NCBI GenBank assembly: GCA_016186705.1 | Contig: JACPLB010000001.1 | Span: forward strand, 11,106-75,105 | Direction: 5' to 3' | Origin: Candidatus Kaiserbacteria bacterium | GTDB taxonomy: Bacteria; Patescibacteriota; Minisyncoccia; Phycocordibacterales; JABMNX01 | Length of the DNA stretch: 64,000 bases | Shown here: one piece after another, positions 1-64,000 of the stretch | How the letters are laid out: every line of letters begins with the position of its first letter | How positions within the stretch are numbered: position 1 is the stretch's first letter | Notes under the pieces: generated by a model | The model's database searches: none | Told to the model about the DNA's origin: nothing | Seen by the model: only the letters and a program-made list of their open reading frames with translations | Program-made: the position numbers and the translations under genes

Positions 1-11
1 GTGGATGGAGT

Positions 12-227
12 TTACCGGAACACCACTTCACAGTCCGGACAGTAGCCGCCGCTTTCTGCACCTTCGTCGCGCTCCCGACGGTTCGTGGAACTGGAGCTAC
101 CGTTTCCTCCACGACGATCGCAATGCCGACTACGTGTCTGTCCGTCTCGCACGTTGAACTTAGCATTGGGACCTCGACACGTGTCATTGGTCCTTTTGCC
201 CTTGGCTCCGCGCCCACGCGGAGCCAT
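12..227 (-). CDS. Hypothetical small basic Cys-containing protein, 72 aa (MAPRGRGAKGKR...CPDCEVVFR); coding status uncertain
   Basis: C-terminal part of the 12..806 minus-strand ORF starting at an internal ATG. It has an Arg/Gly-rich N-terminus and 4 Cys (C..C..CPDC). The region is GC-rich and open on both strands, so this may not be a real gene. Confidence 0.2.
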   Translation of the reverse strand: MAPRGRGAKGKRTNDTCRGPNAKFNVRDGQTRSRHCDRRGGNGSSSSTNRRERDEGAESGGYCPDCEVVFR

Positions 228-390
228 TTTTCTTTGACACACTAAAGCGTGATAGTGAGCGACCACAGGGACGATATCATTATCATCAATGTAGCGGAAA
301 GTTGCGTGACAAGGTGTTACGCTGCACGCTATCGTCTCTCTATCAGGGGTAAGTTTGTAAAAGAGGTACGAGACGCATACAATAAAGCTC

Positions 391-1692
391 ATGCAAGAAA
401 GTCTCTTCGTCAAAGGTCTCTCCGGAGAGAAGTCTCTTCGCGGAGAGCTCACAGTCAATTGCGCAAAAAACGCGGTCATCAAGGCGATGGCAGCAAGTCT
501 CCTTTTTGAAGATGACGTTCTACTCTCCGATGTGCCCGACATAGAAGATGTGAGTCGCATGGAAGAGCTTTTGAAAGCGCTCGGCGCGGGAGTCGAGAGG
601 AAAGGGCGAAATTGCCGCATTACACCCCAAAAAGACATGTCGCACTCGATTGACACCGGCATATCGGAGCGATTACGCACATCAATCGTCCTTACCGGAC
701 CGCTTCTCTCAAGATTCGGCGAGGTCTCGTTTCCGCACCCCGGGGGATGCCTCATCGGCGCTCGCCCGATAGACTTTTTTCTTGAAGGATTTACAAAGCT
801 CGGCACGGAAGTCTCGTACGAGAAGAATCAATACCACCTGAAAGCAAAAGGAGGAAAACTGAAAGGCGCCGACATTTTTTTCCCGTCCCCATCGCACACG
901 GGAACGGAAACGATGATAATGGCCGCCGTCCTTGCAGACGGCACAACGACACTCCGGAATGCCGCAATGGAACCAGAGATCGTTGACCTGGCGAACTTTC
1001 TCAATGCCTGCGGAGCGCACATAAAGGGAGCGGGAACGCCGACAATCTCGATTGTCGGCGGGACACTCCTCCATGCCCGCGGGCGCGTCCATCGGGCGCT
1101 CTCCGACCGCATTGAAACGGGAAGTTTTCTCATTCTCGGCGCGCTGTGCGCGGACGAGCTTGTGATACGAAACTGCAATCCATCGCACATAGAAATTCTT
1201 ATTGAACTTCTGCGTCGCTCCGGAGTGAAGATTGAAGTCGGGGAAGACACTATCGTTCTCCGCGGCAATAAAAAAATAAAAAACAGTGAACTTAGAGCGG
1301 TGAACGTAAAAACGCACGAGTACCCGGGTTTTGCCACCGACCTTCAAGCGCCGATGACGGTTTTTCTTACTCAAGTCTCCGGGGAGTCGCTCGTCTTCGA
1401 AACGATTTTTGAGGGACGGCTCAATTACACGAGCGACCTCTCGCGTATGGGAGCGAATATTACGCTATGGGACGCTCATCGCGCCGAGGTAAAAGGTCCG
1501 ACGCCGCTTATCGGCCGGACGCTCGGAAGCCCCGACTTGCGCGCAGGTCTTGCGTTTGTTCTTGCCGGAGCGGTTGCAAAAGGGAACTCTCTTATTAATA
1601 ATGTCTATTACATTGACCGCGGCTACGAGCGCATAGAAGAGCGTCTCAAGGCAATCGGACTTCACATAACGCGGACAGCGCGAACCGAATAA
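391..1692 (+). CDS. murA: UDP-N-acetylglucosamine 1-carboxyvinyltransferase
   Basis: 433 aa with the typical MurA N-terminus (GGxxLxGEV...AKNA) and enolpyruvyl-transferase length; it lies in the cell-envelope gene context. Confidence 0.85.
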   Translation: MQESLFVKGLSGEKSLRGELTVNCAKNAVIKAMAASLLFEDDVLLSDVPDIEDVSRMEELLKALGAGVERKGRNCRITPQKDMSHSIDTGISERLRTSIVLTGPLLSRFGEVSFPHPGGCLIGARPIDFFLEGFTKLGTEVSYEKNQYHLKAKGGKLKGADIFFPSPSHTGTETMIMAAVLADGTTTLRNAAMEPEIVDLANFLNACGAHIKGAGTPTISIVGGTLLHARGRVHRALSDRIETGSFLILGALCADELVIRNCNPSHIEILIELLRRSGVKIEVGEDTIVLRGNKKIKNSELRAVNVKTHEYPGFATDLQAPMTVFLTQVSGESLVFETIFEGRLNYTSDLSRMGANITLWDAHRAEVKGPTPLIGRTLGSPDLRAGLAFVLAGAVAKGNSLINNVYYIDRGYERIEERLKAIGLHITRTARTE

Positions 1693-1694
1693 CC

Positions 1695-2708
1695 ATGTCA
1701 TTTTTCTCGCCAAAACTCGGTATTGACCTCGGCACCACCTACACCCTCGTGTTTGTCCCGGGGAAAGGCGTGGTGCTCAACGAGCCGTCAGTCGTCGCGG
1801 TCTCCGAGTACGATAATAAAATCCTCGCGGTGGGGAACAGTGCGAAGGACATGATAGGGCGGACGCCGGACAATATCATTGCGTATCGCCCGATGAAGGA
1901 CGGCGTCATCGCGGACTACAAAGTGACCGAAGCGATGCTCCGCTATTACATGAAAAAGGCGCTTGGTTCGTGGAACCTCTTTCGTCCGGAAGTGATGATT
2001 TCGGTTCCTGCAGGCGTTACGTCAACAGAGAAGCGTGCGGTTATCGAAGCGGCGACCAAGGCGGGCGCGAAAAACGCCTATGTCGTCAAAGAGCCGGTTC
2101 TTGCGGCAATCGGCGCGGGCATTCCGATTCAGGAAGCCTGCGGGCACATGATTGTGGATGTCGGCGGAGGCACGATTGACGTCGCGGTGATTTCGCTCGG
2201 CGGAATTGTCGCGTCGACTTCGGTGAAGTGCGCGGGGAATCGCATTGACCAGGCAATCGCAGACTACGTGAAAAAAACATTCAACCTCGCCATCGGCGAT
2301 AAGACTGCCGAGGATATCAAAATTAAAATCGGCTCCGCCGTGCCGCTCGAGGAAGAGCTCGTCATGGTTATCAAGGGGCGTGATTTTCTCACAGGGCTTC
2401 CGCGTTCGACGGACATCCGCACGAACGAAATCGTGAAGGCAATCGCGCGCGAGCTCCGCGAGATGATAAAAGCAATCCGCGACGTGCTCCAAGACACTCC
2501 ACCCGAACTCTCGGCAGACATCATTGACCAAGGTATTACCATGACCGGCGGCTCCTCGCAGTTGCGGAACTTTCCGGAACTCGTCTTTCGCCGCACGGGA
2601 GTGAAAGCGTACCTTGCGGACGACGCACCGTACTGCGTCGCGAAAGGCACCGGCATCGCACTCAACCACCTCAAGACCTATAAGAAAAGCATTCTGGCAA
2701 AAGCGTAA
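1695..2708 (+). CDS. mreB: Rod shape-determining actin homolog MreB (paralog 1)
   Basis: 337 aa with the MreB signature GIDLGTTYTLVFV...NEPSVVA and DVGGGT. Confidence 0.85.
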   Translation: MSFFSPKLGIDLGTTYTLVFVPGKGVVLNEPSVVAVSEYDNKILAVGNSAKDMIGRTPDNIIAYRPMKDGVIADYKVTEAMLRYYMKKALGSWNLFRPEVMISVPAGVTSTEKRAVIEAATKAGAKNAYVVKEPVLAAIGAGIPIQEACGHMIVDVGGGTIDVAVISLGGIVASTSVKCAGNRIDQAIADYVKKTFNLAIGDKTAEDIKIKIGSAVPLEEELVMVIKGRDFLTGLPRSTDIRTNEIVKAIARELREMIKAIRDVLQDTPPELSADIIDQGITMTGGSSQLRNFPELVFRRTGVKAYLADDAPYCVAKGTGIALNHLKTYKKSILAKA

Positions 2709-2762
2709 GAACATACGCAGCCCGTTGCCATACAGTGCGATTTTTTTGATACAATAAAGGTT

Positions 2763-2803
2763 CCTCGGGGCAAGCCCCGCAAAATGCGGGGCAAGCCCCG
2801 AGG
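2763..2803. terminator. Long GC-rich imperfect hairpin (two copies of GGGGCAAGCCCC) downstream of mreB1; possible terminator or structured element
   Basis: The sequence cctcggggcaagccccgc-aaaat-gcggggcaagccccgagg is nearly self-complementary. No clear U-tract follows. Confidence 0.4.
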
Positions 2804-2897
2804 AATTGACGGAGGAGCTCGCTTCGCTCGCACGATCGCGTCGCATCCGCCAGCTGGCGGAGCGCGGTATTAAAACCTATATTAGCTCCTCGGCTCG

Positions 2898-2928
2898 GAA
2901 ATGTGAAAATCCTGATTTTCACATTTCA
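2898..2928. promoter_or_regulatory. Perfect 14-bp inverted repeat (GAAATGTGAAAATC-ctg-GATTTTCACATTTC), candidate operator or terminator upstream of holB
   Basis: Seen directly in the sequence, 27 bp upstream of the holB GTG start. Confidence 0.4.
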
Positions 2929-2954
2929 CTCACCCTACGTCGCTAATAAAAATT

Positions 2955-3656
2955 GTGCAAGAACTTACCGACATATATCACAACGGTGCGTTGCACCACG
3001 CGTATCTCATTGTAGACGATAGGGACAGGAGTAAAGACGTTGCAAAATTTGTTGAAGAGAATCTCGGTATTCCTGCGCGCGGCAATCCCGACGTGCACAT
3101 ACGGGAATACAACGTTTTCGGGATTGACAACGCGCGAGAGATTCAATCGCTTGAATCAAAACGCTCCGCCTCTCCCGGAGCGCGTCCGACCGAAGCGGGA
3201 AAAAAGATTTTCATACTCTCTACGCATTCCATAACTCGCGAGGCGCAGAACGCGTTTCTTAAGACGCTTGAAGAGCCGACCGCGGGGACTCATTTTTTCA
3301 TACTCATGCGCTCACCCGACATACTCCTTCCGACGCTTCTCTCCCGCATGCATGTTGTAAAGCTTAAAAAAAGCGGCGCGTCAACCACGTTCGCGAGGCA
3401 GTTTCTCTCATCTCCCGCGCCGGAGCGCCTCGCGCTTATAAAGGACATTATTGAATCAAAAAACAAGCCTGATGCGCTTCTGCTTATTGACAGGCTTGAA
3501 CAAGAACTTCACGACCGCACCGACTTCAGGGAAAGTGAGCATGTGCCGGAGGCATTTGAAGCGCTTCAGAGCGTCCGTTCGTACCTCACTGACCGCTCGT
3601 CATCGGTGAAAATTTTACTCGAGTACCTGTCGGTAACACTCCCGCGTATATCATGA
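2955..3656 (+). CDS. holB: DNA polymerase III delta-prime subunit-like protein (short form)
   Basis: 233 aa with AQNAFLKTLEEP...FILM...LLPTLLSR, the delta-prime/clamp-loader box. GTG start; the Walker A region is degenerate. Confidence 0.7.
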   Translation: MQELTDIYHNGALHHAYLIVDDRDRSKDVAKFVEENLGIPARGNPDVHIREYNVFGIDNAREIQSLESKRSASPGARPTEAGKKIFILSTHSITREAQNAFLKTLEEPTAGTHFFILMRSPDILLPTLLSRMHVVKLKKSGASTTFARQFLSSPAPERLALIKDIIESKNKPDALLLIDRLEQELHDRTDFRESEHVPEAFEALQSVRSYLTDRSSSVKILLEYLSVTLPRIS

Positions 3657-4615
3657 GCCGTACGAATACTTTTTTCATACTCGCGCTCCTCTTCTTTTTT
3701 CTTTTGCCTTCTTTTTCGGAAACCGTACTTGCCGCGATTAACGCGAAGCATGTCGGATTTGTGAATTCTTCACTATGGTTTGACCGCGAACCATTTTTCT
3801 CAAACGAGAACGTGCGAGTGTACACCGCGCTCGCCAACAGCACGCCGGCGGATTTCAACGGCACTATTGAGTTTTACGACGGGGACATACTCATCGGCTC
3901 TTCAGAGGTATCGCTTGAACGAAACGGCGGCTTTGAAGTCGTCTGGGCTGATTGGACTCCTCATGAAGGAGACCATACGGTACGGGTAAGAATTGTTGAC
4001 GCTATATTGATACCTCCGGAAGGAGAGCCGATACCCGTTACGTACGATGAAGAACCGTCGTCCGCACTCTCTCGTTTTGTGGACACGGATACTGATGGCG
4101 ACGGGGTCGGGAACAGGGACGATACCGATGATGACAATGACGGCATACCTAACGAGAAAGACGACATGCCGCTCGTCGCTTTATCTCTTCCGAACAGTAC
4201 GACAGGTAAGGAAGAAGAGAAAGATTCAATACGTTCTCTTGCCGAGGACCTCTCGGGTCAAGCGGTTTTGCAAATCGGAAACGTCGCTTCAAGCACGATG
4301 CCTCGGATTGTTGCAGGCGTAGAGACGGCGCTTGAGGCAATTGAAGAATTCCGCATCGGCCAGAACGAAAAAGTTGACGCGCGAATAAAGACGATACGAG
4401 AGAGAATTGCCGAAGACCGCGCGGGCTTTGAGGAGTTGCCTCAAAGTGAAGAGGAGCGGAAGAACGCGCCGTGGAACCAGCTTGAGCTCTTGGCACTCAC
4501 TGCCGCAGGGTATACATTGAGCAATAGAATCGTCTTTTATCTTTTTGCCGCGTTTATTGCGTATGTTATTCTAAAGACAATCATTCCGTGGATGTATTAT
4601 AAAATTCGCGGATAA
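3653..4615 (+). CDS. Secreted/membrane-anchored protein with thrombospondin type-3-like Ca-binding Asp-rich repeats
   Basis: N-terminal signal peptide, DTDTDGDGVGNRDDTDDDNDGIPNEKDD repeats and a C-terminal hydrophobic anchor. Confidence 0.6.
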   Translation: MSRTNTFFILALLFFFLLPSFSETVLAAINAKHVGFVNSSLWFDREPFFSNENVRVYTALANSTPADFNGTIEFYDGDILIGSSEVSLERNGGFEVVWADWTPHEGDHTVRVRIVDAILIPPEGEPIPVTYDEEPSSALSRFVDTDTDGDGVGNRDDTDDDNDGIPNEKDDMPLVALSLPNSTTGKEEEKDSIRSLAEDLSGQAVLQIGNVASSTMPRIVAGVETALEAIEEFRIGQNEKVDARIKTIRERIAEDRAGFEELPQSEEERKNAPWNQLELLALTAAGYTLSNRIVFYLFAAFIAYVILKTIIPWMYYKIRG

Positions 4616-4631
4616 CATAACGTATATATCT

Positions 4632-4940
4632 ATGAGCACGCTCGCACTTATTTTCATCGGTCTTCTCGGGATACTCCTCGGGTACACAATGGGCAGGCGT
4701 GATATCCGCGCGCGAATGACCGCTTTTGTGAATGAAGAGCGTCTTCTCCATAAAGAGAAATGGAAGGGTATGATTATGAAACATCTTCGCGAACGCGGGG
4801 AGTTGACCAATAGTGACGTGCGGGAATTACTCGGAGTGTCAGACACGACGGTTGTGAGGTATTTTGACGAACTTGAAAAAGAAGGGAAAGTTGTGCAGAC
4901 GGGGAAGAGCGGTCGCGGCGTGCATTACGAACTCGCGTGA
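4632..4940 (+). CDS. Small membrane-anchored winged-helix (HTH) protein
   Basis: 102 aa with an N-terminal TM helix and a C-terminal LTNSDVRELLGVSDTTVVRYFDELEKEGKV...GRGVHYEL wHTH. Confidence 0.5.
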   Translation: MSTLALIFIGLLGILLGYTMGRRDIRARMTAFVNEERLLHKEKWKGMIMKHLRERGELTNSDVRELLGVSDTTVVRYFDELEKEGKVVQTGKSGRGVHYELA

Positions 4941-4949
4941 TGTTTCTGA

Positions 4950-4981
4950 AAATAAACGCCACAGGTATCTGTGGCGTTTAT
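4950..4981 (+). terminator. Rho-independent terminator hairpin (AATAAACGCCACAG-gtatc-CTGTGGCGTTTATT)
   Basis: Perfect 14-bp stem with flanking A/T runs; it can act in both directions. Confidence 0.6.
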
Positions 4982-4992
4982 TATGTTACAAT

Positions 4993-5553
4993 ATGCTCGC
5001 TATGGCGTATGATTTTTCTTCACTAAAGAAAAAGATTTCCGATACGGAAGTCTGGCTCAAGAAGGAATTCCAGAGCATTCGCACCGGCAGGGCAGTCCCC
5101 GCGCTTCTTGACGGCATTCAGGTGGAATCGTACGGTTCCCGCGTGTCTCTTAACCACGTGGGAAGCATCGGCATTGAGGACCCGCGCACGCTCCGCGTTT
5201 CGGTATGGAATACGGAACAGGTAAAAGACGTTGAGCGGGCGATTACCGACGCGAACCTCGGCGTCGGCGTCTCATCTGACGAGAAAGGCGTTCGCGTGAC
5301 ATTTCCAGAGCTTACATCAGAGAGGCGCGAGATGCTCATAAAGCTCGCGAAAGATAAAAGGGAAGACGCACGTGTCTCACTCCGGAGCGAGCGCGACCTG
5401 GTCTGGAGCGACATCCAAAAAAAGGAGCGGGACGGAGAGGTCGGCGAAGACGACAAATTCAGATACAAGGAAGAGATGCAGAAGCTTGTTGACAAAGGCA
5501 ATAAAGCGCTTGACGCATTGATGGAGAAAAAAGAAGCAGAAATCCACTCTTAG
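4993..5553 (+). CDS. frr: Ribosome recycling factor
   Basis: The internal ATG of ORF 4864..5553 gives ~186 aa with Frr motifs (IRTGRA...LL, VWN..., TDANLG). Confidence 0.85.
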   Translation: MLAMAYDFSSLKKKISDTEVWLKKEFQSIRTGRAVPALLDGIQVESYGSRVSLNHVGSIGIEDPRTLRVSVWNTEQVKDVERAITDANLGVGVSSDEKGVRVTFPELTSERREMLIKLAKDKREDARVSLRSERDLVWSDIQKKERDGEVGEDDKFRYKEEMQKLVDKGNKALDALMEKKEAEIHS

Positions 5554-5563
5554 TCTTGTTTTT

Positions 5564-5596
5564 ACTGGAAGCTCTAAGCTAAAAGCTGTAAGCTAT
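5564..5596 (+). repeat. AAGCT-heptad element copy (ACTGGAAGCTCTAAGCTAAAAGCTGTAAGCTA) 4 nt upstream of the rseP ATG
   Basis: Four tandem AAGCTNN heptads; near-identical to the copy at 40135-40167. Confidence 0.8.
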
Positions 5597-5600
5597 TTCT

Positions 5601-6701
5601 ATGTCAATTCTCATTTTTCTCGCGGTACTCCTCGTGCTCATTATCGTCCATGAATTCGGACATTTTATCGTTGCAAAACGTGCCGGCATTCGAGTGGATG
5701 AATTCGGCATCGGATTTCCGCCGAAACTTTTTGGCATAAAAAAGGGGGAAACGGAATACACGCTAAATGCGCTTCCGTTTGGCGGTTTCGTGCGCATCTT
5801 CGGGGAAAATCCCGACGACCCCCTGCTTCAAGGACCCGACAGTGACAGGGCGCTTGTCCGAAAGCCAAAGCTCGTCCAAGCGGCAGTACTCTTTGCCGGA
5901 GTCTTTTTTAACGTACTTCTTGCATGGATACTTTTCTCCGGAACGCTCATGACAGGAACTCCCGCAGTCGCCGGTGAGCACGAGAAATATATCTCGAACG
6001 AGAAATTACTCGTTACCCACGTCCTTCCAGACACTCCGGCGTCGCGGACGGAACTCCGCGCAGGAGACGCAATTCTCTCGCTCTCAAGCGGCGGGTCGAG
6101 CATACAGCCCGAAAGTCCGGAAGAGGCAAGCGCCTTCATTCGCGCTCATCACGGAGAATCAATTCTTCTTGCGTTTGAAAGAGACGGCGTAATGTTTGCC
6201 GCGCCGCTTATTCCGGAGACGGGGCTTATTGAAGAATCTCCAGAGACTCCCGCCATCGGGATTGGCATGGGTCGTGTGGGGGAGCTCCGGCTTCCGTTTC
6301 ACCTCGCGCTTTTAGAGGGAGGAGAGCAGACGCTTAGCATGCTCTACCGCATCACTCTTGGCATTGGCACGTTTCTCTTTGACGCGCTCCTTCTTCAAGC
6401 AGACCTCTCCACAGTCGCCGGTCCGGTCGGTATCGTCGGGCTTGTCGGGAACGCGTCTGCACTCGGTATTGTGGCGCTCCTCAACTTTACGGCAATTATT
6501 TCGCTCAATCTCGCCGTTATCAATCTCATTCCGTTTCCCGCGCTCGACGGAGGACGATTGCTTTTTCTTTGCATCGAAGCACTCAAAGGCTCTCCCATCA
6601 AGCCGAAGGTCGCCGCCGCGTGGAATACCGCTGGCTTCGCGCTCCTCGTTCTTCTTATGCTCGTCGTGACGTATAGCGACATCCTCCGGCTTTTTGGATA
6701 A
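5601..6701 (+). CDS. rseP: Site-2 zinc metalloprotease with PDZ domain
   Basis: HEFGHF zincin motif at the N-terminus, a central PDZ region and the C-terminal LDGG motif. Confidence 0.85.
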   Translation: MSILIFLAVLLVLIIVHEFGHFIVAKRAGIRVDEFGIGFPPKLFGIKKGETEYTLNALPFGGFVRIFGENPDDPLLQGPDSDRALVRKPKLVQAAVLFAGVFFNVLLAWILFSGTLMTGTPAVAGEHEKYISNEKLLVTHVLPDTPASRTELRAGDAILSLSSGGSSIQPESPEEASAFIRAHHGESILLAFERDGVMFAAPLIPETGLIEESPETPAIGIGMGRVGELRLPFHLALLEGGEQTLSMLYRITLGIGTFLFDALLLQADLSTVAGPVGIVGLVGNASALGIVALLNFTAIISLNLAVINLIPFPALDGGRLLFLCIEALKGSPIKPKVAAAWNTAGFALLVLLMLVVTYSDILRLFG

Positions 6702-6758
6702 AAAAGGCCAAAAAACAATTTTTGACCGCGCACTCCGGATAGGATACTATTTCATTTA

Positions 6759-8009
6759 ATGAAACAAAGCGTACTCTTCACAAAGACCAGGAAAGAAGCT
6801 CCAAAGGATGAAGTCTCTTTGAACGCGAAGCTCCTCATACGGGGCGGGTTTATCCATAAGCGAATGGCGGGAGTGTACGAGTATCTCCCCCTCGGGCTTT
6901 TGGTGCTCAATAATATCATAGGGGTCATCCGCGAAGAGATGAATGCTATCGGCGGGCAAGAAATGAAACTTTCCGCTCTCCAGGATAAAGCGACGTGGGA
7001 GACGACAGGCAGGTGGGACGATGAAAAAATTCCGGTGTGGTTCAAGACGAGACTGAAAGAAGGCGCCGAGCTCGGACTCGGATTCACACACGAGGAACCG
7101 CTGACCGAGCTTATGCGCGGGTACGTTTCTTCGTACAAAGACCTGCCCGTTTACCCCTACCAATTTCAGACAAAATTCAGGAATGAAGAACGCGCCAAGA
7201 GCGGCATTATACGGACGCGCGAATTCATTATGAAAGACCTGTACTCATTTTCGCGAAGTGAGGCGGAGCACCGGGCATTTTATGAACAATGCGCCGGAGC
7301 GTATCGAAAGATTTTCAAGCGTCTCGGCATCGGAGAGATTACCTATCGGACGTTCGCGAGCGGCGGGGTATTCAGTACGTACAGCGATGAGTTCCAAACA
7401 CTCTCTCAAGCGGGAGAAGACACCATTTATATAGATGAAGCGAAAGGCATCGCGGTCAACAAAGAAGTTTATACGGACGATGTGCTCAAAGACCTCGGAC
7501 TCGAAAAAAAGAATCTCAAAGAGAAGCGTTCCGTCGAAGTCGGGAATATCTTCTCTCTCGGTACGCGTTTTTCGGATGCGTTCAAGCTTGCATTTAAAGA
7601 CGAAAACGGCGCACAAAAATCCGCCGTTATGGGAAGCTACGGCATCGGTCCGGGGCGTTTGATGGGGGTCATTGTCGAAACGCTCGCTGACGAAAAAGGC
7701 ATCGTGTGGCCGAGTGAAGCCGCTCCGTTCGCGTTTCACCTTCTTAATATCGGAGGTGGCGATGAAAAGGTGAGAGCGTATACCGACACACTATACAAAA
7801 AACTCTTGAAAGTTGGCATCGCGGTTTTATATGACGACAGAGACCTGCGCGCCGGAGAGAAATTCGCGGACAGCGACCTCATCGGCATTCCGAAAAGAAT
7901 CGTGGTAAGCGGGAAAACGCTTGAAGCGAAGAACATTGAAGTGGTTGAAAGAAAAACTGGAAAAACAAAGCATGTCGCAGAAGCTGAACTTTTCCATAGA
8001 GGAGCATGA
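6759..8009 (+). CDS. proS: Prolyl-tRNA synthetase (short bacterial-type, no INS editing domain)
   Basis: 416 aa with the MKQSVLFTKTRKEAP...LLIRGGFI N-terminus and class II aaRS motifs. Confidence 0.8.
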   Translation: MKQSVLFTKTRKEAPKDEVSLNAKLLIRGGFIHKRMAGVYEYLPLGLLVLNNIIGVIREEMNAIGGQEMKLSALQDKATWETTGRWDDEKIPVWFKTRLKEGAELGLGFTHEEPLTELMRGYVSSYKDLPVYPYQFQTKFRNEERAKSGIIRTREFIMKDLYSFSRSEAEHRAFYEQCAGAYRKIFKRLGIGEITYRTFASGGVFSTYSDEFQTLSQAGEDTIYIDEAKGIAVNKEVYTDDVLKDLGLEKKNLKEKRSVEVGNIFSLGTRFSDAFKLAFKDENGAQKSAVMGSYGIGPGRLMGVIVETLADEKGIVWPSEAAPFAFHLLNIGGGDEKVRAYTDTLYKKLLKVGIAVLYDDRDLRAGEKFADSDLIGIPKRIVVSGKTLEAKNIEVVERKTGKTKHVAEAELFHRGA

Positions 8010-9085
8010 CATTTCGCGAAACAATCAAAAACTACCTTGAAAAACTGTATCGGCTGTTTTCGCATGACATCGGCATAGACCTCGGCACCGCAAACACGCT
8101 TGTGTATCTCCGCGGGCGCGGAGTCGTCATTAATGAACCGTCCATTGTTGCGGTGAACCAAAAAACGGGACAGATTGTTGCCATCGGCACGCAGGCAAAG
8201 GAGATGCTCGGGAGAACTCCGGGGCACATCACGGCGGTTCAGCCTGTGGTTGACGGTGTCATCTCCGACTTCGAAGTGACGGAAGAGATGCTCGCGTATC
8301 TCATTAACAAGGCACAAGAAGGTCGCCGGTCGCTCTTCGGACCGCGGGTTGTCGTCGGGGTACCGTCCGGCATTACGAGCGTCGAGATACGCGCGGTTCG
8401 AGACGCCGCGAAAAACGCCGGCGCTCGGGAAGTTCATATTATTGAAGAGCCCATGGCCGCGGCAATCGGCATGAAGCTTCCGGTGCACGAGCCCATCGGC
8501 AGTATGGTGGTTGATATCGGCGGGGGCACATGCGACGTGGCGATTATTTCGCTCGGCGGCATCGTTCAGTCGAAGAACGTTCGTATCGCTGGAGACCGGC
8601 TTAATCAAGACATCGCGTCGTACATCAGAAGCGAGTTTAAAATTCTCATCGGGGAAAAAACTGCGGAATCCCTCAAAATTGCCGCGGTATCTTTGCTTGA
8701 AGGCGGGGAGCCGATTGAAGCGACGGTGCGCGGACGGGACCTTGTAACGGGTCTTCCGCGCGAAGTCGTCATCACGGACTCCGACATTCGCGAGGCAATT
8801 TCAAATTCAATCAATCATTTGATTGACGCCGTGAAGGAGGTTCTTGAGACGACACCGCCCGAGGTTCTCTCCGATGTCATGCAAAGGGGCATGTACCTTG
8901 CCGGCGGCGGCGCTCTTATCCGGGGGCTCCCCGAAGCCCTTGAAAACGTGCTGGGCATTCCCGTGTACGTAACTGATGACCCCCTCTCCGCCGTCGTGCG
9001 CGGTACCGGTATTGTCCTTGAAAACATTGACCTCTATAGAGAAACCCTCATAGAAAATGAAAACGAGCTTTCTCCGACAGAGTAA
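8006..9085 (+). CDS. mreB: Rod shape-determining actin homolog MreB (paralog 2), first gene of mreBCD
   Basis: 359 aa with GIDLGTANTLVYL...NEPSIVA and DIGGGT; followed by mreC and mreD. Confidence 0.85.
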   Translation: MTFRETIKNYLEKLYRLFSHDIGIDLGTANTLVYLRGRGVVINEPSIVAVNQKTGQIVAIGTQAKEMLGRTPGHITAVQPVVDGVISDFEVTEEMLAYLINKAQEGRRSLFGPRVVVGVPSGITSVEIRAVRDAAKNAGAREVHIIEEPMAAAIGMKLPVHEPIGSMVVDIGGGTCDVAIISLGGIVQSKNVRIAGDRLNQDIASYIRSEFKILIGEKTAESLKIAAVSLLEGGEPIEATVRGRDLVTGLPREVVITDSDIREAISNSINHLIDAVKEVLETTPPEVLSDVMQRGMYLAGGGALIRGLPEALENVLGIPVYVTDDPLSAVVRGTGIVLENIDLYRETLIENENELSPTE

Positions 9086-9869
9086 AGAATCACGTGCGCG
9101 AGTCGGACGAATTCCGCGCGCTTTTGCAGTCATTGGTCTCCTTGTTCTCATTATCCTTGGCGTTAATTACGCGACGTTCGGCGGACTTTCACGCGTCTTG
9201 CATACGATTGGAAATCCTCTGTGGAAAGCGCAGGCACGGGCGGGAGGCGCCGTAGACGGCGTCTTCGCAGGATTTAAAGACAAGCAATCGCTCCGCGAGG
9301 AAAACAAACGTCTCAAAGAAGAGATTGTTCGTCTCACATTTTCGTCGATTTCCGCGGAAGTTTTGCGTCATGAAAACGAGGACCTGCGGCGCCTTCTTCA
9401 ACGCGAAGGGGAAGTTGAGCGTATCGCCGCGGCAGTGCTCGCGCGCCCCAGTCGCTCTCTCTACGATACGTTTGTGGTTGATGTCGGAAGGAAAAATGGA
9501 GTTGTGATGAACGCACGTGTCTTTGGAGCGGGAGATATCGTCATCGGCACTGTTGCCGAAGTGTATCCAAGCACGTCTCTGGTGAGTCTCTACTCGACGC
9601 CGGGACGCACAACGGAGATATTTGTGGGAGATGATTCGGCAATCTCCGCAGAAGCGGTTGGCCGTGGCGGGGGAGATTTTGAAGTGAAACTCCCGCGCGG
9701 CGTCGAAGTGACAGCGGGGACTCCGGTATTTTCTCCGCTTCTTCAAGGCGGAATACTTGGCGTTGTCGAGGATGTCGTCGCACTTCCGTCAAATTCATTC
9801 CAAACGATTCTCTTTAGCAGTCCCGTTAATATACAGTCGCTGCGTACTGTAGCGGTTGAACTACAATGA
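9057..9869 (+). CDS. mreC: Rod shape-determining protein MreC
   Basis: 270 aa with an N-terminal TM segment and a coiled-coil (ENKRLKEEI...ENEDLRRLL); positioned after mreB. Confidence 0.75.
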   Translation: MKTSFLRQSKESRARVGRIPRAFAVIGLLVLIILGVNYATFGGLSRVLHTIGNPLWKAQARAGGAVDGVFAGFKDKQSLREENKRLKEEIVRLTFSSISAEVLRHENEDLRRLLQREGEVERIAAAVLARPSRSLYDTFVVDVGRKNGVVMNARVFGAGDIVIGTVAEVYPSTSLVSLYSTPGRTTEIFVGDDSAISAEAVGRGGGDFEVKLPRGVEVTAGTPVFSPLLQGGILGVVEDVVALPSNSFQTILFSSPVNIQSLRTVAVELQ

Positions 9870-10138
9870 CGCTACTCCGCATAGTGCTCGCGTCTCTGTT
9901 TTTTTCAAGCGTTTTCTTTTCCCCCTGGGTTATAACGGTCCTTTTTGCGTGCATGCTTCTCATTGTCTCTTCCGGATACGAAATTATTTTTGGCGGGCTT
10001 ATGCTCGATCTTCTCTACGGTGTCGCCGTTCCGGCGTACGCCGGCGTGCCGCTCCTCTTCACTGTCTTTTTTTGCATCCTTTTCGTCGCGAGCTTTTATA
10101 TAAAAAAGCACCTCATGTTTTATCACAATCGCGTATAG
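9866..10138 (+). CDS. mreD: MreD-like small polytopic membrane protein (unusually short, 90 aa)
   Basis: Hydrophobic 90-aa ORF in the canonical mreD position between mreC and PBP2. Confidence 0.5.
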   Translation: MTLLRIVLASLFFSSVFFSPWVITVLFACMLLIVSSGYEIIFGGLMLDLLYGVAVPAYAGVPLLFTVFFCILFVASFYIKKHLMFYHNRV

Positions 10139-10166
10139 ACGTTTTCAAAAATGCTACAATAGCGGA

Positions 10167-11876
10167 GTGAACTTTCGCCGAATCAAACATTTTCTTCGCC
10201 GTCTTTTCTCGCGAAGGAAGGACCGTGAAATCAATCCGGATGAGATTTTTCTTGACGCAAGCAATCTTCCGGCTTTTGACCAACATCAATTTGAAGGGCG
10301 TCTTGAGCGTCCGATTGCCAAGCGTACTCATTTCCTCGTCGCCGCAGTGTTTCTTTTTCTGCTCCTTCTCTATGCCGGACGTGTCGGTTTTCTTCAGACG
10401 TACAGAGGCGAAGCATTCGCGCGTCTCAGCGAGAGTAATCGCCTCACGCACTCGATTATCTTTGCCGACCGCGGGGTCTTGTATGATCGGACAGGGAAGG
10501 AGCTTGCCTGGAATGTCGCGGGCACGGACGATGATTTTGCATTGCGCCGTTATTATAGGGATGAGGGGCTCTCGCACGCGATAGGGTACGTCGGCTACCC
10601 GCTTAAGGATGTTGCCGGAGTGTATTACCAGAATGCGTACATTGGCAGAGGCGGCGCGGAGTCTTTTTTTGACGGGCGGCTTTCGGGTGACAACGGACTC
10701 AAAATCGTCGAGATTGACGCGCTTCAAAAGGTAACGTCGGAGAGCGTCGTGCGTCCGCCGCGAGACGGAGAAAATATAACGCTCTCGGTTGACGCGTCTT
10801 TAAGTTCCGCTCTTTTTACTCTTCTGAAACGTCGAGCGGAAGAGTCTGGTTTTGTCGGCGGCGCGGGGGTCGTTGTGGATATTTCAAATGGAGAAATTAT
10901 CGCACTTGCGAGTTATCCGGAGTACGATTCACAGACGCTCACCGACGGGGAGTCCGGCGAGCGCATCCAATCGTACGTTGAGGACAGTCGAAAGCCCTTT
11001 TTAAACCGCATTGTCTCGGGTCTCTATACGCCCGGCTCCATCATCAAGCCGATTATCGCCATCGGTGCGCTTGAAGAAGGTGTTATTACTCCGGAAAAAG
11101 AAATTTTAAGCACAGGTTCTATACGTGTTCCGCACCCCTACATTGAGGATGCTTTTTCGATTTTTGTTGACTGGAAGGCGCACGGGTACGTTGACATGCG
11201 CCGGGCGCTCGCGGTGTCTTCAAATGTGTACTTCTACGAGGTCGGTGGCGGTTTTGAGAACCAAAAAGGAATCGGCATTGAAGGCATCAACCGATACGCA
11301 CGCATGTTCGGACTCGGTGAGACGAGTAGCTCTCCGTTTGAAGGGGAAAGTATCGGCGTTATCCCAAACCCGCGTTGGAAGGAAGAAACATTTAATGGTG
11401 ACGAGTGGCGCATCGGAGATACGTACAATACTTCCATCGGACAGTACGGTTTCCAGGTAACGCCGATGCAAATGGCGCTCGCCATCGGTGCCATTGCAAA
11501 CGGAGGCACGTTGTTTACCCCGATTCTCGAGAAGGGGACTTCTGCCGAAAAGAAGGTATTGCCGATTAACGCCCGCAACACGGAAGTTGTCCGCGAAGGC
11601 ATGCGTCTCGGCGTGCGTGAAGGAACCGCACAAGCACTCTCGGTGTCGTTCGTTGATGTTGCCGCGAAGACGGGCACGGCGGAACTCGGCACCGTGAAGC
11701 AATTTGTCAATTCATGGGTGGTGGGATTTTATCCGTACGAGAACCCCCGGTATGCGTTTGCGGTCATTATGGAACGCGGTCCGGTCAAAAATCTTGTCGG
11801 CGCCGCGTCAGTCATGCGCGAGTACCTTGAGTGGATTCACGCACACGCGCCAGAGTATCTTTCTCCTGTCAATTGA
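10167..11876 (+). CDS. mrdA: Penicillin-binding protein 2 (elongasome transpeptidase)
   Basis: 569 aa with a TM anchor, SIIKP (SxxK), SSN and KTGTA motifs. GTG start. Confidence 0.8.
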   Translation: MNFRRIKHFLRRLFSRRKDREINPDEIFLDASNLPAFDQHQFEGRLERPIAKRTHFLVAAVFLFLLLLYAGRVGFLQTYRGEAFARLSESNRLTHSIIFADRGVLYDRTGKELAWNVAGTDDDFALRRYYRDEGLSHAIGYVGYPLKDVAGVYYQNAYIGRGGAESFFDGRLSGDNGLKIVEIDALQKVTSESVVRPPRDGENITLSVDASLSSALFTLLKRRAEESGFVGGAGVVVDISNGEIIALASYPEYDSQTLTDGESGERIQSYVEDSRKPFLNRIVSGLYTPGSIIKPIIAIGALEEGVITPEKEILSTGSIRVPHPYIEDAFSIFVDWKAHGYVDMRRALAVSSNVYFYEVGGGFENQKGIGIEGINRYARMFGLGETSSSPFEGESIGVIPNPRWKEETFNGDEWRIGDTYNTSIGQYGFQVTPMQMALAIGAIANGGTLFTPILEKGTSAEKKVLPINARNTEVVREGMRLGVREGTAQALSVSFVDVAAKTGTAELGTVKQFVNSWVVGFYPYENPRYAFAVIMERGPVKNLVGAASVMREYLEWIHAHAPEYLSPVN

Positions 11877-11917
11877 CTTTTTTTATCCTCTCCGTACAAT
11901 ACTCTCTACAATCAATT

Positions 11918-12385
11918 ATGACTGACGAGAATAACTACCTGACTCAGAAAAAATTCGAGGAGCTGACAAAGGAACTTGAGCATCTGAAAACTACGAAGCG
12001 GAAAGAGATTGCCGAAAGTCTTGAATACGCACGTTCGCTTGGAGACCTCTCCGAAAATGCCGAATATCAGGAAGCGCGCGAGATGCAGGCGGCAGCGGAA
12101 GAACGCATCAACCAGCTTGAACAGCTCTTAAAAAATCCGAAAATCGTCGCTCATAAAAAAGGGAGTACGATTAGTCTCGGCTCAAAAGTAACTATCAGAA
12201 AAGAAGGGGAAAAAGACACCCACGAATATATTATTGTCGGTTCGGAAGAGGCGAACATGCAAGAGAGGAAAATCTCATACCTCTCTCCTTTGGGCGAGGC
12301 GATAATGGGGAAAAAGAAAGGAGACCTTTTTGCTTTTCAGACGCCGAACGGCAAAAAAAACTACACCATTGTCTCCATTGAATAG
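11918..12385 (+). CDS. greA: Transcription elongation factor GreA
   Basis: An internal ATG gives 155 aa with the MTDENNYLTQKKFEELTKELEHLK... coiled-coil and an FKBP-like C-terminus. Confidence 0.85.
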   Translation: MTDENNYLTQKKFEELTKELEHLKTTKRKEIAESLEYARSLGDLSENAEYQEAREMQAAAEERINQLEQLLKNPKIVAHKKGSTISLGSKVTIRKEGEKDTHEYIIVGSEEANMQERKISYLSPLGEAIMGKKKGDLFAFQTPNGKKNYTIVSIE

Positions 12386-12471
12386 TGAACGCAGGGAGTT
12401 GACTGCGCCGGCGCTCTCCATGAGAGCGTTTTCGTTTTGATTGGAAAAGTCGGTAAGGTACAATAAGCAAT

Positions 12472-14052
12472 ATGTTTTGGGCGGACAAAATAACGGAAGA
12501 TTTCATTCAAAAGAGAAAAAAAGTAATTGAACGAAAGAAAGCAATTATTATTCGCGATGAGAAAACGGCATCGGGGCGTATTCACGTCGGTTCGATGCGC
12601 GGAGTGGCGATGCACGCGACCCTCTCGCGAACACTTTCGGAACGGGATATTCCAAACACGTTCCTCTATGAGATAAACGATTTTGACGCTTTTGACACCG
12701 TACCCGCGTATCTTGACGTCAAGGTGTATCAAAAGCATCTTGGAAAACCACTCTTCATGCTTCCCGCGCCTGAGGGCGCGGAGGGAGAGAATTACGCGGA
12801 ATATTTCGGCGGCGAGTTTGCCCGCGTAATTAAAGCAAGCGGCTTCTCTCCTCAATTTTATTATTCAAGCGACGAGTACAAGACGGGAAAATACAATGAC
12901 ATGATTCGCACGGCGCTTACGAACGCCGAGAGCATCCGAACAATTTACCAAGAAGTCTCCGGCGGCTCACCCAAGGAGAACTGGCTCCCCATTATGGTTA
13001 TCTGTGAGAAATGCGGACGCGTCGCGACGACACGCGCCGTGTCTTTTGACGGAGAACGCGTGAGGTATGTCTGCGACCAGGAAGCTTCCGGCGCAAAGGG
13101 GTGCGGGCACGAAGGGGAAATCTCTCCTTTTGACGGGCGCGCGAAATTACCATGGAAAGTGGAATGGGCGGCAAAGTTCAAAGTGTTTGACGTTGATATG
13201 GAAGGAGAGGGGAAAGACCTCTCAACAAAGGGCGGAGCACGCGATGTCGCGAATAGAATCTCACAGGAGGTCTTCGGATACGAACCGCCGTACGACAGCC
13301 CGTATGAGTTTCTCCTTATAGGGAACAGAAAAATGTCCACCTCAAAAGGCGCCGGGGCGTCCGCGGGAGACATTGCATCCCTTGTTCCGCCGAAAATCTT
13401 CCACCTCGCGCTCATCGGGCGTGATATCAAGCGCGCGACGAATTTTGACCCGGAAGGGGACACGATACCTGTCTTGTACGACGAATACGATAAACTCGCG
13501 GAGAAATACGGGACCGGTGTTGAGGACGACGACACGCGGCTTTTCGCGCTTATTCACAAGGAAGGAGAGATTGTCTCGCGCTTCTACCCCCGATTCTCAC
13601 AGGTGGCGTTTCTTATTCAGATGCCGCACATGAATCTCAAGAATGAAGTCGTCCGGATGAAAGGTTCATCCCTTACTCACGATGATAAGAAAGAATTGGA
13701 AGAGCGGGCACTCTACGCGAGAGAGTGGCTCGCGCGATACGCGCCGGAGCGTTATGTTTACAAACTTCATACGGACGACATTCCTCCTCAAACAAAAAAT
13801 TTCTCTCACGCACAAAAAGAAGCACTTAAGAAAGTGCTTGAAGTGATACAAAACTTAAAAGTACTCGACGGGCAGGAACTCCATACCGCGCTCCATGCGA
13901 TTCGAAAGGAACGTAACATTGAACCGTCGGAATTTTTCGGGGCGCTCTATCTTTCATTCCTGGGAAAAGAGAACGGTCCAAAAATCGGCTGGTTCTTAAG
14001 TGTGTTGGATAAATCGTTTCTCGAAAAACGCCTCGAAGAGGTAAGCCAATAA
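12472..14052 (+). CDS. lysK: Lysyl-tRNA synthetase, class I (LysK type)
   Basis: 526 aa with HIGH-like (RIHVGSMRG) and KMSTSKG motifs plus a Cys-rich zinc insertion (CEKCGR...C..C.H), as in class I LysRS. Confidence 0.65.
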   Translation: MFWADKITEDFIQKRKKVIERKKAIIIRDEKTASGRIHVGSMRGVAMHATLSRTLSERDIPNTFLYEINDFDAFDTVPAYLDVKVYQKHLGKPLFMLPAPEGAEGENYAEYFGGEFARVIKASGFSPQFYYSSDEYKTGKYNDMIRTALTNAESIRTIYQEVSGGSPKENWLPIMVICEKCGRVATTRAVSFDGERVRYVCDQEASGAKGCGHEGEISPFDGRAKLPWKVEWAAKFKVFDVDMEGEGKDLSTKGGARDVANRISQEVFGYEPPYDSPYEFLLIGNRKMSTSKGAGASAGDIASLVPPKIFHLALIGRDIKRATNFDPEGDTIPVLYDEYDKLAEKYGTGVEDDDTRLFALIHKEGEIVSRFYPRFSQVAFLIQMPHMNLKNEVVRMKGSSLTHDDKKELEERALYAREWLARYAPERYVYKLHTDDIPPQTKNFSHAQKEALKKVLEVIQNLKVLDGQELHTALHAIRKERNIEPSEFFGALYLSFLGKENGPKIGWFLSVLDKSFLEKRLEEVSQ

Positions 14053-14056
14053 AAGA

Positions 14057-14086
14057 AAACGACCCGCCAAGAAGACAGCGGGTCGA
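14057..14086. terminator. Bidirectional terminator hairpin (AAAACGACCCGC...GCGGGTCG) between the convergent lysK and membrane-protein genes
   Basis: 8-bp GC-rich stem with flanking A/T. Confidence 0.5.
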
Positions 14087-14104
14087 AGATTGGGAGGAAA
14101 AGAA

Positions 14105-14770
14105 CTAATTGCGTTTTCTCGCGTGAGCCCCAAGCTTTGGGAGTACGTGGTGATAAAGCACCGGGATAATAATCGCGAGCTGGATGCCTGCAAACCAGAT
14201 TCCCGTAAGCCACTTCCCGTCGGCAATGGTGAGACCGCTTCCGATGAGGAATAGTCCCCACGTTGTCAGGTTCTCGTAATGCCTCTCGTAGATGGTCGCC
14301 CGAATGAGCGGCCATGTTGCGACCGTTAGGCCGAAGAGGGAGGTTACGAGCCCGAGCGTCGACGTCCTGACGCTCCACCAGAGTATCATCACCTCCTTTT
14401 CGAGATTCGGCATGATGCCGAATTCCCAGATGATGACTGCGGCAATGATTATGCTGCAAGCGGTGTCGTTCTTGCTCCACTTGCTGGGTTTTCCGTACCA
14501 CCATGAGAGTACAACGGCGATGAGCGCCCCTGCGGTGAAGACGAGTATCAGGAGGTCGAAAACTCCGCGACCGAGCTGGCCCTTGAATGCCAACGTATCG
14601 AGGATGAGAAGCAGGAGCCATGTCGAGAAGACGATAGTCTGCTTGCCGTTGACGATTTGGTAGACGTAGTAAGCTACTGCCGTTGCGGAGAAGACGACTA
14701 CGCCGAATCCCCATGAGGTCGCGACTATCGCGTACCCGAAGAGAGTCACGTTGATGAGGGTCGAATCCAT
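14105..14770 (-). CDS. Hypothetical polytopic membrane protein (6-7 TM)
   Basis: 221 aa and strongly hydrophobic. Preferred over the overlapping Arg-rich 13947..14840 ORF on the same strand. Confidence 0.55.
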   Translation of the reverse strand: MDSTLINVTLFGYAIVATSWGFGVVVFSATAVAYYVYQIVNGKQTIVFSTWLLLLILDTLAFKGQLGRGVFDLLILVFTAGALIAVVLSWWYGKPSKWSKNDTACSIIIAAVIIWEFGIMPNLEKEVMILWWSVRTSTLGLVTSLFGLTVATWPLIRATIYERHYENLTTWGLFLIGSGLTIADGKWLTGIWFAGIQLAIIIPVLYHHVLPKLGAHARKRN

Positions 14771-14876
14771 CGCCCCCTCCTTTCATTTCTACACCGACAA
14801 GTGGTGCGTGTTGATCTTTTTTAATTATATCATATAACATATCATCTTGTCAAGTATGAAAAGTTTTGAATAAAAC

Positions 14877-14903
14877 AAAAAACGACCCCACACATGGGTC
14901 GTT
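14877..14903. terminator. Hairpin AAAACGACCCCAC-ACAT-GGGTCGTTT
   Basis: Stem-loop sharing the AAAACGACCC arm with the hairpin at 14057. Confidence 0.45.
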
Positions 14904-14990
14904 TATAGTATCTCCAGTCAAAGAGTCTCTTTTGTTTTCTCATACACACACATTTCCCTTGGGGGCATGTGGATAACTGTGTTTTATAAA

Positions 14991-15036
14991 GTGGGATAGA
15001 GTGTCATATACTACTCTGATAGTGGGGAAAAGTGGG
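14991..15036 (+). promoter_or_regulatory. Candidate MraZ operator: three GTGGG direct repeats (14991, 15022, 15032), the last two spaced 10 bp apart, just upstream of the mraZ ATG
   Basis: Seen in the sequence. MraZ proteins are known to bind repeated GTGGG boxes upstream of mraZ. Confidence 0.45.
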
Positions 15037-15040
15037 AATT

Positions 15041-15475
15041 ATGCTCATCGGCGAATACACACATTCCTTGGATACGAAAAAGCGATTGTCTCTGCCGAAG
15101 AAGTTTCGCACCGAACTCGGCAGGAAGGTCGTTGTAACACGCGGTCTCGACAACTGCCTTTTCATGTATCCGATGCAGGCGTGGAGAAAAACGGCGAAAC
15201 GCCTTGAGGAGTTATCGTTCGCGCAAGCAGATACCCGCGGATTTAACCGCTTTATGCTCTCCGGTGCCGTTGAAGTTGATATTGACTCGGTCGGCCGCAT
15301 TCTCGTTCCCGATTTTTTGAAAGAATTCGCGGGGCTCAAGAGTAAGGTCGTTCTTGCCGGAGTAAATGACCGCGTTGAGATATGGAACGAGGGCGCGTGG
15401 AGCGAGTACAAGACGCGTATTGAACGGCAAGCCGACGCGATGGCCGAAAAGCTCGGGGAGATCGGCGCCTTGTAG
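15041..15475 (+). CDS. mraZ: Division/cell-wall cluster transcriptional regulator MraZ
   Basis: MLIGEYTHSLD... and the two-SpoVT/AbrB-like-domain signature; first gene of the dcw cluster. Confidence 0.85.
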   Translation: MLIGEYTHSLDTKKRLSLPKKFRTELGRKVVVTRGLDNCLFMYPMQAWRKTAKRLEELSFAQADTRGFNRFMLSGAVEVDIDSVGRILVPDFLKEFAGLKSKVVLAGVNDRVEIWNEGAWSEYKTRIERQADAMAEKLGEIGAL

Positions 15476-15505
15476 CTTTCAGCTTATGGTTTTCAGCTTT
15501 CAGGA
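15474..15505 (-). repeat. AAGCT-heptad element, inverted copy (TAGCTTTCAGCTTATGGTTTTCAGCTTTCAGG) right after the mraZ stop
   Basis: Reverse complement of the AAGCTNN x4 pattern. Confidence 0.7.
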
Positions 15506-15519
15506 ATGGTTTGAATCTA

Positions 15520-15549
15520 CAAGCTTAAAGCTCTTAGCTGAAAGCTGAA
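15520..15549 (+). repeat. AAGCT-heptad element copy (CAAGCTTAAAGCTCTTAGCTGAAAGCTGAA) 3 nt upstream of the rsmH ATG
   Basis: Forward orientation, immediately 5' of the start codon. Confidence 0.75.
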
Positions 15550-15552
15550 TTC

Positions 15553-16470
15553 ATGCATCGGAGCGTTCTTTTACAAGAAACAATAGATTCACTCGACATC
15601 AAAAAAGACGATGTCGTTGTTGACGCCACGTTCGGCGGAGGCGGACACAGCAGGGCGATACTTGAAAGACTCGGGAAAAAGGGGGTCCTCGTCGCGATTG
15701 ATACTGACTTAGACGCCCTTGAAAAGGGAAAGGAGACGCTCGGAAGTTTTCCCGCTCGGACGTTTTTCAAGGAAGCGAATTTTCGCGCCGTGGACCGCGT
15801 GCTTGATGAATGCGGAATCAAAGAAGCGGACAAATTCCTTTTTGACCTCGGCATGAGCTCCGACCAGCTTGAAAAAAGCGGCAGAGGATTCAGCTTCAGA
15901 AGAAAAGAGCCACTCGTCATGACGCTCTCCGGGAATGTAGATAAAACGACACTGACCGCAGAGCGCATCGTGAACGAATGGAGTGAATCTCAAATCGCGA
16001 CAATCATCCGCGGATACGGAGAAGAGGCGTTTTCAAAACGAATCGCAAAAGCAATCGTTGACGCGCGAAAGGTGAAGCGAATCAAAAATACCGAAGTGCT
16101 CGCGCAAATTGTAAAAAGCGCGGTGCCCCTCTGGTACCGAAGACGGCGCATTCATCCCGCGACGAAAACATTCCAGGCGCTCCGCATCGCAGTCAACGAT
16201 GAGATTGACGCTCTCCGTGAAGGGCTCCAAAAAGCCCAGACGAGGCTCGCGAAGGACGGAAGAATCGCGACCATCACATTCCACAGCATTGAGGACAGAG
16301 CGGTTAAACGGCTCTTCCAAGGGTGGAAAAAAGATGGCACAGGGGAGCCGCTTTTCCGAAAACCGATTGTCCCGAGTCGGACGGAAATAAGAGAAAATCC
16401 GCGGGCGCGGAGCGCAAAGTTGAGAACATTTAAAAAATATGACAATACGAACACGAAGCATTTCATATAA
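15553..16470 (+). CDS. rsmH: 16S rRNA (cytosine1402-N4)-methyltransferase
   Basis: LLQETIDSL...VDATFGGGGHS, the MraW signature. Confidence 0.9.
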   Translation: MHRSVLLQETIDSLDIKKDDVVVDATFGGGGHSRAILERLGKKGVLVAIDTDLDALEKGKETLGSFPARTFFKEANFRAVDRVLDECGIKEADKFLFDLGMSSDQLEKSGRGFSFRRKEPLVMTLSGNVDKTTLTAERIVNEWSESQIATIIRGYGEEAFSKRIAKAIVDARKVKRIKNTEVLAQIVKSAVPLWYRRRRIHPATKTFQALRIAVNDEIDALREGLQKAQTRLAKDGRIATITFHSIEDRAVKRLFQGWKKDGTGEPLFRKPIVPSRTEIRENPRARSAKLRTFKKYDNTNTKHFI

Positions 16471-16777
16471 ACTACACAGTGTAGAACAGCGGCTCTGTAT
16501 GGGCGTTGTGATGTTATGCGCCGCGCTTGTAAGTTTGTACATATATTTTGTCGGTAAATCAATCGTGAACGTTGTTGTGCGTGAGGAAACGGAACTTCGT
16601 ATCGGCGAAGTTAATTCTCTTCTCAGCGAACTCGAACGGGAATATCTCACGAAGAAGGACGCGATGAGCATGAAATTTGCGGAAGAGAAGGGTTACTATC
16701 CAATTTCGCACAAGCTATTCGTGAATCGCGGCACTTTTGTCGGTCGCAGTCTCTCTCAAGACAATAATGAGATCTAA
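16439..16777 (+). CDS. ftsL: Cell division protein FtsL-like
   Basis: 112-aa single-TM coiled-coil protein between rsmH and ftsI. Confidence 0.6.
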   Translation: MTIRTRSISYKLHSVEQRLCMGVVMLCAALVSLYIYFVGKSIVNVVVREETELRIGEVNSLLSELEREYLTKKDAMSMKFAEEKGYYPISHKLFVNRGTFVGRSLSQDNNEI

Positions 16778-18479
16778 TTTCATAGTACGCATCAGAGTCA
16801 TACTCGGATTCGTGCTTCTTGTCGCCGCCTTTCTTCTCACAAAACTCTATTTCGTGCAAATTGTCTACGGGGACGAATACAGCGCGCGCGCCGACCGGCA
16901 ATACGTTCGTCCAAACGAAAATCTTTTCGACCGCGGCTCGATTTTTTTTGAAGATAAGGATGGACGCCTTGTGTCTGCCGCAACTTTGAAAACCGGCTTT
17001 ACTGTTTCAATCAATCCGAATGTTCTTCAGAACCCGGAAAACGTGTATGAGAAAATTTCTGGAATCATTGAGCTTGACCGTGACGAATTTTTTAAGAGGG
17101 CGGGAAAAACTGACGACCCGTACGAAGAGATTGCGAAGCGGGTCTCTCCGGAGAACGGGCTTTTGATTGACGGGCTCCACATAGAAGGGGTAAAGGTTCA
17201 CAAGGAGCGCTGGCGTTTCTATCCGGGAGAAGCGCTCGCCGCGCAAACCATCGGGTTCGTTGCGTTTCAGGAAGACGAACTCTCTGGACGATACGGGCTC
17301 GAGCGGTACTATAATGACACGCTCTCGCGAAACACGAACAATCTTTACGTTAATTTTTTCGCGGAGATTTTTTCAAACATCAATACAGCGCTCTTCACAG
17401 GGGATGATGGACGGGAGGGCGACATCGTTACGACGATTGAACCGTCAGTCCAGCTTTTTCTTGAACGGAAGCTCGAGGAGATAGGTGAAAAGTGGAATCC
17501 GCGCCAGGCCGCCGGCATTATCATCAATCCGCAGAACGGGGAAATTTACGCGATGGGGATTTACCCGAGCTTCGACATCAATCGCTTTTCGGAAGTGGAA
17601 GACGCGTCCGTCTTCTCGCACTCCTTGGTTGAAGGAGCTTACGAAATGGGCTCGATTATAAAGCCTCTGACGCTTGCCGCAGGGCTCGACTCGGGGGCAA
17701 TCACGGCGGACACGACCTACTATGACCAAGGTTTTGTCACTCTTGACGGGTTAACCATCTCGAACTTTGACGGCAAAGGACGCGGACGCGTACCGATGCA
17801 GGAAATTTTGAATCAATCGCTCAATACCGGCGCGACATTCGTTATGCAGAAGATGGGCACGGAGACTTTCCGCGAATACATGCTTAAGTACGGTATCGGG
17901 AAAGAAACCGGCATTGACCTTCCGAATGAAGGCGTGGGCCTCGTAAAAAATCTTGAAAGTCCGCGTACGATTGAGTACGCGACGGCATCCTTCGGGCAGG
18001 GAATTGCCATAACGCCGATTGAGACCGTTCGTGCGCTCTCGACATTGGCGAACGGCGGGGTATTGGTCACTCCTCACCTCGGGAAAGAAATAAAGTACCG
18101 GACGGGGCTTTCAAAGACCATTTCGTATGTTGACGGGCAACGAGTGCTTCAAGAATCAACGTCGGAAGAAATTACTCGCATGCTCGTCAAGGTTGTCGAC
18201 GAAGCGCTCCTTGGCGGGACGGTCAAGTTTCCGAATTACAGCGTCGCGGCAAAAACAGGAACGGCGCAAATTGCGAATACCGAAGAGCGAGGGTACTATG
18301 ATGACAGGTTTCTCCATTCGTTTTTCGGCTATTTTCCGGCGTATGACCCGCGGTTCCTTGTTTTTTTTATCATGCTTGAGCCGAAGGAGGTTCGCTTTGC
18401 GTCGCAAACACTGACGCTTCCGTTTATCGACTCTGTTCATTTTTTAATCAACTACTACGACGTTCCGCCGGATAGATAA
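16737..18479 (+). CDS. ftsI: Peptidoglycan D,D-transpeptidase FtsI (PBP3)
   Basis: 580 aa with a TM anchor and SIIKP, SLN and KTGTAQ motifs; in dcw context. Confidence 0.8.
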   Translation: MSVAVSLKTIMRSNFIVRIRVILGFVLLVAAFLLTKLYFVQIVYGDEYSARADRQYVRPNENLFDRGSIFFEDKDGRLVSAATLKTGFTVSINPNVLQNPENVYEKISGIIELDRDEFFKRAGKTDDPYEEIAKRVSPENGLLIDGLHIEGVKVHKERWRFYPGEALAAQTIGFVAFQEDELSGRYGLERYYNDTLSRNTNNLYVNFFAEIFSNINTALFTGDDGREGDIVTTIEPSVQLFLERKLEEIGEKWNPRQAAGIIINPQNGEIYAMGIYPSFDINRFSEVEDASVFSHSLVEGAYEMGSIIKPLTLAAGLDSGAITADTTYYDQGFVTLDGLTISNFDGKGRGRVPMQEILNQSLNTGATFVMQKMGTETFREYMLKYGIGKETGIDLPNEGVGLVKNLESPRTIEYATASFGQGIAITPIETVRALSTLANGGVLVTPHLGKEIKYRTGLSKTISYVDGQRVLQESTSEEITRMLVKVVDEALLGGTVKFPNYSVAAKTGTAQIANTEERGYYDDRFLHSFFGYFPAYDPRFLVFFIMLEPKEVRFASQTLTLPFIDSVHFLINYYDVPPDR

Positions 18480-18498
18480 CTTTCCGCATCCCAGGGGG

Positions 18499-19809
18499 GT
18501 GTACTCGAGAGTTTCGTTGAACATGAGAGACATGCTTCGAAAAATCATTGTCGCGATTATTGAATGGGAGGCGGTTTTGGTATTGAAGAAATACAAACCG
18601 AAAATTATCGCAATAACCGGAAGTGTCGGAAAAACTTCAAGCAAGGACGCCATTTATGCCGTGATGAGCACCGCGTTTTTTGTGCGGAAGAGCGAAAAAA
18701 GCTTTAACAGCGACATTGGAGTTCCCCTCACCATTCTCGGATGTTCAAATGCTTGGAATAATCCTTTTTTGTGGGTAAAAAATATCATTGAAGGGCTCCT
18801 TCTTATTGCGCTCAAAAATCATTACCCCAAATGGCTCGTGCTTGAAGTGGGGGCGGATCGTCCAGACGACATCAAGAATATGTGCCGTTGGCTTACGCCC
18901 GACATCGTTGTGATGACCGCAATTCCCGATGTGCCTGTCCACGTTGAATTTTTCAGTTCTCCCGAAGAGGTTGTTGAGGAGAAAGAATGCCTCATACGGG
19001 CTCTAAAAGCCGAAGGAACGCTCATACTCAACCACGATGACTTAAAAGTTCGAGGGTTCGCGCAGAAATATTCTCATCCCACTCTCACGTTCGGTTTTGA
19101 AGACGGTGCGCGTTTCCTGGCGTCGCACGACACCTATGACGTGGGGAAGCGGCACACGTCCTTCCGCATTGATTCGAACGGAAGCAGTGTGCCGGTTGTT
19201 GTCAAAGACGTTCTCGGACGTCAGCATATTTATCCGGTACTTGCCGCGTTTGCCGTCGGAGCGTCGCAGGGACTCGATATGGCGTCAATGGCAGGCGCGT
19301 TTGAAAATTATGAGACGCCGCCGGGACGGATGAAAATTCTTGATGGCGTCAGGAAATCGATTATTATTGATGACAGTTACAACTCGTCTCCCGCCGCCCT
19401 TACCGAAGCGCTTCTTGTTCTTAAGGGAATTACTCCGTCGGGCACGGGGAGAAAATACGCGGTTCTCGGCGACATGATGGAGCTCGGCACGTACTCAATT
19501 GAAGAGCACCGTAAGGCGGGCACACGTGCGGCGGAGAGCGCCGACCGTCTTGTGACGGTCGGAATTCGGGCGCGCGACATACAGAAAGAAGCGGTGAGGG
19601 CAGGTTTGGACAAACGTTACGCATTTCATTTTGAAGATTCACGGAAGGCTGCGGAAAAGGTACGTGACATGCTTGATAAAGGGGATATTGTTTTGGTTAA
19701 AGGTTCGCAGTCAATGCGCATGGAGTACATTATCAAAGAAGCGCTTGCAAACCCGAAAGATGCAAAGAAGCTTCTCGTGCGGCAGGACAGAGAGTGGCTC
19801 CGACGCTAA
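18499..19809 (+). CDS. murF: Mur ligase, most likely UDP-MurNAc-tripeptide--D-Ala-D-Ala ligase MurF (MurE not excluded)
   Basis: ITGSVGKTSSKD P-loop, Mur ligase middle and C-terminal domains; 436 aa. Confidence 0.65.
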   Translation: MYSRVSLNMRDMLRKIIVAIIEWEAVLVLKKYKPKIIAITGSVGKTSSKDAIYAVMSTAFFVRKSEKSFNSDIGVPLTILGCSNAWNNPFLWVKNIIEGLLLIALKNHYPKWLVLEVGADRPDDIKNMCRWLTPDIVVMTAIPDVPVHVEFFSSPEEVVEEKECLIRALKAEGTLILNHDDLKVRGFAQKYSHPTLTFGFEDGARFLASHDTYDVGKRHTSFRIDSNGSSVPVVVKDVLGRQHIYPVLAAFAVGASQGLDMASMAGAFENYETPPGRMKILDGVRKSIIIDDSYNSSPAALTEALLVLKGITPSGTGRKYAVLGDMMELGTYSIEEHRKAGTRAAESADRLVTVGIRARDIQKEAVRAGLDKRYAFHFEDSRKAAEKVRDMLDKGDIVLVKGSQSMRMEYIIKEALANPKDAKKLLVRQDREWLRR

Positions 19810-19833
19810 AGTTTAAGGGAACTATATACAAAG

Positions 19834-19956
19834 TTACCCTAGAATAAAAACTTTATAAATTAAAGCTCCTAAAACTAAGCAGACTATTAAGTAACCAATA
19901 TAAGCCGCTTTCTGCTCCTTTTCTAATTGTGTAACTCTATTTTCTAAATCATCCAT
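19834..19956 (-). CDS. Small membrane peptide (40 aa, MDDLENRVTQLEKEQKAAYIGYLIVCLVLGALIYKVFILG)
   Basis: Hand-translated from the AT-rich insert: a coiled N-terminus plus one C-terminal TM helix. Type-I-toxin- or holin-like architecture. Below the 60-aa ORF cutoff. Confidence 0.3.
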   Translation of the reverse strand: MDDLENRVTQLEKEQKAAYIGYLIVCLVLGALIYKVFILG

Positions 19957-19971
19957 AAATTTCTACATACA

Positions 19972-20124
19972 CTATTTTTTCTTTCGCTCGATGTCCGTTT
20001 TCTTTTTAGAATGTGCAATAGCACCAAGCACCTCGTCAAATGAAGCGTCTATTGGTTTATGTATTTTAGGTTTTCGTCCTCGTGTTTCCTTCATTATGCA
20101 TGCGATAAGTCTCTTGTAAGACAT
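19972..20124 (-). CDS. Small basic protein (50 aa, MSYKRLIACIMKETRGRKPKIHKPIDASFDEVLGAIAHSKKKTDIERKKK)
   Basis: Hand-translated; lysine/arginine-rich, possibly DNA/RNA-binding. It runs divergently from the hicB-like gene. Confidence 0.25.
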   Translation of the reverse strand: MSYKRLIACIMKETRGRKPKIHKPIDASFDEVLGAIAHSKKKTDIERKKK

Positions 20125-20220
20125 TTTACCATTTATGGAAATAATATGATATAAAATATATTCCTTGTCAAAGTAAGTTTCTTTTGTTAAACTAATACTA
20201 AAGATATATAATCATTACAT

Positions 20221-20622
20221 ATGAGCAGGGGTAATTCTCATCCAAACTTAGTAGTCTTAGCTGTGTATAAATCGCATATCAATAAAGGTATGTGGAAGGG
20301 TTTTTGTGCACCTTATGGTGTCACTACTCAAGCAACAACATGTGAGGAAGCTAAAACTCACCTCGAGGAGTTAGTTGAACTATACGAAGAAGGATTGAAG
20401 AAATACAATTACCCTAAACATCTAGTATTCCAAGAATTACAAGATGTCGAAGATAATAAGGTGCTCAAGCTAGTTTGGAAAGAGGTGACTAGAACATTGG
20501 GACAAAAGATGAAGGAGGAACGGAATTTCATTGAGTTTACAAAACAAAGCAACGAGGGAAGTTTAAAACTTGACGGCGGTATCGTATCTTTTTATCAGCC
20601 CAGTTTTGTAATGCAAACATAA
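20221..20622 (+). CDS. HicB-like (UPF0150) antitoxin-domain protein
   Basis: GMWKGFCAPYGVTTQATTCEEAKTHLEELVELYEE matches the HicB N-terminal pattern (G..a.cPdlPGc.tqGdT.EEA..n..EAI.LyLE). AT-rich context. Confidence 0.55.
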   Translation: MSRGNSHPNLVVLAVYKSHINKGMWKGFCAPYGVTTQATTCEEAKTHLEELVELYEEGLKKYNYPKHLVFQELQDVEDNKVLKLVWKEVTRTLGQKMKEERNFIEFTKQSNEGSLKLDGGIVSFYQPSFVMQT

Positions 20623-20623
20623 T

Positions 20624-20869
20624 GTGGCTGTTCCGACAAATATCAAGTTTAAGGATTATGTAAAAGTTGTTAAGTTGATTGCAGCGCGGAAATTTGATTC
20701 ATTCTCTTATATTAAGAAACGAGGCTCTGCACGCCGTTTTGATTTTATAAAAAACGAAAAACCACTTATGCAAGTAGTGCACGAGGAAAAGTATATATAT
20801 TCAAAGGATTTTAAGCAGACATTAGAGAAACTAGAAGTAACCGAGGAAGAATTTAGAAGTTATTTTTAG
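20624..20869 (+). CDS. HicA-like (YcfA-type) mRNA-interferase toxin candidate
   Basis: 81 aa. K..D..K.L...GF......GSARRF and VVHEEKYIYSKDFKQTLEKLEVTEEEF resemble the HicA GSH..F and vPvH.gkdl..gtl.sIlkqagl..eeF segments. It starts 2 nt after the HicB-like stop. Confidence 0.45.
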   Translation: MAVPTNIKFKDYVKVVKLIAARKFDSFSYIKKRGSARRFDFIKNEKPLMQVVHEEKYIYSKDFKQTLEKLEVTEEEFRSYF

Positions 20870-20978
20870 GGTAACTAAGTATAGTATATAGTTCTCAAGT
20901 TTAAAGTATTGCCAAAGTCATAGATTTGTGGTATCCTGACAAACAGAGACTCAACCTGGGCAAGAAAGGATTTAACCG

Positions 20979-21437
20979 ATGAAGAAGAACATCTTCGTGG
21001 CGATACTCGCCGCCCTCTTCACGTTCACGGTGTTCGGAACTCCATCAGCTTCTGCAGGAGCGATTGGCAAGAAAGAGCCGCTTCCGCAGAAGGTTTCTTT
21101 TTCCTTCAGCGGAGAAGGGAAGGTTGTCGATGTGCCGTATAACTTCGACGAACATGCCGACCGGGATTTCAGACAGTCCTTTGAGCACGACGGCAAACTT
21201 TACTGGCTCGTGTTCAAAAGCCCGATTCAACGAGGTTCCGATGTTCGGCTTTTCAAGACCCCTGATGATTCCAGCGGCTCGCTTCTCTACGAAGGAAAGA
21301 TGTGGGTCTGCGGGAAATCAAAAGCCAGGAAATGGATTCGTTGGAGCATGGAATCCGACACGGTGAAGGGGATGAAACCCGACGAAATCAAAGATATGAA
21401 CACGGGTGCGTACGGCGCCTGTAAAATCAAAGAATAG
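20979..21437 (+). CDS. Hypothetical secreted protein
   Basis: 152 aa with a clear signal peptide (MKKNIFVAILAALFTFTVFGTPSASA). No recognisable domain. Confidence 0.55.
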   Translation: MKKNIFVAILAALFTFTVFGTPSASAGAIGKKEPLPQKVSFSFSGEGKVVDVPYNFDEHADRDFRQSFEHDGKLYWLVFKSPIQRGSDVRLFKTPDDSSGSLLYEGKMWVCGKSKARKWIRWSMESDTVKGMKPDEIKDMNTGAYGACKIKE

Positions 21438-21450
21438 GTCCATTGGATTC

Positions 21451-21477
21451 GGGGGCGCACCATGAACGGTGCGCCCC
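21451..21477 (+). terminator. Rho-independent terminator (GGGGGCGCACC-atgaac-GGTGCGCCCC + T-rich)
   Basis: 10-bp GC stem followed by TTAAACTTTTAAAT. Confidence 0.6.
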
Positions 21478-21576
21478 TTAAACTTTTAAATATTTACTGG
21501 GGTATGTATATGCTGTACAATCCGATGAATAACACACCTGTATGTGTTATTTCTTTTGGCTTATTTCGGACATATC

Positions 21577-21609
21577 CTGAAAGCTCAAAGCTCTAAGCTA
21601 AAAGCTAAT
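21577..21609 (+). repeat. AAGCT-heptad element copy (CCTGAAAGCTCAAAGCTCTAAGCTAAAAGCTAATC) ending 2 nt before tRNA-Glu
   Basis: Forward orientation directly 5' of the tRNA gene. Confidence 0.75.
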
Positions 21610-21611
21610 CT

Positions 21612-21683
21612 GGCCCTATCGTCTAACGGTCAGGACACAGGCTTCTCAAGCCTGGAATCGGGGTTCGATTCCCCGTAGGGTCA
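21612..21683 (+). tRNA. tRNA-Glu (anticodon CUC)
   Basis: Hand-folded cloverleaf: acceptor GGCCCTA/TAGGGTC, D-arm GTCT...GGAC, anticodon stem CAGGC/GCCTG with loop TTCTCAA, T-arm CGGGG-TTCGATT-CCCCG, discriminator A. CCA is not encoded. Confidence 0.8.
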
Positions 21684-21774
21684 TGATTTGACAAAAATCG
21701 TTGTTTATGCTATTCTATATTTAGTTAAACCAGCCCCGTCGCATTGCGACAATCATCTGAAGAGGAGAGACCAC

Positions 21775-22158
21775 ATGTTAGCGTTTCTCGAGCGGAAGAA
21801 GTTATCGGCAAAACCCGCCGTTTCGCTCTCGCCCAAGGAGGTTGAGGAGTTTATGAAGCTCCTCGACGAAATCGAGAACGAGCAACTCTGGAATGTACCC
21901 CTTCACATCGCCGTTGGCGACTACATGCTCCGCACTGGCACCACCTACCCCGAACTCATGCGGCGGTACGAGGCGGTATGTCCGGACTATCGCAAAAAGG
22001 ACTTCCCGTTGCAGGAGGGTCTGCGTATCGCCGGCACATGGATGGAAAGGTATCGCCCAAGCATCGTTTCGCAGATCTACATCAAAGCGAGCGCAGGCAA
22101 ACCTTTCAGTCCGAAGGATGTGATCCAGCACAAATTTCAGTCCATAATCCGTGGCTGA
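21775..22158 (+). CDS. Hypothetical protein (127 aa) immediately downstream of tRNA-Glu
   Basis: The internal ATG has a good SD (GGAGAG, 8 nt upstream). No recognisable domain. Confidence 0.45.
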   Translation: MLAFLERKKLSAKPAVSLSPKEVEEFMKLLDEIENEQLWNVPLHIAVGDYMLRTGTTYPELMRRYEAVCPDYRKKDFPLQEGLRIAGTWMERYRPSIVSQIYIKASAGKPFSPKDVIQHKFQSIIRG

Positions 22159-22178
22159 CAGCGGTCATCAAGGAACTC

Positions 22179-22220
22179 AAAAGGCCCACAGTGAATCAAG
22201 TAGCTGGGGCCTTTTCTTTT
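22179..22220 (+). terminator. Terminator hairpin (AAGGCCCACAG...CTGGGGCCTTTTCTTTT)
   Basis: Stem with a one-base bulge followed by a T-run. Confidence 0.5.
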
Positions 22221-22385
22221 ATAATAGAGATAATCTTTTATATCACTAGACAGGCTCGGATTCGTACTTAGGCAGTTCTGAAAGCCATCCTAAAGGGTCA
22301 CAAATTGGAACTTGTGACCGGTCCTTCTAAAATGCAGAACTTAACCGACGGCATATTTTCTGTTATCATGTAAAATGAAACTATT

Positions 22386-22919
22386 ATGAAAAATGCACTT
22401 ATTGTCGGCGTAGTCGCCATACTTCTCCTTATCGGAGGCGTCTGGTGGTCAAACAGCTTAAAGCAAAAAGCAATCAGTACTGAAATTGAAGGAGTGCAGA
22501 CGTATACAGAAACTAATAGAGGGCATGTACAGGGAGGGATTGTGTATGATGAAATACCTCCTGTCGGTGGAGCGCACAGTCCCGTGTGGGCGGCGTGCAA
22601 CGGAAATATTTACAATGAGCCGATTCCCAACGGACAGGCAGTCCACTCGCTCGAACACGGTGCTGTGTGGATTACATACAAGCCCGACATCGGAGCGGAC
22701 AGCATCGCTTCGCTTGAAGACAAAGTGCGCGGCTATACGTTCATGAGCCCGCTTCCGGAACAAGAATTCCCGATCACACTTACCGCGTGGGGTGTTCAGC
22801 TGTCACTCGACTCTTCCGATGACCCTCGAATTGACCAATTTTTGAAAAAGTTCAGGCAAGGGCCACAGACGCCGGAACCGGGAGCGACGTGCAGTCCGGT
22901 CCCGGGCGGCGTTCGTTAA
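22386..22919 (+). CDS. DUF3105-family membrane-anchored protein
   Basis: N-terminal TM plus GGAHSPVWAACNG...AVHSLEHGAVWITY, the DUF3105 signature. Confidence 0.6.
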   Translation: MKNALIVGVVAILLLIGGVWWSNSLKQKAISTEIEGVQTYTETNRGHVQGGIVYDEIPPVGGAHSPVWAACNGNIYNEPIPNGQAVHSLEHGAVWITYKPDIGADSIASLEDKVRGYTFMSPLPEQEFPITLTAWGVQLSLDSSDDPRIDQFLKKFRQGPQTPEPGATCSPVPGGVR

Positions 22920-23021
22920 GTTCTCTTGCGTTACAGTAGCATTGCTAGTGGTTTTTTGACAAAACTCTGACAAAACAAGAACCCGCCGGTTATGAGCCGG
23001 CGGGCAGGGCGTAGAGAACAC

Positions 23022-23699
23022 TTATCGTTTGAATGGACGAGCCAGCAAGGCACGTCCCGTGGCGCGTCTCGCGGCAACACCGGCGTCTTTCACGTACTCG
23101 TTAAGATGTTTTTTGTGCGCCTGCGTACTGCAGTGAAGCATCTCGAGTGTCAGGTCAAGGTCTTCACCGCTAATGTTGAGTCTCTTGGCGTTCTTCCGGA
23201 GCGCTTCCATCACCGGGCGGATTTTCTTGTCGGGAATTCTAGACTCTTGAAGAAGTACGCATATGAAGCGAAATGCTATCCAATCATCAGGTCCGTGGAC
23301 CGTGTCAAGAAGCTTAATGATACTCTCGGGAAACGGCTCAAGAGACTCTTCCGTAGAAGAAGAGAAACCTTCAATCCGCTCCTCCAGATACCTCAGGTTA
23401 TTTTTTAGCCAGGTATACCGAGAAACACCGAGACGTTTCGCGAGTGCCAGAAGCTCGAGACTGAGCACGGTAAGAGATACGAGGTCAGGCATTCTCGTAC
23501 CGCATATGATGGCGCACACCGTCCTCAAGGAGGGTGACGGGTACTTTGCGAACACCTCGTCAGGATTGTTTAGTTGCTGCAGAAGAACTTTCTCGAAGTG
23601 CTTTTTGTTGTTCAAGGAAACCTCCCTTGTGAAGGTTGATACACAATGAAAGAAACTGCCATCTTTCCACACCATACGTGCGTTTTTTTGTTCTGTCAA
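23022..23699 (-). CDS. Hypothetical protein (225 aa), possible HTH segment (LALAKRLGVSRYTWLKNNLRYLEERI)
   Basis: Long ORF with no clear family match. Confidence 0.4.
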   Translation of the reverse strand: MTEQKNARMVWKDGSFFHCVSTFTREVSLNNKKHFEKVLLQQLNNPDEVFAKYPSPSLRTVCAIICGTRMPDLVSLTVLSLELLALAKRLGVSRYTWLKNNLRYLEERIEGFSSSTEESLEPFPESIIKLLDTVHGPDDWIAFRFICVLLQESRIPDKKIRPVMEALRKNAKRLNISGEDLDLTLEMLHCSTQAHKKHLNEYVKDAGVAARRATGRALLARPFKR

Positions 23700-23751
23700 A
23701 TTTCTTTTTCCTATTCTTTTTAGCGGTTAAGGTGTACTACTATTACATTGT

Positions 23752-24276
23752 ATGAAAAAAATTCTCCTATCGTCATTTTTCAATCGTAAGACGCTCTTGG
23801 TTGCCGAAGAGCTTATAGGCAAGTTTCTGGTACGGCGTGTCCGGGGAAAAGAAAAAGCACTCATGATTTGTGAAACAGAGGCGTACGATGGATTCAAAGA
23901 CAAAGCGTCGCATGCACATCGTGGAAAAACTACACGGAATGAGATTATGTTCCGTGAAGCGGGACATATCTACGTGTACTTTACTTACGGCATGCACTAC
24001 ATGCTCAATATCGTGACGGGAAACAAAGATTACCCCGCGGCGGTCTTGTTGCGCGCCGTCGAGGGAGTGAGCGGTCCGGGGCGGCTTACCAAGAAGCTCC
24101 GCATTGATAAAAAACTCAATGGGAAGTTTCTCGGCAGAAAAACAGGTTTGTGGATTGAGGATAGGGGAGTTACGATTCAAAAAAAGCTGATACGGAGAAC
24201 TCCCCGCATCGGTATCCGTTACGCTGAAGAGTGGGCGAAAAAGCCATACAGGTTTGTTATGAAAGGTAAAAACTAG
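23752..24276 (+). CDS. mpg: DNA-3-methyladenine glycosylase (MPG/AAG family)
   Basis: ETEAYDG..DKASHA...TTRNEIMF.EAGHIYVYFTYGMH, the classic MPG motifs. Confidence 0.8.
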   Translation: MKKILLSSFFNRKTLLVAEELIGKFLVRRVRGKEKALMICETEAYDGFKDKASHAHRGKTTRNEIMFREAGHIYVYFTYGMHYMLNIVTGNKDYPAAVLLRAVEGVSGPGRLTKKLRIDKKLNGKFLGRKTGLWIEDRGVTIQKKLIRRTPRIGIRYAEEWAKKPYRFVMKGKN

Positions 24277-24311
24277 AAATTACGTCGCTCTTGATTCATA
24301 ATATATAGGTA

Positions 24312-25262
24312 ATGGAGTTATCACTCGTCCTTTTTTTCATCGGATTCGCTATTCTGATTTATAGCGCTCGTCTTTTGGTGCGCGGAGCGGCATCTATTGC
24401 CACAATTCTCAATATCACCCCGTGGGTTATTGGCGTTGTGATTGTCGGCATCGGCACGTCAATTCCAGAACTTTCCATCAGCATTTCCGCCGCGCTTGCC
24501 GGCAACAATATCGGACTCGGGACGATTATCGGAAGCAATACCTTCAATCTGCTCTTCATTCTTGGTCTTGCCGCGCTTTTTTCACCACTGTACATCAAAG
24601 AGGAGTGGTACGAAGACATTTTCATCAACATCGTCGCGGTTATTATCGGAGTGCTTGTGATATTCCTGCCGCTTCTCGGCGACAGGACGTTCTTCGGTCT
24701 TACGCGCGCGGAAGGAGCGCTCTTGTTCGGATTCTTCATTCTATGGCTTTTTTTAATGTTCCGGCGCAAGGGAATCAGGGATGACGGTATTGATTATCAA
24801 ATTCTTGCTTCATTTACATCCGTCATTTTTATTATCGTCGGTCTTGCGGGAGTCTTTTTGGGAGGGGAGTGGGTAGTCTCGGGCGCTGAAACGCTCGCAC
24901 TGCTCTTTTCCGTGCCTCCCGCGATTATTGGACTTACCGTCGTTGCCGTTGGCACCTCGCTTCCGGAGCTTACCGTTTCTCTCGTCGCTCTTCTCCAGAA
25001 GAAAAACAGCATCGCTGTCGGGAACATCATTGGCTCGAATATTTTCGATTTTCTCGGCATCCTGGGCATTACCGCACTCATCAAGCCGCTCATGGTCCTG
25101 GAGAAGGTGGGGATAGACGCGCTTACAACCCTTGCGGCAACGATTATCATTGCCATCCTTATCTTTGCAGTGGGGAAGCGGGGGATGCTCTCGCGGGCAG
25201 AGGGCGTTATTCTCATCCTCTCGTACATCGCGTACCTCGTCTTCATCTTTTTAAATATGTAA
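24312..25262 (+). CDS. Ca2+/Na+ antiporter (CaCA family, YrbG-like)
   Basis: Two alpha-repeat signatures, GTSIPEL and GTSLPEL; ~10 TM. Confidence 0.8.
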   Translation: MELSLVLFFIGFAILIYSARLLVRGAASIATILNITPWVIGVVIVGIGTSIPELSISISAALAGNNIGLGTIIGSNTFNLLFILGLAALFSPLYIKEEWYEDIFINIVAVIIGVLVIFLPLLGDRTFFGLTRAEGALLFGFFILWLFLMFRRKGIRDDGIDYQILASFTSVIFIIVGLAGVFLGGEWVVSGAETLALLFSVPPAIIGLTVVAVGTSLPELTVSLVALLQKKNSIAVGNIIGSNIFDFLGILGITALIKPLMVLEKVGIDALTTLAATIIIAILIFAVGKRGMLSRAEGVILILSYIAYLVFIFLNM

Positions 25263-25266
25263 TGTT

Positions 25267-25299
25267 AAAAGCGCGACCCTGGGTTAGTCGCGCTTTTCG
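25267..25299. terminator. Bidirectional terminator (AAAAGCGCGACCC-tgggtta-GTCGCGCTTTTCG)
   Basis: GC stem flanked by A- and T-runs. Confidence 0.6.
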
Positions 25300-25598
25300 A
25301 GCAACAGGTTTCCCTGCCGACTCTTTATATCCTCCAATCTTTTTCTCTTTTCCTCCCTTCTTTTTCTCTTCTCCTCTCTCCGTTTGTTCTCCCTTTTCTT
25401 GAAATTGCCGAAGCGTCCTTGCTCGGAGAGTATCCTTCGTTCGAGCTCGAAATCGCAGAGCTTTCGGGACATACTGAAGTACTCTTGTATAACGTACCGA
25501 GTTATTCTTCCCTCAAACCCGCGGCAACCTCGAGCCCATCGGCTAATCCTTACAAAATAGCCGTACGCTTCAGAGTCTTTCGGTTTGTATCGGGGCAC
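25284..25598 (-). CDS. Hypothetical highly charged low-complexity protein (KR/E-rich C-terminus); may be one frameshifted gene together with 25613..25834
   Basis: 104-aa ORF whose C-terminus (RENKRREEKRKRREEKRKRLEDIK) is encoded by a polypurine tract. Coding status uncertain. Confidence 0.25.
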   Translation of the reverse strand: MPRYKPKDSEAYGYFVRISRWARGCRGFEGRITRYVIQEYFSMSRKLCDFELERRILSEQGRFGNFKKRENKRREEKRKRREEKRKRLEDIKSRQGNLLLEKRD

Positions 25599-25612
25599 CG
25601 AGCACCTCTCTT

Positions 25613-25834
25613 TCAGTTGTTCGGAGCTTCAGGACCGAAGACCGGGATGACGTGCTCGTTTGCGTCTCGACGACGCGCTTCTTCCTCACGTTCACGCAGT
25701 TCTTCTGCGCGGTCATCAAGAATCTTCTGGCGTTCCCGCTTCCTTGCGGTCGCCATCCCTCCTTTGCGGCCGGCTCTGCGGAGAAACTCGCTCTCTCCTT
25801 GAACGACCGCCTTTTGGATATACTGTGGTTTCAC
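25613..25834 (-). CDS. Hypothetical small charged protein (73 aa, Arg/Glu-rich helix)
   Basis: ORF with ATARKRERQKILDDRAEELREREEEARRRD. Same strand as 25284..25598 in a different frame, 14 nt apart. Confidence 0.25.
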   Translation of the reverse strand: MKPQYIQKAVVQGESEFLRRAGRKGGMATARKRERQKILDDRAEELREREEEARRRDANEHVIPVFGPEAPNN

Positions 25835-25933
25835 TTTACACCTCTTTCATCTTTCAAAGAACTGTTTCGGAAAGGCTTGGGGGTCGCACACCTCTCTTGA
25901 GGCGTACGGACCCCCTCAAGCCCTGCCCTCTCT

Positions 25934-26266
25934 TTAGGACGCCAAGACGAACTCGACGTCGCGTATGCTCGGAAGCGGGGTATCCATAACCTCGATACCA
26001 ACCCTTCCGAGATCCTCCCGTAACCACTCAATCTCGTTTGGCATGTCGTACGACGGAACCTTCCGTCTGATATGCGCCGAGTGCCGTTCCGCGTCGCAGA
26101 AAATGTTTGATGTTTTTGAGAACACCTTGTGCATCTTCTTCACTCGCGCGAACGAGAACACTGTCCGCACGTGGTCGGGGATGATTGAGACCCCGATAAG
26201 GACGTCAGAAACTTTTTTCCCGACATTCTGCGGAAAAACCAGAAAACCGTTTACGTCTTTTTTCAT
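25934..26266 (-). CDS. Hypothetical protein (110 aa)
   Basis: ORF without a recognisable motif; ordinary composition. Confidence 0.4.
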   Translation of the reverse strand: MKKDVNGFLVFPQNVGKKVSDVLIGVSIIPDHVRTVFSFARVKKMHKVFSKTSNIFCDAERHSAHIRRKVPSYDMPNEIEWLREDLGRVGIEVMDTPLPSIRDVEFVLAS

Positions 26267-26347
26267 GAGCTCGTCTCCTTATCTGAGACGCGCTCCCCAT
26301 GAACTGCTATAGACTATATCACCTAAAATAGAAACTGTCAATAATGA

Positions 26348-26800
26348 CTAAGAGAGGAGCTCGTCAACGACTTCCTTTACATCCTTGCCGTCAGCTTTCC
26401 CTTTAAGCTCTTTCATAACGGCGCCAATGAGTATTCCCGCTTTTGATGTATCCGAAATCTGCAATTCCTGCTTTTTTGTTTCAACGACTGTGCGAATATC
26501 TTCCTTTTTCATTGTCTCAGGAAGGTATGTTTTCAATATGGCAAGCTCCGCTTTTTCATTGTCCGCCAGATCTTTTCTACCGCCTTTTTCAAATTGTTCA
26601 ATAGAGTCTTCCCGCGGTTTGACGCCGCGTTTGATGACTAAAAGCGCGCTTTCATCGTCAATTTTCTCGTCAGGTTTCTTTTTTTGGGCGACAAGCTCAT
26701 TCGTAAAGCCCGCGAGGAGTCCGCGAAGCACACTCACACGGAGCGTTTCCCGCGCTTTCATCGCACTCGTCAGTTCATTGCGAATCTTTTCGGCTATCAT
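26348..26800 (-). CDS. yqeY: GatB/YqeY-domain protein
   Basis: 150 aa; MIAEKIRNELTSAMKARE...RVSVLRGLLA..., typical of the YqeY family. Confidence 0.75.
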   Translation of the reverse strand: MIAEKIRNELTSAMKARETLRVSVLRGLLAGFTNELVAQKKKPDEKIDDESALLVIKRGVKPREDSIEQFEKGGRKDLADNEKAELAILKTYLPETMKKEDIRTVVETKKQELQISDTSKAGILIGAVMKELKGKADGKDVKEVVDELLS

Positions 26801-26876
26801 AGTGCTGTTTTACGTTTCAGTTATTTTAACAGTTTTAACATTCCGCACAACACAAGCTCTGATATAATAAAAAACA

Positions 26877-29588
26877 ATGAAAAAAGACTCGGCGGTACTT
26901 TGGCACACAACTCCGGTTTCCGACGCCGTCAAGACGCTTGCGACAGACGCGGAAGAGGGACTTTCGACCGAAGAAGCAGAGATTCGCCTGCTTCGGTACG
27001 GAAGAAACGAGCTCCGCAAAAAGCGAACGCTCGGTTTTTTCGGCACTATTCTCAAGCAGTTTAGGAGTCCGCTTGTCGTTATTCTTCTTTTTGCCGGACT
27101 GACAACGCTTTTTTTGGGCGTATATCTCGACACACTCGTCATTTTCATCGCTCTTTTCATAAATGTTTTCATCGGTGCATTTCAAGAGCGGCGAGCGAAC
27201 CAAGCGTTTGACAAATTGAATGAGTCACAGGAGAAATTCGCGACAGTCGTCCGTGACGGGAAGCGGGCGATTATTTCGGCTGAAGAGCTTGTTCGGGGCG
27301 ATATTGTCCTGCTTGAGGGCGGTATGTACGTATCGGCAGACATGCGGCTTATTGAGGGCAACAATCTGTCCGTGAATGAGGCGATGCTCACAGGAGAGTG
27401 GATAGCGGTCATGAAGGACGCGGAACAGACTCTTAAGGAAGACACCCCGCTCGTTGAACGGAACAATATGGCATGGATGGGAACTTTGATTGCTTCCGGT
27501 TACGGGAAAGGGGTCGTTATTGAGACGGGGGAGGAAACGGAAATGGGGCACATTGCCTCGGCGCTTCAGAGTGTGGAGGAGCGTCCGACGCCGCTCCAGC
27601 AGAATGTGCGGCACATCGCTCGATTCCTCGTCTACATCATTTTGGCGGCAACGGCGGTTATCTTTCTTCTCGGAATTTTTCAGGGCGAGACGTTCACAAA
27701 CATGCTCTTGGTGTCTATCGCTATCGCGGTCGCCTCAATGCCCGAAGGGCTTCCCGCGGCGGTCACTATCGTTCTTGCAATCGGCATGGAATCAATCCTC
27801 AAGAAGGGAGGTCTTGTGCGGAATCTTCTTGCCGCGGAGACACTCGGCTCAACGACCATTATTCTTACGGACAAGACTGGGACCTTGACTGAAGCAAAGA
27901 TGAAACTCTCCGGGCTCTACACGCTTGACGGACTTGAGGCGCGGCACTCGGAAGCGGAAGGGGACAATCACATGCTCCTTTCCTCGGCGATTCTCATCAC
28001 AAACGCGTTCATTGAGCAGAAAGACGAAAGCGAGCATGAAGGCGGAGACAGGCACATTGTCATTCACGGAGACCCTATGGAAACGGCACTCGTCTCGTAC
28101 GGCATTGATGCCGGAGTAATGCGGGAGGGGCTCCTTGCCGAATCCCCGCGGCTTGATTTCCTAAAGTTTGAATCACATCGGCGTTTTGCCGCCTCGCTCC
28201 ATTCGCACAAAGGAAGCACCTCAAACGCGCTCTACTGTATCGGCGCGCCGGAGCTTTTGCTTGAGAGAGCATCACGAGTGTATTACAAAGGAAAAGAGAC
28301 AATTCTTACGCCCGAATCGCGGGCTCGATTTTTGCGGCGACAAAGCGCGTTGAGCGGTGAAGGCTATCGCGTCATTGCACTTGCTGTAAAGGAAGTCGGC
28401 TTTGACCGCATTCCGGCAGATATCGGAGAAAAAGAGAAGAAAGAAAAAAAAGAGGATGAACGGCTCAAAAACATTACGTTTATCGGTCTTATTGCATTCT
28501 CGGACCCTGTGCGCGTCGATGTGAAGGAATCAATACGCACCATGCAGGAGGCGAGCATACGCGTTGTCATGCTCACGGGAGACAACCCGCAGACCGCGCG
28601 GCACGTTGCGCTCCAGAGTGGCATTGCGAAGCCTGACCACGAGGTGCTCATCGGGAAGGACATAGAGCGTTATTCCGATGCTGAACTCTATAGAGCGCTC
28701 TTACGCGTGCCCGTGTTCGCGCGCGTATTGCCTGAACAAAAACTCCGCATTGCCCACGTGCTCAAGGACCACAAAGAGGTCGTTGCGATGACCGGAGACG
28801 GCGTGAACGATGCTCCCGCGCTCCAGAGCGCGGATATCGGGGTTGCAGTGGGAAGCGGAACCGAGGTTGCGAAAGCGGCGTCAGACATTGTGCTTCTTGA
28901 TAACAGCTTCTCCATCATCGGAAGCGCCATTGAAGAGGGCAGGCGGATTATTGATAATCTTAAGAAAATCGTTTCCTATCTTCTTTCAACGAGTTTCAGC
29001 GAGATATTCGTCATCGGAGGCGCGCTTGCGTTTGGGGCACCCTTGCCCCTTTTGCCAGGACAGATTCTCTGGGCGAATATCGTTGAAGAAGGGTTCATGA
29101 GCTTCGCATTTGCGTTTGAGAAAGCGGAAGACGGCGTCATGAAGCGCAATCCAAAAGATAATCTCTCAAAACACATCTTGACGAAACGCATCAAAAAGCT
29201 CATTGCCATTACAAGTGTCATTACGGGAGTGTTTCTTATCGTGCTTTATTTCGCGCTTCGTTCGCTCGAGCTTCCGATTGAGGAGATTCGCACGCTCATG
29301 TTCGTCGCGCTCTCGCTTGATTCAATTTTCTTCGCCTTCTCATTCAAAAATCTGCACCGTCCGATTTGGGATATACCACTTAAGAGCAACAAATATCTCT
29401 TTCGCGCGCTTTCCATCAGCGTCGTGCTCCTCATCGGCGCGGTGACGCTTCCGCCGCTCCAGGAACTTCTCTCTTTGGTTTCACTCTCGTTTGTTGAATG
29501 GTTGTTTCTTGCCGGCGTGGGTCTCTTCAACCTATTCATGATTGAGACGCTCAAGTATTTTATATTTGAGCGCGTGCGGGCAAGATGA
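26877..29588 (+). CDS. P-type cation-transporting ATPase (type II, Ca2+/Mg2+-like)
   Basis: 903 aa with DKTGTLT, TGD, MLTGD/GDGVNDAPAL motifs and 10 TM. Confidence 0.85.
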   Translation: MKKDSAVLWHTTPVSDAVKTLATDAEEGLSTEEAEIRLLRYGRNELRKKRTLGFFGTILKQFRSPLVVILLFAGLTTLFLGVYLDTLVIFIALFINVFIGAFQERRANQAFDKLNESQEKFATVVRDGKRAIISAEELVRGDIVLLEGGMYVSADMRLIEGNNLSVNEAMLTGEWIAVMKDAEQTLKEDTPLVERNNMAWMGTLIASGYGKGVVIETGEETEMGHIASALQSVEERPTPLQQNVRHIARFLVYIILAATAVIFLLGIFQGETFTNMLLVSIAIAVASMPEGLPAAVTIVLAIGMESILKKGGLVRNLLAAETLGSTTIILTDKTGTLTEAKMKLSGLYTLDGLEARHSEAEGDNHMLLSSAILITNAFIEQKDESEHEGGDRHIVIHGDPMETALVSYGIDAGVMREGLLAESPRLDFLKFESHRRFAASLHSHKGSTSNALYCIGAPELLLERASRVYYKGKETILTPESRARFLRRQSALSGEGYRVIALAVKEVGFDRIPADIGEKEKKEKKEDERLKNITFIGLIAFSDPVRVDVKESIRTMQEASIRVVMLTGDNPQTARHVALQSGIAKPDHEVLIGKDIERYSDAELYRALLRVPVFARVLPEQKLRIAHVLKDHKEVVAMTGDGVNDAPALQSADIGVAVGSGTEVAKAASDIVLLDNSFSIIGSAIEEGRRIIDNLKKIVSYLLSTSFSEIFVIGGALAFGAPLPLLPGQILWANIVEEGFMSFAFAFEKAEDGVMKRNPKDNLSKHILTKRIKKLIAITSVITGVFLIVLYFALRSLELPIEEIRTLMFVALSLDSIFFAFSFKNLHRPIWDIPLKSNKYLFRALSISVVLLIGAVTLPPLQELLSLVSLSFVEWLFLAGVGLFNLFMIETLKYFIFERVRAR

Positions 29589-29600
29589 TAAAATAATGGA

Positions 29601-30656
29601 ATGGATTTCACTTCTCTTGCGTTTCTTGTGTTCATCGTCGTCGCGCTCAACGCCCTTGTATTGTGGGTTATTTTCAGGCATACAAACGGAAAGCGGGGAG
29701 AAGGTGAGGGGATGCTCCTCATACAGAAAGACATTCAGGAATTGCGGAATACAGTTGACCGGAAGCTCGGAGAGAGCACGGAGCGCATTCACGAATCGGT
29801 CAAGGCGCAGTTGGGTGAGTCGGGGCGGCTCATCAAAGAAATCACGGAGGAACTCACGCACGTGAAGAACACGGGAAAGCGTGTTGAAAGCTTTGCCGAA
29901 CAGCTTCAGAACTTACAGGACATTCTCCAAAATCCGAAGCAAAGAGGTGTCTTGGGTGAGTACTATCTTGAGACCGTGCTTAAAAACGTGCTTCCGCCGG
30001 GAGGATTTCAGATGCAGTACCGGTTCTCCGACGGGGAAATCGTGGACGCCGTCATTTTTCTTGACAAGGGCAAAGTGCTTCCGATTGACTCAAAGTTTTC
30101 ATTGGAAAATTACAACCGCCTGCTTGAGACGCGCGACAAAGGCGAGCGCGAACGGCTCGTAAAGGCGTTCAAGGGTGATTTGAAAATGCGCATTGACGAG
30201 ACGGCGAAGTACGTCCGACCGTCGGAGAATACGATGGATTTTGCGTTCATGTTTATTCCGTCCGAAGGGGTATATTATGACCTCCTTGTGGGGCAGGTTG
30301 GTGAAATTTCCTCGCGGGACTTGATTGAGTACGCGTTCCAGCAGAAGAAGGTGATTATCGTCTCGCCGACTTCGTTCATGGCATATCTTCAGACCGTGAT
30401 GCAGGGGCTTCGTGCGCTTCAAATTGAGGAGTCGGCGAAAGAGATACGGAAACGCGTCGAGGAGCTTGGGCGGCACATCGGTAAGTATGACGATTTCATG
30501 CAAAAACTCGGAATAAACCTCGGCACAACGGTTAATTCATATAACACTGCGTACAAAGAGCTCAAGAAGATAGACAAGGATGTTTTGCGCATTAGTGGGG
30601 TCAATTCCGACATTGAGGTTTTGGAAGTAGGGAAGCCAGAGAGAGGAGAAGAATAA
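29601..30656 (+). CDS. rmuC: DNA recombination protein RmuC
   Basis: N-terminal TM, long coiled-coil and the RmuC C-terminal core (FAFMFIPSEGVYYDL...). Confidence 0.75.
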   Translation: MDFTSLAFLVFIVVALNALVLWVIFRHTNGKRGEGEGMLLIQKDIQELRNTVDRKLGESTERIHESVKAQLGESGRLIKEITEELTHVKNTGKRVESFAEQLQNLQDILQNPKQRGVLGEYYLETVLKNVLPPGGFQMQYRFSDGEIVDAVIFLDKGKVLPIDSKFSLENYNRLLETRDKGERERLVKAFKGDLKMRIDETAKYVRPSENTMDFAFMFIPSEGVYYDLLVGQVGEISSRDLIEYAFQQKKVIIVSPTSFMAYLQTVMQGLRALQIEESAKEIRKRVEELGRHIGKYDDFMQKLGINLGTTVNSYNTAYKELKKIDKDVLRISGVNSDIEVLEVGKPERGEE

Positions 30657-30748
30657 GAAACGCCTCATATACATGGGTTATTTATTTTGGCTTACAAAAG
30701 CCCTTTTTGGCTTGCCTTTTGAAGAGGTTTTCTGTATGATGGCACTCT

Positions 30749-31174
30749 ATGGCTGTTATACGAGAGATGAAAAAAAACGCACCCGTGAAAGATGTGGCAG
30801 GGAAAAAGACGGAGAAAAAGCCCGCCAAGAAAACCGTTAAAAAGGTGCGAAATACGGAGGAGTTTGCGGTTATTGAGACCGGCGGAAAGCAGTACGTCGT
30901 CACGGAAGGTGACGTGATTACGATTGAAAAGCTCTCGGGCGATTTTAAAGCGGGGGACAGAGTTACTTTTGATAAGGTACTTCTTGTTGATAACGGCAAG
31001 GACACGACTATCGGCACTCCGTACATCAAAGGAGCGAAAGTCGTCGGCTCATTTGAAGAGACAGGGAAGGGGAAGAAAATCTACATCATCAAGTTTAAAT
31101 CAAAATCTCGCTACGCACGGAAAGCCGGACATCGCCAGCCGTATACGAAGGTTCGCATAGAAGCGTTGAAGTAA
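30749..31174 (+). CDS. rplU: 50S ribosomal protein L21 with a Lys-rich N-terminal extension
   Basis: FAVIETGGKQYVVTEGDVI... core; the extension is KKTEKKPAKKTVKK. Confidence 0.85.
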   Translation: MAVIREMKKNAPVKDVAGKKTEKKPAKKTVKKVRNTEEFAVIETGGKQYVVTEGDVITIEKLSGDFKAGDRVTFDKVLLVDNGKDTTIGTPYIKGAKVVGSFEETGKGKKIYIIKFKSKSRYARKAGHRQPYTKVRIEALK

Positions 31175-31234
31175 AAACAGAAACCGCCTCGCCAAGAGAA
31201 CGACAAGGTCGGTCTCTGTGGCAGGCGGGTAGAT

Positions 31235-31519
31235 TTAGAGAAGCCCCGCAAAAGGGGTGAAGTGCAGATTGCGGCTGATGTGCCGAAAGTTTTCCTCGTC
31301 ACCACCACCGACCACGATTTCGTCGGTAAGTAGGTTTTTCGGACCAAGGTCGACGACGATGACACTTGAGTCGTCGAGATGCTGTGTCACTTCCTGCCGG
31401 ACCTTTTCAGGAGGAACGGTCACCCTCCAAGGATGGAACGCCGGACATGCCGTGACTGAACCGTCGGGATTCTTGATAAGAGCCCCGAGGACGAAAGACC
31501 GCGAAAAGTTAAACTTCAT
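31235..31519 (-). CDS. Hypothetical protein (~94 aa)
   Basis: ORF from an internal ATG (MKFNFSRSF...); a TTG start is possible 6 codons upstream. No family assignment. Confidence 0.35.
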   Translation of the reverse strand: MKFNFSRSFVLGALIKNPDGSVTACPAFHPWRVTVPPEKVRQEVTQHLDDSSVIVVDLGPKNLLTDEIVVGGGDEENFRHISRNLHFTPFAGLL

Positions 31520-31586
31520 TTTTCGTTCTCCTTCCAAACTTAACCTTAGATATTTATATCACAAAAGTACACATAGAGCAATTTAT

Positions 31587-32195
31587 CTACACTCGATTTT
31601 TTAGGGCGTTTTTGATGGTTTCGGGGTCGGAGTATTCGAGTTCCAATCCGGTAGAGAGACCGCGCCCGAGCGTTGAGATTTTTATATCACTCTTTTTTAA
31701 GAGCGGTTCAAGCACTTTTCGCACATACTCCGCCGTATTCTCTCCGTCGGGATTTACGGAAAAGGCGAAAATGACTTCTTTAAGTCCGTCTTTCGCCCGC
31801 TTTTCCACTGTTTCAATCAACTCTTTCTCCCGAATCAATGTGCTGGGATTCTTATCAAGAATCGGCACGGTTCCGCCGATGACAAAATAGTAGCCGTCGT
31901 AATCTTTCGTCCGCTCTATATTATCAAGGTCAACGTCTTTTTGAACCAACATCAGAAGTTCTTTGTTGCGGTTCGCGTTGCCGCAGACAGAGCATATGTC
32001 GGCGCGGTTTGAGTGAAAACGAAAACACGACACGCATACTTTTGTGTCGTCTTTAAGCGTGCCAATAAGGCGCATGAGTTCCTGCCGGTAGCTCTGCGGA
32101 GAAGAGAGGAGAAAATAAACAAAACGCTCTGCTTGCCGGGGACCGATGCCGGGGAACTTGATAAACATCCTCATTAATTTTTGAATTGTATCCAT
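31587..32195 (-). CDS. recR: Recombination protein RecR
   Basis: KFPGIGPRQAERF HhH, a C4 zinc finger (CVSCFRFHSNRADICSVC) and a Toprim region. Confidence 0.85.
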   Translation of the reverse strand: MDTIQKLMRMFIKFPGIGPRQAERFVYFLLSSPQSYRQELMRLIGTLKDDTKVCVSCFRFHSNRADICSVCGNANRNKELLMLVQKDVDLDNIERTKDYDGYYFVIGGTVPILDKNPSTLIREKELIETVEKRAKDGLKEVIFAFSVNPDGENTAEYVRKVLEPLLKKSDIKISTLGRGLSTGLELEYSDPETIKNALKNRV

Positions 32196-32200
32196 TGTGG

Positions 32201-32231
32201 AGCTTGTAGCTTTCAGGTTTTAGCTTTTAGG
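32201..32231 (-). repeat. AAGCT-heptad element copy (minus-strand reading CCTAAAAGCTAAAACCTGAAAGCTACAAGCT) 5 nt upstream of the recR ATG
   Basis: Same orientation as the downstream gene. Confidence 0.7.
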
Positions 32232-32238
32232 CAATGCG

Positions 32239-33600
32239 TTAGACACTTTCTTTCTCGGCGCCTCTAAAATCACTCTTCTCGATAGAAAGGAAGGTCGCTT
32301 TCTGCTCGTCAAAGTAGAGCTCGATTTTTCCGGTCGGTCCGTTTCGATGTTTTTCAACGAGAATTTCGGCAATGTTCGGGCGCTCTGAATTTTCGTTCAT
32401 CTTGTCGTCGCGGTGAATGAACATGACAACGTCCGCGTCCTGTTCAATGGAGCCGGAGTCGCGGAGGTCAGAGAGGCGCGGACGGCCACGGCGCTGTTCA
32501 ACCGCTCGGGAGAGCTGGGAGAGCGCAAGGACGGGGGTGTCGAGCTCTCGCGCCATGCCTTTAAGCGCTCGCGAAATTTCGGTCACTTGCTGAACCATTG
32601 AGTCGGACTGCCTGTTGTGCGTCGGCAAAATAAGCTGGAGGTAGTCAACGATGATGAGACCGAGGTCTTTCTCGTGTTTCAGGCGGCGCGCCACGGAGCG
32701 CATCTGAAGCACGTTGTTTGACGCTTTGTCGTCAATGTAAATCGGCGCTTGGGAGAGGGTGTGAAGCGCCGCCTGGAGCTTGTCAAACTCGTCTTGGGTC
32801 GTGAGTTTCCCCGTGCGGAGCTTCCAGGCGTTTACGTAGGATTGCGCGGCAAGCATGCGGTCAACGAGCTGTTGAGCGCTCATTTCAAGCGAGAAGATGC
32901 CAACGGGCGTCTTGTGGTGCACTGCGGCTTGCCGCGCGATATCAAGCGCAAGCGACGTTTTTCCCATTGACGGACGGGCGGCGAGAATAATGAGGTCTGA
33001 CTTCTGGAATCCCGCGAGGAGGTTGTCGAGCTCGCGAAAGCCGCTCTTGATGCCGCGAAGTTCGTCTTTAGATTGGTGGAGCCGTTCGAGCCGCTCCCAT
33101 GCTTCCGAGAGCGTGTCTTTCAGCGCGATGAATTTCTGGAGGGTAGGGGAGTTTGTAACTTCAAGTATTCTTGACTGCGCCGAGTCAAGCACGTGCTCGA
33201 TGTCGCTGTCTTCCTCGTATCCCAGTTCGGAGATGTTGTCCGCCGCCGAGATGAGGTTGCGCATCATTGATTTTTTCTGCACAATTTCCGCGTAGTGTTT
33301 GATGTTTGCCGCGGACGGAACAAAGTGCACAAGCTCCGAGAGATACGCGCCGCCGCCGATTTGTTCAAGCTGTTTTTTCTCTTTGAGTTTGGTTGAGAGC
33401 GAGAGGATGTCAATCGGCTCCGTTTTCTCGAGAAGTTCAAGCATGGAGCCGTAAATGACGCGGTGCTTTTCGCTGTAAAAAGAGTCCGGTTTTACTATCT
33501 CAATGATTTCATACATCACTTCGGGCTTCAGCATAATGGAGCCGAGGAGCGCTTTTTCGGCGTCGATGCTTTGCGGAGGAATGCGGAGGTCGCTTGCCAT
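32239..33600 (-). CDS. dnaB: Replicative DNA helicase DnaB
   Basis: 453 aa with the N-terminal DnaB domain and Walker A (ARPSMGKTSLAL) plus RecA-like motifs. Confidence 0.9.
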   Translation of the reverse strand: MASDLRIPPQSIDAEKALLGSIMLKPEVMYEIIEIVKPDSFYSEKHRVIYGSMLELLEKTEPIDILSLSTKLKEKKQLEQIGGGAYLSELVHFVPSAANIKHYAEIVQKKSMMRNLISAADNISELGYEEDSDIEHVLDSAQSRILEVTNSPTLQKFIALKDTLSEAWERLERLHQSKDELRGIKSGFRELDNLLAGFQKSDLIILAARPSMGKTSLALDIARQAAVHHKTPVGIFSLEMSAQQLVDRMLAAQSYVNAWKLRTGKLTTQDEFDKLQAALHTLSQAPIYIDDKASNNVLQMRSVARRLKHEKDLGLIIVDYLQLILPTHNRQSDSMVQQVTEISRALKGMARELDTPVLALSQLSRAVEQRRGRPRLSDLRDSGSIEQDADVVMFIHRDDKMNENSERPNIAEILVEKHRNGPTGKIELYFDEQKATFLSIEKSDFRGAEKESV

Positions 33601-33696
33601 CCGAGCATTGTATCACAATGAAAATCACAGAGAATCTGGACACCGTGAGTATCATGTGTCTAGCGTGGGGACACCGTCTTCTTATTAGTTAGTTTT

Positions 33697-34629
33697 CTAA
33701 CTAATCCTTATAATTTGTTTACTAAATGTCGAATGAATATCTATATTTCCCGTGCCTTTTACAGCTTTTCCTATAACGTAAGATCCATCAATATTTTTTA
33801 TAACATTTTCAACTACATTTGAAGGTACGCTCAAAACAAAACCAACCCCGCAATTAAAAGTTCTGTACATTTCTTTGTCAGAAATGCCTCTAGAGTAGAG
33901 TTCATAGAATATATTTTGCGGCTTTCTTAAACCGTCTATAATCAAGTCCGTGTCTTTTGAAACATCCTGCAATTTAGTGAATGCTCCGCCGGTCAAGTGC
34001 ATCATTCCGTGGACTGGATATGTTTCGCATATATTCAACACCTCATCCAGATAAATTTTCGTTGGTTCTACAAATTCTTTCCTGAACTCATTTCCAAAAA
34101 CTTTCCTGACTTTAGTAAATCCGTTTGAATGTAAACCACCACTTTTAATACCAATAAGTACATCTCCATCATGTATCGCATTTAATTGAGGGTGTTTTAT
34201 AAATCCTGATACTGTCATGCTAATATCAAAACTTTTAGAAAAATTATGCACTGAAGTCTCACCTCCTGTTATTACAATCTTTCTCTTTAAACACTCCTTT
34301 GCAAGCGTCTCAATAATAAAAAGAATGATTTCGTGATTATCTTCTGGCAATACGATATGGTTTTGGAGTTTATACGGGTACGCCTTTACAAGCGCAAGAT
34401 CGTTTAGATTCATAGCGAGCGCATCAAGTACTGCGTTTTTGTACGTCTTTTCCCTCCAATGATATGCTGCTTTAGTGCCTATGCCGTCCGTGTGGTCAAC
34501 TTCTGTATAGTTGAATTTCCTCTCAAAAATTGGATATATCCCTCTGGTTATTTTTAAATATTGAGAATTCCAGGTCTTTTCTATAACGTTAAGAATCTGT
34601 TTCTTATACGGCTTACTAGTTTCATACAT
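33697..34629 (-). CDS. PurM-like (AIR synthase superfamily) protein; AT-rich relative to neighbours
   Basis: DGIGTKAAY, ITGGETS and HGMMHLTGGAF motifs. GC content is visibly lower than flanking dnaB/cysS. Confidence 0.6.
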   Translation of the reverse strand: MYETSKPYKKQILNVIEKTWNSQYLKITRGIYPIFERKFNYTEVDHTDGIGTKAAYHWREKTYKNAVLDALAMNLNDLALVKAYPYKLQNHIVLPEDNHEIILFIIETLAKECLKRKIVITGGETSVHNFSKSFDISMTVSGFIKHPQLNAIHDGDVLIGIKSGGLHSNGFTKVRKVFGNEFRKEFVEPTKIYLDEVLNICETYPVHGMMHLTGGAFTKLQDVSKDTDLIIDGLRKPQNIFYELYSRGISDKEMYRTFNCGVGFVLSVPSNVVENVIKNIDGSYVIGKAVKGTGNIDIHSTFSKQIIRIS

Positions 34630-34650
34630 ATAGAGAATAATGAAATTCCT

Positions 34651-36102
34651 TTATTTTTTGGTCAGTTCAGAACCTTCTTCCGTGTCTTTAATGTCGTATC
34701 CTTCTTTGGCGATTTTCTCCCGAAGGAGGTCCGCTGTCTTCCAATCCTTCTCTTCGCGCGCCGATTCGCGCTCTTTGACAAGCTCCTGCACTTCTCGGGG
34801 AGCTTCTTTAACCTCAACTTTCTTCGTCTCTCCGGCAAGCATCCTTTTCATCTGGCGGTGCGATTCTATGAAGCCGATACCTAATACGCGGTTCATGTCT
34901 AAAATCGTAGCGCGCTTGTCTCTTTTTTCTACAGCATTATCTTCAATGAGTTCAAAGAGAAGCGCAATAGCTTTCGGCGTATCAAGGTCGTCATTGACAA
35001 ATCTCTCAAACCGCTCCTGATATGACTTCACTACTACTCCATTGCTTGCGCCAAGGTCGAGAAATTGCTTGTGAAGCTTCACGAGAGCACTGTACGCTCC
35101 TTGAAGCGCCTCCCAGGTAAAGTTTAGCTGTGTGCGGTAGTGTCCCGTGAGGAGCCAGTAGCGGTACGCGAATGGAGGAAATCCGCGGTCGGCGAGGTGA
35201 TAGAGGTAAACAGTATTGCCGATAGATTTTGAAATCTTTTTTCCTTCAATGGTGAGAAACGCGCTGTGGAGCCAGTAATTTACGAACGGCTTTCCAGTGA
35301 GCGCTTCCGTCTGTGCGATTTCATTGTTGTGATGGACGGGGATATGATCCATTCCGCCGGTATGGATATCAAAATACTTGCCGAGATACTCTGTCGACAT
35401 CGCGCTGCATTCGATATGCCAACCGGGGAATCCGACGCCCCACGGGCTGTCCCATCCAAGTTTCTTTCCGGTTGAGGATTCTTCCGTTGAGAATTTCCAT
35501 AGTGCAAAGTCGCGCTCGTTGCGCTTACGTTTTCCTCCCTTAAGGCGCGAGACCCCGGTGTTCAGCTCTTTCGGCGTTCCTCCGAGCGCTCCGTATGTCT
35601 TAAACACTCCGGTGTCAAAGTACACGCCATCTTTGAGAATGTAGGCGTAGCCCTTTTCTTCAAGAGTTTTAATGAAAGCGATTTGCCCCTCAATGTGTTC
35701 ACTCGCTCGCGGAAAGGCGAGCGGCGTCTTGATGTTGAGGTCGCCTAGGTCCTTCTTGAACATCTTCGCGTACTTGGTTCCGACCTTTTTCATTTCCGCG
35801 AGTGTAACCGGCAATCCTTCCCGCCGGAGCGCGAGGAGCATTTTATCGTCGCCGGCATCCTCGTCCGAGGTGAGATGCCCGACGTCGGTAATATTGATAA
35901 CGTGCTTCACTGTGTAGCCGTTGTACTCAAGCGTCCTCCGGAGGATGTCGGAGAACACATACGGGCGGAGATTTCCTATATGGGCGCGGTCATACACCGT
36001 CGGCCCGCAACTGTACATACGAACGGAATCCGGCTTTATTGCCTGAAATTCGTCTTTCTTTTTTGAAAGCGTATTGAAGAGATACAGCGGAGAGCGTTTC
36101 AT
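34651..36102 (-). CDS. cysS: Cysteinyl-tRNA synthetase
   Basis: CGPTVYDRAHIGN (HIGH) and KMSKSIGN motifs; the start is the internal ATG (MKRSPLYLFNT). Confidence 0.9.
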   Translation of the reverse strand: MKRSPLYLFNTLSKKKDEFQAIKPDSVRMYSCGPTVYDRAHIGNLRPYVFSDILRRTLEYNGYTVKHVINITDVGHLTSDEDAGDDKMLLALRREGLPVTLAEMKKVGTKYAKMFKKDLGDLNIKTPLAFPRASEHIEGQIAFIKTLEEKGYAYILKDGVYFDTGVFKTYGALGGTPKELNTGVSRLKGGKRKRNERDFALWKFSTEESSTGKKLGWDSPWGVGFPGWHIECSAMSTEYLGKYFDIHTGGMDHIPVHHNNEIAQTEALTGKPFVNYWLHSAFLTIEGKKISKSIGNTVYLYHLADRGFPPFAYRYWLLTGHYRTQLNFTWEALQGAYSALVKLHKQFLDLGASNGVVVKSYQERFERFVNDDLDTPKAIALLFELIEDNAVEKRDKRATILDMNRVLGIGFIESHRQMKRMLAGETKKVEVKEAPREVQELVKERESAREEKDWKTADLLREKIAKEGYDIKDTEEGSELTKK

Positions 36103-36162
36103 ACGCGTCCCGCCGGCTCGTGTGCCTTGTTTAAACAGAGAAAGAAAGTGAAAGTCCATACA

Positions 36163-37086
36163 TTACAGCCATTCCTTGTACTTGAAAAACATGAAGAAAA
36201 ATACCATGGCGAGGAGCATGATGCCGATGATGATCCAGAAATCAAGGGGGTGTCCGACAATGGGGAGGTATTTCGTATTCATGCCGAAAATAGTCGCGAC
36301 GAGCGAAAGCGGAAAGGTAACGAACGCCATGATGGTGAGCACTTTCATAACCTCGTTTTGCTTGGTTGAAACGAGGGAGTTATTGGTCTGTCGGAGCTCG
36401 TCAAGCGTCTCGATGTGCGAAGAAACGCTGTTTTTAATGCGGAAGTATTCGCCCATGATTGACGAGAGATGGTAGCTGAATTTTTCCCCGAAGAATGTTT
36501 TTCCGGCGTCACTGAAAGAGCTTAGTATTTCATGGTGGGGAACGAGCGCCTGTCTTAGATTGAGCAAATTTCTGCTTACGTTTGACAGCGCGACGACCAT
36601 CTCTTTTTCTTTCCCTTCGAAGATATCCTCCTCAATAATTCCGAGCGAATCTCCTATGTACTCAAGCTCGTGCTCAAGCGACTTATAGAGCTTCCGCACC
36701 ATGTAAAAGAAGAGGTAACCCGCATGCCCGCCGATGTCGCTTCGGTCAAGCACTGAATTAACCTCGAACACTTTTGAGAACTTGTGAAGCGGGTCAACGC
36801 TGTCGTAGCGGGTTGTGATGAGAAAATCTTTCCCGATAATGAAATCAATTTCCTGATTGGGGCTTGCGCCGTGCGTATGGCGAAAAGCGGGGAAGTGAAG
36901 AATGAGGTAAATGAAGTTCGGATACGCGTCTACTCGCGGTTTGAGCGTGGGGAGAAGAAGTTCTTCCGCGACCAGAGGGTCAATGCTGTATTTCTCCATG
37001 AGCTCCCTCACTTCTTCGGTAGAGGGAGACTCGACGTCAACCCACGTCAGGTGCTTGTGTTTGTACACAGTTATCATACAAATCAT
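36163..37086 (-). CDS. corA: Magnesium/cobalt transporter CorA
   Basis: GMN motif (FGMNTKYLP) and two C-terminal TM helices. Confidence 0.85.
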   Translation of the reverse strand: MICMITVYKHKHLTWVDVESPSTEEVRELMEKYSIDPLVAEELLLPTLKPRVDAYPNFIYLILHFPAFRHTHGASPNQEIDFIIGKDFLITTRYDSVDPLHKFSKVFEVNSVLDRSDIGGHAGYLFFYMVRKLYKSLEHELEYIGDSLGIIEEDIFEGKEKEMVVALSNVSRNLLNLRQALVPHHEILSSFSDAGKTFFGEKFSYHLSSIMGEYFRIKNSVSSHIETLDELRQTNNSLVSTKQNEVMKVLTIMAFVTFPLSLVATIFGMNTKYLPIVGHPLDFWIIIGIMLLAMVFFFMFFKYKEWL

Positions 37087-37193
37087 TTTATACTACTCGT
37101 AACTAAATTCACAATATATCACTCGCGTATCCGTCTCAAAGATAAATTGACCGTCCGATATGATTTTGCGATAATGACTCGACATATATAAAT

Positions 37194-38438
37194 ATGCTTG
37201 CACCGCGCCACAACATCATTCTTATAATCGCCATTGCCGTGCTTCTTGTGGGGGCTTTCGCGCTTGGCATGTATGTCGACGGAACTCGGGAAGACGGAAC
37301 CTTTATTCCCGTTTTTGCCGGTGATTCAACAGTTAAAGTGCCGGATGTTGATTTCTCCCCCGTGTGGAAAGCGTGGAACGTCCTTGATGAAAAGTACGTC
37401 AGTGCGTCAAGCACCGATTCCACGGTCAGCAGCGAAGAGCGCGTATGGGGCATGATTCAAGGGCTTGCCGACTCTCTCGGCGATCCGTATACCGTTTTTT
37501 TGCCTCCGGCGGACGCGGAGGTATTTGAGGCGGACATCAGCGGGAATTTCGAAGGCGTCGGAATGGAAATAGCGACGCGAGATAACACTCTTACCGTTGT
37601 TTCGCCCCTTAAAGACACGCCGGCGTACAAAGCGGGGATTCAAAGCGGGGACAAGCTTATAGAAATCGACGGAAAAAAGACCGACACTCTTTCGGTGGAC
37701 CAGGCAGTGAAACTTATCCGCGGAGAACGCGGGACTGAAGTAGTCTTTACGATTGTGCGCGACAATGAAACGGAACCGCTCACAATTCCCGTTATTCGCG
37801 ATACTATCCAGATTCCGACCATTAGCATTGACAGTGAAGACGGCGCAGGGCTTCGGGCAGACGGGGTATTTGTCATTCAACTCTACAATTTTTCGGCAAT
37901 CTCCCAACACTTGTTTCGCGACGCGCTTCGGGAATTCGTACTTTCAGGTTCCGACAAGCTTGTTCTCGACCTCCGCGGGAACCCCGGAGGCTTTCTTGAA
38001 GCGGCAGTCGATATGGCGAGCTGGTTTTTGCCGGTCGGAAAAGTGGTCGTTGAAGAAAATTTCGGACAAAATGAGAAGCCAAAAGTGCATCGTAGCCGTG
38101 GGTACAACGTGTTTAATAAAAATTTGAAAATGACAGTTCTCGTAAATCGCGGGTCGGCGTCCGCCTCTGAAATTCTCGCGGCGGCGCTCCGCGAGCACGG
38201 TATTGCGACGCTTATCGGCGAGCGCACATTCGGCAAGGGGTCGGTGCAAGAGCTCGTAAGCATTACCGAGAATACCTCTCTCAAAGTGACAATCGCGCGA
38301 TGGCTTACGCCAAACGGTAATTCCATTTCCGATTTCGGGCTTGAACCGGATATCACAGTTGAACTTTCGGCGGAAGAAAAGGAAAAAGGGATTGATTCAC
38401 AACTTGAACGGGCGGCTGGATTTCTTACGTCTTTGTAG
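37194..38438 (+). CDS. ctpA: Carboxyl-terminal processing protease (S41) with PDZ domain
   Basis: PDZ region plus LDLRGNPGG and RGSASASEI catalytic motifs; signal anchor. Confidence 0.85.
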   Translation: MLAPRHNIILIIAIAVLLVGAFALGMYVDGTREDGTFIPVFAGDSTVKVPDVDFSPVWKAWNVLDEKYVSASSTDSTVSSEERVWGMIQGLADSLGDPYTVFLPPADAEVFEADISGNFEGVGMEIATRDNTLTVVSPLKDTPAYKAGIQSGDKLIEIDGKKTDTLSVDQAVKLIRGERGTEVVFTIVRDNETEPLTIPVIRDTIQIPTISIDSEDGAGLRADGVFVIQLYNFSAISQHLFRDALREFVLSGSDKLVLDLRGNPGGFLEAAVDMASWFLPVGKVVVEENFGQNEKPKVHRSRGYNVFNKNLKMTVLVNRGSASASEILAAALREHGIATLIGERTFGKGSVQELVSITENTSLKVTIARWLTPNGNSISDFGLEPDITVELSAEEKEKGIDSQLERAAGFLTSL

Positions 38439-38513
38439 TATAATAAAGCGTCCGCGAATGCTTCTGCAAGACAACAGAAGGGCTGTTATTAATGTTTTTA
38501 TCTCTCGTTTTCA

Positions 38514-38960
38514 ATGAAAGTCATACTACTGAGCGATGTGCGAGGGTCGGGAAAGAAATACGATATAAAAGACGTGTCCGATGGATACGCGATGAATTTT
38601 CTGCTTCCGAATAAGCTGGCTGACAGAGCAACGCCGAAACGGGTGAAAGAAATTGAGCGTATGAGGCAGGAAATGTCGGAAGAGACGCGTATTCAGGAAA
38701 ATTTACTTGAAAAAAACTTTGATGCGCTGAAAAGAATCCGGCTCGAAATGTCGGAGAAAGCAAATGAAAAAGGGGTCCTTTTTAAAGGCATTACGCCGGA
38801 TATACTCTCGAAAGAATTAAAGAAACAGGTTCGTGTCGAACTGCCTGCAAGCGCAATCGTATTAGAGAAACCTATTAAGGAGATTGGAGAATACACCGTT
38901 CTTGTCGTCGTGGGAGAGCACAAAACATCTTTTACTCTCGTTGTGTCCGGTACGAAATAA
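38514..38960 (+). CDS. rplI: 50S ribosomal protein L9
   Basis: MKVILLSDVRGSGKKYDIKDVSDGYAMNFLLP, the L9 N-terminus. Confidence 0.85.
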   Translation: MKVILLSDVRGSGKKYDIKDVSDGYAMNFLLPNKLADRATPKRVKEIERMRQEMSEETRIQENLLEKNFDALKRIRLEMSEKANEKGVLFKGITPDILSKELKKQVRVELPASAIVLEKPIKEIGEYTVLVVVGEHKTSFTLVVSGTK

Positions 38961-38966
38961 ACGGCG

Positions 38967-39239
38967 TCAGAGAATATCCACTGCCTTCTTCAGCCGTACC
39001 GCGCCGTCATAACCCGTTTTTCGGCGATTGCGAAAATACACTGTACCGTCTTTTAAGGCAAAAAGCGTATGGTCTTTTCCAAGCCCTACGTTCTTTCCGG
39101 GAAGCACTTGTGTGCCGCGCTGGCGAACGATAATAGAGCCGGTTTTCGCCTTCTCGCCGCTGTATAGTTTTATGCCAAGGTATTTTGGATTTGAATCGCG
39201 CAGGTTTTTCGCTGTTCCACCTGCTTTTTTATGCGCCAT
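38967..39239 (-). CDS. rpmA: 50S ribosomal protein L27
   Basis: [24 protein letters not shown]...SIIVRQRGT, the L27 signature. Confidence 0.9.
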
Positions 39240-39245
39240 ATATTA

Positions 39246-39278
39246 GGTTTTAGCTTAAAGCTTTTAGCTTTCAGAGTA
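39246..39278 (-). repeat. AAGCT-heptad element copy directly upstream of the rpmA ATG (minus reading CTGAAAGCTAAAAGCTTTAAGCTAAAACC)
   Basis: Same orientation as rpmA, 6 nt from the start codon. Confidence 0.7.
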
Positions 39279-39341
39279 AAAGACAATAATAGACCGCTAC
39301 AGATTTTGTGAGACAACAATCTTTATCTTACAATAGACGGT

Positions 39342-39722
39342 ATGAGTATACGGGATGTATTCTTTAAAATCAAGGGGTTTTTCGCGTATCCGCCTATCGA
39401 TATTCTTGTCGTACTCATCATTATTCTTATTGGTTCTGCGGGGTTTGGACTCGGGCGTCTCTCGGCTCTTCAAGACAACGTCGTCCCCGTTACTGTCATA
39501 CAACAAGAAAGAAGTGCGCAGGCTTCAGTTAGTACTGCTAGTACTGCCATAACTGCGCCTTCAGACTCCGTGGTCGCTTCTAAAGTTGGCACTAAGTATC
39601 ATTTCCCATGGTGTCCGGGGGCGCAACAAATTTCTGAAAAAAATAAAATTACCTTTATCTCCGCTGAAGAAGCCCGAGCTTCGGGTTATACTCCCGCGGC
39701 AAATTGCAAAGGGCTTGAATAG
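39342..39722 (+). CDS. Membrane-anchored protein with a C-terminal Ada-like zinc-binding motif
   Basis: N-terminal TM; the C-terminus YHFPWCPGAQQISEKNKITFISAEEARASGYTPAANCKG resembles the Ada Zn-binding consensus YH.p.C.....i...N...F.s..eA...GyrPC..C. Confidence 0.45.
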   Translation: MSIRDVFFKIKGFFAYPPIDILVVLIIILIGSAGFGLGRLSALQDNVVPVTVIQQERSAQASVSTASTAITAPSDSVVASKVGTKYHFPWCPGAQQISEKNKITFISAEEARASGYTPAANCKGLE

Positions 39723-39754
39723 CTCCTGATTTAGAGCTTTTAGCTTTCAGGAGC
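39721..39754 (-). repeat. AAGCT-heptad element, inverted copy (AGCTCCTGATTTAGAGCTTTTAGCTTTCAGGAGC) overlapping the stop of 39342..39722
   Basis: Reverse complement of the heptad array. Confidence 0.65.
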
Positions 39755-39810
39755 AAAAAGAAAACCCGCCGGAGGGGGCGGGGGAGTGAGAGTTGCGGGA
39801 TATGTGGGGG

Positions 39811-40023
39811 TCAAGGCCGGGATTTTTTTGAGGAAGCGGGCGACTTGATTTGTCTTCCGAACCATATGAAGATTCCCCCGACAAGGTTCCTGATTTGCTT
39901 GAGGATCCACCGATTCAGCTTTCCGACAGCTTTTGGTCCGCCGAGAATCATAGCGAATCCGTTTGCCATGATGAGCGCGACCAAAAATATGCCGAATAAA
40001 CCGGTCCACGAAATTTGTTCCAT
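39811..40023 (-). CDS. Small membrane protein, TatA/E-like (low confidence)
   Basis: 71 aa from an internal ATG: an N-terminal TM then an amphipathic GGPKAVGKLNRWILKQIRN segment, loosely like TatA (FGPKKLPELGRSLGKAI). Confidence 0.3.
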   Translation of the reverse strand: MEQISWTGLFGIFLVALIMANGFAMILGGPKAVGKLNRWILKQIRNLVGGIFIWFGRQIKSPASSKKSRP

Positions 40024-40134
40024 GGAAAATCTCCTTATTTCCACGTTTCTACCTTCTTTAATTATATACCAAAAATAACAGTGTGTCAAGGTTACGCATT
40101 ACGGTGAAGTATGTAAAAAATTACTGTCTATTTG

Positions 40135-40167
40135 ACTGGAAGCTAGAAGCTAAAAGCTGTAAGCTAA
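40135..40167 (+). repeat. AAGCT-heptad element copy (ACTGGAAGCTAGAAGCTAAAAGCTGTAAGCTAA) 4 nt upstream of the ATG at 40172
   Basis: Differs from the 5564 copy at only 2 positions. Confidence 0.8.
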
Positions 40168-40171
40168 TGGG

Positions 40172-40777
40172 ATGATTGTTATAGACATTGAAGCGTCGGG
40201 GACCGAATACCATAAGCATTCAATCGTTTCGATTGGAGCGCTTGATTTTGATAATCCGACCAATCAATTTTACGACGAGTGCCGGATATGGGACGGGGCG
40301 CACATTATGGATGAGGCGCTTCTCGTCAACGGTTTTACGAAAGAAGAAATTACGGACGAAAATAAAAAACCCGAAGCGGAAATTGTTCGGGCCTTCCTCG
40401 CGTGGGCAGGGGACATTGAAGACAGAACACTTGCCGGACAGAACGTCTCTTTTGACCGCGATTTTCTCAAAGCAGCGGCGGAGCGGGCGCACCTTGACTG
40501 GACTCTGCCGCACCGCACTATAGACACGCATACGCTCGCGTGGATGCACATAGTAAAACACGGAGGAAAGCCGCCGATAGAGAATCATCGTTCTGCGCTG
40601 AATCTTGACGCTGTGTTAAACTACGTCGGCATTCCCGACGAGCCGACCCCGCACAATGCGCTCACGGGCGCGATGTCGCACGCCGAAATCATTTCACGAC
40701 TTTTATACGACAAGAAACTGCTTCCGGAATTTAATGCGCATGAGATTCCTTGGATTGAGGAGAAGGGGAGTATATAA
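40172..40777 (+). CDS. DEDDh 3'-5' exonuclease (DnaQ/oligoribonuclease-like)
   Basis: VIDIEASG (exo I), FDRDFL (exo II) and HNALTGAMSHAE (exo III, H-x4-D type). Confidence 0.7.
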   Translation: MIVIDIEASGTEYHKHSIVSIGALDFDNPTNQFYDECRIWDGAHIMDEALLVNGFTKEEITDENKKPEAEIVRAFLAWAGDIEDRTLAGQNVSFDRDFLKAAAERAHLDWTLPHRTIDTHTLAWMHIVKHGGKPPIENHRSALNLDAVLNYVGIPDEPTPHNALTGAMSHAEIISRLLYDKKLLPEFNAHEIPWIEEKGSI

Positions 40778-40786
40778 TCATGTCAC

Positions 40787-41488
40787 ATGAATCTATCTCA
40801 GAAAAAAGAAGGGGAGGCGCTTCGCTGTAAAATCAATCGAAAGAAATTCCCGCAGAACAGTCATGACGGGGAAATCGCCGAAAGGGTAGGGAGGATAGCG
40901 TCGGAGTTCACGCAAGGATTTGAAGTGCTCCAAAAATATGACCTTGCGGCGACCTTTTTCGGCTCCGCCCGTTGTTCTTTGGGAAGCGCTCTCTATGAGG
41001 ATGCTTCAAAGCTCGCGTATCGCCTCTCACGCACTGGATTTACGATTATCACGGGGGGCGCCGCCGGAGTCATGGAGGCGGCGAACAAAGGAGCTCACGA
41101 CGCCGGAGGGGATTCCGTCGGTCTTAATATAACGCTTCCGGAAGAGCAGTCGGGAAATGATTACACGACAGACCGCCACGATTTCCACTACTTTTTTACG
41201 AGAAAAGTCATGCTTACGTTCGCTTCTGAAGTGTATATTTATTTCCCCGGAGGGTTCGGGACACTCGATGAATTCTTTGAGATAGCAACCCTTATTCAGA
41301 CAAAGAAGATCGAACCCATTCCGATAATCCTCATAGGAGAGGAGTACTGGAGACCGCTTGTGAAGTGGATTGAAGAAGAGCTCCTTAAGAAACACAAGAC
41401 GGTCTCTAAAGAGGATACGCGCATCTATACTCTGGTTGATTCGGTTGACGAGGCGTATAATGAAATTGTCAAACAAGTGTGCGAATAG
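40787..41488 (+). CDS. LOG-family protein (TIGR00730, cytokinin riboside 5'-monophosphate phosphoribohydrolase-like)
   Basis: ITGGAAGVMEAANKGA and PGGFGTLDEFFE motifs. Confidence 0.75.
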   Translation: MNLSQKKEGEALRCKINRKKFPQNSHDGEIAERVGRIASEFTQGFEVLQKYDLAATFFGSARCSLGSALYEDASKLAYRLSRTGFTIITGGAAGVMEAANKGAHDAGGDSVGLNITLPEEQSGNDYTTDRHDFHYFFTRKVMLTFASEVYIYFPGGFGTLDEFFEIATLIQTKKIEPIPIILIGEEYWRPLVKWIEEELLKKHKTVSKEDTRIYTLVDSVDEAYNEIVKQVCE

Positions 41489-41489
41489 C

Positions 41490-41606
41490 ATGACGGCGTC
41501 TTTCAAACACAAGCGTTGGTATCATGACAAGCAAATACTGGCTCTTGTTACGGGCTTTATAAGCACGGTTTTGACCTCCATTAACCTCATACTCGGGATT
41601 ATTTAA
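41490..41606 (+). CDS. Possible 38-aa membrane peptide
   Basis: ATG 2 nt after the LOG stop; hydrophobic C-terminus. Weak. Confidence 0.15.
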   Translation: MTASFKHKRWYHDKQILALVTGFISTVLTSINLILGII

Positions 41607-41632
41607 AGGACTCTTGGAGTTATTGAGAGTCA

Positions 41633-41660
41633 TTGACAACTTCTATTAATATGTTAGAAT
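41633..41660 (+). promoter_or_regulatory. Sigma70-like promoter (TTGACA-16 nt-TAGAAT) upstream of the lysozyme-like gene
   Basis: Consensus -35 and a near-consensus -10 seen in the sequence. Confidence 0.35.
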
Positions 41661-41735
41661 GTATGAAATTCGGCATTGCCGAGTTTTTTGTTTTAACAGC
41701 CTAAGAATCGGCTTATTATATTCACCTTACTTATC

Positions 41736-42128
41736 TTGATGCTCGGACCCGCCACGGGTCAGGCGCCGCTCACTCCCGTAACTTCGAGGGACATAGTAAC
41801 GTCGCCGCGATACGTTGAGCAGTACGTACGCGCGTACTTCTCTGACATTCCCGCTCTTGCTCTTATTGCGGAATGCGAATCGCACTTTCGTCATTACGAT
41901 GAAAACGGTAACGTACTTCGCGGAACGAAGAATAAAAGCGACGTTGGGGTGATGCAAATCAACGAAGCGTACCATCTTGATGCCGCGCTTGAAATGAACG
42001 TAGACCTCTACGCGCTTGAAGGAAATCTTTCTTACGCGAGACATCTCTACGAAACAATGGGGCTTCAGCCATGGAAACATTCAAAAAAGTGCTGGTATCC
42101 TCAAACGCTTGCGTTCGCGCAGTTGTAA
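41736..42128 (+). CDS. Lysozyme-like / lytic transglycosylase (GH23-like) domain protein with no obvious signal peptide
   Basis: AECESHFRHYDENGN...DVGVMQINEAYH matches the CESGG...GLMQIN catalytic region of SLT/lysozyme-like folds. The N-terminus lacks a hydrophobic leader, so it may be truncated. Confidence 0.45.
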   Translation: MMLGPATGQAPLTPVTSRDIVTSPRYVEQYVRAYFSDIPALALIAECESHFRHYDENGNVLRGTKNKSDVGVMQINEAYHLDAALEMNVDLYALEGNLSYARHLYETMGLQPWKHSKKCWYPQTLAFAQL

Positions 42129-42160
42129 CACGAAAGCCGCTCCTGGAGCGGCTTTCGTGT
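42128..42160. terminator. Perfect bidirectional terminator (ACACGAAAGCCGCTCC-tgg-AGCGGCTTTCGTGT)
   Basis: 15-bp perfect stem between convergent genes. Confidence 0.7.
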
Positions 42161-42182
42161 TATTAAAGGGTGTAAGGGCGTT

Positions 42183-42578
42183 CTATTTCTCGATTGAGAA
42201 CTGTCCGGCGCCGAATCGCACCATGTAGAGGAGCGCGGCGACAATGCCCATGTTTTTAATAAAGAACATTTGTTGTACTTGGTCGGCAAAATTCGTGTGG
42301 AAGATAAAGGAGGCGGCGATGGTAAAGATTCCTAGTGCGAGCGCTCCCCAGAAGATTCGGTAACCAAGAATGACGGAAAGTCCACCGAGTATTTCAACAA
42401 CGATGGCGATAGTGATGGCAAGCTCCGGGGAGGGAAGTCCTGCCGATTGGGCAAATAAGACCATACCGGCAAATCCGGTGATTTTTTGTATGCCTCCCAT
42501 CAAAAACATTCCTCCGACAAGAACACGTGCGACAAGCGGCGCGAATGGCAGCAATGTATGCACAACATTATTATTCAT
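42183..42578 (-). CDS. DoxX-family membrane protein
   Basis: 4 TM; LVARVLVGGMFLMGGIQK, typical of DoxX; internal ATG start. Confidence 0.7.
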   Translation of the reverse strand: MNNNVVHTLLPFAPLVARVLVGGMFLMGGIQKITGFAGMVLFAQSAGLPSPELAITIAIVVEILGGLSVILGYRIFWGALALGIFTIAASFIFHTNFADQVQQMFFIKNMGIVAALLYMVRFGAGQFSIEK

Positions 42579-42769
42579 AGAAGTAACAATTTTTGTAATA
42601 AGCTGGTAATAATTGAAGTATAGCAGATTTATTGAAAGGGAAGAGGGAGAACGCAAGCTTATTGTGTATAGTTTAAAACATACTCAATGTCGCACAATAT
42701 ACCTTTCGCGACAGGCATAGTTAACATCTTTAAGTCACCTCTTAGATTTAGATTTTGTATACTTAAAGG

Positions 42770-42920
42770 TTGAGAGGCCTTTGGTAAGCCCGAGTGGGTT
42801 CGGGCGGAGGCCTTTCAACACATGCTTTCGAGGAAATGAAGCCCCTTAGAGCATGCTTAGCCCACCCAGGGCTACGCAAGAAACTTCCGGAGCTCTCCCC
42901 CAGGGAGCTCCGGCTTTTTC
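42770..42920 (+). ncRNA. Candidate structured small RNA 1, ending in a 9-bp hairpin (CCGGAGCTC/GAGCTCCGG) + CTTTTTC
   Basis: ORF-free and highly self-complementary (AGGCCT..GCCCGAGTGGGTTCGGGC..AGGCCT; CATGCT...AGCATG), with an intrinsic terminator. Class unidentified. Confidence 0.35.
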
Positions 42921-43075
42921 TTATTATTTCTCGTGTTGTGGTATGCTATGCGTATCCTGTTCATCTTCCCCAGGACAGGATACGCAACCTGAGAGAACCC
43001 CTCTCTCGGTCCCCAACTAACCCCGAACCCGGTGCACTTTCTTGGGTTTCTTGCACCGCGTTCGGGGTTTTTTCT
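42921..43075 (+). ncRNA. Candidate structured small RNA 2, ending in a 15-bp hairpin (CCCCGAACCCGGTGC/GCACCGCGTTCGGGG) + TTTTTT
   Basis: Internal hairpins (GCGTATCCTGT...ACAGGATACGC; GAGAGA-ACCC-CTCTCTC) plus a strong terminator. Confidence 0.35.
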
Positions 43076-43215
43076 TGACTTACGAGAGAACTCTTGCAAC
43101 AATTTTAAACGGAAGGTCTTTGAAGGTCTGAGTGGTTCAGACTGGGGACCTTTCGGCTAACTAGGTCCAAAGGGTTCACCCCCGGAGTCCAGAAGGGACT
43201 CCGGGTTCTATTTTT
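43076..43215 (+). ncRNA. Candidate structured small RNA 3, ending in a 10-bp hairpin (CCCGGAGTCC/GGACTCCGGG) + TTCTATTTTTT
   Basis: Hairpins GTCTGAGTGGTTCAGAC and GGACCTTTCGGCTAACTAGGTCC plus a terminator. Confidence 0.35.
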
Positions 43216-43285
43216 TGTTATCAATCTAAACAGCTCAACCCACGAGTACTCCGGATTGAGCCGTTTAGAAGAATACTATGACTTG

Positions 43286-43504
43286 TTACATCTGTCCTCC
43301 CGACGAACACTCCCGGCAATTTGATTTATGAGTGAAGAGTTCATAGACAGCAGCAAGGCCAATTATGATGTAGATGGTACGGGATACAGCGTCCGCGGAA
43401 CCTCCAAAGAGGTCTCCAATCTCCCACTGGAAAAGCCCGAGCGCGAGCCAGTTAAGACCTCCGACGACGAGAACGAGAAACGCAACCATGTGGACTGTTT
43501 TCAT
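43286..43504 (-). CDS. DUF378-family small membrane protein
   Basis: VVGGLNWLALGLF...RTIYIIIGLAAVYEL, the DUF378 signature. Confidence 0.7.
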   Translation of the reverse strand: MKTVHMVAFLVLVVGGLNWLALGLFQWEIGDLFGGSADAVSRTIYIIIGLAAVYELFTHKSNCRECSSGGQM

Positions 43505-43640
43505 GCGTGAAATAGAGTTAGTGGTGCGATAACAATCGACCTTACTGTTTTATTATCCCATTACACACATGCGCCACAAGTGTGTTGTGCACATTTTTGG
43601 TCCCCTCTCTAAAAGCTAAAAACTAACATCTGAAAGCTTT

Positions 43641-44993
43641 TTACAGGTACGAGAGCGGATTCAGGTAAGCGTCAAGCGGCGCAATCGGTATCTCCACATT
43701 CCTGCAGTTGACGCTCTTCGTAAAGCGTTCAATTCGGACCCCCTGTGTTGCGTACACGGTAAAGTGAAGGTGCGGACCGGTCGAGTAGCCCGTGTTTCCG
43801 CTAAAGCCGATGACATCTCCCGTTGATACGTTTTGCCCAAGGTTAACCGAAATATGCGAGAGGTGCGCGTAGAGCGTTGTAAGTCCGTTGTTGTGCTTCA
43901 CGAGCACCCATTTGCCGTACGAATAGCATCCTCTCTGTGTGTCGGTATTTCCGGTCCCCGTCACGGTACCGGTAAGTGCCACCTGCACTTTTGTGCCGAC
44001 GCTCGCCCTGAAGTCGACGCCATTATGACCCGCTCCCCTGTAAATTTGCGGGTTTTGAGTGGCAAACGGCGTGTTGCCGAAATATTGTGTAATACAGTAA
44101 ATATTTTTTAATTGGCCGTTAAACGCCTTACATCCCTGCATGTAGCTGTCGGAAAAAGGAAACCGCAGGATACCGGAACCGTATGGAGGAATGCTGTTGG
44201 GGTCAATCGCGATGCGCAATTGGGACTCAAGTTCAAGGAGGTCATTCTCAAATTGCTCGCGAGCGGCGATTTTCTCGTTCAATAATTTTTGATACTCCGA
44301 TTCTTTCTGCACGGTCTTGTTCAGAAGAATATTTTGTTCGGACAGCGTGCCTTCCAAGACAACTTTTTGTCCGGCAAGTTCGGTATTGTAATTCGTCAGC
44401 TCAATTTTCTTTCTCTCTGAAGACGTTTTAGTGGTCTCGAGGTCTTTCTTAAGTTTAATAAGGTCTCGGAGCTCGTCCCGAACGACAATCTGAAACCGCT
44501 GAAGCGTCTCGAGCTGGTCCCAAAATTCGTTCAGATTGTCATGCCCGAGAACAACCTCAATCATTGACTGGGATTCCATTTCGTTGATATTCCGCAGTGC
44601 CAGAGACACCGCGTCCGTATTGTTTTCAATACGTCCGCTCTTATCCGTAATGTCCCGAGAAAGCTCCTGTATCTGAAGCGTTGTCGAGTAAATGCGATTT
44701 TGCGTAATTTGTATGTTTGTTAGGAGCTTTTTCCTCGAGAGATTGAGTTCGCTTACGGTGCTCTCTAACGTCCTTTTCTCGCCCCCGATGTGTGTGAGCT
44801 CCGTCTCATACCGAGCAATGTCTTTCTCAAGTTCATCTATTTTTGCGCCATAGTCGGAGATTTGTTTCTGAATCTCCTCAATGCTTTGAGCGGAAGCATT
44901 CGGCGGAGCTATGCTTATCCACCCGACCGCAAAAACCGCGAGTATACAGAGCGTGCGAATATGCGTAAAAATATGTATCCTCTCCCCTGTCAT
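43641..44993 (-). CDS. M23/LytM peptidase with N-terminal coiled-coil (EnvC-like murein hydrolase activator)
   Basis: Signal peptide, long coiled-coil and HNGVDF...GYSTGPHLHF, the LytM motifs. Confidence 0.8.
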   Translation of the reverse strand: MTGERIHIFTHIRTLCILAVFAVGWISIAPPNASAQSIEEIQKQISDYGAKIDELEKDIARYETELTHIGGEKRTLESTVSELNLSRKKLLTNIQITQNRIYSTTLQIQELSRDITDKSGRIENNTDAVSLALRNINEMESQSMIEVVLGHDNLNEFWDQLETLQRFQIVVRDELRDLIKLKKDLETTKTSSERKKIELTNYNTELAGQKVVLEGTLSEQNILLNKTVQKESEYQKLLNEKIAAREQFENDLLELESQLRIAIDPNSIPPYGSGILRFPFSDSYMQGCKAFNGQLKNIYCITQYFGNTPFATQNPQIYRGAGHNGVDFRASVGTKVQVALTGTVTGTGNTDTQRGCYSYGKWVLVKHNNGLTTLYAHLSHISVNLGQNVSTGDVIGFSGNTGYSTGPHLHFTVYATQGVRIERFTKSVNCRNVEIPIAPLDAYLNPLSYL

Positions 44994-44997
44994 ATCG

Positions 44998-46377
44998 TTA
45001 TAAAAGTTGCTGTTGGGCTTCTTTTAAACGTGCGAGCGTCTCGTTTTTTCCGAAAATTTCCGCAAGCGTAAACGGGTCAGGAGATTTTTCTTTTCCCGAA
45101 AGTGCCACGCGCATCGGCCAGAGCACCGTTCCTCTCCCCTTCTCCTCGGCGTATCTCCATATCGCGTTTTTCACCGTCTCTTTCGTGAATGTCTGCTCTT
45201 GAACGTTCTCAAGCAGTCCAATGACAGCCGATACCACTAAAGCCGCTGTCTCTATAGAGTCTTTTTTCCACTGGATGTCCGTTTCCATGTGAGGCGGAGC
45301 AAAAAAATAATCGAACTCTCCTTTCTCACTCAACTCCCCCAGCTCTTTGAATGTACTTACACGTTCAATAATCGTATCGACTGCTTTTTTGAGGCGTGCG
45401 TCTGAATACTGCGGAAGTCGTCTCGTCTCTCTTGAGAGCGAAGCGGCAACTCGCCGAAACACTTCGGCTTTCGGAAGCTTCTTGAGATGTTCCCGATTGA
45501 ACCAGTCGAGTTTGCGTGAGTCAAACACTGCTCCGCTTTTCTGGACCTGTTCCAGCGAAAAATCTTTTATAAGCTCTTTCATCGTGTACATCTCTTTGTC
45601 AGTACCGGGATTCCAGCCAAGAAACGCGAGGTAATTCAGCATTGCTTCGGGAAGACAGCCGCCCTCCCGATATTCGGTGATTGACGTACTTCCTTTCCGT
45701 TTTGACAGTTTTGAGCGGTTAGGAGCCAAAATGAGCGGAATATGAGCATAATGAGGCTCTTCCATGCCGAGAGCTCTCTGTATGAGTATCTGCCGCGGAG
45801 TATTCGAGATATGGTCATCCCCTCTGATAACGTGCGTTACATTCATCTCATGGTCGTCAATCACAACCGCGAGATGGTAGAGCGGTTCTTTTATTGAACG
45901 CGCGATAACAAAATCTCCAAGCTCTTTGGTATTGAAAGAAATATCGCCTCTGATAATGTCTCTGAAAGAAATATCGGTGCCGGAATTTTTCAAACGCACG
46001 ACTTCGACTTCCCTTCCCTCTTTTTCACTTTTTTCTTTTGACACGTACGCGCGTCCGTTCTTAACAAGCCGTGCGATATACTCCGCGTACACATCCGTTC
46101 TTTCCGACTGGCGAAAAAGAGCGTCAAAGGAAAGCTCAAGCCAGTTCAATCCGTCAAGGATGTCTTTTTCATATTCTTTTTTGCTCCTTTCTTTGTCGGT
46201 ATCTTCGATTCGCACGATGAACTCTCCTCCATGATGCCGTGCGAAAAGAAAATTAAACAACGCGGAACGCGCCGTACCGATATGAAACATGCCTGTGGGA
46301 CTCGGCGCGATTCGTGTTATTACTTTCTCCGAAAAAAACTTCCCGAGGAGTTTTTGGAACAGGAGATTATGACTCAT
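44998..46377 (-). CDS. gltX: Glutamyl-tRNA synthetase
   Basis: RIAPSPTGMFHIGTARSALFN (HIGH) and KLSKRKG (KMSKS); start set at the internal ATG 6 nt after the murG stop. Confidence 0.85.
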   Translation of the reverse strand: MSHNLLFQKLLGKFFSEKVITRIAPSPTGMFHIGTARSALFNFLFARHHGGEFIVRIEDTDKERSKKEYEKDILDGLNWLELSFDALFRQSERTDVYAEYIARLVKNGRAYVSKEKSEKEGREVEVVRLKNSGTDISFRDIIRGDISFNTKELGDFVIARSIKEPLYHLAVVIDDHEMNVTHVIRGDDHISNTPRQILIQRALGMEEPHYAHIPLILAPNRSKLSKRKGSTSITEYREGGCLPEAMLNYLAFLGWNPGTDKEMYTMKELIKDFSLEQVQKSGAVFDSRKLDWFNREHLKKLPKAEVFRRVAASLSRETRRLPQYSDARLKKAVDTIIERVSTFKELGELSEKGEFDYFFAPPHMETDIQWKKDSIETAALVVSAVIGLLENVQEQTFTKETVKNAIWRYAEEKGRGTVLWPMRVALSGKEKSPDPFTLAEIFGKNETLARLKEAQQQLL

Positions 46378-47497
46378 GTTCAATGCCGATATTAACAAGC
46401 TCTTCTGCGATAACTTTCGCGGCATCCGGGCGTGAAAACGCTTGCGCGCTCTCCGACATTTTTTTCATCTCGTTCTGATTGTCAAATAAGCGGTTCACTT
46501 CGGACACGAGCAAATGCGGCGTTAAATTGTTTTGCTCTATGACGACTGCGGCACCCGAACGGGCGTACGAAAACGCGTTTACACTCTGGTCTCGCGAAAC
46601 ATCGTGAGGAATTGGGATAATAACAGCTGGCTTATGCGCTGCAGCAGTCTCAAAAATGACTCCCGAGCCGGCGCGAGTAATAACCAAATCTGCCGCGCCG
46701 TACGCCATGCGTAGAGCGAGTATATTAAGAAGACCGAACGGATGATACCGCGTCCTATGCTCCAATCCTTCGAGGATAATGCTCGCGCGGCTTTTTACTT
46801 CCTCATAATTTTTTTCCCCCGCCTGATGGATGACTTGATAACGCGGAAGAAGTTCCGAAAGTGCGTCCAAGACAGCGTTGTTGATTGCTTGAGCCCCTTG
46901 GGAGCCGCCAAGTACGAGGAGCACCGGGATACCCCTTTCAAGGTTAAGATATTCAAATGCCCCCTCTTTCTCGGGCCGAAAAAGCTCCTGGCGAATAGGG
47001 TTCCCCGTATATGCCACCCGTTCGGGCGAGATAGTCGTTACCGCTTCCGGATATGAAATGGCGACACTTCGCGCAAATCGTGCCGCCCAGGCATTCGTGC
47101 GTCCCATGACGGCATCCGATTCATGCACCACTATCGGAATGCGCAAGAGCCGCGCCGCAAGCACCGTCGGAAAACTCGCATACCCCCCTTTTGAGAATAC
47201 GACATCGGGATAAATAAAAAAAAGTTTTACGAGTGCGAGAGCCGCTCCCCAGAGAGTCTTTAGCATGTCGATGTAATTCCATATCGACGCATAATTACGC
47301 AGTTTTCCGGCAGTGCTGTACTGATGCTCTATATTAAGTTCAACAAGCGCCCTCTCGTCAAAGGGTTTCGGTCCAAAATAGTACAATTGAGGGGGGAGAA
47401 GTTTCTTTTCGGCAACGACGTCTTTTATTTTCTCCGCGACGGCGATAATAGGATAAAAATGTCCGCCGGTTCCTCCTCCCGTAAAAACAATTTTCAT
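46367..47497 (-). CDS. murG: Lipid I GlcNAc transferase MurG (UDP-GlcNAc--MurNAc-pentapeptide-PP-undecaprenol transferase)
   Basis: KIVFTGGGTGGHFYP N-terminus and GT28 fold. Confidence 0.85.
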   Translation of the reverse strand: MKIVFTGGGTGGHFYPIIAVAEKIKDVVAEKKLLPPQLYYFGPKPFDERALVELNIEHQYSTAGKLRNYASIWNYIDMLKTLWGAALALVKLFFIYPDVVFSKGGYASFPTVLAARLLRIPIVVHESDAVMGRTNAWAARFARSVAISYPEAVTTISPERVAYTGNPIRQELFRPEKEGAFEYLNLERGIPVLLVLGGSQGAQAINNAVLDALSELLPRYQVIHQAGEKNYEEVKSRASIILEGLEHRTRYHPFGLLNILALRMAYGAADLVITRAGSGVIFETAAAHKPAVIIPIPHDVSRDQSVNAFSYARSGAAVVIEQNNLTPHLLVSEVNRLFDNQNEMKKMSESAQAFSRPDAAKVIAEELVNIGIEHES

Positions 47498-48636
47498 GAT
47501 TTCAGGTATTTAGACACATTGAGAACAATACCGACACTCGTAAGCGCGAAAAGCATCGCAGTACCTCCATGGCTGATAAACAAGAGCGGTACGCCGGTGA
47601 GCGGAAATACGCCGAGCATTGAGCCGATATTAATAAATGATTGAGATGTAATCAGTATAACAATTCCAACAACAAGGAGTCCACCGAAATAATCGGGGGC
47701 ACGAGACGCGATTTTTAAACCGCGAAACGCAAACGCAAGGAAGAGAAAAATGAGTATAAGCCCCCCGATGAAACCGAATTCCTCGGCGGCGACCGCGAAA
47801 ATGGAATCCCCTATTGGTTCGGGGAGATAATTGAATTTTTGGACGCTTTGCCCGAACCCCCTGCCGGAGATGCCTCCCGAGCCGATAGCGATGAGTGATT
47901 GGTTAAGTTGGTAGCCCGATTCCTGGAGATTCGCGCTCGGGTCTAAATATGTCTCCAGTCTGTCTTGCAGATACGGGCGCTTTGTGACAAGAAACGAGAA
48001 TATAATCGTGCTTATGACAAGGAGAATTATGAGGTCTCGAATTTTTGCCCCTGCGACGATATACATCGCAATTCCCGCGGACGCGAGAACGAGTGTCGAG
48101 CCGGTATCCGGCTGAAGCAAAAGAATGCCCCCTGCCGCTCCGAGTAAAAGGACAAAGGGTATAAGACCGTATCGATACTCTTCAATCTTATTTCTCACTG
48201 ATGAGAGGTATGCCGCAAGACACATGACAAAACCGATTTTGAGAAACTCAACAGGCTGGAACGTGAAGCCGAAAAGTTCGATCCACCGCTTCGCGCCGTG
48301 CGCCTCAAAACCGAGCCCCGGCACGAACACAAGAAGAGCCGCGAGCATTGAGAGCGCGAAAATGTAAGGCGCGTACCCTCTCCAATACCGATAGCGAATA
48401 TTCGTGGTGATAAAAAGAAACACAGTTCCAAGCACCATCCCAAAGAAAATTTGACTGAATGCGACCGAGGAAAAGCGTGCCCCTTCTCTCGCGAGAAGGC
48501 CCAATGACGCGGACGTGAAAATAAAAAAGCCGACAACGACAAGGATAATGGTGATAAAGAGAAGCTGTCGGTCTATCCTCATACCGCCGTCAGCCGGTGA
48601 GGGCAATGATGATTCCGATAACGGCAAAAACGACAC
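47494..48636 (-). CDS. ftsW: SEDS-family peptidoglycan glycosyltransferase FtsW/RodA
   Basis: 10 TM with the conserved IGSGGISGRGFGQS...PEPIGDSIFAV block; sits between murG and mraY. Confidence 0.8.
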   Translation of the reverse strand: MSFLPLSESSLPSPADGGMRIDRQLLFITIILVVVGFFIFTSASLGLLAREGARFSSVAFSQIFFGMVLGTVFLFITTNIRYRYWRGYAPYIFALSMLAALLVFVPGLGFEAHGAKRWIELFGFTFQPVEFLKIGFVMCLAAYLSSVRNKIEEYRYGLIPFVLLLGAAGGILLLQPDTGSTLVLASAGIAMYIVAGAKIRDLIILLVISTIIFSFLVTKRPYLQDRLETYLDPSANLQESGYQLNQSLIAIGSGGISGRGFGQSVQKFNYLPEPIGDSIFAVAAEEFGFIGGLILIFLFLAFAFRGLKIASRAPDYFGGLLVVGIVILITSQSFINIGSMLGVFPLTGVPLLFISHGGTAMLFALTSVGIVLNVSKYLKS

Positions 48637-49657
48637 TCACGATCCAGTAGCGCATGGTTACTTTGTACCCCGGCCAGCCGATTGCCTCAAAATGGTGATG
48701 AATGGGGGCGACTTTGAAAATCTTTTCCCCTCTGTATTTTTTTGAAAGCACCTGAAGAATATTGGAGAGTACGGTCATGACGAGAAGCACCGCGATGATC
48801 GGGAGCACTGCGATACCCTCCCCTCCTCCGAGTGTATCCGTCATGAACGCGATAACGGCGATGGTCATCGTCAGGCCCATAGTGCCGGTTTCCGTCATCC
48901 AAAAACGCGCCGGAGGAATATTGAACCACAAGAACGCGAGAAGCGCTCCTACGACCGCCGCGCAAAATGCCGCGAGGTCAAGCTGTTCCTGGTAAAAGGC
49001 AATGCCGGCGTACGCGGCAAAGATAGACGCAAAGACGCCTCCGGAGAGCCCGTCAATGCCGTCAATAACTCCGCTTGCGTAGAGAGCAATGGAGACGAGC
49101 ATAAAGAAAGGAATAATGAGCCAGCCGATGAAAAAGTCGCCGTTAAAAGGTACGGCGATGCTTGTAATGTCGAGTTTTTCAAAAAACCACCAGCCGATGA
49201 AAAGAGAAACGGCGCCGACAACGAGAAGCCGCACTTTTAGCGTGATACCTTTTTCTCCCGAAAGCGACGTAATGTCAAAAATGTCGTTTGCGAGACCGAC
49301 CAATGCTCCGATAAGGAGGGTTGAGAACGGGATCCACGTCTGGTTTCTGCTTAAAAAATCAAGCTTGCTGAACGCGCTTCCCTCAAAGAAAGTCCCCAAG
49401 AGCCACAGGAGCACTGTGGTGATGAGTACGCTTCCCCATATAACGATACCGCCCATCCGTGGCGTATGCGTCTCAACATGAGCCCGTAATCTCCCGAACT
49501 CCTCCGCTTTCTTTCCGTCAAGCGCGGTTTTTCCAGGGCTCTTTTTCCATGCCTTGAACGCGTAGAGGTAATGGGTGACAATCGGAGTAATTGCGATGCC
49601 AATGAAAAAGGTCAAGGCGGCGGGGACGATGACTTTAACGATATCAATAACCACCAT
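48590..49657 (-). CDS. mraY: Phospho-N-acetylmuramoyl-pentapeptide transferase MraY
   Basis: NDIFD and DGIDGLSGG motifs; polytopic. Confidence 0.85.
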   Translation of the reverse strand: MVVIDIVKVIVPAALTFFIGIAITPIVTHYLYAFKAWKKSPGKTALDGKKAEEFGRLRAHVETHTPRMGGIVIWGSVLITTVLLWLLGTFFEGSAFSKLDFLSRNQTWIPFSTLLIGALVGLANDIFDITSLSGEKGITLKVRLLVVGAVSLFIGWWFFEKLDITSIAVPFNGDFFIGWLIIPFFMLVSIALYASGVIDGIDGLSGGVFASIFAAYAGIAFYQEQLDLAAFCAAVVGALLAFLWFNIPPARFWMTETGTMGLTMTIAVIAFMTDTLGGGEGIAVLPIIAVLLVMTVLSNILQVLSKKYRGEKIFKVAPIHHHFEAIGWPGYKVTMRYWIVSVVFAVIGIIIALTG

Positions 49658-49710
49658 TGTGCTCTATTGTACCGCGCCTCTTCCCTTGGGCAAACGGATA
49701 CGCTTGTTTC

Positions 49711-50697
49711 TTACTGGGCAATCCTTTTAAGACTCGCCCGTACCAGTTTTTCAATATCATTGAATCTTCCTTCGTACGAGGAGCCGAGTACAACAGCGAC
49801 AACCGGATGATTGATGCCTGCATTAAATACAACGACAATATTGCCGCCGGCAAGGTCAGTAAAGCCGGTTTTCGACGCTATGATTCCGGGAATTTTCCCA
49901 ATGGCGGCATTGGTATTCGTGGCGCCGTAGGTAAATGCATCCTCGGAAATGAAATGGAGAGCACTGTAGGACGTCGCCTCAAGGATTTCCGGGCGCTTCA
50001 CGGTAAACGCCGTAAGAGTGCCCATGTCTTTAGCGGAACCATACCCGCCGCTTACGGCAGTGCTTACGTCAAGCCCGCTTTCGTTAATAAAAAAAGATTG
50101 CGTGAGCCCGAGTTCGTGCGCTTTCTGATTCATGCGGGCAATAAATCGCGCGTGCGGGTTGGAATTTTCGTCTTCGGCGAGTACAAAAGCGCCCGCGACT
50201 CCCGCGATTGCGTGAGCGCCGTCGTTTGAAGAGACGAGGAGCGTGTAATCGAGAAGTTTTCTGAACGTCCAACGCTCACCGGGCTTAAGTCCGCTGTCTC
50301 CCTCGATTGCCACTGATTCCTCGGTAAGCGTAATGGGAGTGTTGTCCGAGATGAGCTCCGAGGCGACAAGAGCCGTCATGACTTTTGTGAGTGACGCAAG
50401 CGGCAATTGCGCGGTTTCGTTTTTTGTAAAATAAACCCGGTCTTCGGCAATGTCATAGACGTATGCCGCCTTGGCTTCAAGGAATAATCCCTCAAAAGGA
50501 TTTGCGTTCTGAATATCGTGAGATTCTTGTCCTTCTTGGCCTCCTTCAGGAACGTGTCCGTTGCCATTCAAAAGAACGATGGTCGCAATCGTAAGTACCC
50601 CCAGAAGGGCGATGCGAAAGAAGACCGTTTTTGAACTCTCCTTTTCTTTATGTTCTTCTGAATTGTTATTCCCCATGTTCTTTATGCTCCGTTTCAA
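49711..50697 (-). CDS. dacA: D-alanyl-D-alanine carboxypeptidase (S11, PBP5-like)
   Basis: SLTKVMT (SxxK), SSND (SxN) and KTGFT (KTG) motifs. Confidence 0.8.
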   Translation of the reverse strand: MKRSIKNMGNNNSEEHKEKESSKTVFFRIALLGVLTIATIVLLNGNGHVPEGGQEGQESHDIQNANPFEGLFLEAKAAYVYDIAEDRVYFTKNETAQLPLASLTKVMTALVASELISDNTPITLTEESVAIEGDSGLKPGERWTFRKLLDYTLLVSSNDGAHAIAGVAGAFVLAEDENSNPHARFIARMNQKAHELGLTQSFFINESGLDVSTAVSGGYGSAKDMGTLTAFTVKRPEILEATSYSALHFISEDAFTYGATNTNAAIGKIPGIIASKTGFTDLAGGNIVVVFNAGINHPVVAVVLGSSYEGRFNDIEKLVRASLKRIAQ

Positions 50698-51211
50698 AGA
50701 GTTTCATTTCTTCTCTTACTTCTTTGTATTCCGGCAATTCATCAATCGCGGATATGCCGAGAAACGAAAAGAGTTCCACAGTGGGACGGTACAAAAATCC
50801 TCTCATGTCTTTCGGATTCGGTATTCTCTCGACGAGACCGCGGACGAGGAGACTTCTGATGATGAAGGTGGAATTGACTCCCCGAATAAAATCAATTTCT
50901 CCGCGGGTGACCGGTCCGCGATAGAGCACGATGGAGAGCGTCTCGAGCCCGGCTTTCCCTAAATCTTTTGAGAGCTCCTCTTTTCTGATTCTTTGGAGGA
51001 GCGGAGAATAGTCGGGCGCGGTGCGAAGCGCCACCTCATCGTCCTTTTCAAGGAGCAGGACGCCGCGCCCGTTAAGCTTTTCTTTGAGGGATATGAGCCC
51101 ATTGTCAATTTCCGCCAAAGGTGCGCCAAGCGCCGTCCCGAGCCATTTTCTTGTGACCGGCTCGTTTTTAAAAAAAAGAATCGCTTCAATTTGTGCGGTA
51201 ATGTCTTCCAT
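50666..51211 (-). CDS. scpB: Segregation and condensation protein B
   Basis: IEAILF...PVTR tandem winged-helix pattern; directly after scpA. Confidence 0.75.
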   Translation of the reverse strand: MEDITAQIEAILFFKNEPVTRKWLGTALGAPLAEIDNGLISLKEKLNGRGVLLLEKDDEVALRTAPDYSPLLQRIRKEELSKDLGKAGLETLSIVLYRGPVTRGEIDFIRGVNSTFIIRSLLVRGLVERIPNPKDMRGFLYRPTVELFSFLGISAIDELPEYKEVREEMKLFETEHKEHGE

Positions 51212-51212
51212 G

Positions 51213-51950
51213 CTACTCATATTTCGGGACACCGAGCGTATCGGCCTCCATTGTGATATCCTCAAAAGTTTTTTCTTGCGTGGCGTTAATTATACCCTGC
51301 TTGACGAGTTCAAGCATCGCGAGAAAACTCACGATAACCTCAATCTTCTCATTCTTTTTTGCATTCGCAAATTCGCCGAAATTCATCCGCAAGCTCTGGG
51401 TAATCCGTGACGTAAGATTTTCTATCGCTTCTTCTATGCTCATGATTTTCTTGACGACGGCCTCCGGAAGGAATTCCGTTATGGGAAGGTTTGCGATGAC
51501 CCGTTTTATAGTTTCTTGCATTGAGCGTATTGAAACGTCATGTGCAGGTGAGAAGAGCGGCTCTACGTTCTTGCTCTCTTCCGCTTCAAAGAGCACTCGC
51601 GCTCCAAAACGCCCGGAAACATGCGCGGAGAGGGCTTTGATGCGTTTGTAGAGCATAAGCCGCTCCTCAAGAATCTTAATATCCTCCTCCTCAGTGTCAG
51701 TCAGAGAGAGCGTCGGCAGGAGCGATTTTGACTTGATGAGAAGGAGCGTTGAGGCGACGAGCACGAAGTGGGAAGTTTGTGAGAGAGGAAATTCCTGTTT
51801 GTCCTTCAAGTATTCAATGTAGTCGTCCGCAACAGCGGCAAGAGAGACGTCATTGATGGGAAGTTTCCGTTTTTCAATCAGGGCGAGGAGGAGGTCGAGC
51901 GGCCCTTCAAATCCGTCAAGTTTTACCTTAAACTCGTCCGCCATACTCAA
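51213..51950 (-). CDS. scpA: Segregation and condensation protein A
   Basis: FEGPLDLLLALIEKRKL, the ScpA N-terminus. Confidence 0.8.
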   Translation of the reverse strand: MSMADEFKVKLDGFEGPLDLLLALIEKRKLPINDVSLAAVADDYIEYLKDKQEFPLSQTSHFVLVASTLLLIKSKSLLPTLSLTDTEEEDIKILEERLMLYKRIKALSAHVSGRFGARVLFEAEESKNVEPLFSPAHDVSIRSMQETIKRVIANLPITEFLPEAVVKKIMSIEEAIENLTSRITQSLRMNFGEFANAKKNEKIEVIVSFLAMLELVKQGIINATQEKTFEDITMEADTLGVPKYE

Positions 51951-53287
51951 TCGGAAAGAAGTATGTCTATCCGGTTCATTTCCCGGGGAAAGAGCGTCGC
52001 TTCTTTGATATTCTCAAGTCCGAGCATTTTCTCCGTTAGGCGCTCAAGTCCCATCCCCCACCCGCCGTGGGGCGGCATGCCGTATTGAAATGTCTGAAGA
52101 TAGAACGAGAAATTGTCGGGATTGAGACCTCGTTCTTTGAGTTTTTTCACGAGTGTATCGTAGTCGTGCACACGCTGTCCCCCCGTTGCAACTTCAATGC
52201 CTCTAAAGAGGAGGTCAAAACTTTTGGTATATCCAGCATCGTTCTCGTCTTCAAATGTGTAAAATGGACGTTTGGAAGCCGGATAGTGTGTAATGAAGAT
52301 AAAATCAGATTTAAATTCTTTTGCCGAGTATTCGCAAAGCCACTTTTCTTGCGCGGGTGAGAGGTCGGGTTCTTTTGTCGAGTCCTCGCCCGTTTCCTTA
52401 AAGATAAGAGTTTGCGCGTCCCGGAGTTTCATGACCGGAAACGTCGTGGGACAAAGCGCTGACGCCGCTTTAAGAGAAGAGAGTTCCCGCTCACACGCCG
52501 TACCGACCGCTTTGACGATTGAGCGAATGACTTTCGTGAGCACATCCATAACGGTCTCATGACTTTCTATAAATCCCATTTCGGCGTCAAGACTCGTGTA
52601 TTCATTGAGATGCCTCGTCGTACTGTGCTTTTCGGCGCGAAAAACGTTTCCAACGGTAAACACTTTTTCAAAAACCCCGACCATAATCTGCTTGTAGAGC
52701 TGGGGGCTTGTGGCAAGATACGCAGTCTTATCGTAAAAATATTCCACCTTGAAAGCGTTCGCCCCTCCTTCCGCGTCATTTCCCACAAGTTTTGGTGCTT
52801 GAAACTCAACAAAATCCATTGTGATAAGCGTGTCTCGGTACGCTCTCATTATTTCCGATTGCACCTTAAAAATATCTTTGCCCTTCTTTGAGCGGAGCGT
52901 AAGCGGCATGTAATCAAGGTATGTATCAATGTTTAGCTCCGTGTCCTTATCAAACGGTAATTCCTGCGCCTCGTTTAGAATCGACATGCTCTGAATTTCA
53001 AGTTCAATGTCCCCGTTTAAAGTATCGGAGTTGACCATGTTATCCGGTCGCGCGTTCACTACTCCCCCTATTTTTACTACCCACTCCGAACGAAGTTTCT
53101 GGACGACCTCTTTTTCAGCGTTGGAGAGCTTCCCCTTGGGCAGAACGACACACTGCACCATACCCGTGCCGTCGCGGATATCAAGAAAAATGAGCTTGCC
53201 GTGGTCGCGTCTGACGTCAACCCAGCCGGCAATAGCGACTTCTTTTCCAATATGCTTTTTGAGATGTTGTATCGCTATTCGTTTCAT
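51947..53287 (-). CDS. aspS: Aspartyl-tRNA synthetase, archaeal/eukaryal-type short class IIb (AsnRS not excluded)
   Basis: 446 aa with an OB anticodon domain, FRAE..STTRHLNEYTSLDAEM (motif 2) and the GGWGMGLERL motif 3 region. Confidence 0.7.
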   Translation of the reverse strand: MKRIAIQHLKKHIGKEVAIAGWVDVRRDHGKLIFLDIRDGTGMVQCVVLPKGKLSNAEKEVVQKLRSEWVVKIGGVVNARPDNMVNSDTLNGDIELEIQSMSILNEAQELPFDKDTELNIDTYLDYMPLTLRSKKGKDIFKVQSEIMRAYRDTLITMDFVEFQAPKLVGNDAEGGANAFKVEYFYDKTAYLATSPQLYKQIMVGVFEKVFTVGNVFRAEKHSTTRHLNEYTSLDAEMGFIESHETVMDVLTKVIRSIVKAVGTACERELSSLKAASALCPTTFPVMKLRDAQTLIFKETGEDSTKEPDLSPAQEKWLCEYSAKEFKSDFIFITHYPASKRPFYTFEDENDAGYTKSFDLLFRGIEVATGGQRVHDYDTLVKKLKERGLNPDNFSFYLQTFQYGMPPHGGWGMGLERLTEKMLGLENIKEATLFPREMNRIDILLSD

Positions 53288-53292
53288 ATCTT

Positions 53293-54276
53293 TCAGTATG
53301 TCGTAACAATTCCCGCTTTCTTACGCACGTCTTTCATCTTTTTTTCGGCTTTCCCGCGCATCTTTTCTCCGGAGGCCGCAAGAATCTTTTTTACGTATGA
53401 TTCGTCCTCTGCCAATTCATCTCGGCGCGCTCGAAACGGCGCGATAAATGCATCAATGTCTTCAATAAGCGTCTCTTTGAGCGCTTTATAGTTTCCGACG
53501 TTTGCGTCATAGAGTTCTTGAAGTTCCGCTTCGCTCTTGAAAAGTTTGTGAATCGCGTAAACATGTTCCGGACGGGCGCCGGAGGAGTCGGTGACGATAC
53601 TCATCACCTGTTTTGAAAGTTCGTCTCGCGAAGCGAAGAGCGGAATGGTGTTCCCGTAGCTTTTGCTCATTTTTCTTCCGTCAATTCCCGGCACGGTAGC
53701 GACACTCTCTTGTATGCGGACTTGAGGAAGAGTAAAAGTCTCTCCGTATGCTTGATTGAATTTCTGCGCGATGTCGCGCGCCATCTCCACGTGCTGTTTT
53801 TGGTCGGCGCCGACAGGAACGATTTCGGCGTCAAAGATAAGAATGTCCGACGCCATGAGGACCGGATAATCAAAAAGTCCCACAGTCGCTTCAAGCCCTT
53901 GCGCGGTTTTGTCTTTATAGGCAACGGCGCGGGAGAGATACGGTACAGTAATGAGTGTATTGAAAATCCATGCGAGTTCGGTCACGTGCGGCACGTCTGC
54001 CTGCACGAAAAGCGTCACTTTTTTCGGGTCAATGCCCGCCGCCAGATAATCCATCGCGGCACTCATTGTGTCTTTTGAGAGCTGTTCTTTATCTCTGACG
54101 CTCGTGAGCGCGTGGTAATTGACGATGGAGAAATAAGATTCGTACTTATCTTGAAGCTCAATGACCTGCTTCATTGCGCCAAAATAATTTCCAATGTGGA
54201 GTTGTCCTGAAGGCTGAATGCCGGAGACGAGTATCTTTGTGCCGCTCATTTCAAAAATAGTACCAGAAAACGGCAA
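53293..54276 (-). CDS. trpS: Tryptophanyl-tRNA synthetase
   Basis: SGIQPSGQLHIGNY (HIGH) and KMSKSYGN motifs; 327 aa. Confidence 0.9.
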   Translation of the reverse strand: MPFSGTIFEMSGTKILVSGIQPSGQLHIGNYFGAMKQVIELQDKYESYFSIVNYHALTSVRDKEQLSKDTMSAAMDYLAAGIDPKKVTLFVQADVPHVTELAWIFNTLITVPYLSRAVAYKDKTAQGLEATVGLFDYPVLMASDILIFDAEIVPVGADQKQHVEMARDIAQKFNQAYGETFTLPQVRIQESVATVPGIDGRKMSKSYGNTIPLFASRDELSKQVMSIVTDSSGARPEHVYAIHKLFKSEAELQELYDANVGNYKALKETLIEDIDAFIAPFRARRDELAEDESYVKKILAASGEKMRGKAEKKMKDVRKKAGIVTTY

Positions 54277-54302
54277 TTTTGGAAGTGTGTGAGACCTGTA
54301 GA

Positions 54303-55019
54303 TTATTCAGTAAAGACTTTTTTCAGAATACCGCTTTTTTCTATGTCTCTACCGGTCCCCCTCGCAACAATTTCCCCGCGAACCAGCACGTATGCCCTGT
54401 GTGCTATTTCGAGCAACGTCTTAAGATTATGTTCGACAACAAGGATGGTTGTCTTTCTGCGTTCGTTAATTTCCTTTATTTTTGCAAAAACCTGCTTAAC
54501 CAATTTGGGCGAAAGACCAAGAGTCGGCTCATCAAGGAGTAGTACCTTGGGGTCTGTCATTAACCCCCGAGCTAATACGAGCATTTGCTGTTGTCCTCCT
54601 GAAAGGGTTTTTGCTGAAGCATTGAGCTTGGTCTTTAAATCCGGGAAAATATCCAGTACCTCCTCAATGCGGCGATTCCTTTCCTTTTTGTTGTGAATGA
54701 TATAACCTCCTATTTCTAAATTTTCTTTAACGGAAAGTCGCGTAAAGACCTGTCTTCCCTGCGGCACATAGGAAATCCCACGCTGTACCATTTCATGCGG
54801 AATCGGCACCACCTCTGTTTCATGCCACTCTACCCGGCCTCTGCTAGGACTCGCCAATCCGAAGATTGATTTAATGATAGTGGATTTGCCGGCGCCGTTA
54901 GGACCCATAAGAGCCACAATTTCCCCCTCATCAATCTGAATTGTCGCGTTGTCAAGAGCTAGAACTCCTCCATAATGTACAGAAGCGTTTTCTAACTTGA
55001 GTAGAATTTCTTTTTGCAT
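54303..55019 (-). CDS. livF: Branched-chain amino acid ABC transporter ATP-binding protein (LivF-like)
   Basis: Walker A GPNGAGKST, LSGGQQQ and the DEPTLGLSP D-loop. Confidence 0.8.
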   Translation of the reverse strand: MQKEILLKLENASVHYGGVLALDNATIQIDEGEIVALMGPNGAGKSTIIKSIFGLASPSRGRVEWHETEVVPIPHEMVQRGISYVPQGRQVFTRLSVKENLEIGGYIIHNKKERNRRIEEVLDIFPDLKTKLNASAKTLSGGQQQMLVLARGLMTDPKVLLLDEPTLGLSPKLVKQVFAKIKEINERRKTTILVVEHNLKTLLEIAHRAYVLVRGEIVARGTGRDIEKSGILKKVFTE

Positions 55020-55104
55020 TCTCTTTATCTTACGCTACATTGTCAAAAATAAAAACTCTGTACGGGCGCAGAGTTTTTATTTTTAAATCTCTATAAGACC
55101 CTAA

Positions 55105-56268
55105 TTATTTTTTATATTCAACAAACTTTCCGCTTTTTATTACAAACAAACCAACCGCTGTGTTTTCTGCTGCATGATTGTTGTTGAATTTCACTATGCC
55201 ATTTGGTGTTGTAAAGCTATTTTTCTCAATATAAGTTGCGATTTCCGCTTTAGAACTGACTTTTGAAACAGCTTCCGCTAAAACATAAACCGCATCATAC
55301 GCCCTGTTAGCAGACTTTGTTGGTTCCTGCCCGTATCTGGCTTTGAATCTTTTAGTGAACTCATCCGTTGTGACATTCCAATCAAGGACGATAATGTTTT
55401 CAAGTAAATTTTTATTGATGTCCTTCATAGTTAGCGCGTCATTGATGCCATTATGAGTTATCAATTTAGGGTGAAAATTCAAATCTTGGGCTTGTCTCAG
55501 AAAGGTTAGATGATCCGCCGAAATCATATCCATAAATACCAAATCCACCTTGGCTTGCTTTAATTTCAAAATAGTAGTCTTGAAATCGGCTTGGCCTATG
55601 TTTTTATAACTTTCATCGATCACTTCCCCTTTACCAGCAACTTCAACTATAGGTTTTAGAACTCGGGTTATTTCTTGTCCAAAAACAGATTCAAAACGCA
55701 CTATCGCAAACTTTGTGTATTTTTCAGTCTGTAAATAATCTCTAAATGCCTCAAGAATCTTTTCAAAGTCAGTCATCATTATAAAACTTTTTTCATTGGT
55801 ATCAAATGCTCCAGGGATACGAGGACTTGAAGGAACAAGAAGCACCGTGTCGCCATTTTTCGCGAGAGGAAAAACAGCTTGAGTCACAAAATCAAAATTG
55901 CTTCCAATTATTCCGTCAACGTTATCAATACCGGTGAATTTATGATATAGACCAACGGCCACTTTAGGATCGGTTTGATCGTCCTCTATAATCACTTGCA
56001 CCATTCTACCTTTGATACCTCCTTTGGCGTTTATTTCTTCAACTGCTAAATCAATGCCCATCTTTGACATTTCCCCAAACGTTGCCGCAACGCCTGTCAA
56101 GGAAATTAGTCCACCAATCTTAATTGGTTCTTGAGAAGTTGATATACTATTTACTTTACTAGACTGCCAGTACCAAATGCCGCCAAAAAGAACCGCTATA
56201 ACAATAATCCAGATGCCAATTCTATGATTCATATTATTTCTTATTATACGCTTTATATAATGAAACAA
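55105..56268 (-). CDS. Liv-type periplasmic substrate-binding protein (paralog A)
   Basis: Signal anchor and IKIGGLISLTGVAATFGE...GIDLAVEEINAKGGIKG, the type I PBP/LivK signature. AT-rich gene. Confidence 0.75.
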   Translation of the reverse strand: MFHYIKRIIRNNMNHRIGIWIIVIAVLFGGIWYWQSSKVNSISTSQEPIKIGGLISLTGVAATFGEMSKMGIDLAVEEINAKGGIKGRMVQVIIEDDQTDPKVAVGLYHKFTGIDNVDGIIGSNFDFVTQAVFPLAKNGDTVLLVPSSPRIPGAFDTNEKSFIMMTDFEKILEAFRDYLQTEKYTKFAIVRFESVFGQEITRVLKPIVEVAGKGEVIDESYKNIGQADFKTTILKLKQAKVDLVFMDMISADHLTFLRQAQDLNFHPKLITHNGINDALTMKDINKNLLENIIVLDWNVTTDEFTKRFKARYGQEPTKSANRAYDAVYVLAEAVSKVSSKAEIATYIEKNSFTTPNGIVKFNNNHAAENTAVGLFVIKSGKFVEYKK

Positions 56269-56272
56269 AAAC

Positions 56273-57028
56273 TTACTCTCCTAAATATGCTTCAATAACC
56301 TCTTTACGCGAGAGAACTTCGTGAGATTTCCCTTCTGCAAGAAGTTTCCCTGCGTCAAGCACTATAAGATGATCAGAAAGATGCTTTATAATTTCCATGT
56401 CGTGTTCAATGAGAACGACCGTCTTCCCTTCACTTCTAAGTTTCTGCACGATACCGGCAACGGTCTTTTTCATGCTTGGAAATAACCCCGCGAACGGTTC
56501 ATCCAGAAGCATCGTATCACTTCCCATTGCAAGAGCGCGTGCAATTTCAAGAAGTTTTCTTTGTCCGTAAGAAAGATTCTCGGCGTTTTCATTTCGTTTA
56601 TCCCAAAGCCCAACTTGTTCAAGTACAACCTTGGCTTGTCGCAGATGAAAATTGGTATGATATTCAAAGAGAGAAAGAAATACGCCTCGCTCCGTAAGCA
56701 CGACTAGCACGTTATCAAGCACGCTCATTTGCTGAAATAAACGTACCTGTTGGAAAGTTCTGGTCATTCCGTACGTTCGTACGTCGTACGGCCGTATGCG
56801 TGAAAGCTTCATCTCGCTTACAAGCACCGCGCCGCTGTCAGACGGAACCATTCCTGTGAGCAGATTGACAAGCGTCGTTTTCCCGGACCCATTAGGACCG
56901 ACAATCCCCGTCACCTTTCCTTTTTCAATGCGAAGCGAAAGGTGGTCAACGGCATTGACGCCATTGAAATGCTTGTGAAGTTTTTGTGTTTGAAGGATTG
57001 ACACACTTACCATTGTTTTAATACTCAA
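56273..57028 (-). CDS. livG: Branched-chain amino acid ABC transporter ATP-binding protein (LivG-like)
   Basis: Walker A GPNGSGKTT, LSYGQRK and the LivG-type C-terminal extension. Confidence 0.8.
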   Translation of the reverse strand: MSIKTMVSVSILQTQKLHKHFNGVNAVDHLSLRIEKGKVTGIVGPNGSGKTTLVNLLTGMVPSDSGAVLVSEMKLSRIRPYDVRTYGMTRTFQQVRLFQQMSVLDNVLVVLTERGVFLSLFEYHTNFHLRQAKVVLEQVGLWDKRNENAENLSYGQRKLLEIARALAMGSDTMLLDEPFAGLFPSMKKTVAGIVQKLRSEGKTVVLIEHDMEIIKHLSDHLIVLDAGKLLAEGKSHEVLSRKEVIEAYLGE

Positions 57029-58190
57029 CCTTTACAAACCCTCCACTTCTCACTACCACCATTTGGAAAGCGTCTTCGGGAGTAATAACGAAACCTTTTT
57101 CATTGAATGTTATCTCCGGAAGTGAAGCTCCTTTAAAACTTCTCGTCTTTGCGAGCTCTTCTCTAATGGTAGCCCTGTCGGTGTTCCCCGCTCTTTCAAT
57201 CGCGTCAACGAGTACACGAACCGCATCGTATGACGTTACCGCTGACGGGAATAATGATTTTCGTTCGTATTTTTCAAAAAATAACTTCTCAAAGTCTTCG
57301 TATTCCTCTGTGTTATTCACGGGAGTGCTGAAATACAAATCTTCAAGAGCCTCGGGACACTGCCCGAGGACTGCTTTGCTTCCAGCGGATTCCGTTGAAA
57401 GAACTAACCCGTTGAAACCAATTTCCTTAGCTTGTTTTATAAAGGCACATTGATTGTAGTCACTAACGACTACGAAGATCGCTTGCGGATTTTTCTGGTT
57501 AATCTTTGCAATACTGGTCCTAAAATCAAGAGAGAGAGGATTGCCAAAATCAATATCATCAGTAATAGCTACTCCATATTGGGGAGCTTGTTTTGTTATG
57601 TAGTCGGCAGTAAACTTCCAAAATCCTCCATTTGTAAGCCGTAAAACCGCAATATTTGTAATGTCGCGAGCTTGAGCGAAACGGAGCAATTCAAGAATAC
57701 CAACTCGGTTATCATACCAGGTTGAAAAAAGATTCTCCCCTAAGCCGTCTGTCTCAACCGTGTCTGTAATGTCTGCGCCAATGGTTGGCACGCCGTGTTC
57801 TTCTATAAGAGGGAGAATGGCAATTGCCGGCTCATCCCATTGAGGACCAATGATTCCTACGACTTTATCAATATTAATAAGTTTTTGAGCAATTGTTCCG
57901 GCATTTTTCATTTTATCAAGCGAAAGGTCCTCTGGGATGAATTGAATTTCTCTACCCAACACCCCTCCATTTCTATTAATTTCTGCAATTGCCAATTCAG
58001 CTCCTTTCAATTCTTCCTCACCTATTGCCGCGCCTATGCCTGTCAAAGCGAAAATGCCTCCAATTTTAATGGGATTCTCTGAAGAGGGTTCTGAACTAAA
58101 ATTATTAAAAGCAAGAATAGCAATGATTATGAGTACTATGATAATTCCTGTAATCCATTTCACTTCTTTACTCATGGTTATTCCGCTCAC
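57018..58190 (-). CDS. Liv-type periplasmic substrate-binding protein (paralog B)
   Basis: IKIGGIFALTGIGAAIGEEELKGAELAIAEINRNGGVLG; AT-rich gene. Confidence 0.75.
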   Translation of the reverse strand: MSGITMSKEVKWITGIIIVLIIIAILAFNNFSSEPSSENPIKIGGIFALTGIGAAIGEEELKGAELAIAEINRNGGVLGREIQFIPEDLSLDKMKNAGTIAQKLINIDKVVGIIGPQWDEPAIAILPLIEEHGVPTIGADITDTVETDGLGENLFSTWYDNRVGILELLRFAQARDITNIAVLRLTNGGFWKFTADYITKQAPQYGVAITDDIDFGNPLSLDFRTSIAKINQKNPQAIFVVVSDYNQCAFIKQAKEIGFNGLVLSTESAGSKAVLGQCPEALEDLYFSTPVNNTEEYEDFEKLFFEKYERKSLFPSAVTSYDAVRVLVDAIERAGNTDRATIREELAKTRSFKGASLPEITFNEKGFVITPEDAFQMVVVRSGGFVKVEY

Positions 58191-59275
58191 TTAATAAACT
58201 CACCATCTTGAATTTTAAAAATAGCAGTTGGAAGAATTGTCCTGTTATCTTTTGTCCACTCTATAGCGCCGCTCACTCCCTCATAAGATTCCAGGTTCTC
58301 CATTGTTTTTATAATCTTTTCTCTTGGACCCTCTTGTCTTAACAGATCCAAAAGTAGAATAGTTGCGTCGTACGCTTGTCCCGCAGGAATACCAGGTTTA
58401 ATTCCATATTCTCGTTCAAACTTTTCTATAAAATTATTGCTGTATGATTCGGGAGTAATAAATTCTAACCCTTCTATATAATCTTTTGCTTCTGTTGCAA
58501 GATAAGAATCAACCTCAATGCTGTATAATTTCCCTTCATAGCCAAATTCATTGAGAACCTTGGTGGCGTGTATAAATTGATAATACGTTCCTAAAAATAC
58601 CGCTTCCGGCTTCGTATTAATAATTTTTATAATTGGGACTCTTACATCCGTGTCATCCGTTTGTGTAAGTTCTTTAGTTGATATTATTCCGCCTAATTCC
58701 TTAAATCGGCTTGCAAATGAATCAGATACTTCATTTTCCCAACTGTCATGGGTACCAAATACCGCAACAGTTCGAACTCCCTGATCAAAAACGTATTCCG
58801 CTATTTTATATGCTTCAAGGGACGGGTCCATCCAGACCATCAAGGGGTTTCGTGGGTTGTCGCGATTTATAATAGGAGCGTAGCTTGGAGTAATGACTGG
58901 AATATTCGCACTTGCTATATTTGAAGCAACGGCTGCAACTTCAGCTTGAAAGAGAGGTCCTACAACTCCGTCCACCTTATCCAATGTAATTAACTTTTGA
59001 AAGACAGAGATTGCCGTCTTTGGGTCTCCTTGAGAATCTTCAATGATTGTTTCCACTCCTATATCATAAGTTTCTTTAAAATCCTTCACCGCAAGATCAA
59101 ATCCTTTTTTCGCGTTCTCACCCCACCCGGCAGCGTCTCCAGAAAGAATAAAAATAGCTCCGATTCTGATATTACCGTCTACCGTTGATTTATTATTTAA
59201 GTAGAAAATAAACCCAAGGATAATTAAAATAATAACTGTCGTTGCGATTATCCACTTTGTTTTTATTGACATCAT
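58187..59275 (-). CDS. Liv-type periplasmic substrate-binding protein (paralog C)
   Basis: IRIGAIFILSGDAAGWGENAKKGFDLAV; AT-rich gene. Confidence 0.7.
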   Translation of the reverse strand: MMSIKTKWIIATTVIILIILGFIFYLNNKSTVDGNIRIGAIFILSGDAAGWGENAKKGFDLAVKDFKETYDIGVETIIEDSQGDPKTAISVFQKLITLDKVDGVVGPLFQAEVAAVASNIASANIPVITPSYAPIINRDNPRNPLMVWMDPSLEAYKIAEYVFDQGVRTVAVFGTHDSWENEVSDSFASRFKELGGIISTKELTQTDDTDVRVPIIKIINTKPEAVFLGTYYQFIHATKVLNEFGYEGKLYSIEVDSYLATEAKDYIEGLEFITPESYSNNFIEKFEREYGIKPGIPAGQAYDATILLLDLLRQEGPREKIIKTMENLESYEGVSGAIEWTKDNRTILPTAIFKIQDGEFIK

Positions 59276-59329
59276 TATATGTAAGGGTAGTAATCCGTAT
59301 TAAACAGAAACAACCTTAAGAAGTCAATC

Positions 59330-60196
59330 TTACAGCCGGTACCTGCCCAATAAGCCCTGCGGGCGGTATAGCATCAGCACAACAAGAAGGAGGCCGTATA
59401 CCACTTGCCGCATTTGAGCTGCAATGTCTGTCGGAAAACCAACAAACCGCAGTATTTCCGGCAAGAGAATGAGAATGACCGCGCCGAGAAGCGCCCCTCG
59501 ATGATTTGAAAGTCCGCCGAGAATAATAATAGAGAGAATGAAAACCGATTCAAAAAGAGTGAAAGAAGAGGGGTCAATAAACGTAATGTAAGAAGCAAAG
59601 AGAGAGCCAGCCACAGCAGCCATTCCCGCCCCAATAACAAAAACAGTTAGTTTGAAGTATGTCGTGCGGTATCCAAATACTTGCAGTGCTTCCTCGTCAT
59701 CCCGAATCGCTCGAATGACGCGCCCGAATGAAGAAGAGGTAATGAAATGAGAAGTGTAATAAATTGCGACAAGAAAGACGAGCGAGAGGAGCAAAAACTC
59801 GCTATTTGAATTAAAGTGAAATCCAAAAAGAGACGGCTTATCAATTCCGGGAATCCCAAGCGGACCGCGCGTCAGACTCTGCCAGTTCAAAAAAATCGAG
59901 TATACAATCACATTAAATCCGAAGGAAGCAAGGGCGAAGTAGTCATCATTAAATCGAGACAGAACGAGTCCGATAAGAAGACCCACCAGCGCGGTGAGCG
60001 CAATACTTACAAGAACGGTGAAAAAGAAATTCACCTCAAAGGAGGTCGCCAGAATAGCCGTTGTGTACGCGCCAACGCCGAAAAAGGCGGCGTGGGTGAC
60101 CGAGAGAAGTCCGGTGTAGCCGACGACGAGGTCAAGACTTATCGCAAGGATTGCGTAGATTGTTATAAGAATGCCCAGATGGACGAGGTATTCCAT
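59330..60196 (-). CDS. livM: Branched-chain amino acid ABC transporter permease (LivM-like)
   Basis: Polytopic, LivM-type permease pattern. Confidence 0.75.
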   Translation of the reverse strand: MEYLVHLGILITIYAILAISLDLVVGYTGLLSVTHAAFFGVGAYTTAILATSFEVNFFFTVLVSIALTALVGLLIGLVLSRFNDDYFALASFGFNVIVYSIFLNWQSLTRGPLGIPGIDKPSLFGFHFNSNSEFLLLSLVFLVAIYYTSHFITSSSFGRVIRAIRDDEEALQVFGYRTTYFKLTVFVIGAGMAAVAGSLFASYITFIDPSSFTLFESVFILSIIILGGLSNHRGALLGAVILILLPEILRFVGFPTDIAAQMRQVVYGLLLVVLMLYRPQGLLGRYRL

Positions 60197-60199
60197 ATA

Positions 60200-61069
60200 T
60201 TATTTTCTATTGAAAATCCCTTGCGGTCGAAAAATAAGGAAAATGATGAGTAAGGTAAATGCAATGGCGTCTTTCCACTCTCCCGAGATATACCAGATGC
60301 CAAAATTTTCTACCGTCCCGAGAAGAAGGGCTCCCATAACACCTCCAAAAACGTTTCCCACGCCGCCGACAATTGCGGCGATAACTCCTTTAAGGAGAAG
60401 AGAAAAACCCATTGTTGGAGTGATTCCTGTGTCAAAACCAACAAGAATGCCCGCAAGTCCGGCGATAGCCGAACCGATGAAAAATACCCTGCCGATGACT
60501 TTCTCGGTATCAATGCCGACAATACGCGCCACTTCTTCATCATCGCTGATTGCCCGAATCGCTTTGCCGAACATGGTTTTATACAGAAACCACGCAAGGA
60601 CGGACATAATGATGAGAGCAAGTACAAAAATGGCAATCTGGACGCTTGTCACGACTCCCCCGCCGATATGAAAAACGCCTCTCCCGAACAGGTCACTCGG
60701 CAAGGTCTGAAATTGGCTGGTAAAAAAAATGGCAATGACGGCTTGAAGGGCGGTAAAGACTCCGAGAGAGGCAATCAGCATAACGGTATTGGACGCTTTG
60801 CGCCCACGAAGCTTTTTGTATACGAATTTCTCAATGACAAATCCCAGTATTCCGGCAACTACCACGCCCGCAATAACCCCGACGAGCGTGGGGAAATTGT
60901 GCACTTTGGCGAGGTAAAACACGGTATAGGCGCCCACGGCAGCGAGCGCACCATAACCGATATCAAAAAACTTTGCCGTGGAGAAAATCAAGTTAAAACC
61001 CAAAGCCACCATGGCATAAATCGAGCCGGCAATGAGACTGTTTGCTATCAGTTGCGGGAGAATGTCCAT
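60200..61069 (-). CDS. livH: Branched-chain amino acid ABC transporter permease (LivH-like)
   Basis: Polytopic permease upstream of livM. Confidence 0.75.
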   Translation of the reverse strand: MDILPQLIANSLIAGSIYAMVALGFNLIFSTAKFFDIGYGALAAVGAYTVFYLAKVHNFPTLVGVIAGVVVAGILGFVIEKFVYKKLRGRKASNTVMLIASLGVFTALQAVIAIFFTSQFQTLPSDLFGRGVFHIGGGVVTSVQIAIFVLALIIMSVLAWFLYKTMFGKAIRAISDDEEVARIVGIDTEKVIGRVFFIGSAIAGLAGILVGFDTGITPTMGFSLLLKGVIAAIVGGVGNVFGGVMGALLLGTVENFGIWYISGEWKDAIAFTLLIIFLIFRPQGIFNRK

Positions 61070-61156
61070 TGCGATTTACGATACCTTATTCTTTTTCACT
61101 ATGCCAGATAAAAACCCCTAATAAAGGGGTTTTTATCTCATATAGCTGCGGAGTCA

Positions 61157-62281
61157 TTAATCCGAGTATGGCACTGACTTCCCGTTTTGAATGACTCGAA
61201 TATCAACTTCAGCGCCGACCAAATCTCCGACTTCATCGAAGGAAATCTTTGGAACAGCAATGGATTCGTCGTATGAGAGGTTGACGAGGGCTTTCTTGAT
61301 ATCGTCGGGATCTGTGCCAACATCTTTGATGACACTAAGCATTACGCGAACAGCATCGTAGAAGTACGGAGTAAATGCGTTTCCCGATACTCCCGAGAGC
61401 TCAAGAACTTTGTTCTGGAATTCTTCTGGATTGTTTGATTTACCTTGAATGTAAACAATCCCTTCTGCCGCCGGAAGTGAGAAAATAGATTCATCGGCAA
61501 AAACATCTCCTGCCACAACGGGGATGTTAAGGCCAAGTTCTCGAATTTGTCTTACGCCCGCGATTGCATTTTGAACATACACAGGAAAGTACAATGCTTC
61601 CGCGGCGGCCGATTTTACTTTGGTAAGTTGCGTACGTAAGTCAACTGAATCCTGCAACACTGATTCGTTTACACTAATCGTTCCGCCGAGTTCCTTGAAA
61701 CGTTTAATAAAGGTCTCTTGAATGCCCTGTCCCCAATCGTTTTGGACATACACAACTGCGACATTTTTTTTGCCAAGTTCGTTGAAGATGAACTCTGCCG
61801 AAACTTTGCCTTGAAGTGCATCAGATGGATAGACGCGAAAGATAAAATCTCCAATTGACGTTAGAGCCGGGGCAGAGCCCACTACGATAGTAGGAATGCC
61901 AGCACTTTGTGCAACAGGCAGTCCTGGTCCCGCGGCTGCCGAACAAAGTGGGCCTATAATTGCGTGGACTTTGTCGACATTTACAAGTTTATTGAAGACT
62001 GATGACCCCGCCTGGTTGCATTTATCATCTTCAATGATGAGTTCCACTACCCGACCATTAATACCGCCTTGGTCGTTAAATTCTTTTGCCGCAAGTTCAA
62101 CACCCCCACGAACAGCTTCACCGTAAGCGCTTGCTTCTCCGGTAAGCGGTAACGATACTCCAATCTTGATTGGTCCGGTCTTGTCAGACACTCTGTCTCC
62201 CGAAAAGGAGCTGTACCCGAGCCATACGATAAGTACGACCGCTATCACTCCTATAACCCACTTGATAACTGTGCTGTTCAT
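61157..62281 (-). CDS. Liv-type periplasmic substrate-binding protein (paralog D, operon-proximal)
   Basis: IKIGVSLPLTGEASAYGEAVRGGVELAAKEFNDQGGINGRVVEL. Confidence 0.8.
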   Translation of the reverse strand: MNSTVIKWVIGVIAVVLIVWLGYSSFSGDRVSDKTGPIKIGVSLPLTGEASAYGEAVRGGVELAAKEFNDQGGINGRVVELIIEDDKCNQAGSSVFNKLVNVDKVHAIIGPLCSAAAGPGLPVAQSAGIPTIVVGSAPALTSIGDFIFRVYPSDALQGKVSAEFIFNELGKKNVAVVYVQNDWGQGIQETFIKRFKELGGTISVNESVLQDSVDLRTQLTKVKSAAAEALYFPVYVQNAIAGVRQIRELGLNIPVVAGDVFADESIFSLPAAEGIVYIQGKSNNPEEFQNKVLELSGVSGNAFTPYFYDAVRVMLSVIKDVGTDPDDIKKALVNLSYDESIAVPKISFDEVGDLVGAEVDIRVIQNGKSVPYSD

Positions 62282-62382
62282 AATTGTTTAATATATAAAC
62301 GGCTAAAGCCAACAGACCGAGGTTCTTAAAAGTGTATTCCCCTCAATGCAAATGTCAACAGAGAAGGAGAAAGGCGTAATTA

Positions 62383-63150
62383 CTACTTTTCATTTTTATT
62401 ATCGCCCATATATTGATTCCACAACATGTCGTGCACAAGAGATAAGGTCTCCGAAACCTCATAGCTTTTTATCAAAATTGCATAGGGAGCATCCGAAAAA
62501 CTTGCGAAGAGCACCAGTCCTTTGGTAACGGCTACAATTGCCTGCATTGGAAAAGTCTTGGCTGACACAAGCACATTTTGTCTCAATTCCTCCTTGTCCT
62601 TTTCCAGTCGTTCTTTTATCCACGGCGTAAGCGGACCGACAGCGAGAATGCAACGGCAAAAAATTCTTTTTTGTACTCGTCTTTTTATAAAATCCTCAAA
62701 CTGGTACATGCTGGCAGTGGGGACGTTTGAAGCATTTTCAATAGTCTTCCACATTTTCGTTTTTGTGTTGTTCAAAAATGTCTCTACGGCTGACTCAAAA
62801 CCGGACATTCCGGGGAAAAACTCCGCTGATACCTTTGATTGAGACAGAACATACGATTGAGAAAGCTCTTTCACAAGACGTTCAATATTGACTTTGTTTC
62901 TTTCAAAAAGGTTCAGAAGCACTTTTGGATTAACGGCGTTATATTTAACGCGCTTGCCAATTTTTGTTTCGGTTACCAATCCTCTTTCAATCAGCTTTCG
63001 CAGAGGTGAATACACTGATGTCCTCGACATGCCGATAGTCTTAGAAAGGTCGCTAATTGATACATTGGGAATTCTTGTAGCGGCGAGATACGCCTTAGCT
63101 TCTGATTCGGTAAGGTTTAAATATTCAGTTAAAGGTTTGTACGATTTCAT
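62383..63150 (-). CDS. TrmB-family transcriptional regulator
   Basis: N-terminal wHTH (LTESEAKAYLAATRIPNVSISDLSKTIGMSRTSVYSPLRKLIERGLV) plus a TrmB C-terminal domain. Confidence 0.7.
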   Translation of the reverse strand: MKSYKPLTEYLNLTESEAKAYLAATRIPNVSISDLSKTIGMSRTSVYSPLRKLIERGLVTETKIGKRVKYNAVNPKVLLNLFERNKVNIERLVKELSQSYVLSQSKVSAEFFPGMSGFESAVETFLNNTKTKMWKTIENASNVPTASMYQFEDFIKRRVQKRIFCRCILAVGPLTPWIKERLEKDKEELRQNVLVSAKTFPMQAIVAVTKGLVLFASFSDAPYAILIKSYEVSETLSLVHDMLWNQYMGDNKNEK

Positions 63151-63280
63151 GCGTTTCCTTCGTTAAAACGACGACGAAATCGTCGTTTTAACTACATAAA
63201 ATAACCATATTTTACAACAAAAAGCAAGAGTGTCTGTCTTTTCTTTTGTCATTTCAGGATTACTCTATTACAATTTAATT

Positions 63281-64000
63281 ATGAAAATAACCAGAAACAT
63301 AGCGTACGGAACCATTGCACTGGTAATAGTTGCAATAATTGTAATCCTATCGTACACCGATAACTTTGCTGGCAATCAAAAAGGAGATGGAGAAAAAGTC
63401 AAAATTGGCGTCATTATGCCCTTTTCCGGAGAATTGGCTGTTTTTGGCGATAGTGCGAGACAAGGGATAGAAACCGCATTAATCCAAAGTGGGGCAGATA
63501 AGGATTCGGTGGAAATTCTATATGAAGATACGGAGGGATTTTCTACGCAAGGAGCACTAAGCGCTTTCAAAAAGCTTGTTGAACAAGATAACGCGCGCAT
63601 TATCATTGGACCGTTTGGACCGGCTCAAGTACTTACCGTCGCTCCCGATACAAAAAAATACGGGGATTTAACTATTATCGGAATGAGTAATTGTGATGAC
63701 CGATTTAAGGAGTACGCAAGCATTTTCTGCATTTATCCGGGAATCGAAGAGCAAGTAAATTTTACGCTAGAAAAGATGCAAAACGCCGGCCTTGAAAACG
63801 TGTATCTTTTTACGGAGCAGAGCGAGTTCGGGCTATTGGTAGAAAATATATTACAGGAACGGCAAGATACCAATTTTATCGGCTCGGAAAAAGTGGTTGC
63901 CGGGCAAACAAAAGATTTCCGAACATTGATTGCCAAGGCGGTAAGCAAAAGACCTGACGTCATTTATGCAATGTTTGCGCCTAACGAGGGATTTGTCATG
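63281..64000 (+). CDS. Liv-type periplasmic substrate-binding protein (paralog E), 3'-truncated by the window edge
   Basis: Signal anchor and KVKIGVIMPFSGELAVFGDSARQGIETAL; divergent from the TrmB regulator gene. Confidence 0.7.
   Translation, partial: MKITRNIAYGTIALVIVAIIVILSYTDNFAGNQKGDGEKVKIGVIMPFSGELAVFGDSARQGIETALIQSGADKDSVEILYEDTEGFSTQGALSAFKKLVEQDNARIIIGPFGPAQVLTVAPDTKKYGDLTIIGMSNCDDRFKEYASIFCIYPGIEEQVNFTLEKMQNAGLENVYLFTEQSEFGLLVENILQERQDTNFIGSEKVVAGQTKDFRTLIAKAVSKRPDVIYAMFAPNEGFVM

What the first reader, a model, noticed from the sequence alone, without database searches (positions are those of the whole stretch)
5564..5596. Dispersed ~30-nt AAGCTNN x4 heptad element sitting immediately 5' of start codons
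A conserved element made of four tandem AAGCTNN heptads, exemplified by ACTGGAAGCTCTAAGCTAAAAGCTGTAAGCTA, recurs at least nine times in 64 kb, always in intergenic DNA. In gene-matching orientation it ends 2-6 nt before the start codon of rseP (5564-5596), rsmH (15520-15549), tRNA-Glu (21577-21609), recR (32201-32231, minus), rpmA (39246-39278, minus) and the exonuclease gene at 40172 (40135-40167). Inverted copies lie at 15474-15505 and 39721-39754, and a degenerate copy at 43598-43640. The 5564 and 40135 copies differ at only 2 positions. None of these genes has a Shine-Dalgarno sequence, so the element itself may act as the promoter or translation-initiation context or as a binding site for a heptad-reading regulator. 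It could also be a MITE/REP-like mobile repeat. The AAGCTT core is palindromic (HindIII-like).
Basis: seen in the sequence. Interest (0 to 1): 0.6.

Follow-up and report, generated by a model that had tools for sequence, protein, structure and literature searches.

The report
Four-heptad repeat abutting gene starts
A 30-base element made of four AAGCTNN repeats sits 5-6 bases in front of several essential genes and one tRNA in a Kaiserbacteria (CPR) genome that mostly makes leaderless mRNAs; it most likely acts as a spreading promoter cassette, and it is a new variant of a little-studied, still unexplained class of heptamer repeats found just upstream of start codons.

Summary
A fixed-length element, (y)CT-RN-(AA[G/C]CT-NN)x3-AA[G/C]CT, occurs 9 times in the window and once more 5.9 kb upstream in the same genome. 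It is always intergenic (14 hits against 0.01 expected by chance).

Seven copies point at a gene and end 5-6 nt before a verified ATG (rseP, rsmH, recR, rpmA, an exonuclease, glutaredoxin) or before the mature 5' end of tRNA-Glu. Three copies point the other way and abut a stop codon.

The organism is a Candidatus Kaiserbacteria. Its ordinary genes carry TTGnnn-17-TAnAAT ending 6-8 nt before the ATG, so they are leaderless. Its leadered genes use AAGGAG. The element-bearing genes have neither signal, and the last heptad supplies an invariant A...T where the -10 box normally sits.

Close relatives lack the element: a 72-nt inverted pair is inserted between mraZ and rsmH. Other relatives carry heptad arrays with different cores (CACCTAA, TAATTCT, AACTAAC) at the same junctions.

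Best reading, at moderate confidence (about 0.45): a lineage-amplified promoter cassette for leaderless transcripts. No transcript 5' ends were available, and a canonical promoter lies upstream of the tRNA copy, so an RNA-leader role remains a serious rival. The closest known relatives are the unexplained TAACTGA repeats of Beggiatoaceae and cyanobacteria.

The parts
5565..5594 (+). Forward copy. CTGG AAGCTCT AAGCTAA AAGCTGT AAGCT, then ATTTCT, then the ATG of rseP (5601).
   Evidence: Peptidase_M50 matches from residue 6. Logan contigs break inside this copy.
15474..15503 (-). Reverse copy. CTGA AAGCTGA AAACCAT AAGCTGA AAGCT. Its last CT overlaps the TAG stop codon of mraZ. It is the left arm of a back-to-back pair.
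   Evidence: The pair folds to -28.4 kcal/mol, z = -2.9. It is part of a 72-nt insert that is absent from L248, L250 and L251.
15517..15546 (+). Forward copy. CTAC AAGCTTA AAGCTCT TAGCTGA AAGCT, then GAATTC, then the ATG of rsmH (15553), the first gene of the dcw cluster.
   Evidence: Methyltransf_5 matches from residue 2.
21577..21606 (+). Forward copy. CTGA AAGCTCA AAGCTCT AAGCTAA AAGCT, then AATCT, then G21612, the mature 5' end of tRNA-Glu(CTC).
21493..21521 (+). Canonical sigma-70-like promoter, TTTACT-17-TACAAT, 55 nt upstream of the tRNA-Glu copy. It follows a terminator hairpin at 21451-21477. It is a caveat for the promoter reading, because it could drive the tRNA with the element inside the leader.
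32201..32230 (-). Forward copy relative to recR. CTAA AAGCTAA AACCTGA AAGCTAC AAGCT, then CCACA, then the ATG of recR (32195). It fills the 43-nt dnaB-recR spacer.
39245..39274 (-). Forward copy relative to rpmA. CTGA AAGCTAA AAGCTTT AAGCTAA AACCT, then AATAT, then the ATG of rpmA (39239). It lies in a 102-nt divergent spacer.
39723..39754 (-). Decayed reverse copy. CTCCTGA AAGCTAA AAGCTCT AAATCAG GAGCT. It abuts the TAG stop codon of the + strand gene 39342-39722 and follows the terminator of the converging minus-strand gene.
40136..40165 (+). Forward copy. CTGG AAGCTAG AAGCTAA AAGCTGT AAGCT, then AATGGG, then the ATG of a 3'-5' exonuclease (40172). No canonical promoter lies on this strand in the divergent spacer.
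43609..43638 (+). Degenerate reverse-class copy. CTAA AAGCTAA AAACTAA CATCTGA AAGCT. It ends 2 nt from the stop codon of the minus-strand M23 peptidase gene (43641-44993).

Best explanation
The element is a compact promoter cassette for leaderless transcripts. It has been amplified recently in this Kaiserbacteria lineage.

Proposed mechanism (inferred, not shown):
- RNA polymerase holoenzyme uses the last heptad (nAAGCT, with an invariant A and T four bases apart) as a weak -10 element.
- It uses the y-CT-G/A prefix plus the first heptad, two helical turns upstream, as the -35-side contact.
- Transcription then starts 6-7 nt downstream of the last T. That is the A of the ATG, or G+1 of tRNA-Glu.
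- Because the genome translates 5'-terminal AUGs, no leader or Shine-Dalgarno sequence is needed.

The cassette has been copied or inserted into very short gene junctions. There it splits formerly coupled genes into separately started units. Only two kinds of insertion survive: those whose 3' end lands at promoter distance from a start codon, and, in the opposite orientation, those tucked against a stop codon.

Shown here: the anatomy, the spacing, the leaderless context, the insertion relative to close relatives, and the replacement by canonical -10 boxes at an orthologous tRNA.

Inferred only: that transcription starts there, which protein parts read the element, and why the two inner heptads stay conserved.
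For: 1. Spacing. Seven of ten copies end 5-6 nt before a verified ATG or before tRNA position +1, in gene orientation.

2. Leaderless context. In this genome TAnAAT/TAnnAT boxes peak 6-8 nt before start codons (15 of 70 genes match exactly), and there is no Shine-Dalgarno peak. Eighteen genes align as TTGnnn-17-TAnAAT-6/8-ATG.

3. Leadered genes do use strong Shine-Dalgarno sequences: AAGGAGG before 14770, and AAGGAG before the gene at 40023 behind a perfect TTGACA-17-TATAAT. Element-bearing genes have neither a Shine-Dalgarno sequence nor a canonical -10 box.

4. Conservation pattern. The first A and the T of the last heptad are invariant. Cores deviate at about 7% of positions, against 50% or more at the NN positions. 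The outer heptads are more conserved than the inner ones. This argues for selection on the cores rather than mere recent copying.

5. The exonuclease gene has no canonical promoter in its divergent spacer.

6. Insertion. Relative to L248, the 72-nt pair was inserted between the mraZ stop codon and the rsmH start, which are 5 nt apart in L248, L250 and L251. The essential dcw genes downstream must therefore get their start signal from the insert.

7. Orthologous tRNA-Glu genes in relatives carry -10-like boxes 5-8 nt upstream instead of the element.

8. The same geometry (element, then 4-7 nt, then ATG) recurs in other CPR contigs: Saccharibacteria L063, Kaiserbacteria L091, Uhrbacteria rpsP L098, and yebC L138, rpmB L143, L141, L147, L153, L161.

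9. Single copies have no RNA structure (z = -0.15 to -1.3) and match no Rfam family.

10. The inverted pair would fold the leader into a -28 kcal/mol hairpin. That is hard to reconcile with a role as an unstructured leader.
Against: - No transcript 5' ends are available.
- The element matches the sigma-70 consensus poorly. The scanner never flags it. The -35-side base is CTG in only 5 of 9 copies, at an 18-nt spacer.
- The strong conservation of the two inner heptads is not explained by sigma contacts.
- A good canonical promoter (TTTACT-17-TACAAT, 21493-21521) lies 55 nt upstream of the tRNA copy. A similar one lies upstream of the rpmB copy in L143. The element may therefore sit inside a leader at those sites.
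- Three of ten copies point antisense into gene 3' ends, where promoter activity has no obvious use.
- Heptad arrays in relatives do not all offer an A...T at the right distance. Examples are TAACACC in L256 and L219, where the gap is 2-4 nt.
- In Selenomonadaceae, similar heptad pairs lie downstream of a canonical promoter, within 5' UTRs.
Confidence: 0.45

Rival explanations
1. The element is transcribed and works as RNA. It would be a G-poor, unstructured, Shine-Dalgarno-less leader, (AAGCUNN)4, placed directly before the AUG. It would either let ribosomes load or re-initiate on internal cistrons, or mark a processing site that trims polycistronic RNA to leaderless mRNAs and trims the tRNA leader. 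This is the role proposed for TAACTGA repeats.
For: - Four of the seven forward copies lie between co-directional genes with no room for another promoter: frr-rseP, dnaB-recR, mraZ-rsmH and PBP-grx.
- A canonical promoter lies upstream of the tRNA copy and of the rpmB copy in L143.
- All forward heptad families in relatives are A-rich, G-poor and rich in stop codons.
- The analogous TAACTGA repeats were interpreted this way (PMC4679880).
- Selenomonadaceae heptad pairs lie in 5' UTRs and end 6-7 nt before the Shine-Dalgarno sequence.
Against: - A translation signal has no role 5 nt before a tRNA.
- Leadered genes in this organism use strong Shine-Dalgarno sequences, which the element lacks.
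- An unstructured leader would not need a conserved AAGCT core, a fixed count of four heptads or a defined 5' edge.
- The inverted pair would sequester the leader.
- The exonuclease copy has no upstream promoter to transcribe it.
- The reverse copies read as a different RNA sequence.
Confidence: 0.22
2. The four heptads are an operator array for a DNA-binding protein that reads contiguous 7-bp units. The precedent is the omega ribbon-helix-helix repressor of plasmid pSM19035, which binds WATCACW heptads. Such a protein would co-regulate a regulon of housekeeping genes, either as a repressor over the core promoter or as an activator that recruits RNA polymerase.
For: - The cores are conserved in all four heptads while the NN positions vary. 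The copy number is fixed at four and orientation is strict.
- The AGCT core is palindromic, so both orientations could be bound.
- Proteins that read contiguous heptads are known (omega repressor; this rests on my own knowledge and was not tested here).
Against: - Relatives carry heptads with different cores at the same junctions, and sometimes two families in one genome.
- No candidate protein was identified in the window.
- The downstream genes are functionally unrelated.
- This reading still needs a promoter, which can only be the element itself. It is therefore largely an add-on to the main explanation.
Confidence: 0.12
3. The element is a selfish or neutral repeat, REPIN- or MITE-like, or born from slippage of a heptamer microsatellite, with no function of its own. 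Its strict placement would only reflect which insertion sites are tolerated in a very compact genome.
For: - The inverted pair is an insertion relative to close relatives and has 11-bp perfect terminal inverted ends.
- Copy density is lineage-specific: 10 copies in about 70 kb here, against 0 in L248, L250, L251 and L257.
- Two copies differ at only 2 positions.
- Assemblies break at the element.
- Long AAGCTNN microsatellites are common in unrelated phyla.
Against: - An insertion between a leaderless gene and its promoter, or between coupled genes, would silence essential genes (rsmH/dcw cluster, rpmA, recR) unless the element itself supplies the start signal.
- Orientation correlates with the type of neighbouring ORF end in 10 of 10 copies.
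- The cores are conserved about eightfold better than the NN positions.
- The copy number is fixed at four, unlike a microsatellite.
- Single copies are not palindromic.
- No target-site duplication and no transposase or RAYT gene was seen.
Confidence: 0.12

Closest known systems
TAACTGA heptamer direct repeats of marine Beggiatoaceae, cyanobacteria and some Bacteroidetes (MacGregor 2015, PMC4679880)
   Same: - Both are tandem 7-nt direct repeats, 2-6 per set.
- Both are almost always intergenic and point towards a nearby start codon.
- The downstream genes lack a Shine-Dalgarno sequence and include ribosomal protein genes.
- A minority of sets lie reversed next to stop codons.
- The distribution is patchy and lineage-specific.
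- The function is unknown.
- The units fit a common pattern, N-A-N-C-T-R-A: TAACTGA against AAGCTGA/AAGCTAA, and CACCTAA and CAACTAA in relatives.
   Different: - The core sequence differs (AAGCT or AACCT).
- The NN positions are variable rather than the units being identical.
- The copy number is fixed at four.
- The gap to the ATG is 5-6 nt, whereas the commonest gap in Beggiatoaceae is 1 nt.
- The host is a CPR bacterium with a mainly leaderless gene architecture.
- One copy precedes a tRNA.
- There is evidence here for a transcriptional rather than the proposed translational role.
Sigma-70-type promoters of leaderless genes, with a -10 box about 6-8 nt before the ATG, as in Actinobacteria and Deinococcus-Thermus (PMC3160421, PMC6028130)
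   Same: - The element occupies the same position relative to the start codon as this genome's own TAnAAT boxes.
- It has an invariant A and T at the spacing of -11 and -7.
- A T-G/A lies about 34 nt upstream of the start.
   Different: - The hexamers match the consensus poorly.
- The spacer is itself made of the same conserved heptads.
- The element is copied nearly verbatim between unrelated genes.
Putative mobile promoters (Matus-Garcia et al. 2012; my own knowledge) and REPIN/REP elements
   Same: - Near-identical short intergenic sequences lie upstream of unrelated genes.
- There is evidence of insertion relative to relatives.
- Copies sometimes occur as inverted doublets that can form hairpins.
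   Different: - The internal structure is heptad-periodic.
- Single units are not palindromic.
- Spacing to start codons is strict at 5-6 nt.
- No associated transposase is known.
Heptad operators of the omega repressor of pSM19035 (my own knowledge)
   Same: Both are contiguous 7-bp repeats in direct or inverted orientation that overlap promoters.
   Different: - The sequence differs (WATCACW).
- That system is plasmid-borne and has a known cognate ribbon-helix-helix protein. No such protein has been identified here.

Membership tests
Sigma-70-type promoter for a leaderless transcript | A -10 element with A at -11 and T at -7, placed about 6-8 nt before the 5'-terminal start codon | tested here: met
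   The last heptad, nAAGCT or nAACCT, has an invariant A and T and sits 5-6 nt before the ATG or tRNA +1 in 7 of 7 forward copies. Canonical boxes in this genome sit 6-8 nt before the ATG.
Sigma-70-type promoter for a leaderless transcript | Overall match to the TTGACA-17+/-1-TATAAT consensus | tested here: not met
   The consensus scanner flags none of the elements. The best reading is CTGAAA-18-nAAGCT, and the -35-side G is present in only 5 of 9 copies.
Sigma-70-type promoter for a leaderless transcript | Transcription start mapped at or next to the start codon | not testable with these tools
   No transcript data are available.
TAACTGA-type intergenic heptamer direct repeats | Tandem 7-nt direct repeats, intergenic, pointing towards a nearby start codon that lacks a Shine-Dalgarno sequence | tested here: met
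   compared with PMC4679880.
TAACTGA-type intergenic heptamer direct repeats | Repeat unit TAACTGA | tested here: not met
   The unit here is AA[G/C]CTNN. Only the pattern A-N-C-T-R-A is shared.
REP / REPIN | Each unit is an imperfect palindrome that forms a hairpin; the replicative unit is an inverted doublet | tested here: not met
   Single copies fold no better than shuffled sequence (z = -0.15 to -1.3). Only 1 of the 10 sites is an inverted doublet.
REP / REPIN | A cognate RAYT (IS200/IS605-like) transposase in the genome | not tested
   None was found among the 40 window proteins scanned against Pfam. The rest of the genome was not available.
MITE | Terminal inverted repeats flanked by a target-site duplication | tested here: inconclusive
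   The 72-nt mraZ-rsmH insert has 11-bp perfect inverted ends, but no duplication is visible at its borders. Single copies have no terminal inverted repeats.
Shine-Dalgarno ribosome-binding site | A GGAGG-like motif 5-10 nt before the start codon | tested here: not met
   No such motif lies in or after the element. The genome does use AAGGAG(G) elsewhere.
Structured RNA family (Rfam) | A match to a covariance model, or a stable conserved fold | tested here: not met
   Only the tRNA was found in the window. Single copies are unstructured.
Heptad operator of an omega-like ribbon-helix-helix protein | Two or more contiguous 7-bp repeats bound cooperatively by a cognate protein | not testable with these tools
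   The repeat architecture is present. No binding protein has been identified.

The most novel reading that the evidence does not exclude
The heptad arrays would be self-sufficient, self-propagating promoters. Four units put one unit at the -10 position and another two helical turns upstream. This would let ultra-small CPR bacteria split coupled operons and start leaderless mRNAs, and possibly a leaderless tRNA, which is so far reported only in Nanoarchaeum.

The units share the pattern A-N-C-T-R-A with the TAACTGA repeats of Beggiatoaceae, cyanobacteria and Bacteroidetes. The same reader, RNA polymerase itself, could therefore explain that decade-old unexplained repeat class as well.
Probability: 0.25. 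Interest if true: 0.8.

Novelty: new variant of a known kind. Interest (0 to 1): 0.6.

Why it matters
Transcription and translation signals of Candidate Phyla Radiation bacteria are almost unstudied. The full-text searches found no paper on CPR promoters or transcription start sites.

Three things would follow if the four-heptad element is a promoter:
- It would define a non-canonical, portable promoter architecture for leaderless genes.
- It would show how compact genomes rewire operons by dropping in a ready-made start signal.
- It would give a testable mechanism for the unexplained heptamer repeats that sit in front of start codons in several phyla.

There are practical uses too. The element marks true gene starts and breaks short-read assemblies, which matters for annotating and binning CPR genomes. 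It also offers a candidate part for genetic tools in these organisms.

Tried and rejected
- **Structured RNA or riboswitch.** Rfam finds only the tRNA. Single copies fold like shuffled sequence. Rejected.
- **Stop codons in all three frames before the ATG** (7 mod 3 = 1). Elements are rich in stop codons (3-5 against a mean of 2.1), but only 3 of 6 cover all three frames. Weak support, so not adopted.
- **AGCT as a restriction-modification or methylation target.** AGCT is neither avoided nor enriched. Rejected.
- **Further tRNA or ncRNA genes next to arrays, as a test of transcription against translation.** None was found in about 140 loci. Uninformative.
- **Exact-pattern scans of genome and metagenome collections.** No genome-wide count or taxonomic enrichment could be derived.
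- **Viral contigs.** Only 4 microsatellite-like hits.
- **Sigma-54, ECF, sigma-28 and Bacteroidetes promoter consensus sequences.** Compared by eye; spacing and invariant bases do not fit.
Its boxes are GTGGG at 10-nt spacing, and they are present upstream of mraZ. Not heptads.
- **Selenomonadaceae elements with a similar CCTKAAAGCT edge.** These are inverted pairs inside 5' UTRs, followed by a Shine-Dalgarno sequence. Treated as a look-alike, not the same system.
- **Assembly or vector artefact.** Rejected. The same junctions occur in independent assemblies of several runs, and the copies differ in their NN positions.

Full report
**Observation**

The four-heptad pattern AAGCTNN x4 gives 14 overlapping hits at nine sites in the window, against 0.01 expected from dinucleotide-preserving shuffles. 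Each site, read in its own orientation, has the same architecture:
- a pyrimidine-rich edge ending in CT;
- two variable bases, mostly G/A then N;
- four units AA[G/C]CT separated by two variable bases.

There are thus five CT dinucleotides at 7-nt spacing and four AAG, about 30 nt in all.

Every pair of adjacent AAGCT heptads in the 64 kb lies inside one of these elements. There are no 2- or 3-unit versions, and all sites are intergenic.

A tenth copy lies 5.9 kb upstream of the window in the same genome: CTAA AACCTAT AAGCTAA AACCTAC AAGCT, then AAACAT, then the glutaredoxin ATG (L252). Short-read contigs from three sequencing runs start or end exactly inside the rseP copy. This is what a de Bruijn graph does at a repeat that has further near-identical copies.

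**Placement**

Seven copies face a gene on the same strand:

| Gene | Gap from last AAGCT | Next feature |
|---|---|---|
| rseP | 6 nt | ATG |
| rsmH | 6 nt | ATG |
| exonuclease | 6 nt | ATG |
| glutaredoxin | 6 nt | ATG |
| recR | 5 nt | ATG |
| rpmA | 5 nt | ATG |
| tRNA-Glu(CTC) | 5 nt | G21612, the mature 5' end by Rfam |

Pfam domains begin at residues 2-6 of the five window proteins, so these ATGs are the real N-termini.

The other three copies point the opposite way, and each abuts the stop codon of an ORF on the other strand:
- the mraZ copy overlaps the stop codon by 2 nt;
- the copy next to 39342-39722 also overlaps by 2 nt;
- the copy next to 43641-44993 leaves a 2-nt gap.

So in 10 of 10 cases the 3' end of the element faces the nearest ORF boundary. 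The same stop-abutting class is seen in other CPR contigs (L138, L098, L039).

**Organism and its expression signals**

RsmH and RseP are identical to proteins that NCBI names Candidatus Kaiserbacteria bacterium.
- In the window, TAnAAT/TAnnAT boxes peak sharply 6-8 nt before start codons. Fifteen of 70 genes match the strict pattern, and 21 of 70 match TAnnnT.
- Shine-Dalgarno-like tetramers show no peak.
- Eighteen genes align as TTGnnn-17-TAnAAT-6/8 nt-ATG.

This is the signature of leaderless mRNAs described for other phyla (PMC3160421, PMC6028130).

Genes that do have a leader use strong Shine-Dalgarno sequences. One example is AAGGAGG before the gene at 14770. Another is AAGGAG before the small membrane-protein gene at 40023, which sits behind a perfect TTGACA-17-TATAAT.

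Element-bearing genes have neither a canonical -10 box nor a Shine-Dalgarno sequence in the 40 nt before the ATG.

**Why a promoter is the best reading**

- *Position.* The last heptad sits where the -10 box sits in this genome. Its first A and its T, four bases apart as at -11 and -7, are invariant.
- *Upstream contact.* The CT-G/A edge lies about 34 nt before the start, the distance of the TTG in this genome's canonical promoters.
- *Conservation.* Core positions deviate at about 7%, against 50% or more at the NN positions. The outer heptads are better conserved than the inner ones. This indicates selection on the cores rather than only recent copying.
- *Exonuclease gene.* It lies in a divergent spacer with no canonical promoter on its strand.
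- *Insertion.* Against L248 (RsmH 84% identical), nucleotide alignment is continuous through mraZ (88%) and from rsmH onward (78%). It breaks at a 72-nt segment in between, which is a back-to-back pair of elements. In L248, L250 and L251 the mraZ stop codon and the rsmH start are 5 nt apart. The insertion broke that coupling, so the essential dcw genes downstream must now take their start signal from the insert.
- *Orthologous tRNAs.* tRNA-Glu genes in relatives carry -10-like boxes 5-8 nt before the mature 5' end instead of the element.
- *Recurrence.* The same geometry (element, 4-7 nt, ATG) recurs in contigs of Saccharibacteria, Kaiserbacteria and Uhrbacteria (rpsP) and in unnamed low-GC contigs before yebC, rpmB, an adk-like gene, an ABC-F gene and others.
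- *No RNA fold.* Single copies have no RNA structure beyond shuffled controls and match no Rfam family. The inverted pair folds into a -28.4 kcal/mol hairpin (z = -2.9). That hairpin would bury the sequence if it were meant to be an open leader.

**What weakens it**

- There are no transcript data.
- The element scores poorly against the sigma-70 consensus and is never flagged by the scanner.
- The -35-side G is present in only 5 of 9 copies.
- Sigma contacts do not explain why the two inner heptads are conserved.
- Upstream of the tRNA copy there is a terminator hairpin (21451-21477) and then a good canonical promoter, TTTACT-17-TACAAT (21493-21521). This promoter has no start codon at leaderless distance. 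It may therefore drive the tRNA with the element inside an 84-nt leader. The rpmB copy in L143 has a similar upstream promoter.
- Three copies point antisense into gene ends.

These points keep a post-transcriptional role, as a leader or a processing signal, alive as the main rival.

**The wider family**

Relatives with 66-70% identical RseP show that heptad arrays are a general feature of these genomes, but their cores differ.

| Junction | Genome | What lies there |
|---|---|---|
| frr-rseP | L257 | 3 nt only |
| frr-rseP | L258 | 38 nt of TAATTCT units running up to the ATG |
| frr-rseP | L256 | about 125 nt: reversed units right after the stop codon, then forward CACCTAA units ending 5 nt before the ATG |
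| mraZ-rsmH | same genome as L256 | reversed/forward pair ending CACCTAA AAGCT + AAAATT + ATG |
| murA-ftsA | the window and L257 | 2 nt only |
| murA-ftsA | L256 and L258 | heptad arrays |

So arrays appear and disappear at tight operon junctions, with lineage-specific cores. This argues against a conserved AAGCT-specific regulator.

Most units fit N-A-N-C-T-R/W-A, as does TAACTGA. In most cases a TA or an A...T falls 6-8 nt before the ATG, but not in all (L219, and ftsA in L256).

**Comparison with the literature**

- The sets have 2-6 copies and are mostly intergenic.
- They point at start codons that lack a Shine-Dalgarno sequence, and most often end 1 nt upstream.
- A minority face stop codons.
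- The function is unknown, and a translational role was proposed (PMC4679880).

The element here is a new variant of that kind. It has a different core, variable NN positions, a fixed four-unit length, a 5-6 nt gap, a CPR host with leaderless architecture, and one copy before a tRNA.

Full-text searches found nothing on promoters or transcription start sites in CPR bacteria. Leaderless tRNAs are reported only for Nanoarchaeum.

**Verdict**

The finding is real and non-random. It is best explained as a lineage-amplified promoter cassette for leaderless transcripts (confidence about 0.45). The rivals are:
- a leader or processing element acting as RNA (about 0.22);
- an operator array for a heptad-reading protein (about 0.12);
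- a functionless selfish repeat (about 0.12).

One 5'-end mapping experiment would decide between the first two.

Noticed in passing
L252:21-95 (tRNA-Asn); L248:5943-6017, L250:16497-16569 and L251:16301-16373 (tRNA-Glu); L033:129-205: In Kaiserbacteria-like contigs, -10-like boxes sit only 5-8 nt before the mature 5' ends of several tRNAs, for example AACAAT+ATTAT and TAGAAT+8 nt. This suggests tRNAs made with almost no 5' leader. Leaderless tRNAs are so far reported only for the archaeon Nanoarchaeum equitans, which lacks RNase P.
   Followed up: partly
whole window: GATC (35 observed, about 200-250 expected) and GGCC (46 observed, about 160-216 expected) are strongly under-represented. AGCT is not. 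This points to restriction-modification pressure on those two sites.
   Followed up: no
window 14985-15040: GTGGG boxes lie at about 14991, 15022 and 15032, the last two 10 nt apart. They overlap the TATACT -10 box just upstream of the mraZ ATG (15041). They look like MraZ autoregulatory boxes.
   Followed up: no
L256:4991-5096, 8216-8258 and 9834-9960; L258:971-1059 and 4851-4892; L249:9889-10000: Relatives carry heptad arrays with other cores (TAATTCT, CACCTAA, AACTAAC, and reversed GGAATTA and GTTTTAG) at the same operon junctions. Reversed arrays sit directly after stop codons and forward arrays run up to the next ATG.
   Followed up: partly
L002:5150-5270; L027:4370-4470 and 5370-5475; L094:3830-3935; L003:2425-2505: Rumen Selenomonadaceae have inverted pairs of AAGCTNN heptads with the same CCTKAAAGCT inner edge. 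The pairs end 6-7 nt before a GGAGG Shine-Dalgarno sequence. In L002 the pair lies just downstream of TTGACA-17-TAAAAT, so it is a 5'-UTR hairpin.
   Followed up: partly
loci L001-L243 (genome and metagenome pattern scans): Long, imperfect AAGCTNN heptamer microsatellites of up to about 50 units are widespread in Acidobacteriota, Halomonas, Alcanivorax, Pseudomonas, cyanobacteria and others. Examples are AAGCTAG, AAGCTGG, AAGCTCG and AAGCTAC.
   Followed up: no
window 30749-31174 and 38967-39239: rplU (L21) and rpmA (L27), usually in one operon, are 8 kb apart on opposite strands. As called, L21 has an N-terminal extension of about 38 residues before the Pfam domain starts.
   Followed up: no
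window 25263-26384: This 1.1-kb stretch has a long pyrimidine tract (25320-25400) and only short ORFs without Pfam hits. AT skew in this region is strongly negative.
   Followed up: no
window 39811-40089: A perfect TTGACA-17-TATAAT promoter (40089-40061) drives a leadered small membrane-protein gene with an AAGGAG site (ATG at 40023). It is followed by a clean intrinsic terminator (39782-39765). This shows the genome uses canonical leadered expression alongside leaderless genes.
   Followed up: partly
window 21612-21687: The tRNA-Glu(CTC) gene does not encode the 3' CCA. The tRNA-Glu(TTC) gene in the relative L248 does encode it.
   Followed up: no

What the first reader, a model, noticed from the sequence alone, without database searches (positions are those of the whole stretch)
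33697..34629. Lone, compositionally deviant PurM-like gene in a genome context lacking other purine-biosynthesis genes
A 310-aa AIR-synthase-superfamily protein (DGIGTK, ITGGETS, HGMMHLTGGAF) sits between dnaB and cysS. Its DNA is markedly more AT-rich than its neighbours, and none of its usual pathway partners (purN, purF, purD etc.) is nearby. If the organism is a reduced CPR-type bacterium without de novo purine synthesis, this is either a horizontally acquired gene repurposed for another PurM-fold function (ThiL-, HypE-, SelD-like or an unknown ATP-dependent cyclo-ligase) or a remnant.
Basis: partly seen in the sequence, partly recalled or inferred. Interest (0 to 1): 0.5.

Follow-up and report, generated by a model that had tools for sequence, protein, structure and literature searches.

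The report
Horizontally inserted lone PurM-like gene
A Kaiserbacteria genome picked up, as a single AT-rich gene dropped between cysS and dnaB, a member of a highly conserved PurM (AIR synthetase)-like enzyme subfamily that is traded between ultra-small CPR bacteria and DPANN archaea; it keeps the full catalytic machinery, is never linked to purine-pathway genes, and its real job is unknown.

Summary
ORF 33697-34629(-) encodes a 310-aa AIRS/AIRS_C protein with 35.0% GC against 48.2% for the window. It sits between dnaB and cysS, and no other pur gene lies in the 64 kb.

It is not ThiL-, HypE- or SelD-like, and it is not a remnant. It belongs to a large, tightly conserved subfamily (>2,600 clusters at 90% identity) found in Patescibacteria and in DPANN archaea.

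- **Ancestry:** the subfamily shares motifs with archaeal-type PurM. It keeps 36 PurM signature positions, including all proposed catalytic residues. Its N-terminal ~45 residues differ and lack the glycine-rich loop.
- **Scores and distance:** it falls below the NCBIfam purM cut-off. It is 26-34% identical to canonical PurMs, which are about 40% identical to each other across domains.
- **Transfer:** archaeal and bacterial members are as alike between domains (53%) as within them (55-57%).
- **Insertion:** at least ten relatives' contigs, within a conserved S41-corA-cysS-dnaB-recR block, have cysS abutting dnaB with no such gene.
- **Linkage:** across 1.13 Mb around 80 homologues, pur genes appear once. 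The two CPR pur clusters examined carry a canonical bacterial PurM instead.

Most likely it is an active PurM-type ATP-dependent cyclo-ligase acquired horizontally. Its physiological role is unresolved. I rate it a new variant of a known kind, of moderate interest.

The parts
33697..34629 (-). 310-aa PurM-like (AIRS + AIRS_C) gene; member of the CPR/DPANN-specific subfamily; GC 35.0%
34495..34629 (-). Codons 1-45: family-specific N-terminal segment (MY..KPYK..TW..Y.), which stands where canonical PurM has Y..AGVD plus the glycine-rich G1 loop. Y2, K6, T19 and W20 are invariant only in the family.
34471..34488 (-). DGIGTK (residues 48-53), the PurM G2 loop; D48 = E. coli D65
   Evidence: PMC3261824, PMC2978367
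34375..34404 (-). NDLALVKAYP (residues 76-85), the Dx4GAxP ATP/Mg motif with the Gly replaced; D77 = E. coli D94. It is followed by QNH (89-91) where canonical PurM has (L/V)DY.
   Evidence: PMC2978367
34252..34266 (-). GGETS (residues 122-126), the conserved GGET motif
34120..34131 (-). HSNG (residues 167-170); H167 = E. coli H190, N169 = P. abyssi N186
33985..33999 (-). HLTGG (residues 211-215); H211 = E. coli H247 = P. abyssi H239
33841..33858 (-). FNCGVG (residues 258-263), a PurM signature motif kept in the family
34630..34650 (-). 21-bp spacer between the cysS stop and the PurM-like start. No promoter-like site here, so co-transcription with cysS is inferred.
33601..33696 (-). 96-bp spacer to dnaB, with a 6-bp-stem hairpin at 33656-33674. 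No flanking direct or inverted repeats that would mark a mobile element.
34651..36159 (-). cysS, upstream flank of the insertion. In relatives it abuts dnaB directly.
32239..33600 (-). dnaB, downstream flank of the insertion

Best explanation
The gene is a recently inserted, single-gene horizontal acquisition. It belongs to a distinct, strongly conserved PurM-like subfamily that shares motifs with archaeal-type AIR synthetase and circulates among CPR/Patescibacteria and DPANN archaea. Shown: the protein has the PurM two-domain fold and keeps every residue proposed for catalysis. Inferred mechanism: it works as a PurM-type ATP-dependent cyclo-ligase. ATP-Mg would be held by D48, D77 and E124; the carbonyl oxygen of a formyl or amide group on FGAM, or on a very FGAM-like ribonucleotide, would be phosphorylated; ring closure would be assisted by H167, N169 and H211. 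The lid over the ATP site differs: a family-specific N-terminus with invariant Y2, K6 and T19-W20 stands where the glycine-rich loop is, and there are two new histidines, H57 and H91. Also inferred: in this genome it acts as an accessory, stand-alone nucleotide-metabolism enzyme co-transcribed with cysS, and not as part of a resident pur operon. Its physiological substrate source is unknown.
For: - Fold and residues: Pfam AIRS + AIRS_C. AF2 model pLDDT 93.9. Foldseek top hits are all AIR synthetases, TM 0.75-0.85.
- Shared positions: 36 positions are conserved in both the family (116 sequences) and canonical PurM (37 sequences). They include E. coli D65, D94, H190 and H247 and P. abyssi N186 and H239 (PMC3261824).
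- Distinct clade: NJ split of 166 against 37 sequences with bootstrap 100. TIGR00878 scores 166.6, below the 236.35 cut-off. Identity to canonical PurMs is 26-34%, while canonical bacterial and archaeal PurMs are about 40% identical to each other. Motifs are shared with archaeal-type PurM.
- Insertion: the S41-corA-cysS-dnaB-recR-L21-rmuC block is conserved in relatives. cysS abuts dnaB in at least ten contigs, and none of 80 loci has the gene. The AT-rich tract equals the ORF.
- Mobility: gene GC is below flank GC in most loci (mean -2.8%; 23 of 81 below -5%; 1 above +5%). Between-domain identity is 52.8%, against 55-57% within domains. The closest Kaiserbacteria homologue sits among toxin-antitoxin, Fic and transposase genes.
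- No pathway linkage: pur genes occur in only 1 of 81 loci across 1.13 Mb, and no neighbour is conserved. The two CPR pur clusters examined carry a canonical PurM that is 42% identical to E. coli PurM and 24-25% identical to this protein.
Against: - No activity data exist for any member.
- The rest of this genome could not be examined, so a scattered but complete purine pathway that uses this gene is not excluded.
- The near-complete conservation of PurM substrate motifs is what one expects of an ordinary AIR synthetase.
- One family member comes from Anstonellales, an order reported to have a complete purine pathway (PMC12892359).
- The canonical G1 loop, thought to help bind ATP, is missing, so full activity is not guaranteed.
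- The tree is neighbour-joining only, and its internal nodes are unresolved.
Confidence: 0.5

Rival explanations
1. It is a true AIR synthetase (FGAM to AIR) serving as the PurM step of a complete but scattered de novo purine (and thiamine-precursor) pathway in this organism. On this view it was acquired horizontally, perhaps replacing a lost canonical purM.
For: All catalytic and PurM-signature residues are conserved. IMG annotates homologues as phosphoribosylformylglycinamidine cyclo-ligase. Between 7% and 32% of CPR genomes are reported to have the pathway (PMC11608272; bioRxiv 10.64898/2026.06.21.733656). One family locus (L069) has purD and large purL 8-10 kb away. Anstonellales, which carry the family (L072), are reported to have a complete pathway (PMC12892359).
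Against: No pur gene lies in the 64-kb window or in 80 of the 81 family loci. The two CPR pur clusters examined use a canonical bacterial PurM next to purL, purD and purN. The family is further from all canonical PurMs than those are from each other and scores below the NCBIfam equivalog cut-off. Repeated single-gene transfer and retention fit poorly with a step that is useless without nine others.
Confidence: 0.22
2. It is a neofunctionalised PurM paralogue that uses the same ATP-dependent amide activation and ring closure on a different, nucleotide-derived substrate. One example would be re-closing or processing damaged or salvaged purine ribonucleotides, working as a stand-alone sanitation or salvage enzyme.
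For: The family is a distinct clade with a different N-terminal lid, two family-invariant new histidines (H57 and H91) and loss of the G1 loop. It is a lone, mobile, strongly conserved gene in lineages that live on scavenged nucleotides (PMC8204110). NUDIX hydrolase is the commonest immediate neighbour: 6 of 145 genes at +/-1 and 2 more at +/-2, in both bacterial and archaeal loci. UDG is adjacent in 3 archaeal loci.
Against: 36 PurM signature positions are unchanged, which argues for FGAM or something very like it. The NUDIX association is weak (about 10% of loci), involves dissimilar NUDIX proteins, and is partly due to shared ancestry. No fusion or operon points to another substrate. The fusions found (PurB-PurM, PurQ-PurM) involve canonical-type domains.
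Confidence: 0.22
3. It is a vertically inherited, ordinary purM whose low GC merely reflects its amino-acid composition.
For: Gene GC tracks host GC across loci (r = 0.86, slope 0.77) and is mildly lower than the flanks on average. The query groups with another Kaiserbacteria-labelled protein, P0009 (bootstrap 79).
Against: cysS abuts dnaB in at least ten relatives' contigs and none of 80 loci carries the gene. The deficit here is -13.3% GC, the second most extreme of 81 loci. A Kaiserbacteria homologue in a 50%-GC genome has 52% GC (L065). P0009 lies in a 33%-GC genome in an island of toxin-antitoxin and transposase genes, with no shared synteny.
Confidence: 0.03
4. It performs a ThiL-, HypE- or SelD-type function, or it is a decaying remnant.
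For: It shares the PurM-superfamily fold. There are weak NCBIfam hits to thiL, hypE and selD (E = 1e-3 to 0.08).
Against: Those scores are 12-18 bits against cut-offs of 125-441. Structural matches to ThiL and HypE have lower TM scores and 13-18% identity. PurM-specific motifs (HSNG, PT.IY, FN.G.G) are intact. The ORF is intact and the family has mean column identity of 71% over 83 sequences.
Confidence: 0.03

Closest known systems
Archaeal-type AIR synthetase (PurM), e.g. Pyrococcus horikoshii / P. abyssi (PDB 9JZY, 9K00)
   Same: Best sequence match among solved structures (E = 8e-34) and best structural matches (TM up to 0.85). Shares GGET(A/S), H(I/L)TGGAFTKL, HSNG, PT.IY and FN.G.G. The mutated catalytic residues N186 and H239 are conserved as N169 and H211.
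   Different: Only about 27-35% identical. The match begins at residue ~45; the N-terminal Y..AGVD helix and the GxGGYA glycine-rich loop are absent, with MY..KPYK..TW in their place. VDY becomes QNH, and H57 and H91 are new invariant histidines. The family gene is not in a purine-gene context.
Bacterial PurM (E. coli PurM, PDB 1CLI; NCBIfam TIGR00878), including the canonical PurM of CPR pur clusters
   Same: Same fold and same proposed catalytic residues, D65, D94, H190 and H247.
   Different: 28-30% identity to E. coli PurM and 24-25% to CPR canonical PurM. Scores below the TIGR00878 cut-off (166.6 against 236.35). About 35 residues shorter. Canonical CPR purM sits beside purL, purD and purN, and this gene never does.
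Phage-borne lone purM (cyanophage auxiliary metabolic gene; PHROG 1207)
   Same: A purM carried without the rest of the pathway on a mobile genome. The query hits phrog_1207 at E = 6e-35.
   Different: Phage PurMs are canonical-type and about 30% identical, matching only from residue ~44 or with low identity. Their hosts supply the rest of the pathway. Only one 'viral' contig, L086 (532 kb, of doubtful viral nature), carries a family member.
Other PurM-superfamily enzymes (ThiL, HypE, SelD, PurL core)
   Same: Same superfamily fold and ATP-dependent phosphorylation chemistry.
   Different: 13-18% identity in structural alignments, far below the family cut-offs, and they lack the PurM-specific motifs that this protein keeps.

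Membership tests
PurM / AIR synthetase (EC 6.3.3.1; TIGR00878) | Two-domain AIRS N-terminal plus AIRS_C fold | tested here: met
   Pfam PF00586 39.2 bits and PF02769 63.2 bits, both above cut-off. AF2 pLDDT 93.9. Foldseek TM 0.75-0.85 to AIR synthetases.
PurM / AIR synthetase (EC 6.3.3.1; TIGR00878) | Score at or above the curated equivalog cut-off of TIGR00878 | tested here: not met
   166.6 bits against a cut-off of 236.35. The match covers residues 42-288 only.
PurM / AIR synthetase (EC 6.3.3.1; TIGR00878) | Proposed active-site residues (E. coli D65, D94, H190, H247; P. abyssi N186, H239) | tested here: met
   D48, D77, H167, H211 and N169 are invariant in the family (residue list from PMC3261824 and the PDB titles).
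PurM / AIR synthetase (EC 6.3.3.1; TIGR00878) | N-terminal Y..AGVD motif and glycine-rich G1 loop (GGLGGFGA), thought to close over ATP | tested here: not met
   The family has MY..KPYK..TW...G.YP in that position. 21 of the 37 canonical sequences carry Y..AGVD, and none of the 166 on the family side do (PMC2978367).
PurM / AIR synthetase (EC 6.3.3.1; TIGR00878) | Dx4GAxP motif followed by the (L/V)DY acidic residue | tested here: inconclusive
   D77, A83 and P85 are kept, but Gly is K/R/G and DY is NH in the query subtype. A second subtype of the family keeps the Asp (IDH).
PurM / AIR synthetase (EC 6.3.3.1; TIGR00878) | Genomic association with other pur genes, or presence of the pathway | tested here: not met
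   No pur gene in the 64-kb window, and only 1 of 81 family loci has any. Whole-genome content could not be examined with these tools.
PurM / AIR synthetase (EC 6.3.3.1; TIGR00878) | Catalysis of FGAM + ATP to AIR + ADP + Pi | not testable with these tools
   Needs an enzyme assay or delta-purM complementation.
ThiL (TIGR01379) / HypE (TIGR02124) / SelD (TIGR00476) | Score at or above the family cut-off, and closest fold match | tested here: not met
   18.2, 18.1 and 12.1 bits against cut-offs of 184, 252 and 125. Foldseek ranks them below all PurMs at 13-18% identity.
Anti-phage defence proteins (PADLOC) | Match to any PADLOC model | tested here: not met
   0 families at E <= 1.

The most novel reading that the evidence does not exclude
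The CPR/DPANN PurM-like subfamily is not a purine-biosynthesis enzyme at all. On this reading it is a stand-alone, horizontally traded ATP-dependent ring-closing or amide-activating enzyme acting on a scavenged or damaged nucleotide-derived substrate. One example: PurM makes the C8-N9 bond of the purine ring, so re-closure of ring-opened formamido purine ribonucleotides would use the same chemistry. It might work alongside NUDIX-type sanitising enzymes, giving nucleotide-scavenging symbionts of both domains a shared salvage or repair trick.
Probability: 0.22. Interest if true: 0.75.

Novelty: new variant of a known kind. Interest (0 to 1): 0.45.

Why it matters
[quoted passage not shown] A strongly conserved PurM-like gene that moves between the two domains as a single unit is therefore either an unexplained orphan step of purine synthesis or a new use of PurM chemistry. 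Automated pipelines label homologues inconsistently: 'purM' in IMG, and 'hypothetical' or 'AIR synthase-related' in NCBI. The first label can inflate purine-pathway completeness scores in metabolic reconstructions of these organisms. The family is small, models with high confidence, and could be assayed directly. It is also a clean marker of CPR-DPANN gene exchange.

Tried and rejected
- **Conserved-neighbour search.** All-against-all BLAST clustering of about 1,300 ORFs from 81 loci found no partner; the best cluster (ABC ATPase) was in 10 loci. Pfam census of 145 first and 124 second neighbours gave only a weak NUDIX signal.
- **Rosetta-stone fusions.** PurB-PurM and PurQ-PurM fusions exist, but their PurM domains are canonical-type, so they say nothing about this family.
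- **Viral origin.** Only one doubtful 532-kb 'viral' contig holds a family member. The phage purM genes are canonical.
- **Defence-system role.** No PADLOC hit.
- **Mobile-element scars.** No meaningful direct or inverted repeats flank the gene, and there is no convincing promoter or terminator.
- **Walking along L069.** I tried to see whether a canonical purM lies beyond purL. The PurD of that contig is not in the protein collection, so I examined relatives' clusters instead.
- **AFDB50 fold search.** The library was unavailable.
- **Literature.** No paper in the searched library describes a PurM-like family specific to CPR or DPANN.
- **Domain calling by neighbour voting.** Too sparse for 29 loci. 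Archaeal origin was instead confirmed by adjacent aIF2-alpha genes in 6 loci.

Full report
**1. The observation**

The ORF at 33697-34629 on the minus strand is real. Pfam finds AIRS (PF00586, 39.2 bits) and AIRS_C (PF02769, 63.2 bits), both above their cut-offs.

The gene lies 21 bp downstream of cysS (34651-36159) and 96 bp upstream of dnaB (32239-33600), all three on the minus strand. This sits inside a housekeeping run: RmuC, L21, RecR, DnaB, [gene], CysRS, CorA, S41 peptidase, L9, L27.

Its composition is deviant on every measure I tried:
- GC is 35.0% against 48.2% for the window, and only 0.6% of 933-bp windows are as low.
- It is z = -3.36 against the window's other genes.
- GC3 is 0.325 against 0.534 +/- 0.088.
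- The AT-rich tract coincides with the ORF to within about 30 bp.

tblastn with ten E. coli Pur proteins finds no other pur gene in the 64 kb. The same junction appears in four independent assemblies of other runs (L001-L004), so it is not a chimera.

**2. What the protein is**

The exact sequence is NCBI 'hypothetical protein HYW58_00285 [Candidatus Kaiserbacteria bacterium]'.

Among NCBIfam models only purM (TIGR00878) matches well: 166.6 bits, E = 8e-49. That is below the curated cut-off of 236.35, and the match covers only residues 42-288. ThiL, HypE and SelD score 12-18 bits. Solved relatives are all AIR synthetases, the best being Pyrococcus (9JZY, E = 8e-34), and again only from residue ~45 onward.

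An AlphaFold2 model built on 83 homologues is confident (pLDDT 93.9, pTM 0.91). Its best PDB matches are AIR synthetases (TM 0.75-0.85), with ThiL and HypE clearly behind.

The residues proposed as catalytic in E. coli PurM are D65, D94, H190 and H247 (PMC3261824). They correspond to D48, D77, H167 and H211. The two residues mutated in the P. abyssi structures, N186 and H239, correspond to N169 and H211. I derived this by counting along the alignments and allowing for the 13-residue offset of the crystallised chain.

I compared 116 family sequences with 37 canonical PurMs:
- 36 positions are conserved and identical in both groups. They include DG.GTK, the ND of Dx4GAxP, GGE, S.G.H.NG, PT..Y, H.TGG and F.N.G.G.
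- Only four positions are conserved-but-different: I50/V, H57/A, H91/Y and C260/M.
- A handful are invariant only in the family: Y2, K6, T19, W20 and G54.

[quoted passage not shown] In its place is MY(D/N)PTKPYK..TW.TPY.

**3. The family**

The word-indexed search found 2,616 clusters at 90% identity with E <= 1e-3. The 120 best hits listed are about 310 aa and 54-63% identical to the query (apart from the query's own record), and the annotated ones come from Patescibacteria. The exhaustive search of 50%-identity representatives found full-length relatives, N-terminus included, down to about 35% identity. Below that, canonical PurMs match only from residue ~44. Mean column identity is 71% over 83 members.

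A scan of one genome per GTDB species returned 80 loci. They come from Kaiser-, Adler-, Yanofsky-, Jorgensen-, Nealson-, Ryan-, Sung-, Wildermuth- and Berkelbacteria and other Patescibacteria. They also come from Woese-, Pace-, Nano- and Aenigmatarchaeota and Anstonellales. The archaeal nature of several contigs is confirmed by an adjacent aIF2-alpha gene in six loci.

In a neighbour-joining tree of 203 sequences, the split between the family plus its divergent relatives (166) and canonical PurMs (37, holding all 21 sequences with Y..AGVD) has bootstrap 100. Inside the family the tree is star-like.

Identity figures:
- archaeal against bacterial family members: mean 52.8%, maximum 65.2%;
- within archaea 55.3%, within bacteria 57.1%;
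- family against any canonical PurM: 26-34%;
- E. coli PurM against archaeal-type canonical PurM: about 40%.

So the family is a separate lineage lying outside the span of orthologous PurMs, and it has crossed the domain boundary. It shares HITGGAFTKL and GGETAI with archaeal-type PurM. One subtype ('PYALIDH/GGETAI', common in DPANN) still keeps the Asp of canonical VDY. The query's subtype has QNH/GGETS. An archaeal origin is the likeliest, but that is an inference.

**4. Horizontal acquisition in this genome**

A metagenome scan with the window's CysRS returned 80 loci from relatives (37-51% CysRS identity). In at least ten contigs cysS is followed within about 40-150 bp by dnaB, within a more widely conserved block S41(-), corA, cysS, dnaB, recR, L21(-), rmuC(-). 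None of the 80 loci holds a PurM-like gene. A few relatives have unrelated single-gene inserts at the same junction.

Together with the gene-sized AT-rich tract, this shows a single-gene insertion in the window's lineage. No repeats or integrase mark the mechanism.

Across 81 family loci, the gene's GC is below that of its flanks on average (-2.8%). It is more than 5% lower in 23 loci and more than 5% higher in one. The window, at -13.3%, is the second most extreme.

The query's nearest relatives are P0002 and P0009 (bootstrap 79). P0009 lies in a 33%-GC genome among PhdYeFM/ParE and RelB/YafQ toxin-antitoxin pairs, a Fic gene and a transposase. Another Kaiserbacteria copy, L065, is only 51% identical and has host-like GC.

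**5. Relation to purine synthesis**

In 1.13 Mb around 80 family genes there is no purF, purE, purK, purC, purB or purH. The purN hits are the Fmt formyltransferase. Only L069 (Wildermuthbacteria) has purD and the glutaminase end of a large purL, 8-10 kb from the family gene. One locus in 81 is roughly what chance would give.

I examined two contigs carrying close relatives of that PurD (L172, and L173 from an NCBI assembly). Their pur clusters contain large purL, purD, a formyltransferase and a 341-342-aa PurM. That PurM is 42% identical to E. coli PurM and only 24-25% identical to the query. So in the two CPR pur clusters examined, the PurM is a canonical bacterial type sitting inside the cluster, not a member of this family.

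The literature gives very different figures for how many CPR genomes have the pathway: 32% (PMC11608272) against 7% (bioRxiv 10.64898/2026.06.21.733656). Some DPANN orders that carry the family, such as Anstonellales, are reported to have complete pathways (PMC12892359). I could not survey whole genomes with these tools, and that is the main gap in this analysis.

**6. Neighbourhood hints**

No neighbour is conserved across the family. Among 145 immediately adjacent genes the commonest Pfam family is NUDIX, with six cases from both bacterial and archaeal loci. Two more NUDIX genes lie at the second position, and NUDIX does not appear in the top list for 124 second neighbours.

Uracil-DNA glycosylase is adjacent in three related archaeal loci. 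Four CPR loci place the gene between a radical-SAM gene and a LigB/Memo-like gene. These are weak leads, partly explained by shared ancestry. At most they suggest a nucleotide-sanitation or repair setting.

**7. Interpretation**

Shown:
- a PurM-fold protein with an intact PurM catalytic set;
- a member of a distinct CPR/DPANN subfamily;
- inserted as a single gene;
- not linked to pur genes.

Inferred: it is an active ATP-dependent cyclo-ligase acting on FGAM or something very similar, with a remodelled ATP lid, co-transcribed with cysS.

Unresolved: whether it supplies the PurM step of a scattered pathway, or has a stand-alone role on another substrate. The first is favoured by the unchanged substrate motifs. 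The second is favoured by its mobility, its lone status, its distance from all orthologous PurMs, the different N-terminus and the two new histidines.

The ThiL/HypE/SelD-like and 'remnant' readings are rejected.

**8. Novelty and score**

I found no paper in the searched library describing this subfamily. Databases call its members 'hypothetical', 'AIR synthase-related' or 'purM'. I class it as a new variant of a known kind.

A specialist would find the lone, inter-domain-mobile, highly conserved PurM-like gene moderately surprising, and it is directly testable. There is as yet no evidence of new chemistry, so interest is 0.45.

**Caveats**
- The tree is distance-based.
- Many taxon labels come from automated MAG records.
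- The neighbour statistics are small.
- No model coordinates were available to map the family-specific residues in three dimensions.

Noticed in passing
window 54303-64000: A liv-type ABC transporter region (LivF 54303-55019, LivG 56273-57028, LivM 59330-60196, LivH 60200-61069) is interleaved with five paralogous periplasmic-binding-protein genes. Two of them (55105-56268, GC 0.367; 58187-59275, GC 0.378) are as AT-rich and as codon-deviant as the PurM-like gene, which suggests further recent acquisitions. The LivF/G/H/M names are read from the translated sequences; only the two binding-protein genes were scanned against Pfam.
   Followed up: partly
window 20221-20869: Two small ORFs (133 and 81 aa; GC 0.38 and 0.33) form another AT-rich islet just after a murF-like gene (identified by reading the sequence). 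The larger one has no Pfam match.
   Followed up: partly
L177:3250-4335, L209:1793-4397, L211:6375-7435, L234:1028-1891: In a few relatives the cysS-dnaB junction holds other, unrelated single-gene inserts. The junction looks like a recurrent insertion site.
   Followed up: partly
L086 (IMGVR_UViG_3300049215_000771, 532,729 bp), family gene at 9968-10984: This contig is catalogued as viral. It carries a family member (43% identical) next to GluRS/GlnRS-type, MetRS and split HisRS genes, an HNH endonuclease and tRNA-Val. It is either a huge phage or giant virus with translation genes, or a small cellular genome mis-called as viral.
   Followed up: partly
L025, L044, L047, L056, L080, L082 (adjacent); L051, L058 (second neighbour): NUDIX hydrolase genes sit directly beside the PurM-like gene in 6 of 81 loci from both bacteria and archaea. 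NUDIX is the commonest Pfam family among immediate neighbours. UDG is adjacent in L056, L078 and L080.
   Followed up: partly
L062, L063, L069, L074: In four CPR loci the gene lies between a radical-SAM enzyme gene (which I read as AmmeMemoRadiSam-like) and a LigB/Memo-like gene.
   Followed up: no
L174:3091-8733 and L175: The closest Kaiserbacteria-labelled homologue (P0009) sits in an island with Fic, PhdYeFM/ParE and RelB/YafQ toxin-antitoxin pairs. In L175 a transposase is also present.
   Followed up: no
window 40787-41488 (+): A LOG / 'lysine decarboxylase'-family protein (PF03641), a family I recall as including nucleotide 5'-monophosphate nucleosidases. It is the only other nucleotide-metabolism gene I noticed in the window.
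   Followed up: no
L025 and L076 (contig CAYIAX010000005.1, 27667-48599 and 5303-26229): One contig carries two copies of the family gene about 22 kb apart.
   Followed up: no
P0267 (773 aa), P0259 (635 aa): Fusion proteins PurB-PurM and PurQ-PurM exist in the metagenomic protein set. Their PurM domains are canonical-type.
   Followed up: yes

What the first reader, a model, noticed from the sequence alone, without database searches (positions are those of the whole stretch)
42770..43215. Three tandem terminator-capped structured RNAs in a 450-bp ORF-free gap
The gap between DoxX and DUF378 (both minus-strand) has no plausible protein-coding ORF, but on the plus strand it forms three consecutive segments of ~150, ~155 and ~140 nt. 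Each is rich in internal hairpins and each ends in a strong intrinsic terminator: a 9-bp, 15-bp and 10-bp GC stem followed by a U-tract. No plus-strand protein gene lies upstream that these terminators could serve. That pattern suggests independent small RNA genes or one multi-domain ncRNA. I could not match it by eye to RNase P RNA, tmRNA, SRP RNA or 6S RNA consensus blocks, so it may be a lineage-specific or undescribed RNA.
Basis: seen in the sequence. Interest (0 to 1): 0.7.

Follow-up and report, generated by a model that had tools for sequence, protein, structure and literature searches.

The report
Three tandem small-RNA genes beside dif
A 450-base gene-free gap in an uncultivated Kaiserbacteria (CPR) genome most likely holds three separately transcribed, previously undescribed small structured RNAs, and it sits next to what looks like the chromosome's dimer-resolution (dif) site at the replication terminus.

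Summary
Window 42770-43216 carries three strong plus-strand intrinsic terminators with no plus-strand gene to serve. That is 3 of about 9 strong plus-strand terminators in 64 kb.

Each unit also has its own promoter-like site placed so that transcription would start at the base of a long 5' hairpin. No Rfam family, tRNA or tmRNA matches, and no ORF is conserved.

Only two relatives are close enough to align (M23 peptidase 86% and 80% identical). One keeps all three units and the other keeps units 2 and 3. Stems are kept through compensatory and G-U changes that work only on the plus strand. Units 1 and 3 are paralogues.

The best reading is a lineage-specific cluster of independent sRNA genes. 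That is a new member of a known kind. Function is inferred only: unpaired C-rich stretches suggest pairing to G-rich targets, but this genome uses few Shine-Dalgarno sites.

It sits at the GC-skew peak and the gene-orientation switch and is probably dif. The flank holding the RNAs is hypervariable among relatives.

There are no expression data and only three alignable genomes.

The parts
42687..42714 (.). Neighbouring element, not part of the RNAs. A 28-bp dif-like site, ATGTCGCACAA-TATACC-TTTCGCGACAG, with 11-6-11 palindromic architecture.
   Evidence: The core TCGCACAATATA is exact in 56 of 89 fetched loci (50 of the 83 that are independent relatives) and almost always in the same orientation. 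It is a single copy in the window, with PWM score 37.9 against 5.7 for the next best independent site. It sits at the GC-skew peak.
42721..42763 (+). Unit 1 promoter region. There are two candidates: TTAACA-16-TAGATT (42721-42748), and the -10-like TATACT (42758-42763).
   Evidence: From the consensus scan. TATACT lies 6-7 nt before the hairpin base in both the window and L087. The promoter assignment is inferred.
42769..42919 (+). Unit 1 RNA, about 150 nt. It has a 5' bipartite hairpin (42769-42819), hairpins at 42822-42854 and 42855-42877, terminator T1 (42887-42913) and a U-tract.
   Evidence: Fold z-score -5.7. The hairpin is homologous to that of unit 3 and to L087 unit 1, with compensatory changes. 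Terminator.
42939..42947 (+). Unit 2 extended -10, TGgTATGCT.
   Evidence: Read from the sequence. L087 and L088 have TGaTATACT at the matching place. Inferred.
42949..43073 (+). Unit 2 RNA, about 125 nt. It has a hairpin at 42949-42986 with loop CAUCUUCCCC, a hairpin at 42989-43009 with loop AACCC, a linker containing CCCCAACUAA, a long bulged terminator T2 (43019-43069) and U6.
   Evidence: Fold z-score -8.7. The inverted repeats are I1 and I10. The T2 base CCCCGAACCCG/GGGUUCGGGG is conserved in L087 and L088, with an A-U to G-C swap in L088.
43075..43103 (+). Unit 3 promoter: -35 TTGACT, a 17-nt spacer, then TGc-AACAAT.
   Evidence: From. The block GGGGT(C/T)TTTTTCTTGAC and the fixed 30-nt distance from TTGAC to the hairpin base are conserved in all three genomes.
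43110..43216 (+). Unit 3 RNA, about 107 nt. It has a 5' bipartite hairpin (43110-43155), a linker ending in CACCCCC, terminator T3 (43181-43205) and a U-rich tail.
   Evidence: Fold z-score -3.3. The three-genome consensus has 31 pairs, 6 of them compensatory. The covariance model R1 scores 63.4 bits on the plus strand.
43225..43269 (-). Hairpin just after the DUF378 stop codon, probably the DUF378 terminator. It is not part of the RNA units.
   Evidence: Inverted repeat I3. Detected on the minus strand. A hairpin of different sequence occupies the same position in L087 and L088.

Best explanation
The gap encodes three independent plus-strand small non-coding RNA genes of about 150, 125 and 107 nt.

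Each gene has the same layout: a sigma-70-like or extended -10 promoter, a long 5' stem-loop that starts at the predicted transcription start, a short single-stranded segment or loops rich in C, and a strong Rho-independent terminator. Units 1 and 3 are diverged paralogues that share the 5' bipartite hairpin. Unit 2 is a different RNA.

The cluster is specific to a narrow Kaiserbacteria lineage. It lies in the fast-changing flank of a dif-like site at the replication terminus.

What is shown: the terminators, the structures, strand-specific covariation, the absence of coding potential and the absence of any known family.

What is inferred: the promoters and the transcription itself. Also inferred is the mode of action. 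The most likely mode is trans-acting base pairing of the unpaired C-rich stretches with G-rich sites in mRNAs, as in RsaE/RoxS or the alphaproteobacterial ar14/'cuckoo' sRNAs. In that model the 5' hairpin and the terminator serve mainly to stabilise the RNA. I put about 0.3 on this mode of action.
For: Terminators and folding. Their density is far above the window background.

Promoter-like sites, each 6-8 nt before a hairpin base, are conserved in position in L087 and L088.

Homologous units occur in the only two alignable relatives. L087 has three units and L088 has two.

The 5' hairpin alignment of 5 sequences gives:
- 94.7% of cells paired.
- 7 of 19 pairs with changes on both sides.
- A covariation score of 0.616 against 0.417 in shuffles (0 of 500 reach it), collapsing when the partners are slid.
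- Many G-U pairs.

Strand choice: the covariance model scores 54-65 bits on the plus strand against 12.7 bits on the reverse strand.

Whole-unit consensus folds have 6, 8 and 6 compensatory pairs.

The RNA bodies diverge faster than the flanking genes, which are 76-85% identical at the nucleotide level, yet they keep their structure. No peptide is conserved. No Rfam, tRNA or tmRNA match is found.

Unpaired CCC triplets number 18 against 10.1 +/- 3.0 in shuffles (0 of 200 reach it), and unpaired GGG triplets number 0. The best sub-threshold Rfam hit for both window unit 2 and L011 unit 3 is ar14, a family with C-rich loops.

Analogous 5'-hairpin-plus-terminator units of unrelated sequence sit at the same place and in the same orientation in L011 (three units) and L010 (one unit).
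Against: There is no expression evidence of any kind.

Only three genomes and five hairpin copies are available. With so few related sequences, shuffle-based covariation tests can be inflated.

The promoter calls are consensus matches, and for unit 1 two candidate -10 boxes compete.

31 of 53 long ORFs in the window have no SD-like motif and many look leaderless. A classical anti-SD mechanism would therefore have few targets.

No significant complementary target was found in the 64 kb.

The C-rich enrichment is modest, and several units have no unpaired CCC at all.

The region next to the dif-like site is hypervariable, so the units could be passengers or remnants with little function.
Confidence: 0.6

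Rival explanations
1. The units are remnants or cargo of mobile DNA that integrated at the adjacent dif-like site by Xer-type recombination, in the manner of an IMEX. They would be leftover promoter, hairpin and terminator pieces with little or no present function for the host.
For: The flank on this side of the site is hypervariable. L095 and L096 are identical up to the site and unrelated immediately after it. L007 and L008 carry other ORFs there. Unit 1 is missing in L088. In L010 a single unit lies between the site and a second, half-like site with PWM score 14.1. Full 28-bp sites occur in about half of 120 IMG/VR contigs. A tyrosine recombinase gene lies next to the site in L092 and L113.
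Against: No second dif-like site flanks the units in the window, L087 or L088. The hairpin model has no hit in the 120 viral loci. Stems are maintained by compensatory change, and the unit 3 promoter block is the best-conserved stretch of the gap, which argues for selection.
Confidence: 0.15
2. The hairpins are only a stack of transcription terminators, an insulator at the terminus, and do not belong to RNA genes.
For: Three strong terminators lie close together at the point where the two replichores meet.
Against: No plus-strand transcription enters from the left. DoxX is on the minus strand, and the last plus-strand ORF has its own hairpin at 42131-42157. This reading does not explain the 45-50-nt 5' hairpins with covariation or the promoter-like sites between the terminators. 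The terminators lack U-tracts on the minus strand, so they would not stop DUF378 read-through.
Confidence: 0.07
3. The gap holds one long multi-domain ncRNA, or a divergent copy of a housekeeping RNA such as RNase P RNA, tmRNA, SRP RNA or 6S RNA.
For: The whole 450 nt is densely structured.
Against: There is no Rfam hit at gathering score, and E-value mode returns only chance-level hits. ARAGORN finds no tmRNA. Two internal terminators with U-tracts and internal promoters divide the region. Unit 1 can be lost on its own. The covariance model finds the hairpin only in the three close genomes, not in 80 Paceibacterota loci.
Confidence: 0.03
4. The gap holds a cis-regulatory leader or riboswitch array, or it encodes small proteins.
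For: Terminator-capped structured elements resemble riboswitch expression platforms. A 94-codon plus-strand ORF (42794-43078) exists.
Against: There is no plus-strand gene downstream, since everything from 42183 to 63150 is on the minus strand. The ORF runs through two terminators and is not conserved. tblastn of all six frames gives only short matches at conserved DNA blocks, in several frames.
Confidence: 0.03

Closest known systems
Alphaproteobacterial ar14 / 'cuckoo' sRNAs (CcsR1-4, NfeR1; Rfam RF02344)
   Same: Short sRNAs arranged in tandem, each made of stem-loops with C-rich loops and ending in an intrinsic terminator. ar14 is the top sub-threshold Rfam hit for window unit 2 (22.4 bits) and L011 unit 3 (23.2 bits), in both cases over the full model.
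   Different: The scores are far below the gathering score of 58.8. The CCUCCUCCC loop motif that marks that family (from my own knowledge) is absent from the window units, which have CUUCCCC, ACCCC and UCCCCCA instead. Each unit here has its own promoter rather than being processed from a co-transcript with a DUF1127 gene. The phylum is different.
RsaE/RoxS and the UCCC-motif sRNAs of Firmicutes
   Same: The layout of 5' hairpin, unpaired C-rich stretches and strong terminator is shared. The proposed mode of action, pairing to G-rich ribosome-binding regions, is shared too. This comparison rests on my own knowledge of those families.
   Different: There is no Rfam match. There is no conserved UCCC placement. 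This genome shows little SD use in the window, so targets, if any, may not be ribosome-binding sites.
Tandem paralogous sRNA genes such as PrrF1/PrrF2 or OmrA/OmrB
   Same: Neighbouring sRNA genes that arose by duplication, each with its own promoter and terminator. Units 1 and 3 share a homologous hairpin.
   Different: The paralogues here share only the 5' hairpin, and an unrelated unit sits between them. No chaperone or regulon is known. Copy number varies among close relatives.
dif / Xer chromosome-dimer resolution sites (for the neighbouring 28-bp element)
   Same: It is 28 bp long, with two 11-bp inverted arms around a 6-bp centre. It is single copy, lies at the GC-skew switch and is conserved across the phylum. 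A Xer-like recombinase gene lies next to it in some genomes, and copies occur on phage-like contigs.
   Different: The sequence differs from E. coli dif, as I recall it. The adjacent recombinase scores below the NCBIfam XerC and XerD cut-offs. No binding or recombination has been tested.

Membership tests
Rfam RF02344 (ar14) | Covariance-model score at or above the gathering score of 58.8 bits | tested here: not met
   Window unit 2 scores 22.4 bits. L011 unit 3 scores 23.2 bits.
Rfam RF02344 (ar14) | CCUCCUCCC anti-SD motif in the hairpin loops | tested here: not met
   The window loops read CAUCUUCCCC, AACCC and UCCCCCA. They are C-rich but do not contain the motif.
Any described RNA family (Rfam 15), including RNase P, SRP, 6S and tmRNA | A match at the family's gathering score, or an ARAGORN tmRNA call | tested here: not met
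   The only Rfam hit in the window is a tRNA at 21612. Nothing is found in L087, L088, L010 or L011. ARAGORN finds nothing in 41000-45000.
Bacterial terminator-capped sRNA gene (generic kind) | Rho-independent terminator at the 3' end | tested here: met
   T1, T2 and T3 each have a U-tract. They are also present in L087 and L088.
Bacterial terminator-capped sRNA gene (generic kind) | Own promoter upstream | tested here: inconclusive
   The evidence is consensus matches only. Unit 3 has TTGACT-17-TGcAACAAT with conserved spacing in three genomes. Unit 2 has TGnTATGCT or TATACT. Unit 1 has two competing candidates.
Bacterial terminator-capped sRNA gene (generic kind) | Structure conserved through compensatory changes, on one strand | tested here: met
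   The model scores 54-65 bits on the plus strand against 12.7 bits on the minus strand. The sample is small, at 3 genomes.
Bacterial terminator-capped sRNA gene (generic kind) | No conserved coding potential | tested here: met
   Six-frame peptides against the relatives' gaps give no consistent frame.
Bacterial terminator-capped sRNA gene (generic kind) | A discrete transcript is detected | not testable with these tools
   No transcriptome data are available here.
Riboswitch / cis-acting leader | A co-oriented gene immediately downstream | tested here: not met
   All ORFs from 42183 to 63150 are on the minus strand.
dif site (neighbouring element 42687-42714) | 28 bp with two 11-bp inverted arms around a 6-bp centre | tested here: met
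   Consensus ATGTCGCACAA TATATC TTTTGCGACAT from 58 instances.
dif site (neighbouring element 42687-42714) | Single copy, located at the replication terminus (GC-skew switch) | tested here: met
   One site in 64 kb. The cumulative GC skew peaks at 42-44 kb and gene orientation switches at about 42150. The site lies at 49.5% of the complete chromosome OZ244961.1.
dif site (neighbouring element 42687-42714) | Bound and recombined by Xer recombinases | not testable with these tools
   The evidence is indirect only. A XerC/D-like gene lies about 60 nt from the site in L092 and about 460 nt from it in L113. Sequence identity breaks exactly at the site in L095 against L096.

The most novel reading that the evidence does not exclude
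The flank of the Paceibacterota dif-like site may be a landing pad where very small, sRNA-only modules are gained, duplicated and lost through Xer-type recombination. In that case the three units would be mobile or exchangeable regulatory RNA cassettes, not ordinary chromosomal sRNA genes. A related possibility is that the units act in terminus biology, since they are the only head-on transcription units on that replichore in the window.
Probability: 0.12. Interest if true: 0.7.

Novelty: new member of a known kind. Interest (0 to 1): 0.4.

Why it matters
I found no literature describing regulatory RNAs in CPR/Patescibacteria. Their genomes are small and gene-dense, so a 450-nt stretch kept for three promoter-to-terminator RNA units is a concrete candidate for post-transcriptional regulation in an uncultivated lineage.

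The units evolve fast but keep their shape, which makes them a compact case of sRNA gene birth, duplication and loss.

The adjacent site is conserved across the phylum. If it is dif, it gives a simple marker of the replication terminus in Paceibacterota assemblies. It also points to Xer-dependent integration of mobile elements in these bacteria.

Tried and rejected
- An exact-pattern scan of genome contigs with the hairpin consensus of units 1 and 3 found 0 hits. The pattern was too strict, and the source genome is not in that set.
- A pattern scan of metagenome contigs with the unit 3 promoter plus hairpin found 0 hits.
- blastn and nhmmer of the units against 80 Paceibacterota loci syntenic for the M23 gene found nothing.
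- The covariance model R1 on those loci, on the whole window, on 120 viral loci and on 7 more relatives returned only the five training copies and one weak hit (L049, 21.7 bits).
- A test for enrichment of sense-strand terminators downstream of the dif-like site across 56 loci found none: 33 sense against 34 antisense. The cluster is therefore not a phylum-wide feature. A first version of this script timed out.
- A search for complementary targets in the 64-kb window gave only chance-level matches of 9-14 nt.
- A search for a second dif-like site bracketing the units in the window, L087 and L088 found none.
- I considered an integron attC-like reading of the bipartite hairpins and rejected it. 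The stem ends are in the wrong order (GTT...AAC only in unit 1), and the G-U pairs and U-tracts point to RNA.
- DnaA boxes are not enriched in the window.
- Literature searches for CPR sRNAs and for dif in Patescibacteria found nothing relevant.

Full report
**Observation**

The gap lies between DoxX (42183-42578, minus strand) and DUF378 (43286-43504, minus strand). Both Pfam assignments come from the gene tables of identical contigs. The gap has no conserved ORF. It carries three plus-strand hairpins followed by U-tracts:
- T1, 42887-42913: 11 bp.
- T2, 43019-43069: 18-nt arms, 94% complementary.
- T3, 43181-43205: 10 bp.

A crude scan finds only 13 comparably strong terminator-like sites on both strands of the whole 64 kb. 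Eight are on the plus strand, including T1 and T3. T2 is missed by that scan because its stem is bulged. The Poisson probability of 2 or more on one strand within 450 nt is about 1e-3. The last plus-strand ORF upstream ends at 42128 and has its own hairpin at 42131-42157, and DoxX lies in between. The three terminators therefore serve no upstream gene. The plus strand folds better than shuffles (z = -5.7, -8.7, -3.3) and somewhat better than the minus strand.

**Anatomy**

Each terminator closes a unit that also has a promoter-like site.
- Unit 3 has -35 TTGACT (43075-43080), a 17-nt spacer and TGc-AACAAT (43095-43103). That places the start at about 43110, the first paired base of a 46-nt bipartite hairpin.
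- Unit 2 has an extended -10, TGgTATGCT (42939-42947), just before the hairpin at 42949-42986.
- Unit 1 has two candidates: TTAACA-16-TAGATT, and TATACT at 42758-42763, 6 nt before the hairpin at 42769-42819.

Units 1 and 3 share a homologous 5' hairpin. It has an outer stem, a purine-rich 5' bulge, an inner stem and a small loop. Loops and linkers are C-rich: CAUCUUCCCC and AACCC in the unit 2 loops, UCCCCCA and ACCCA in unit 1, and CACCCCC in unit 3.

**Known families**

Rfam 15 at gathering thresholds finds only a tRNA elsewhere in the window. It finds nothing in four related loci. In E-value mode the hits are at chance level. The one recurrent hit is ar14 (RF02344), at 22.4 bits for window unit 2 and 23.2 bits for L011 unit 3, against a gathering score of 58.8. 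ARAGORN finds no tRNA or tmRNA in 41000-45000.

**Relatives**

The neighbouring M23 peptidase is labelled Candidatus Kaiserbacteria in NCBI. Several Logan contigs carry the identical gap. Eighty syntenic loci from GTDB species representatives, at most 70% identical in M23, show no sequence match to the units. Only two closer relatives exist in the protein collection: L087 (M23 86% identical) and L088 (80%). In both, the DUF378-DoxX gap is retained. L087 has all three units. L088 has units 2 and 3 but not unit 1.

The RNA bodies are too diverged for BLAST. Only the dif-like site, the end of T2 with the unit 3 promoter, and one 47-nt stretch align. The flanking genes are 76-85% identical at the nucleotide level. 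The structures are nevertheless kept.
- The five copies of the unit 1/3 hairpin give 19 consensus pairs with 94.7% of cells paired. Seven pairs have changes on both sides. The covariation score is 0.616 against 0.417 in shuffles (0 of 500 reach it), and it collapses when partners are slid.
- Many pairs are G-U, which would be C-A on the other strand. A covariance model scores 54-65 bits on the plus strand and 12.7 bits on the reverse strand.
- Whole-unit consensus folds give 6 of 31 compensatory pairs for unit 3, 8 of 26 for unit 2 (including an A-U to G-C swap in the T2 base) and 6 of 26 for unit 1.

With three genomes these numbers are suggestive, not statistically secure.

The element ATGTCGCACAA-TATACC-TTTCGCGACAG (42687-42714) lies 55 nt upstream of unit 1. 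Its 12-nt core is exact in 56 of the 89 loci fetched up to then. Of the 83 that are independent relatives rather than identical copies of the window genome, 50 carry it. It is almost always in the same orientation relative to the M23 gene, and M23 identity goes down to about 43%. The consensus is a 28-bp, 11-6-11 inverted-arm site, and it is a single copy in the window.

The evidence that this is a dif/Xer site is as follows:
- The window's cumulative GC skew peaks at 42-44 kb. Gene orientation switches from plus to minus at about 42150.
- In the complete chromosome OZ244961.1 the site lies at 49.5% of the length.
- In L092 a XerC/D-like recombinase gene lies about 60 nt from such a site. In an IMG/VR contig another tyrosine recombinase gene lies about 460 nt away.
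- L095 and L096 are identical up to the site and unrelated right after it.
- About half of 120 IMG/VR hits to the left arm also carry the right arm, which was not part of the search pattern.

I therefore read this as the dif/Xer site of these bacteria at the replication terminus. Binding and recombination are untested.

The DoxX side of the site is stable, with the site about 100 nt from DoxX in many relatives. The other side, where the RNA units lie, is hypervariable. In L011 (M23 60%) that flank holds three unrelated 5'-hairpin-plus-terminator units in the same orientation. In L010 (59%) it holds one such unit followed by a second, half-like site. Across all 56 loci there is no general excess of sense-strand terminators there, so the cluster is a feature of a narrow clade.

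**Mechanism**

What is shown: three strand-specific, structurally conserved, non-coding units, each bounded by a strong terminator. What is inferred: that each is transcribed from its own promoter.

For function, the only recurring sequence feature is unpaired C-runs. There are 18 unpaired CCC triplets in 12 units against 10.1 +/- 3.0 in shuffles, and no unpaired GGG. Together with the ar14-like architecture, this points to base pairing with G-rich sites, as in RsaE/RoxS or ar14/cuckoo sRNAs.

Against a classical anti-SD role:
- 31 of 53 long ORFs in the window lack any SD-like motif.
- Many ORFs have a -10 box 7-12 nt before the start codon, which suggests leaderless mRNAs.
- No target stands out in the 64 kb.

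I give about 0.6 to 'independent sRNA genes' and about 0.3 to the pairing mechanism. The rivals are remnants or cargo of Xer-mediated integration (0.15), a bare terminator stack (0.07), one long or housekeeping RNA (0.03), and a cis-leader or small protein (0.03).

**Verdict**

This is a real, undescribed, lineage-specific cluster of sRNA-like genes, a new member of a known kind. Interest is moderate at 0.4. The kind is ordinary. The setting makes it worth a transcriptome check: a CPR genome, the position beside a putative dif site, and rapid turnover with copy-number change.

Noticed in passing
window 42687-42714: A 28-bp palindromic 11-6-11 site, ATGTCGCACAATATACCTTTCGCGACAG. Its 12-nt core is exact in 56 of 89 fetched loci (50 of 83 independent relatives). 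It is probably the dif/Xer site of this phylum.
   Followed up: partly
window about 42100-42700: Replication terminus. The cumulative GC skew peaks here. Genes to the left are mostly on the plus strand, and every gene from 42183 to 63150 is on the minus strand. The three RNA units are the only head-on transcription units on the right arm.
   Followed up: partly
L095 3390-4010 against L096 390-1265: The two contigs are identical from DoxX up to and including the dif-like site and unrelated immediately beyond it. This is a recombination breakpoint exactly at the site.
   Followed up: partly
L092 1860-2917; L113 3345-4755: A tyrosine recombinase gene lies next to the dif-like site. Its best NCBIfam hits are XerC at 232 bits and XerD at 224 bits, both below the curated cut-offs. 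This resembles single-recombinase XerH/XerS systems. No homologue is found within the 64-kb window.
   Followed up: partly
IMG/VR loci L097-L216: At least 120 viral contigs match the left arm of the site, which is about the number expected by chance. However, 53 of them also have 8 or more of 11 matches to the right arm, which was not searched. Many of the contigs in the hit list are 40-44 kb long. These may be phages or IMEX-like elements that use the CPR dif site.
   Followed up: partly
window 5569-5594, 15528-15546, 21581-21606, 32208-32226(-), 39252-39270(-), 40140-40165: Runs of a 7-nt repeat AAGCTNN (for example AAGCTAAAAGCTGTAAGCT) occur nine times at six places, where none is expected by chance. 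At least four lie just upstream of a gene start, including the tRNA at 21612. This may be a promoter-associated element.
   Followed up: partly
whole window, e.g. starts at 391, 26877, 37194, 40787, 33600(-), 49657(-): 31 of 53 long ORFs lack an SD-like motif. Many have a TACAAT or TATAAT box 7-12 nt before the start codon, which suggests widespread leaderless mRNAs.
   Followed up: no
L010 (about 3866-3893), L011, L087 between units 1 and 2: A C-rich stretch of the form CUCCCC(U)..UAUUC follows the first terminator in L010, L011 and L087. In L010 it is followed by a degenerate second dif-like half-site, GTGTCGTACAATATATGTGAATC.
   Followed up: no
L010, L011, L039, L025 near the dif-like site: Perfect or near-perfect DnaA-box-like TTATCCACA sequences lie within about 40 nt of the dif-like site in several relatives. 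They are not enriched in the window itself. Unexplained.
   Followed up: partly
L008, L095, L096 (dif-distal flank): A conserved palindrome CTCGGTTGACCGAGAA overlaps a -35-like TTGAC upstream of a small ORF in the variable flank. It looks like an operator.
   Followed up: no
window 42131-42157: A strong hairpin, CGAAAGCCGCTCCTGGAGCGGCTTTCG, lies between the convergent ORF 41736-42128 (plus strand) and DoxX (minus strand). It is probably a shared or bidirectional terminator at the point of convergence.
   Followed up: no
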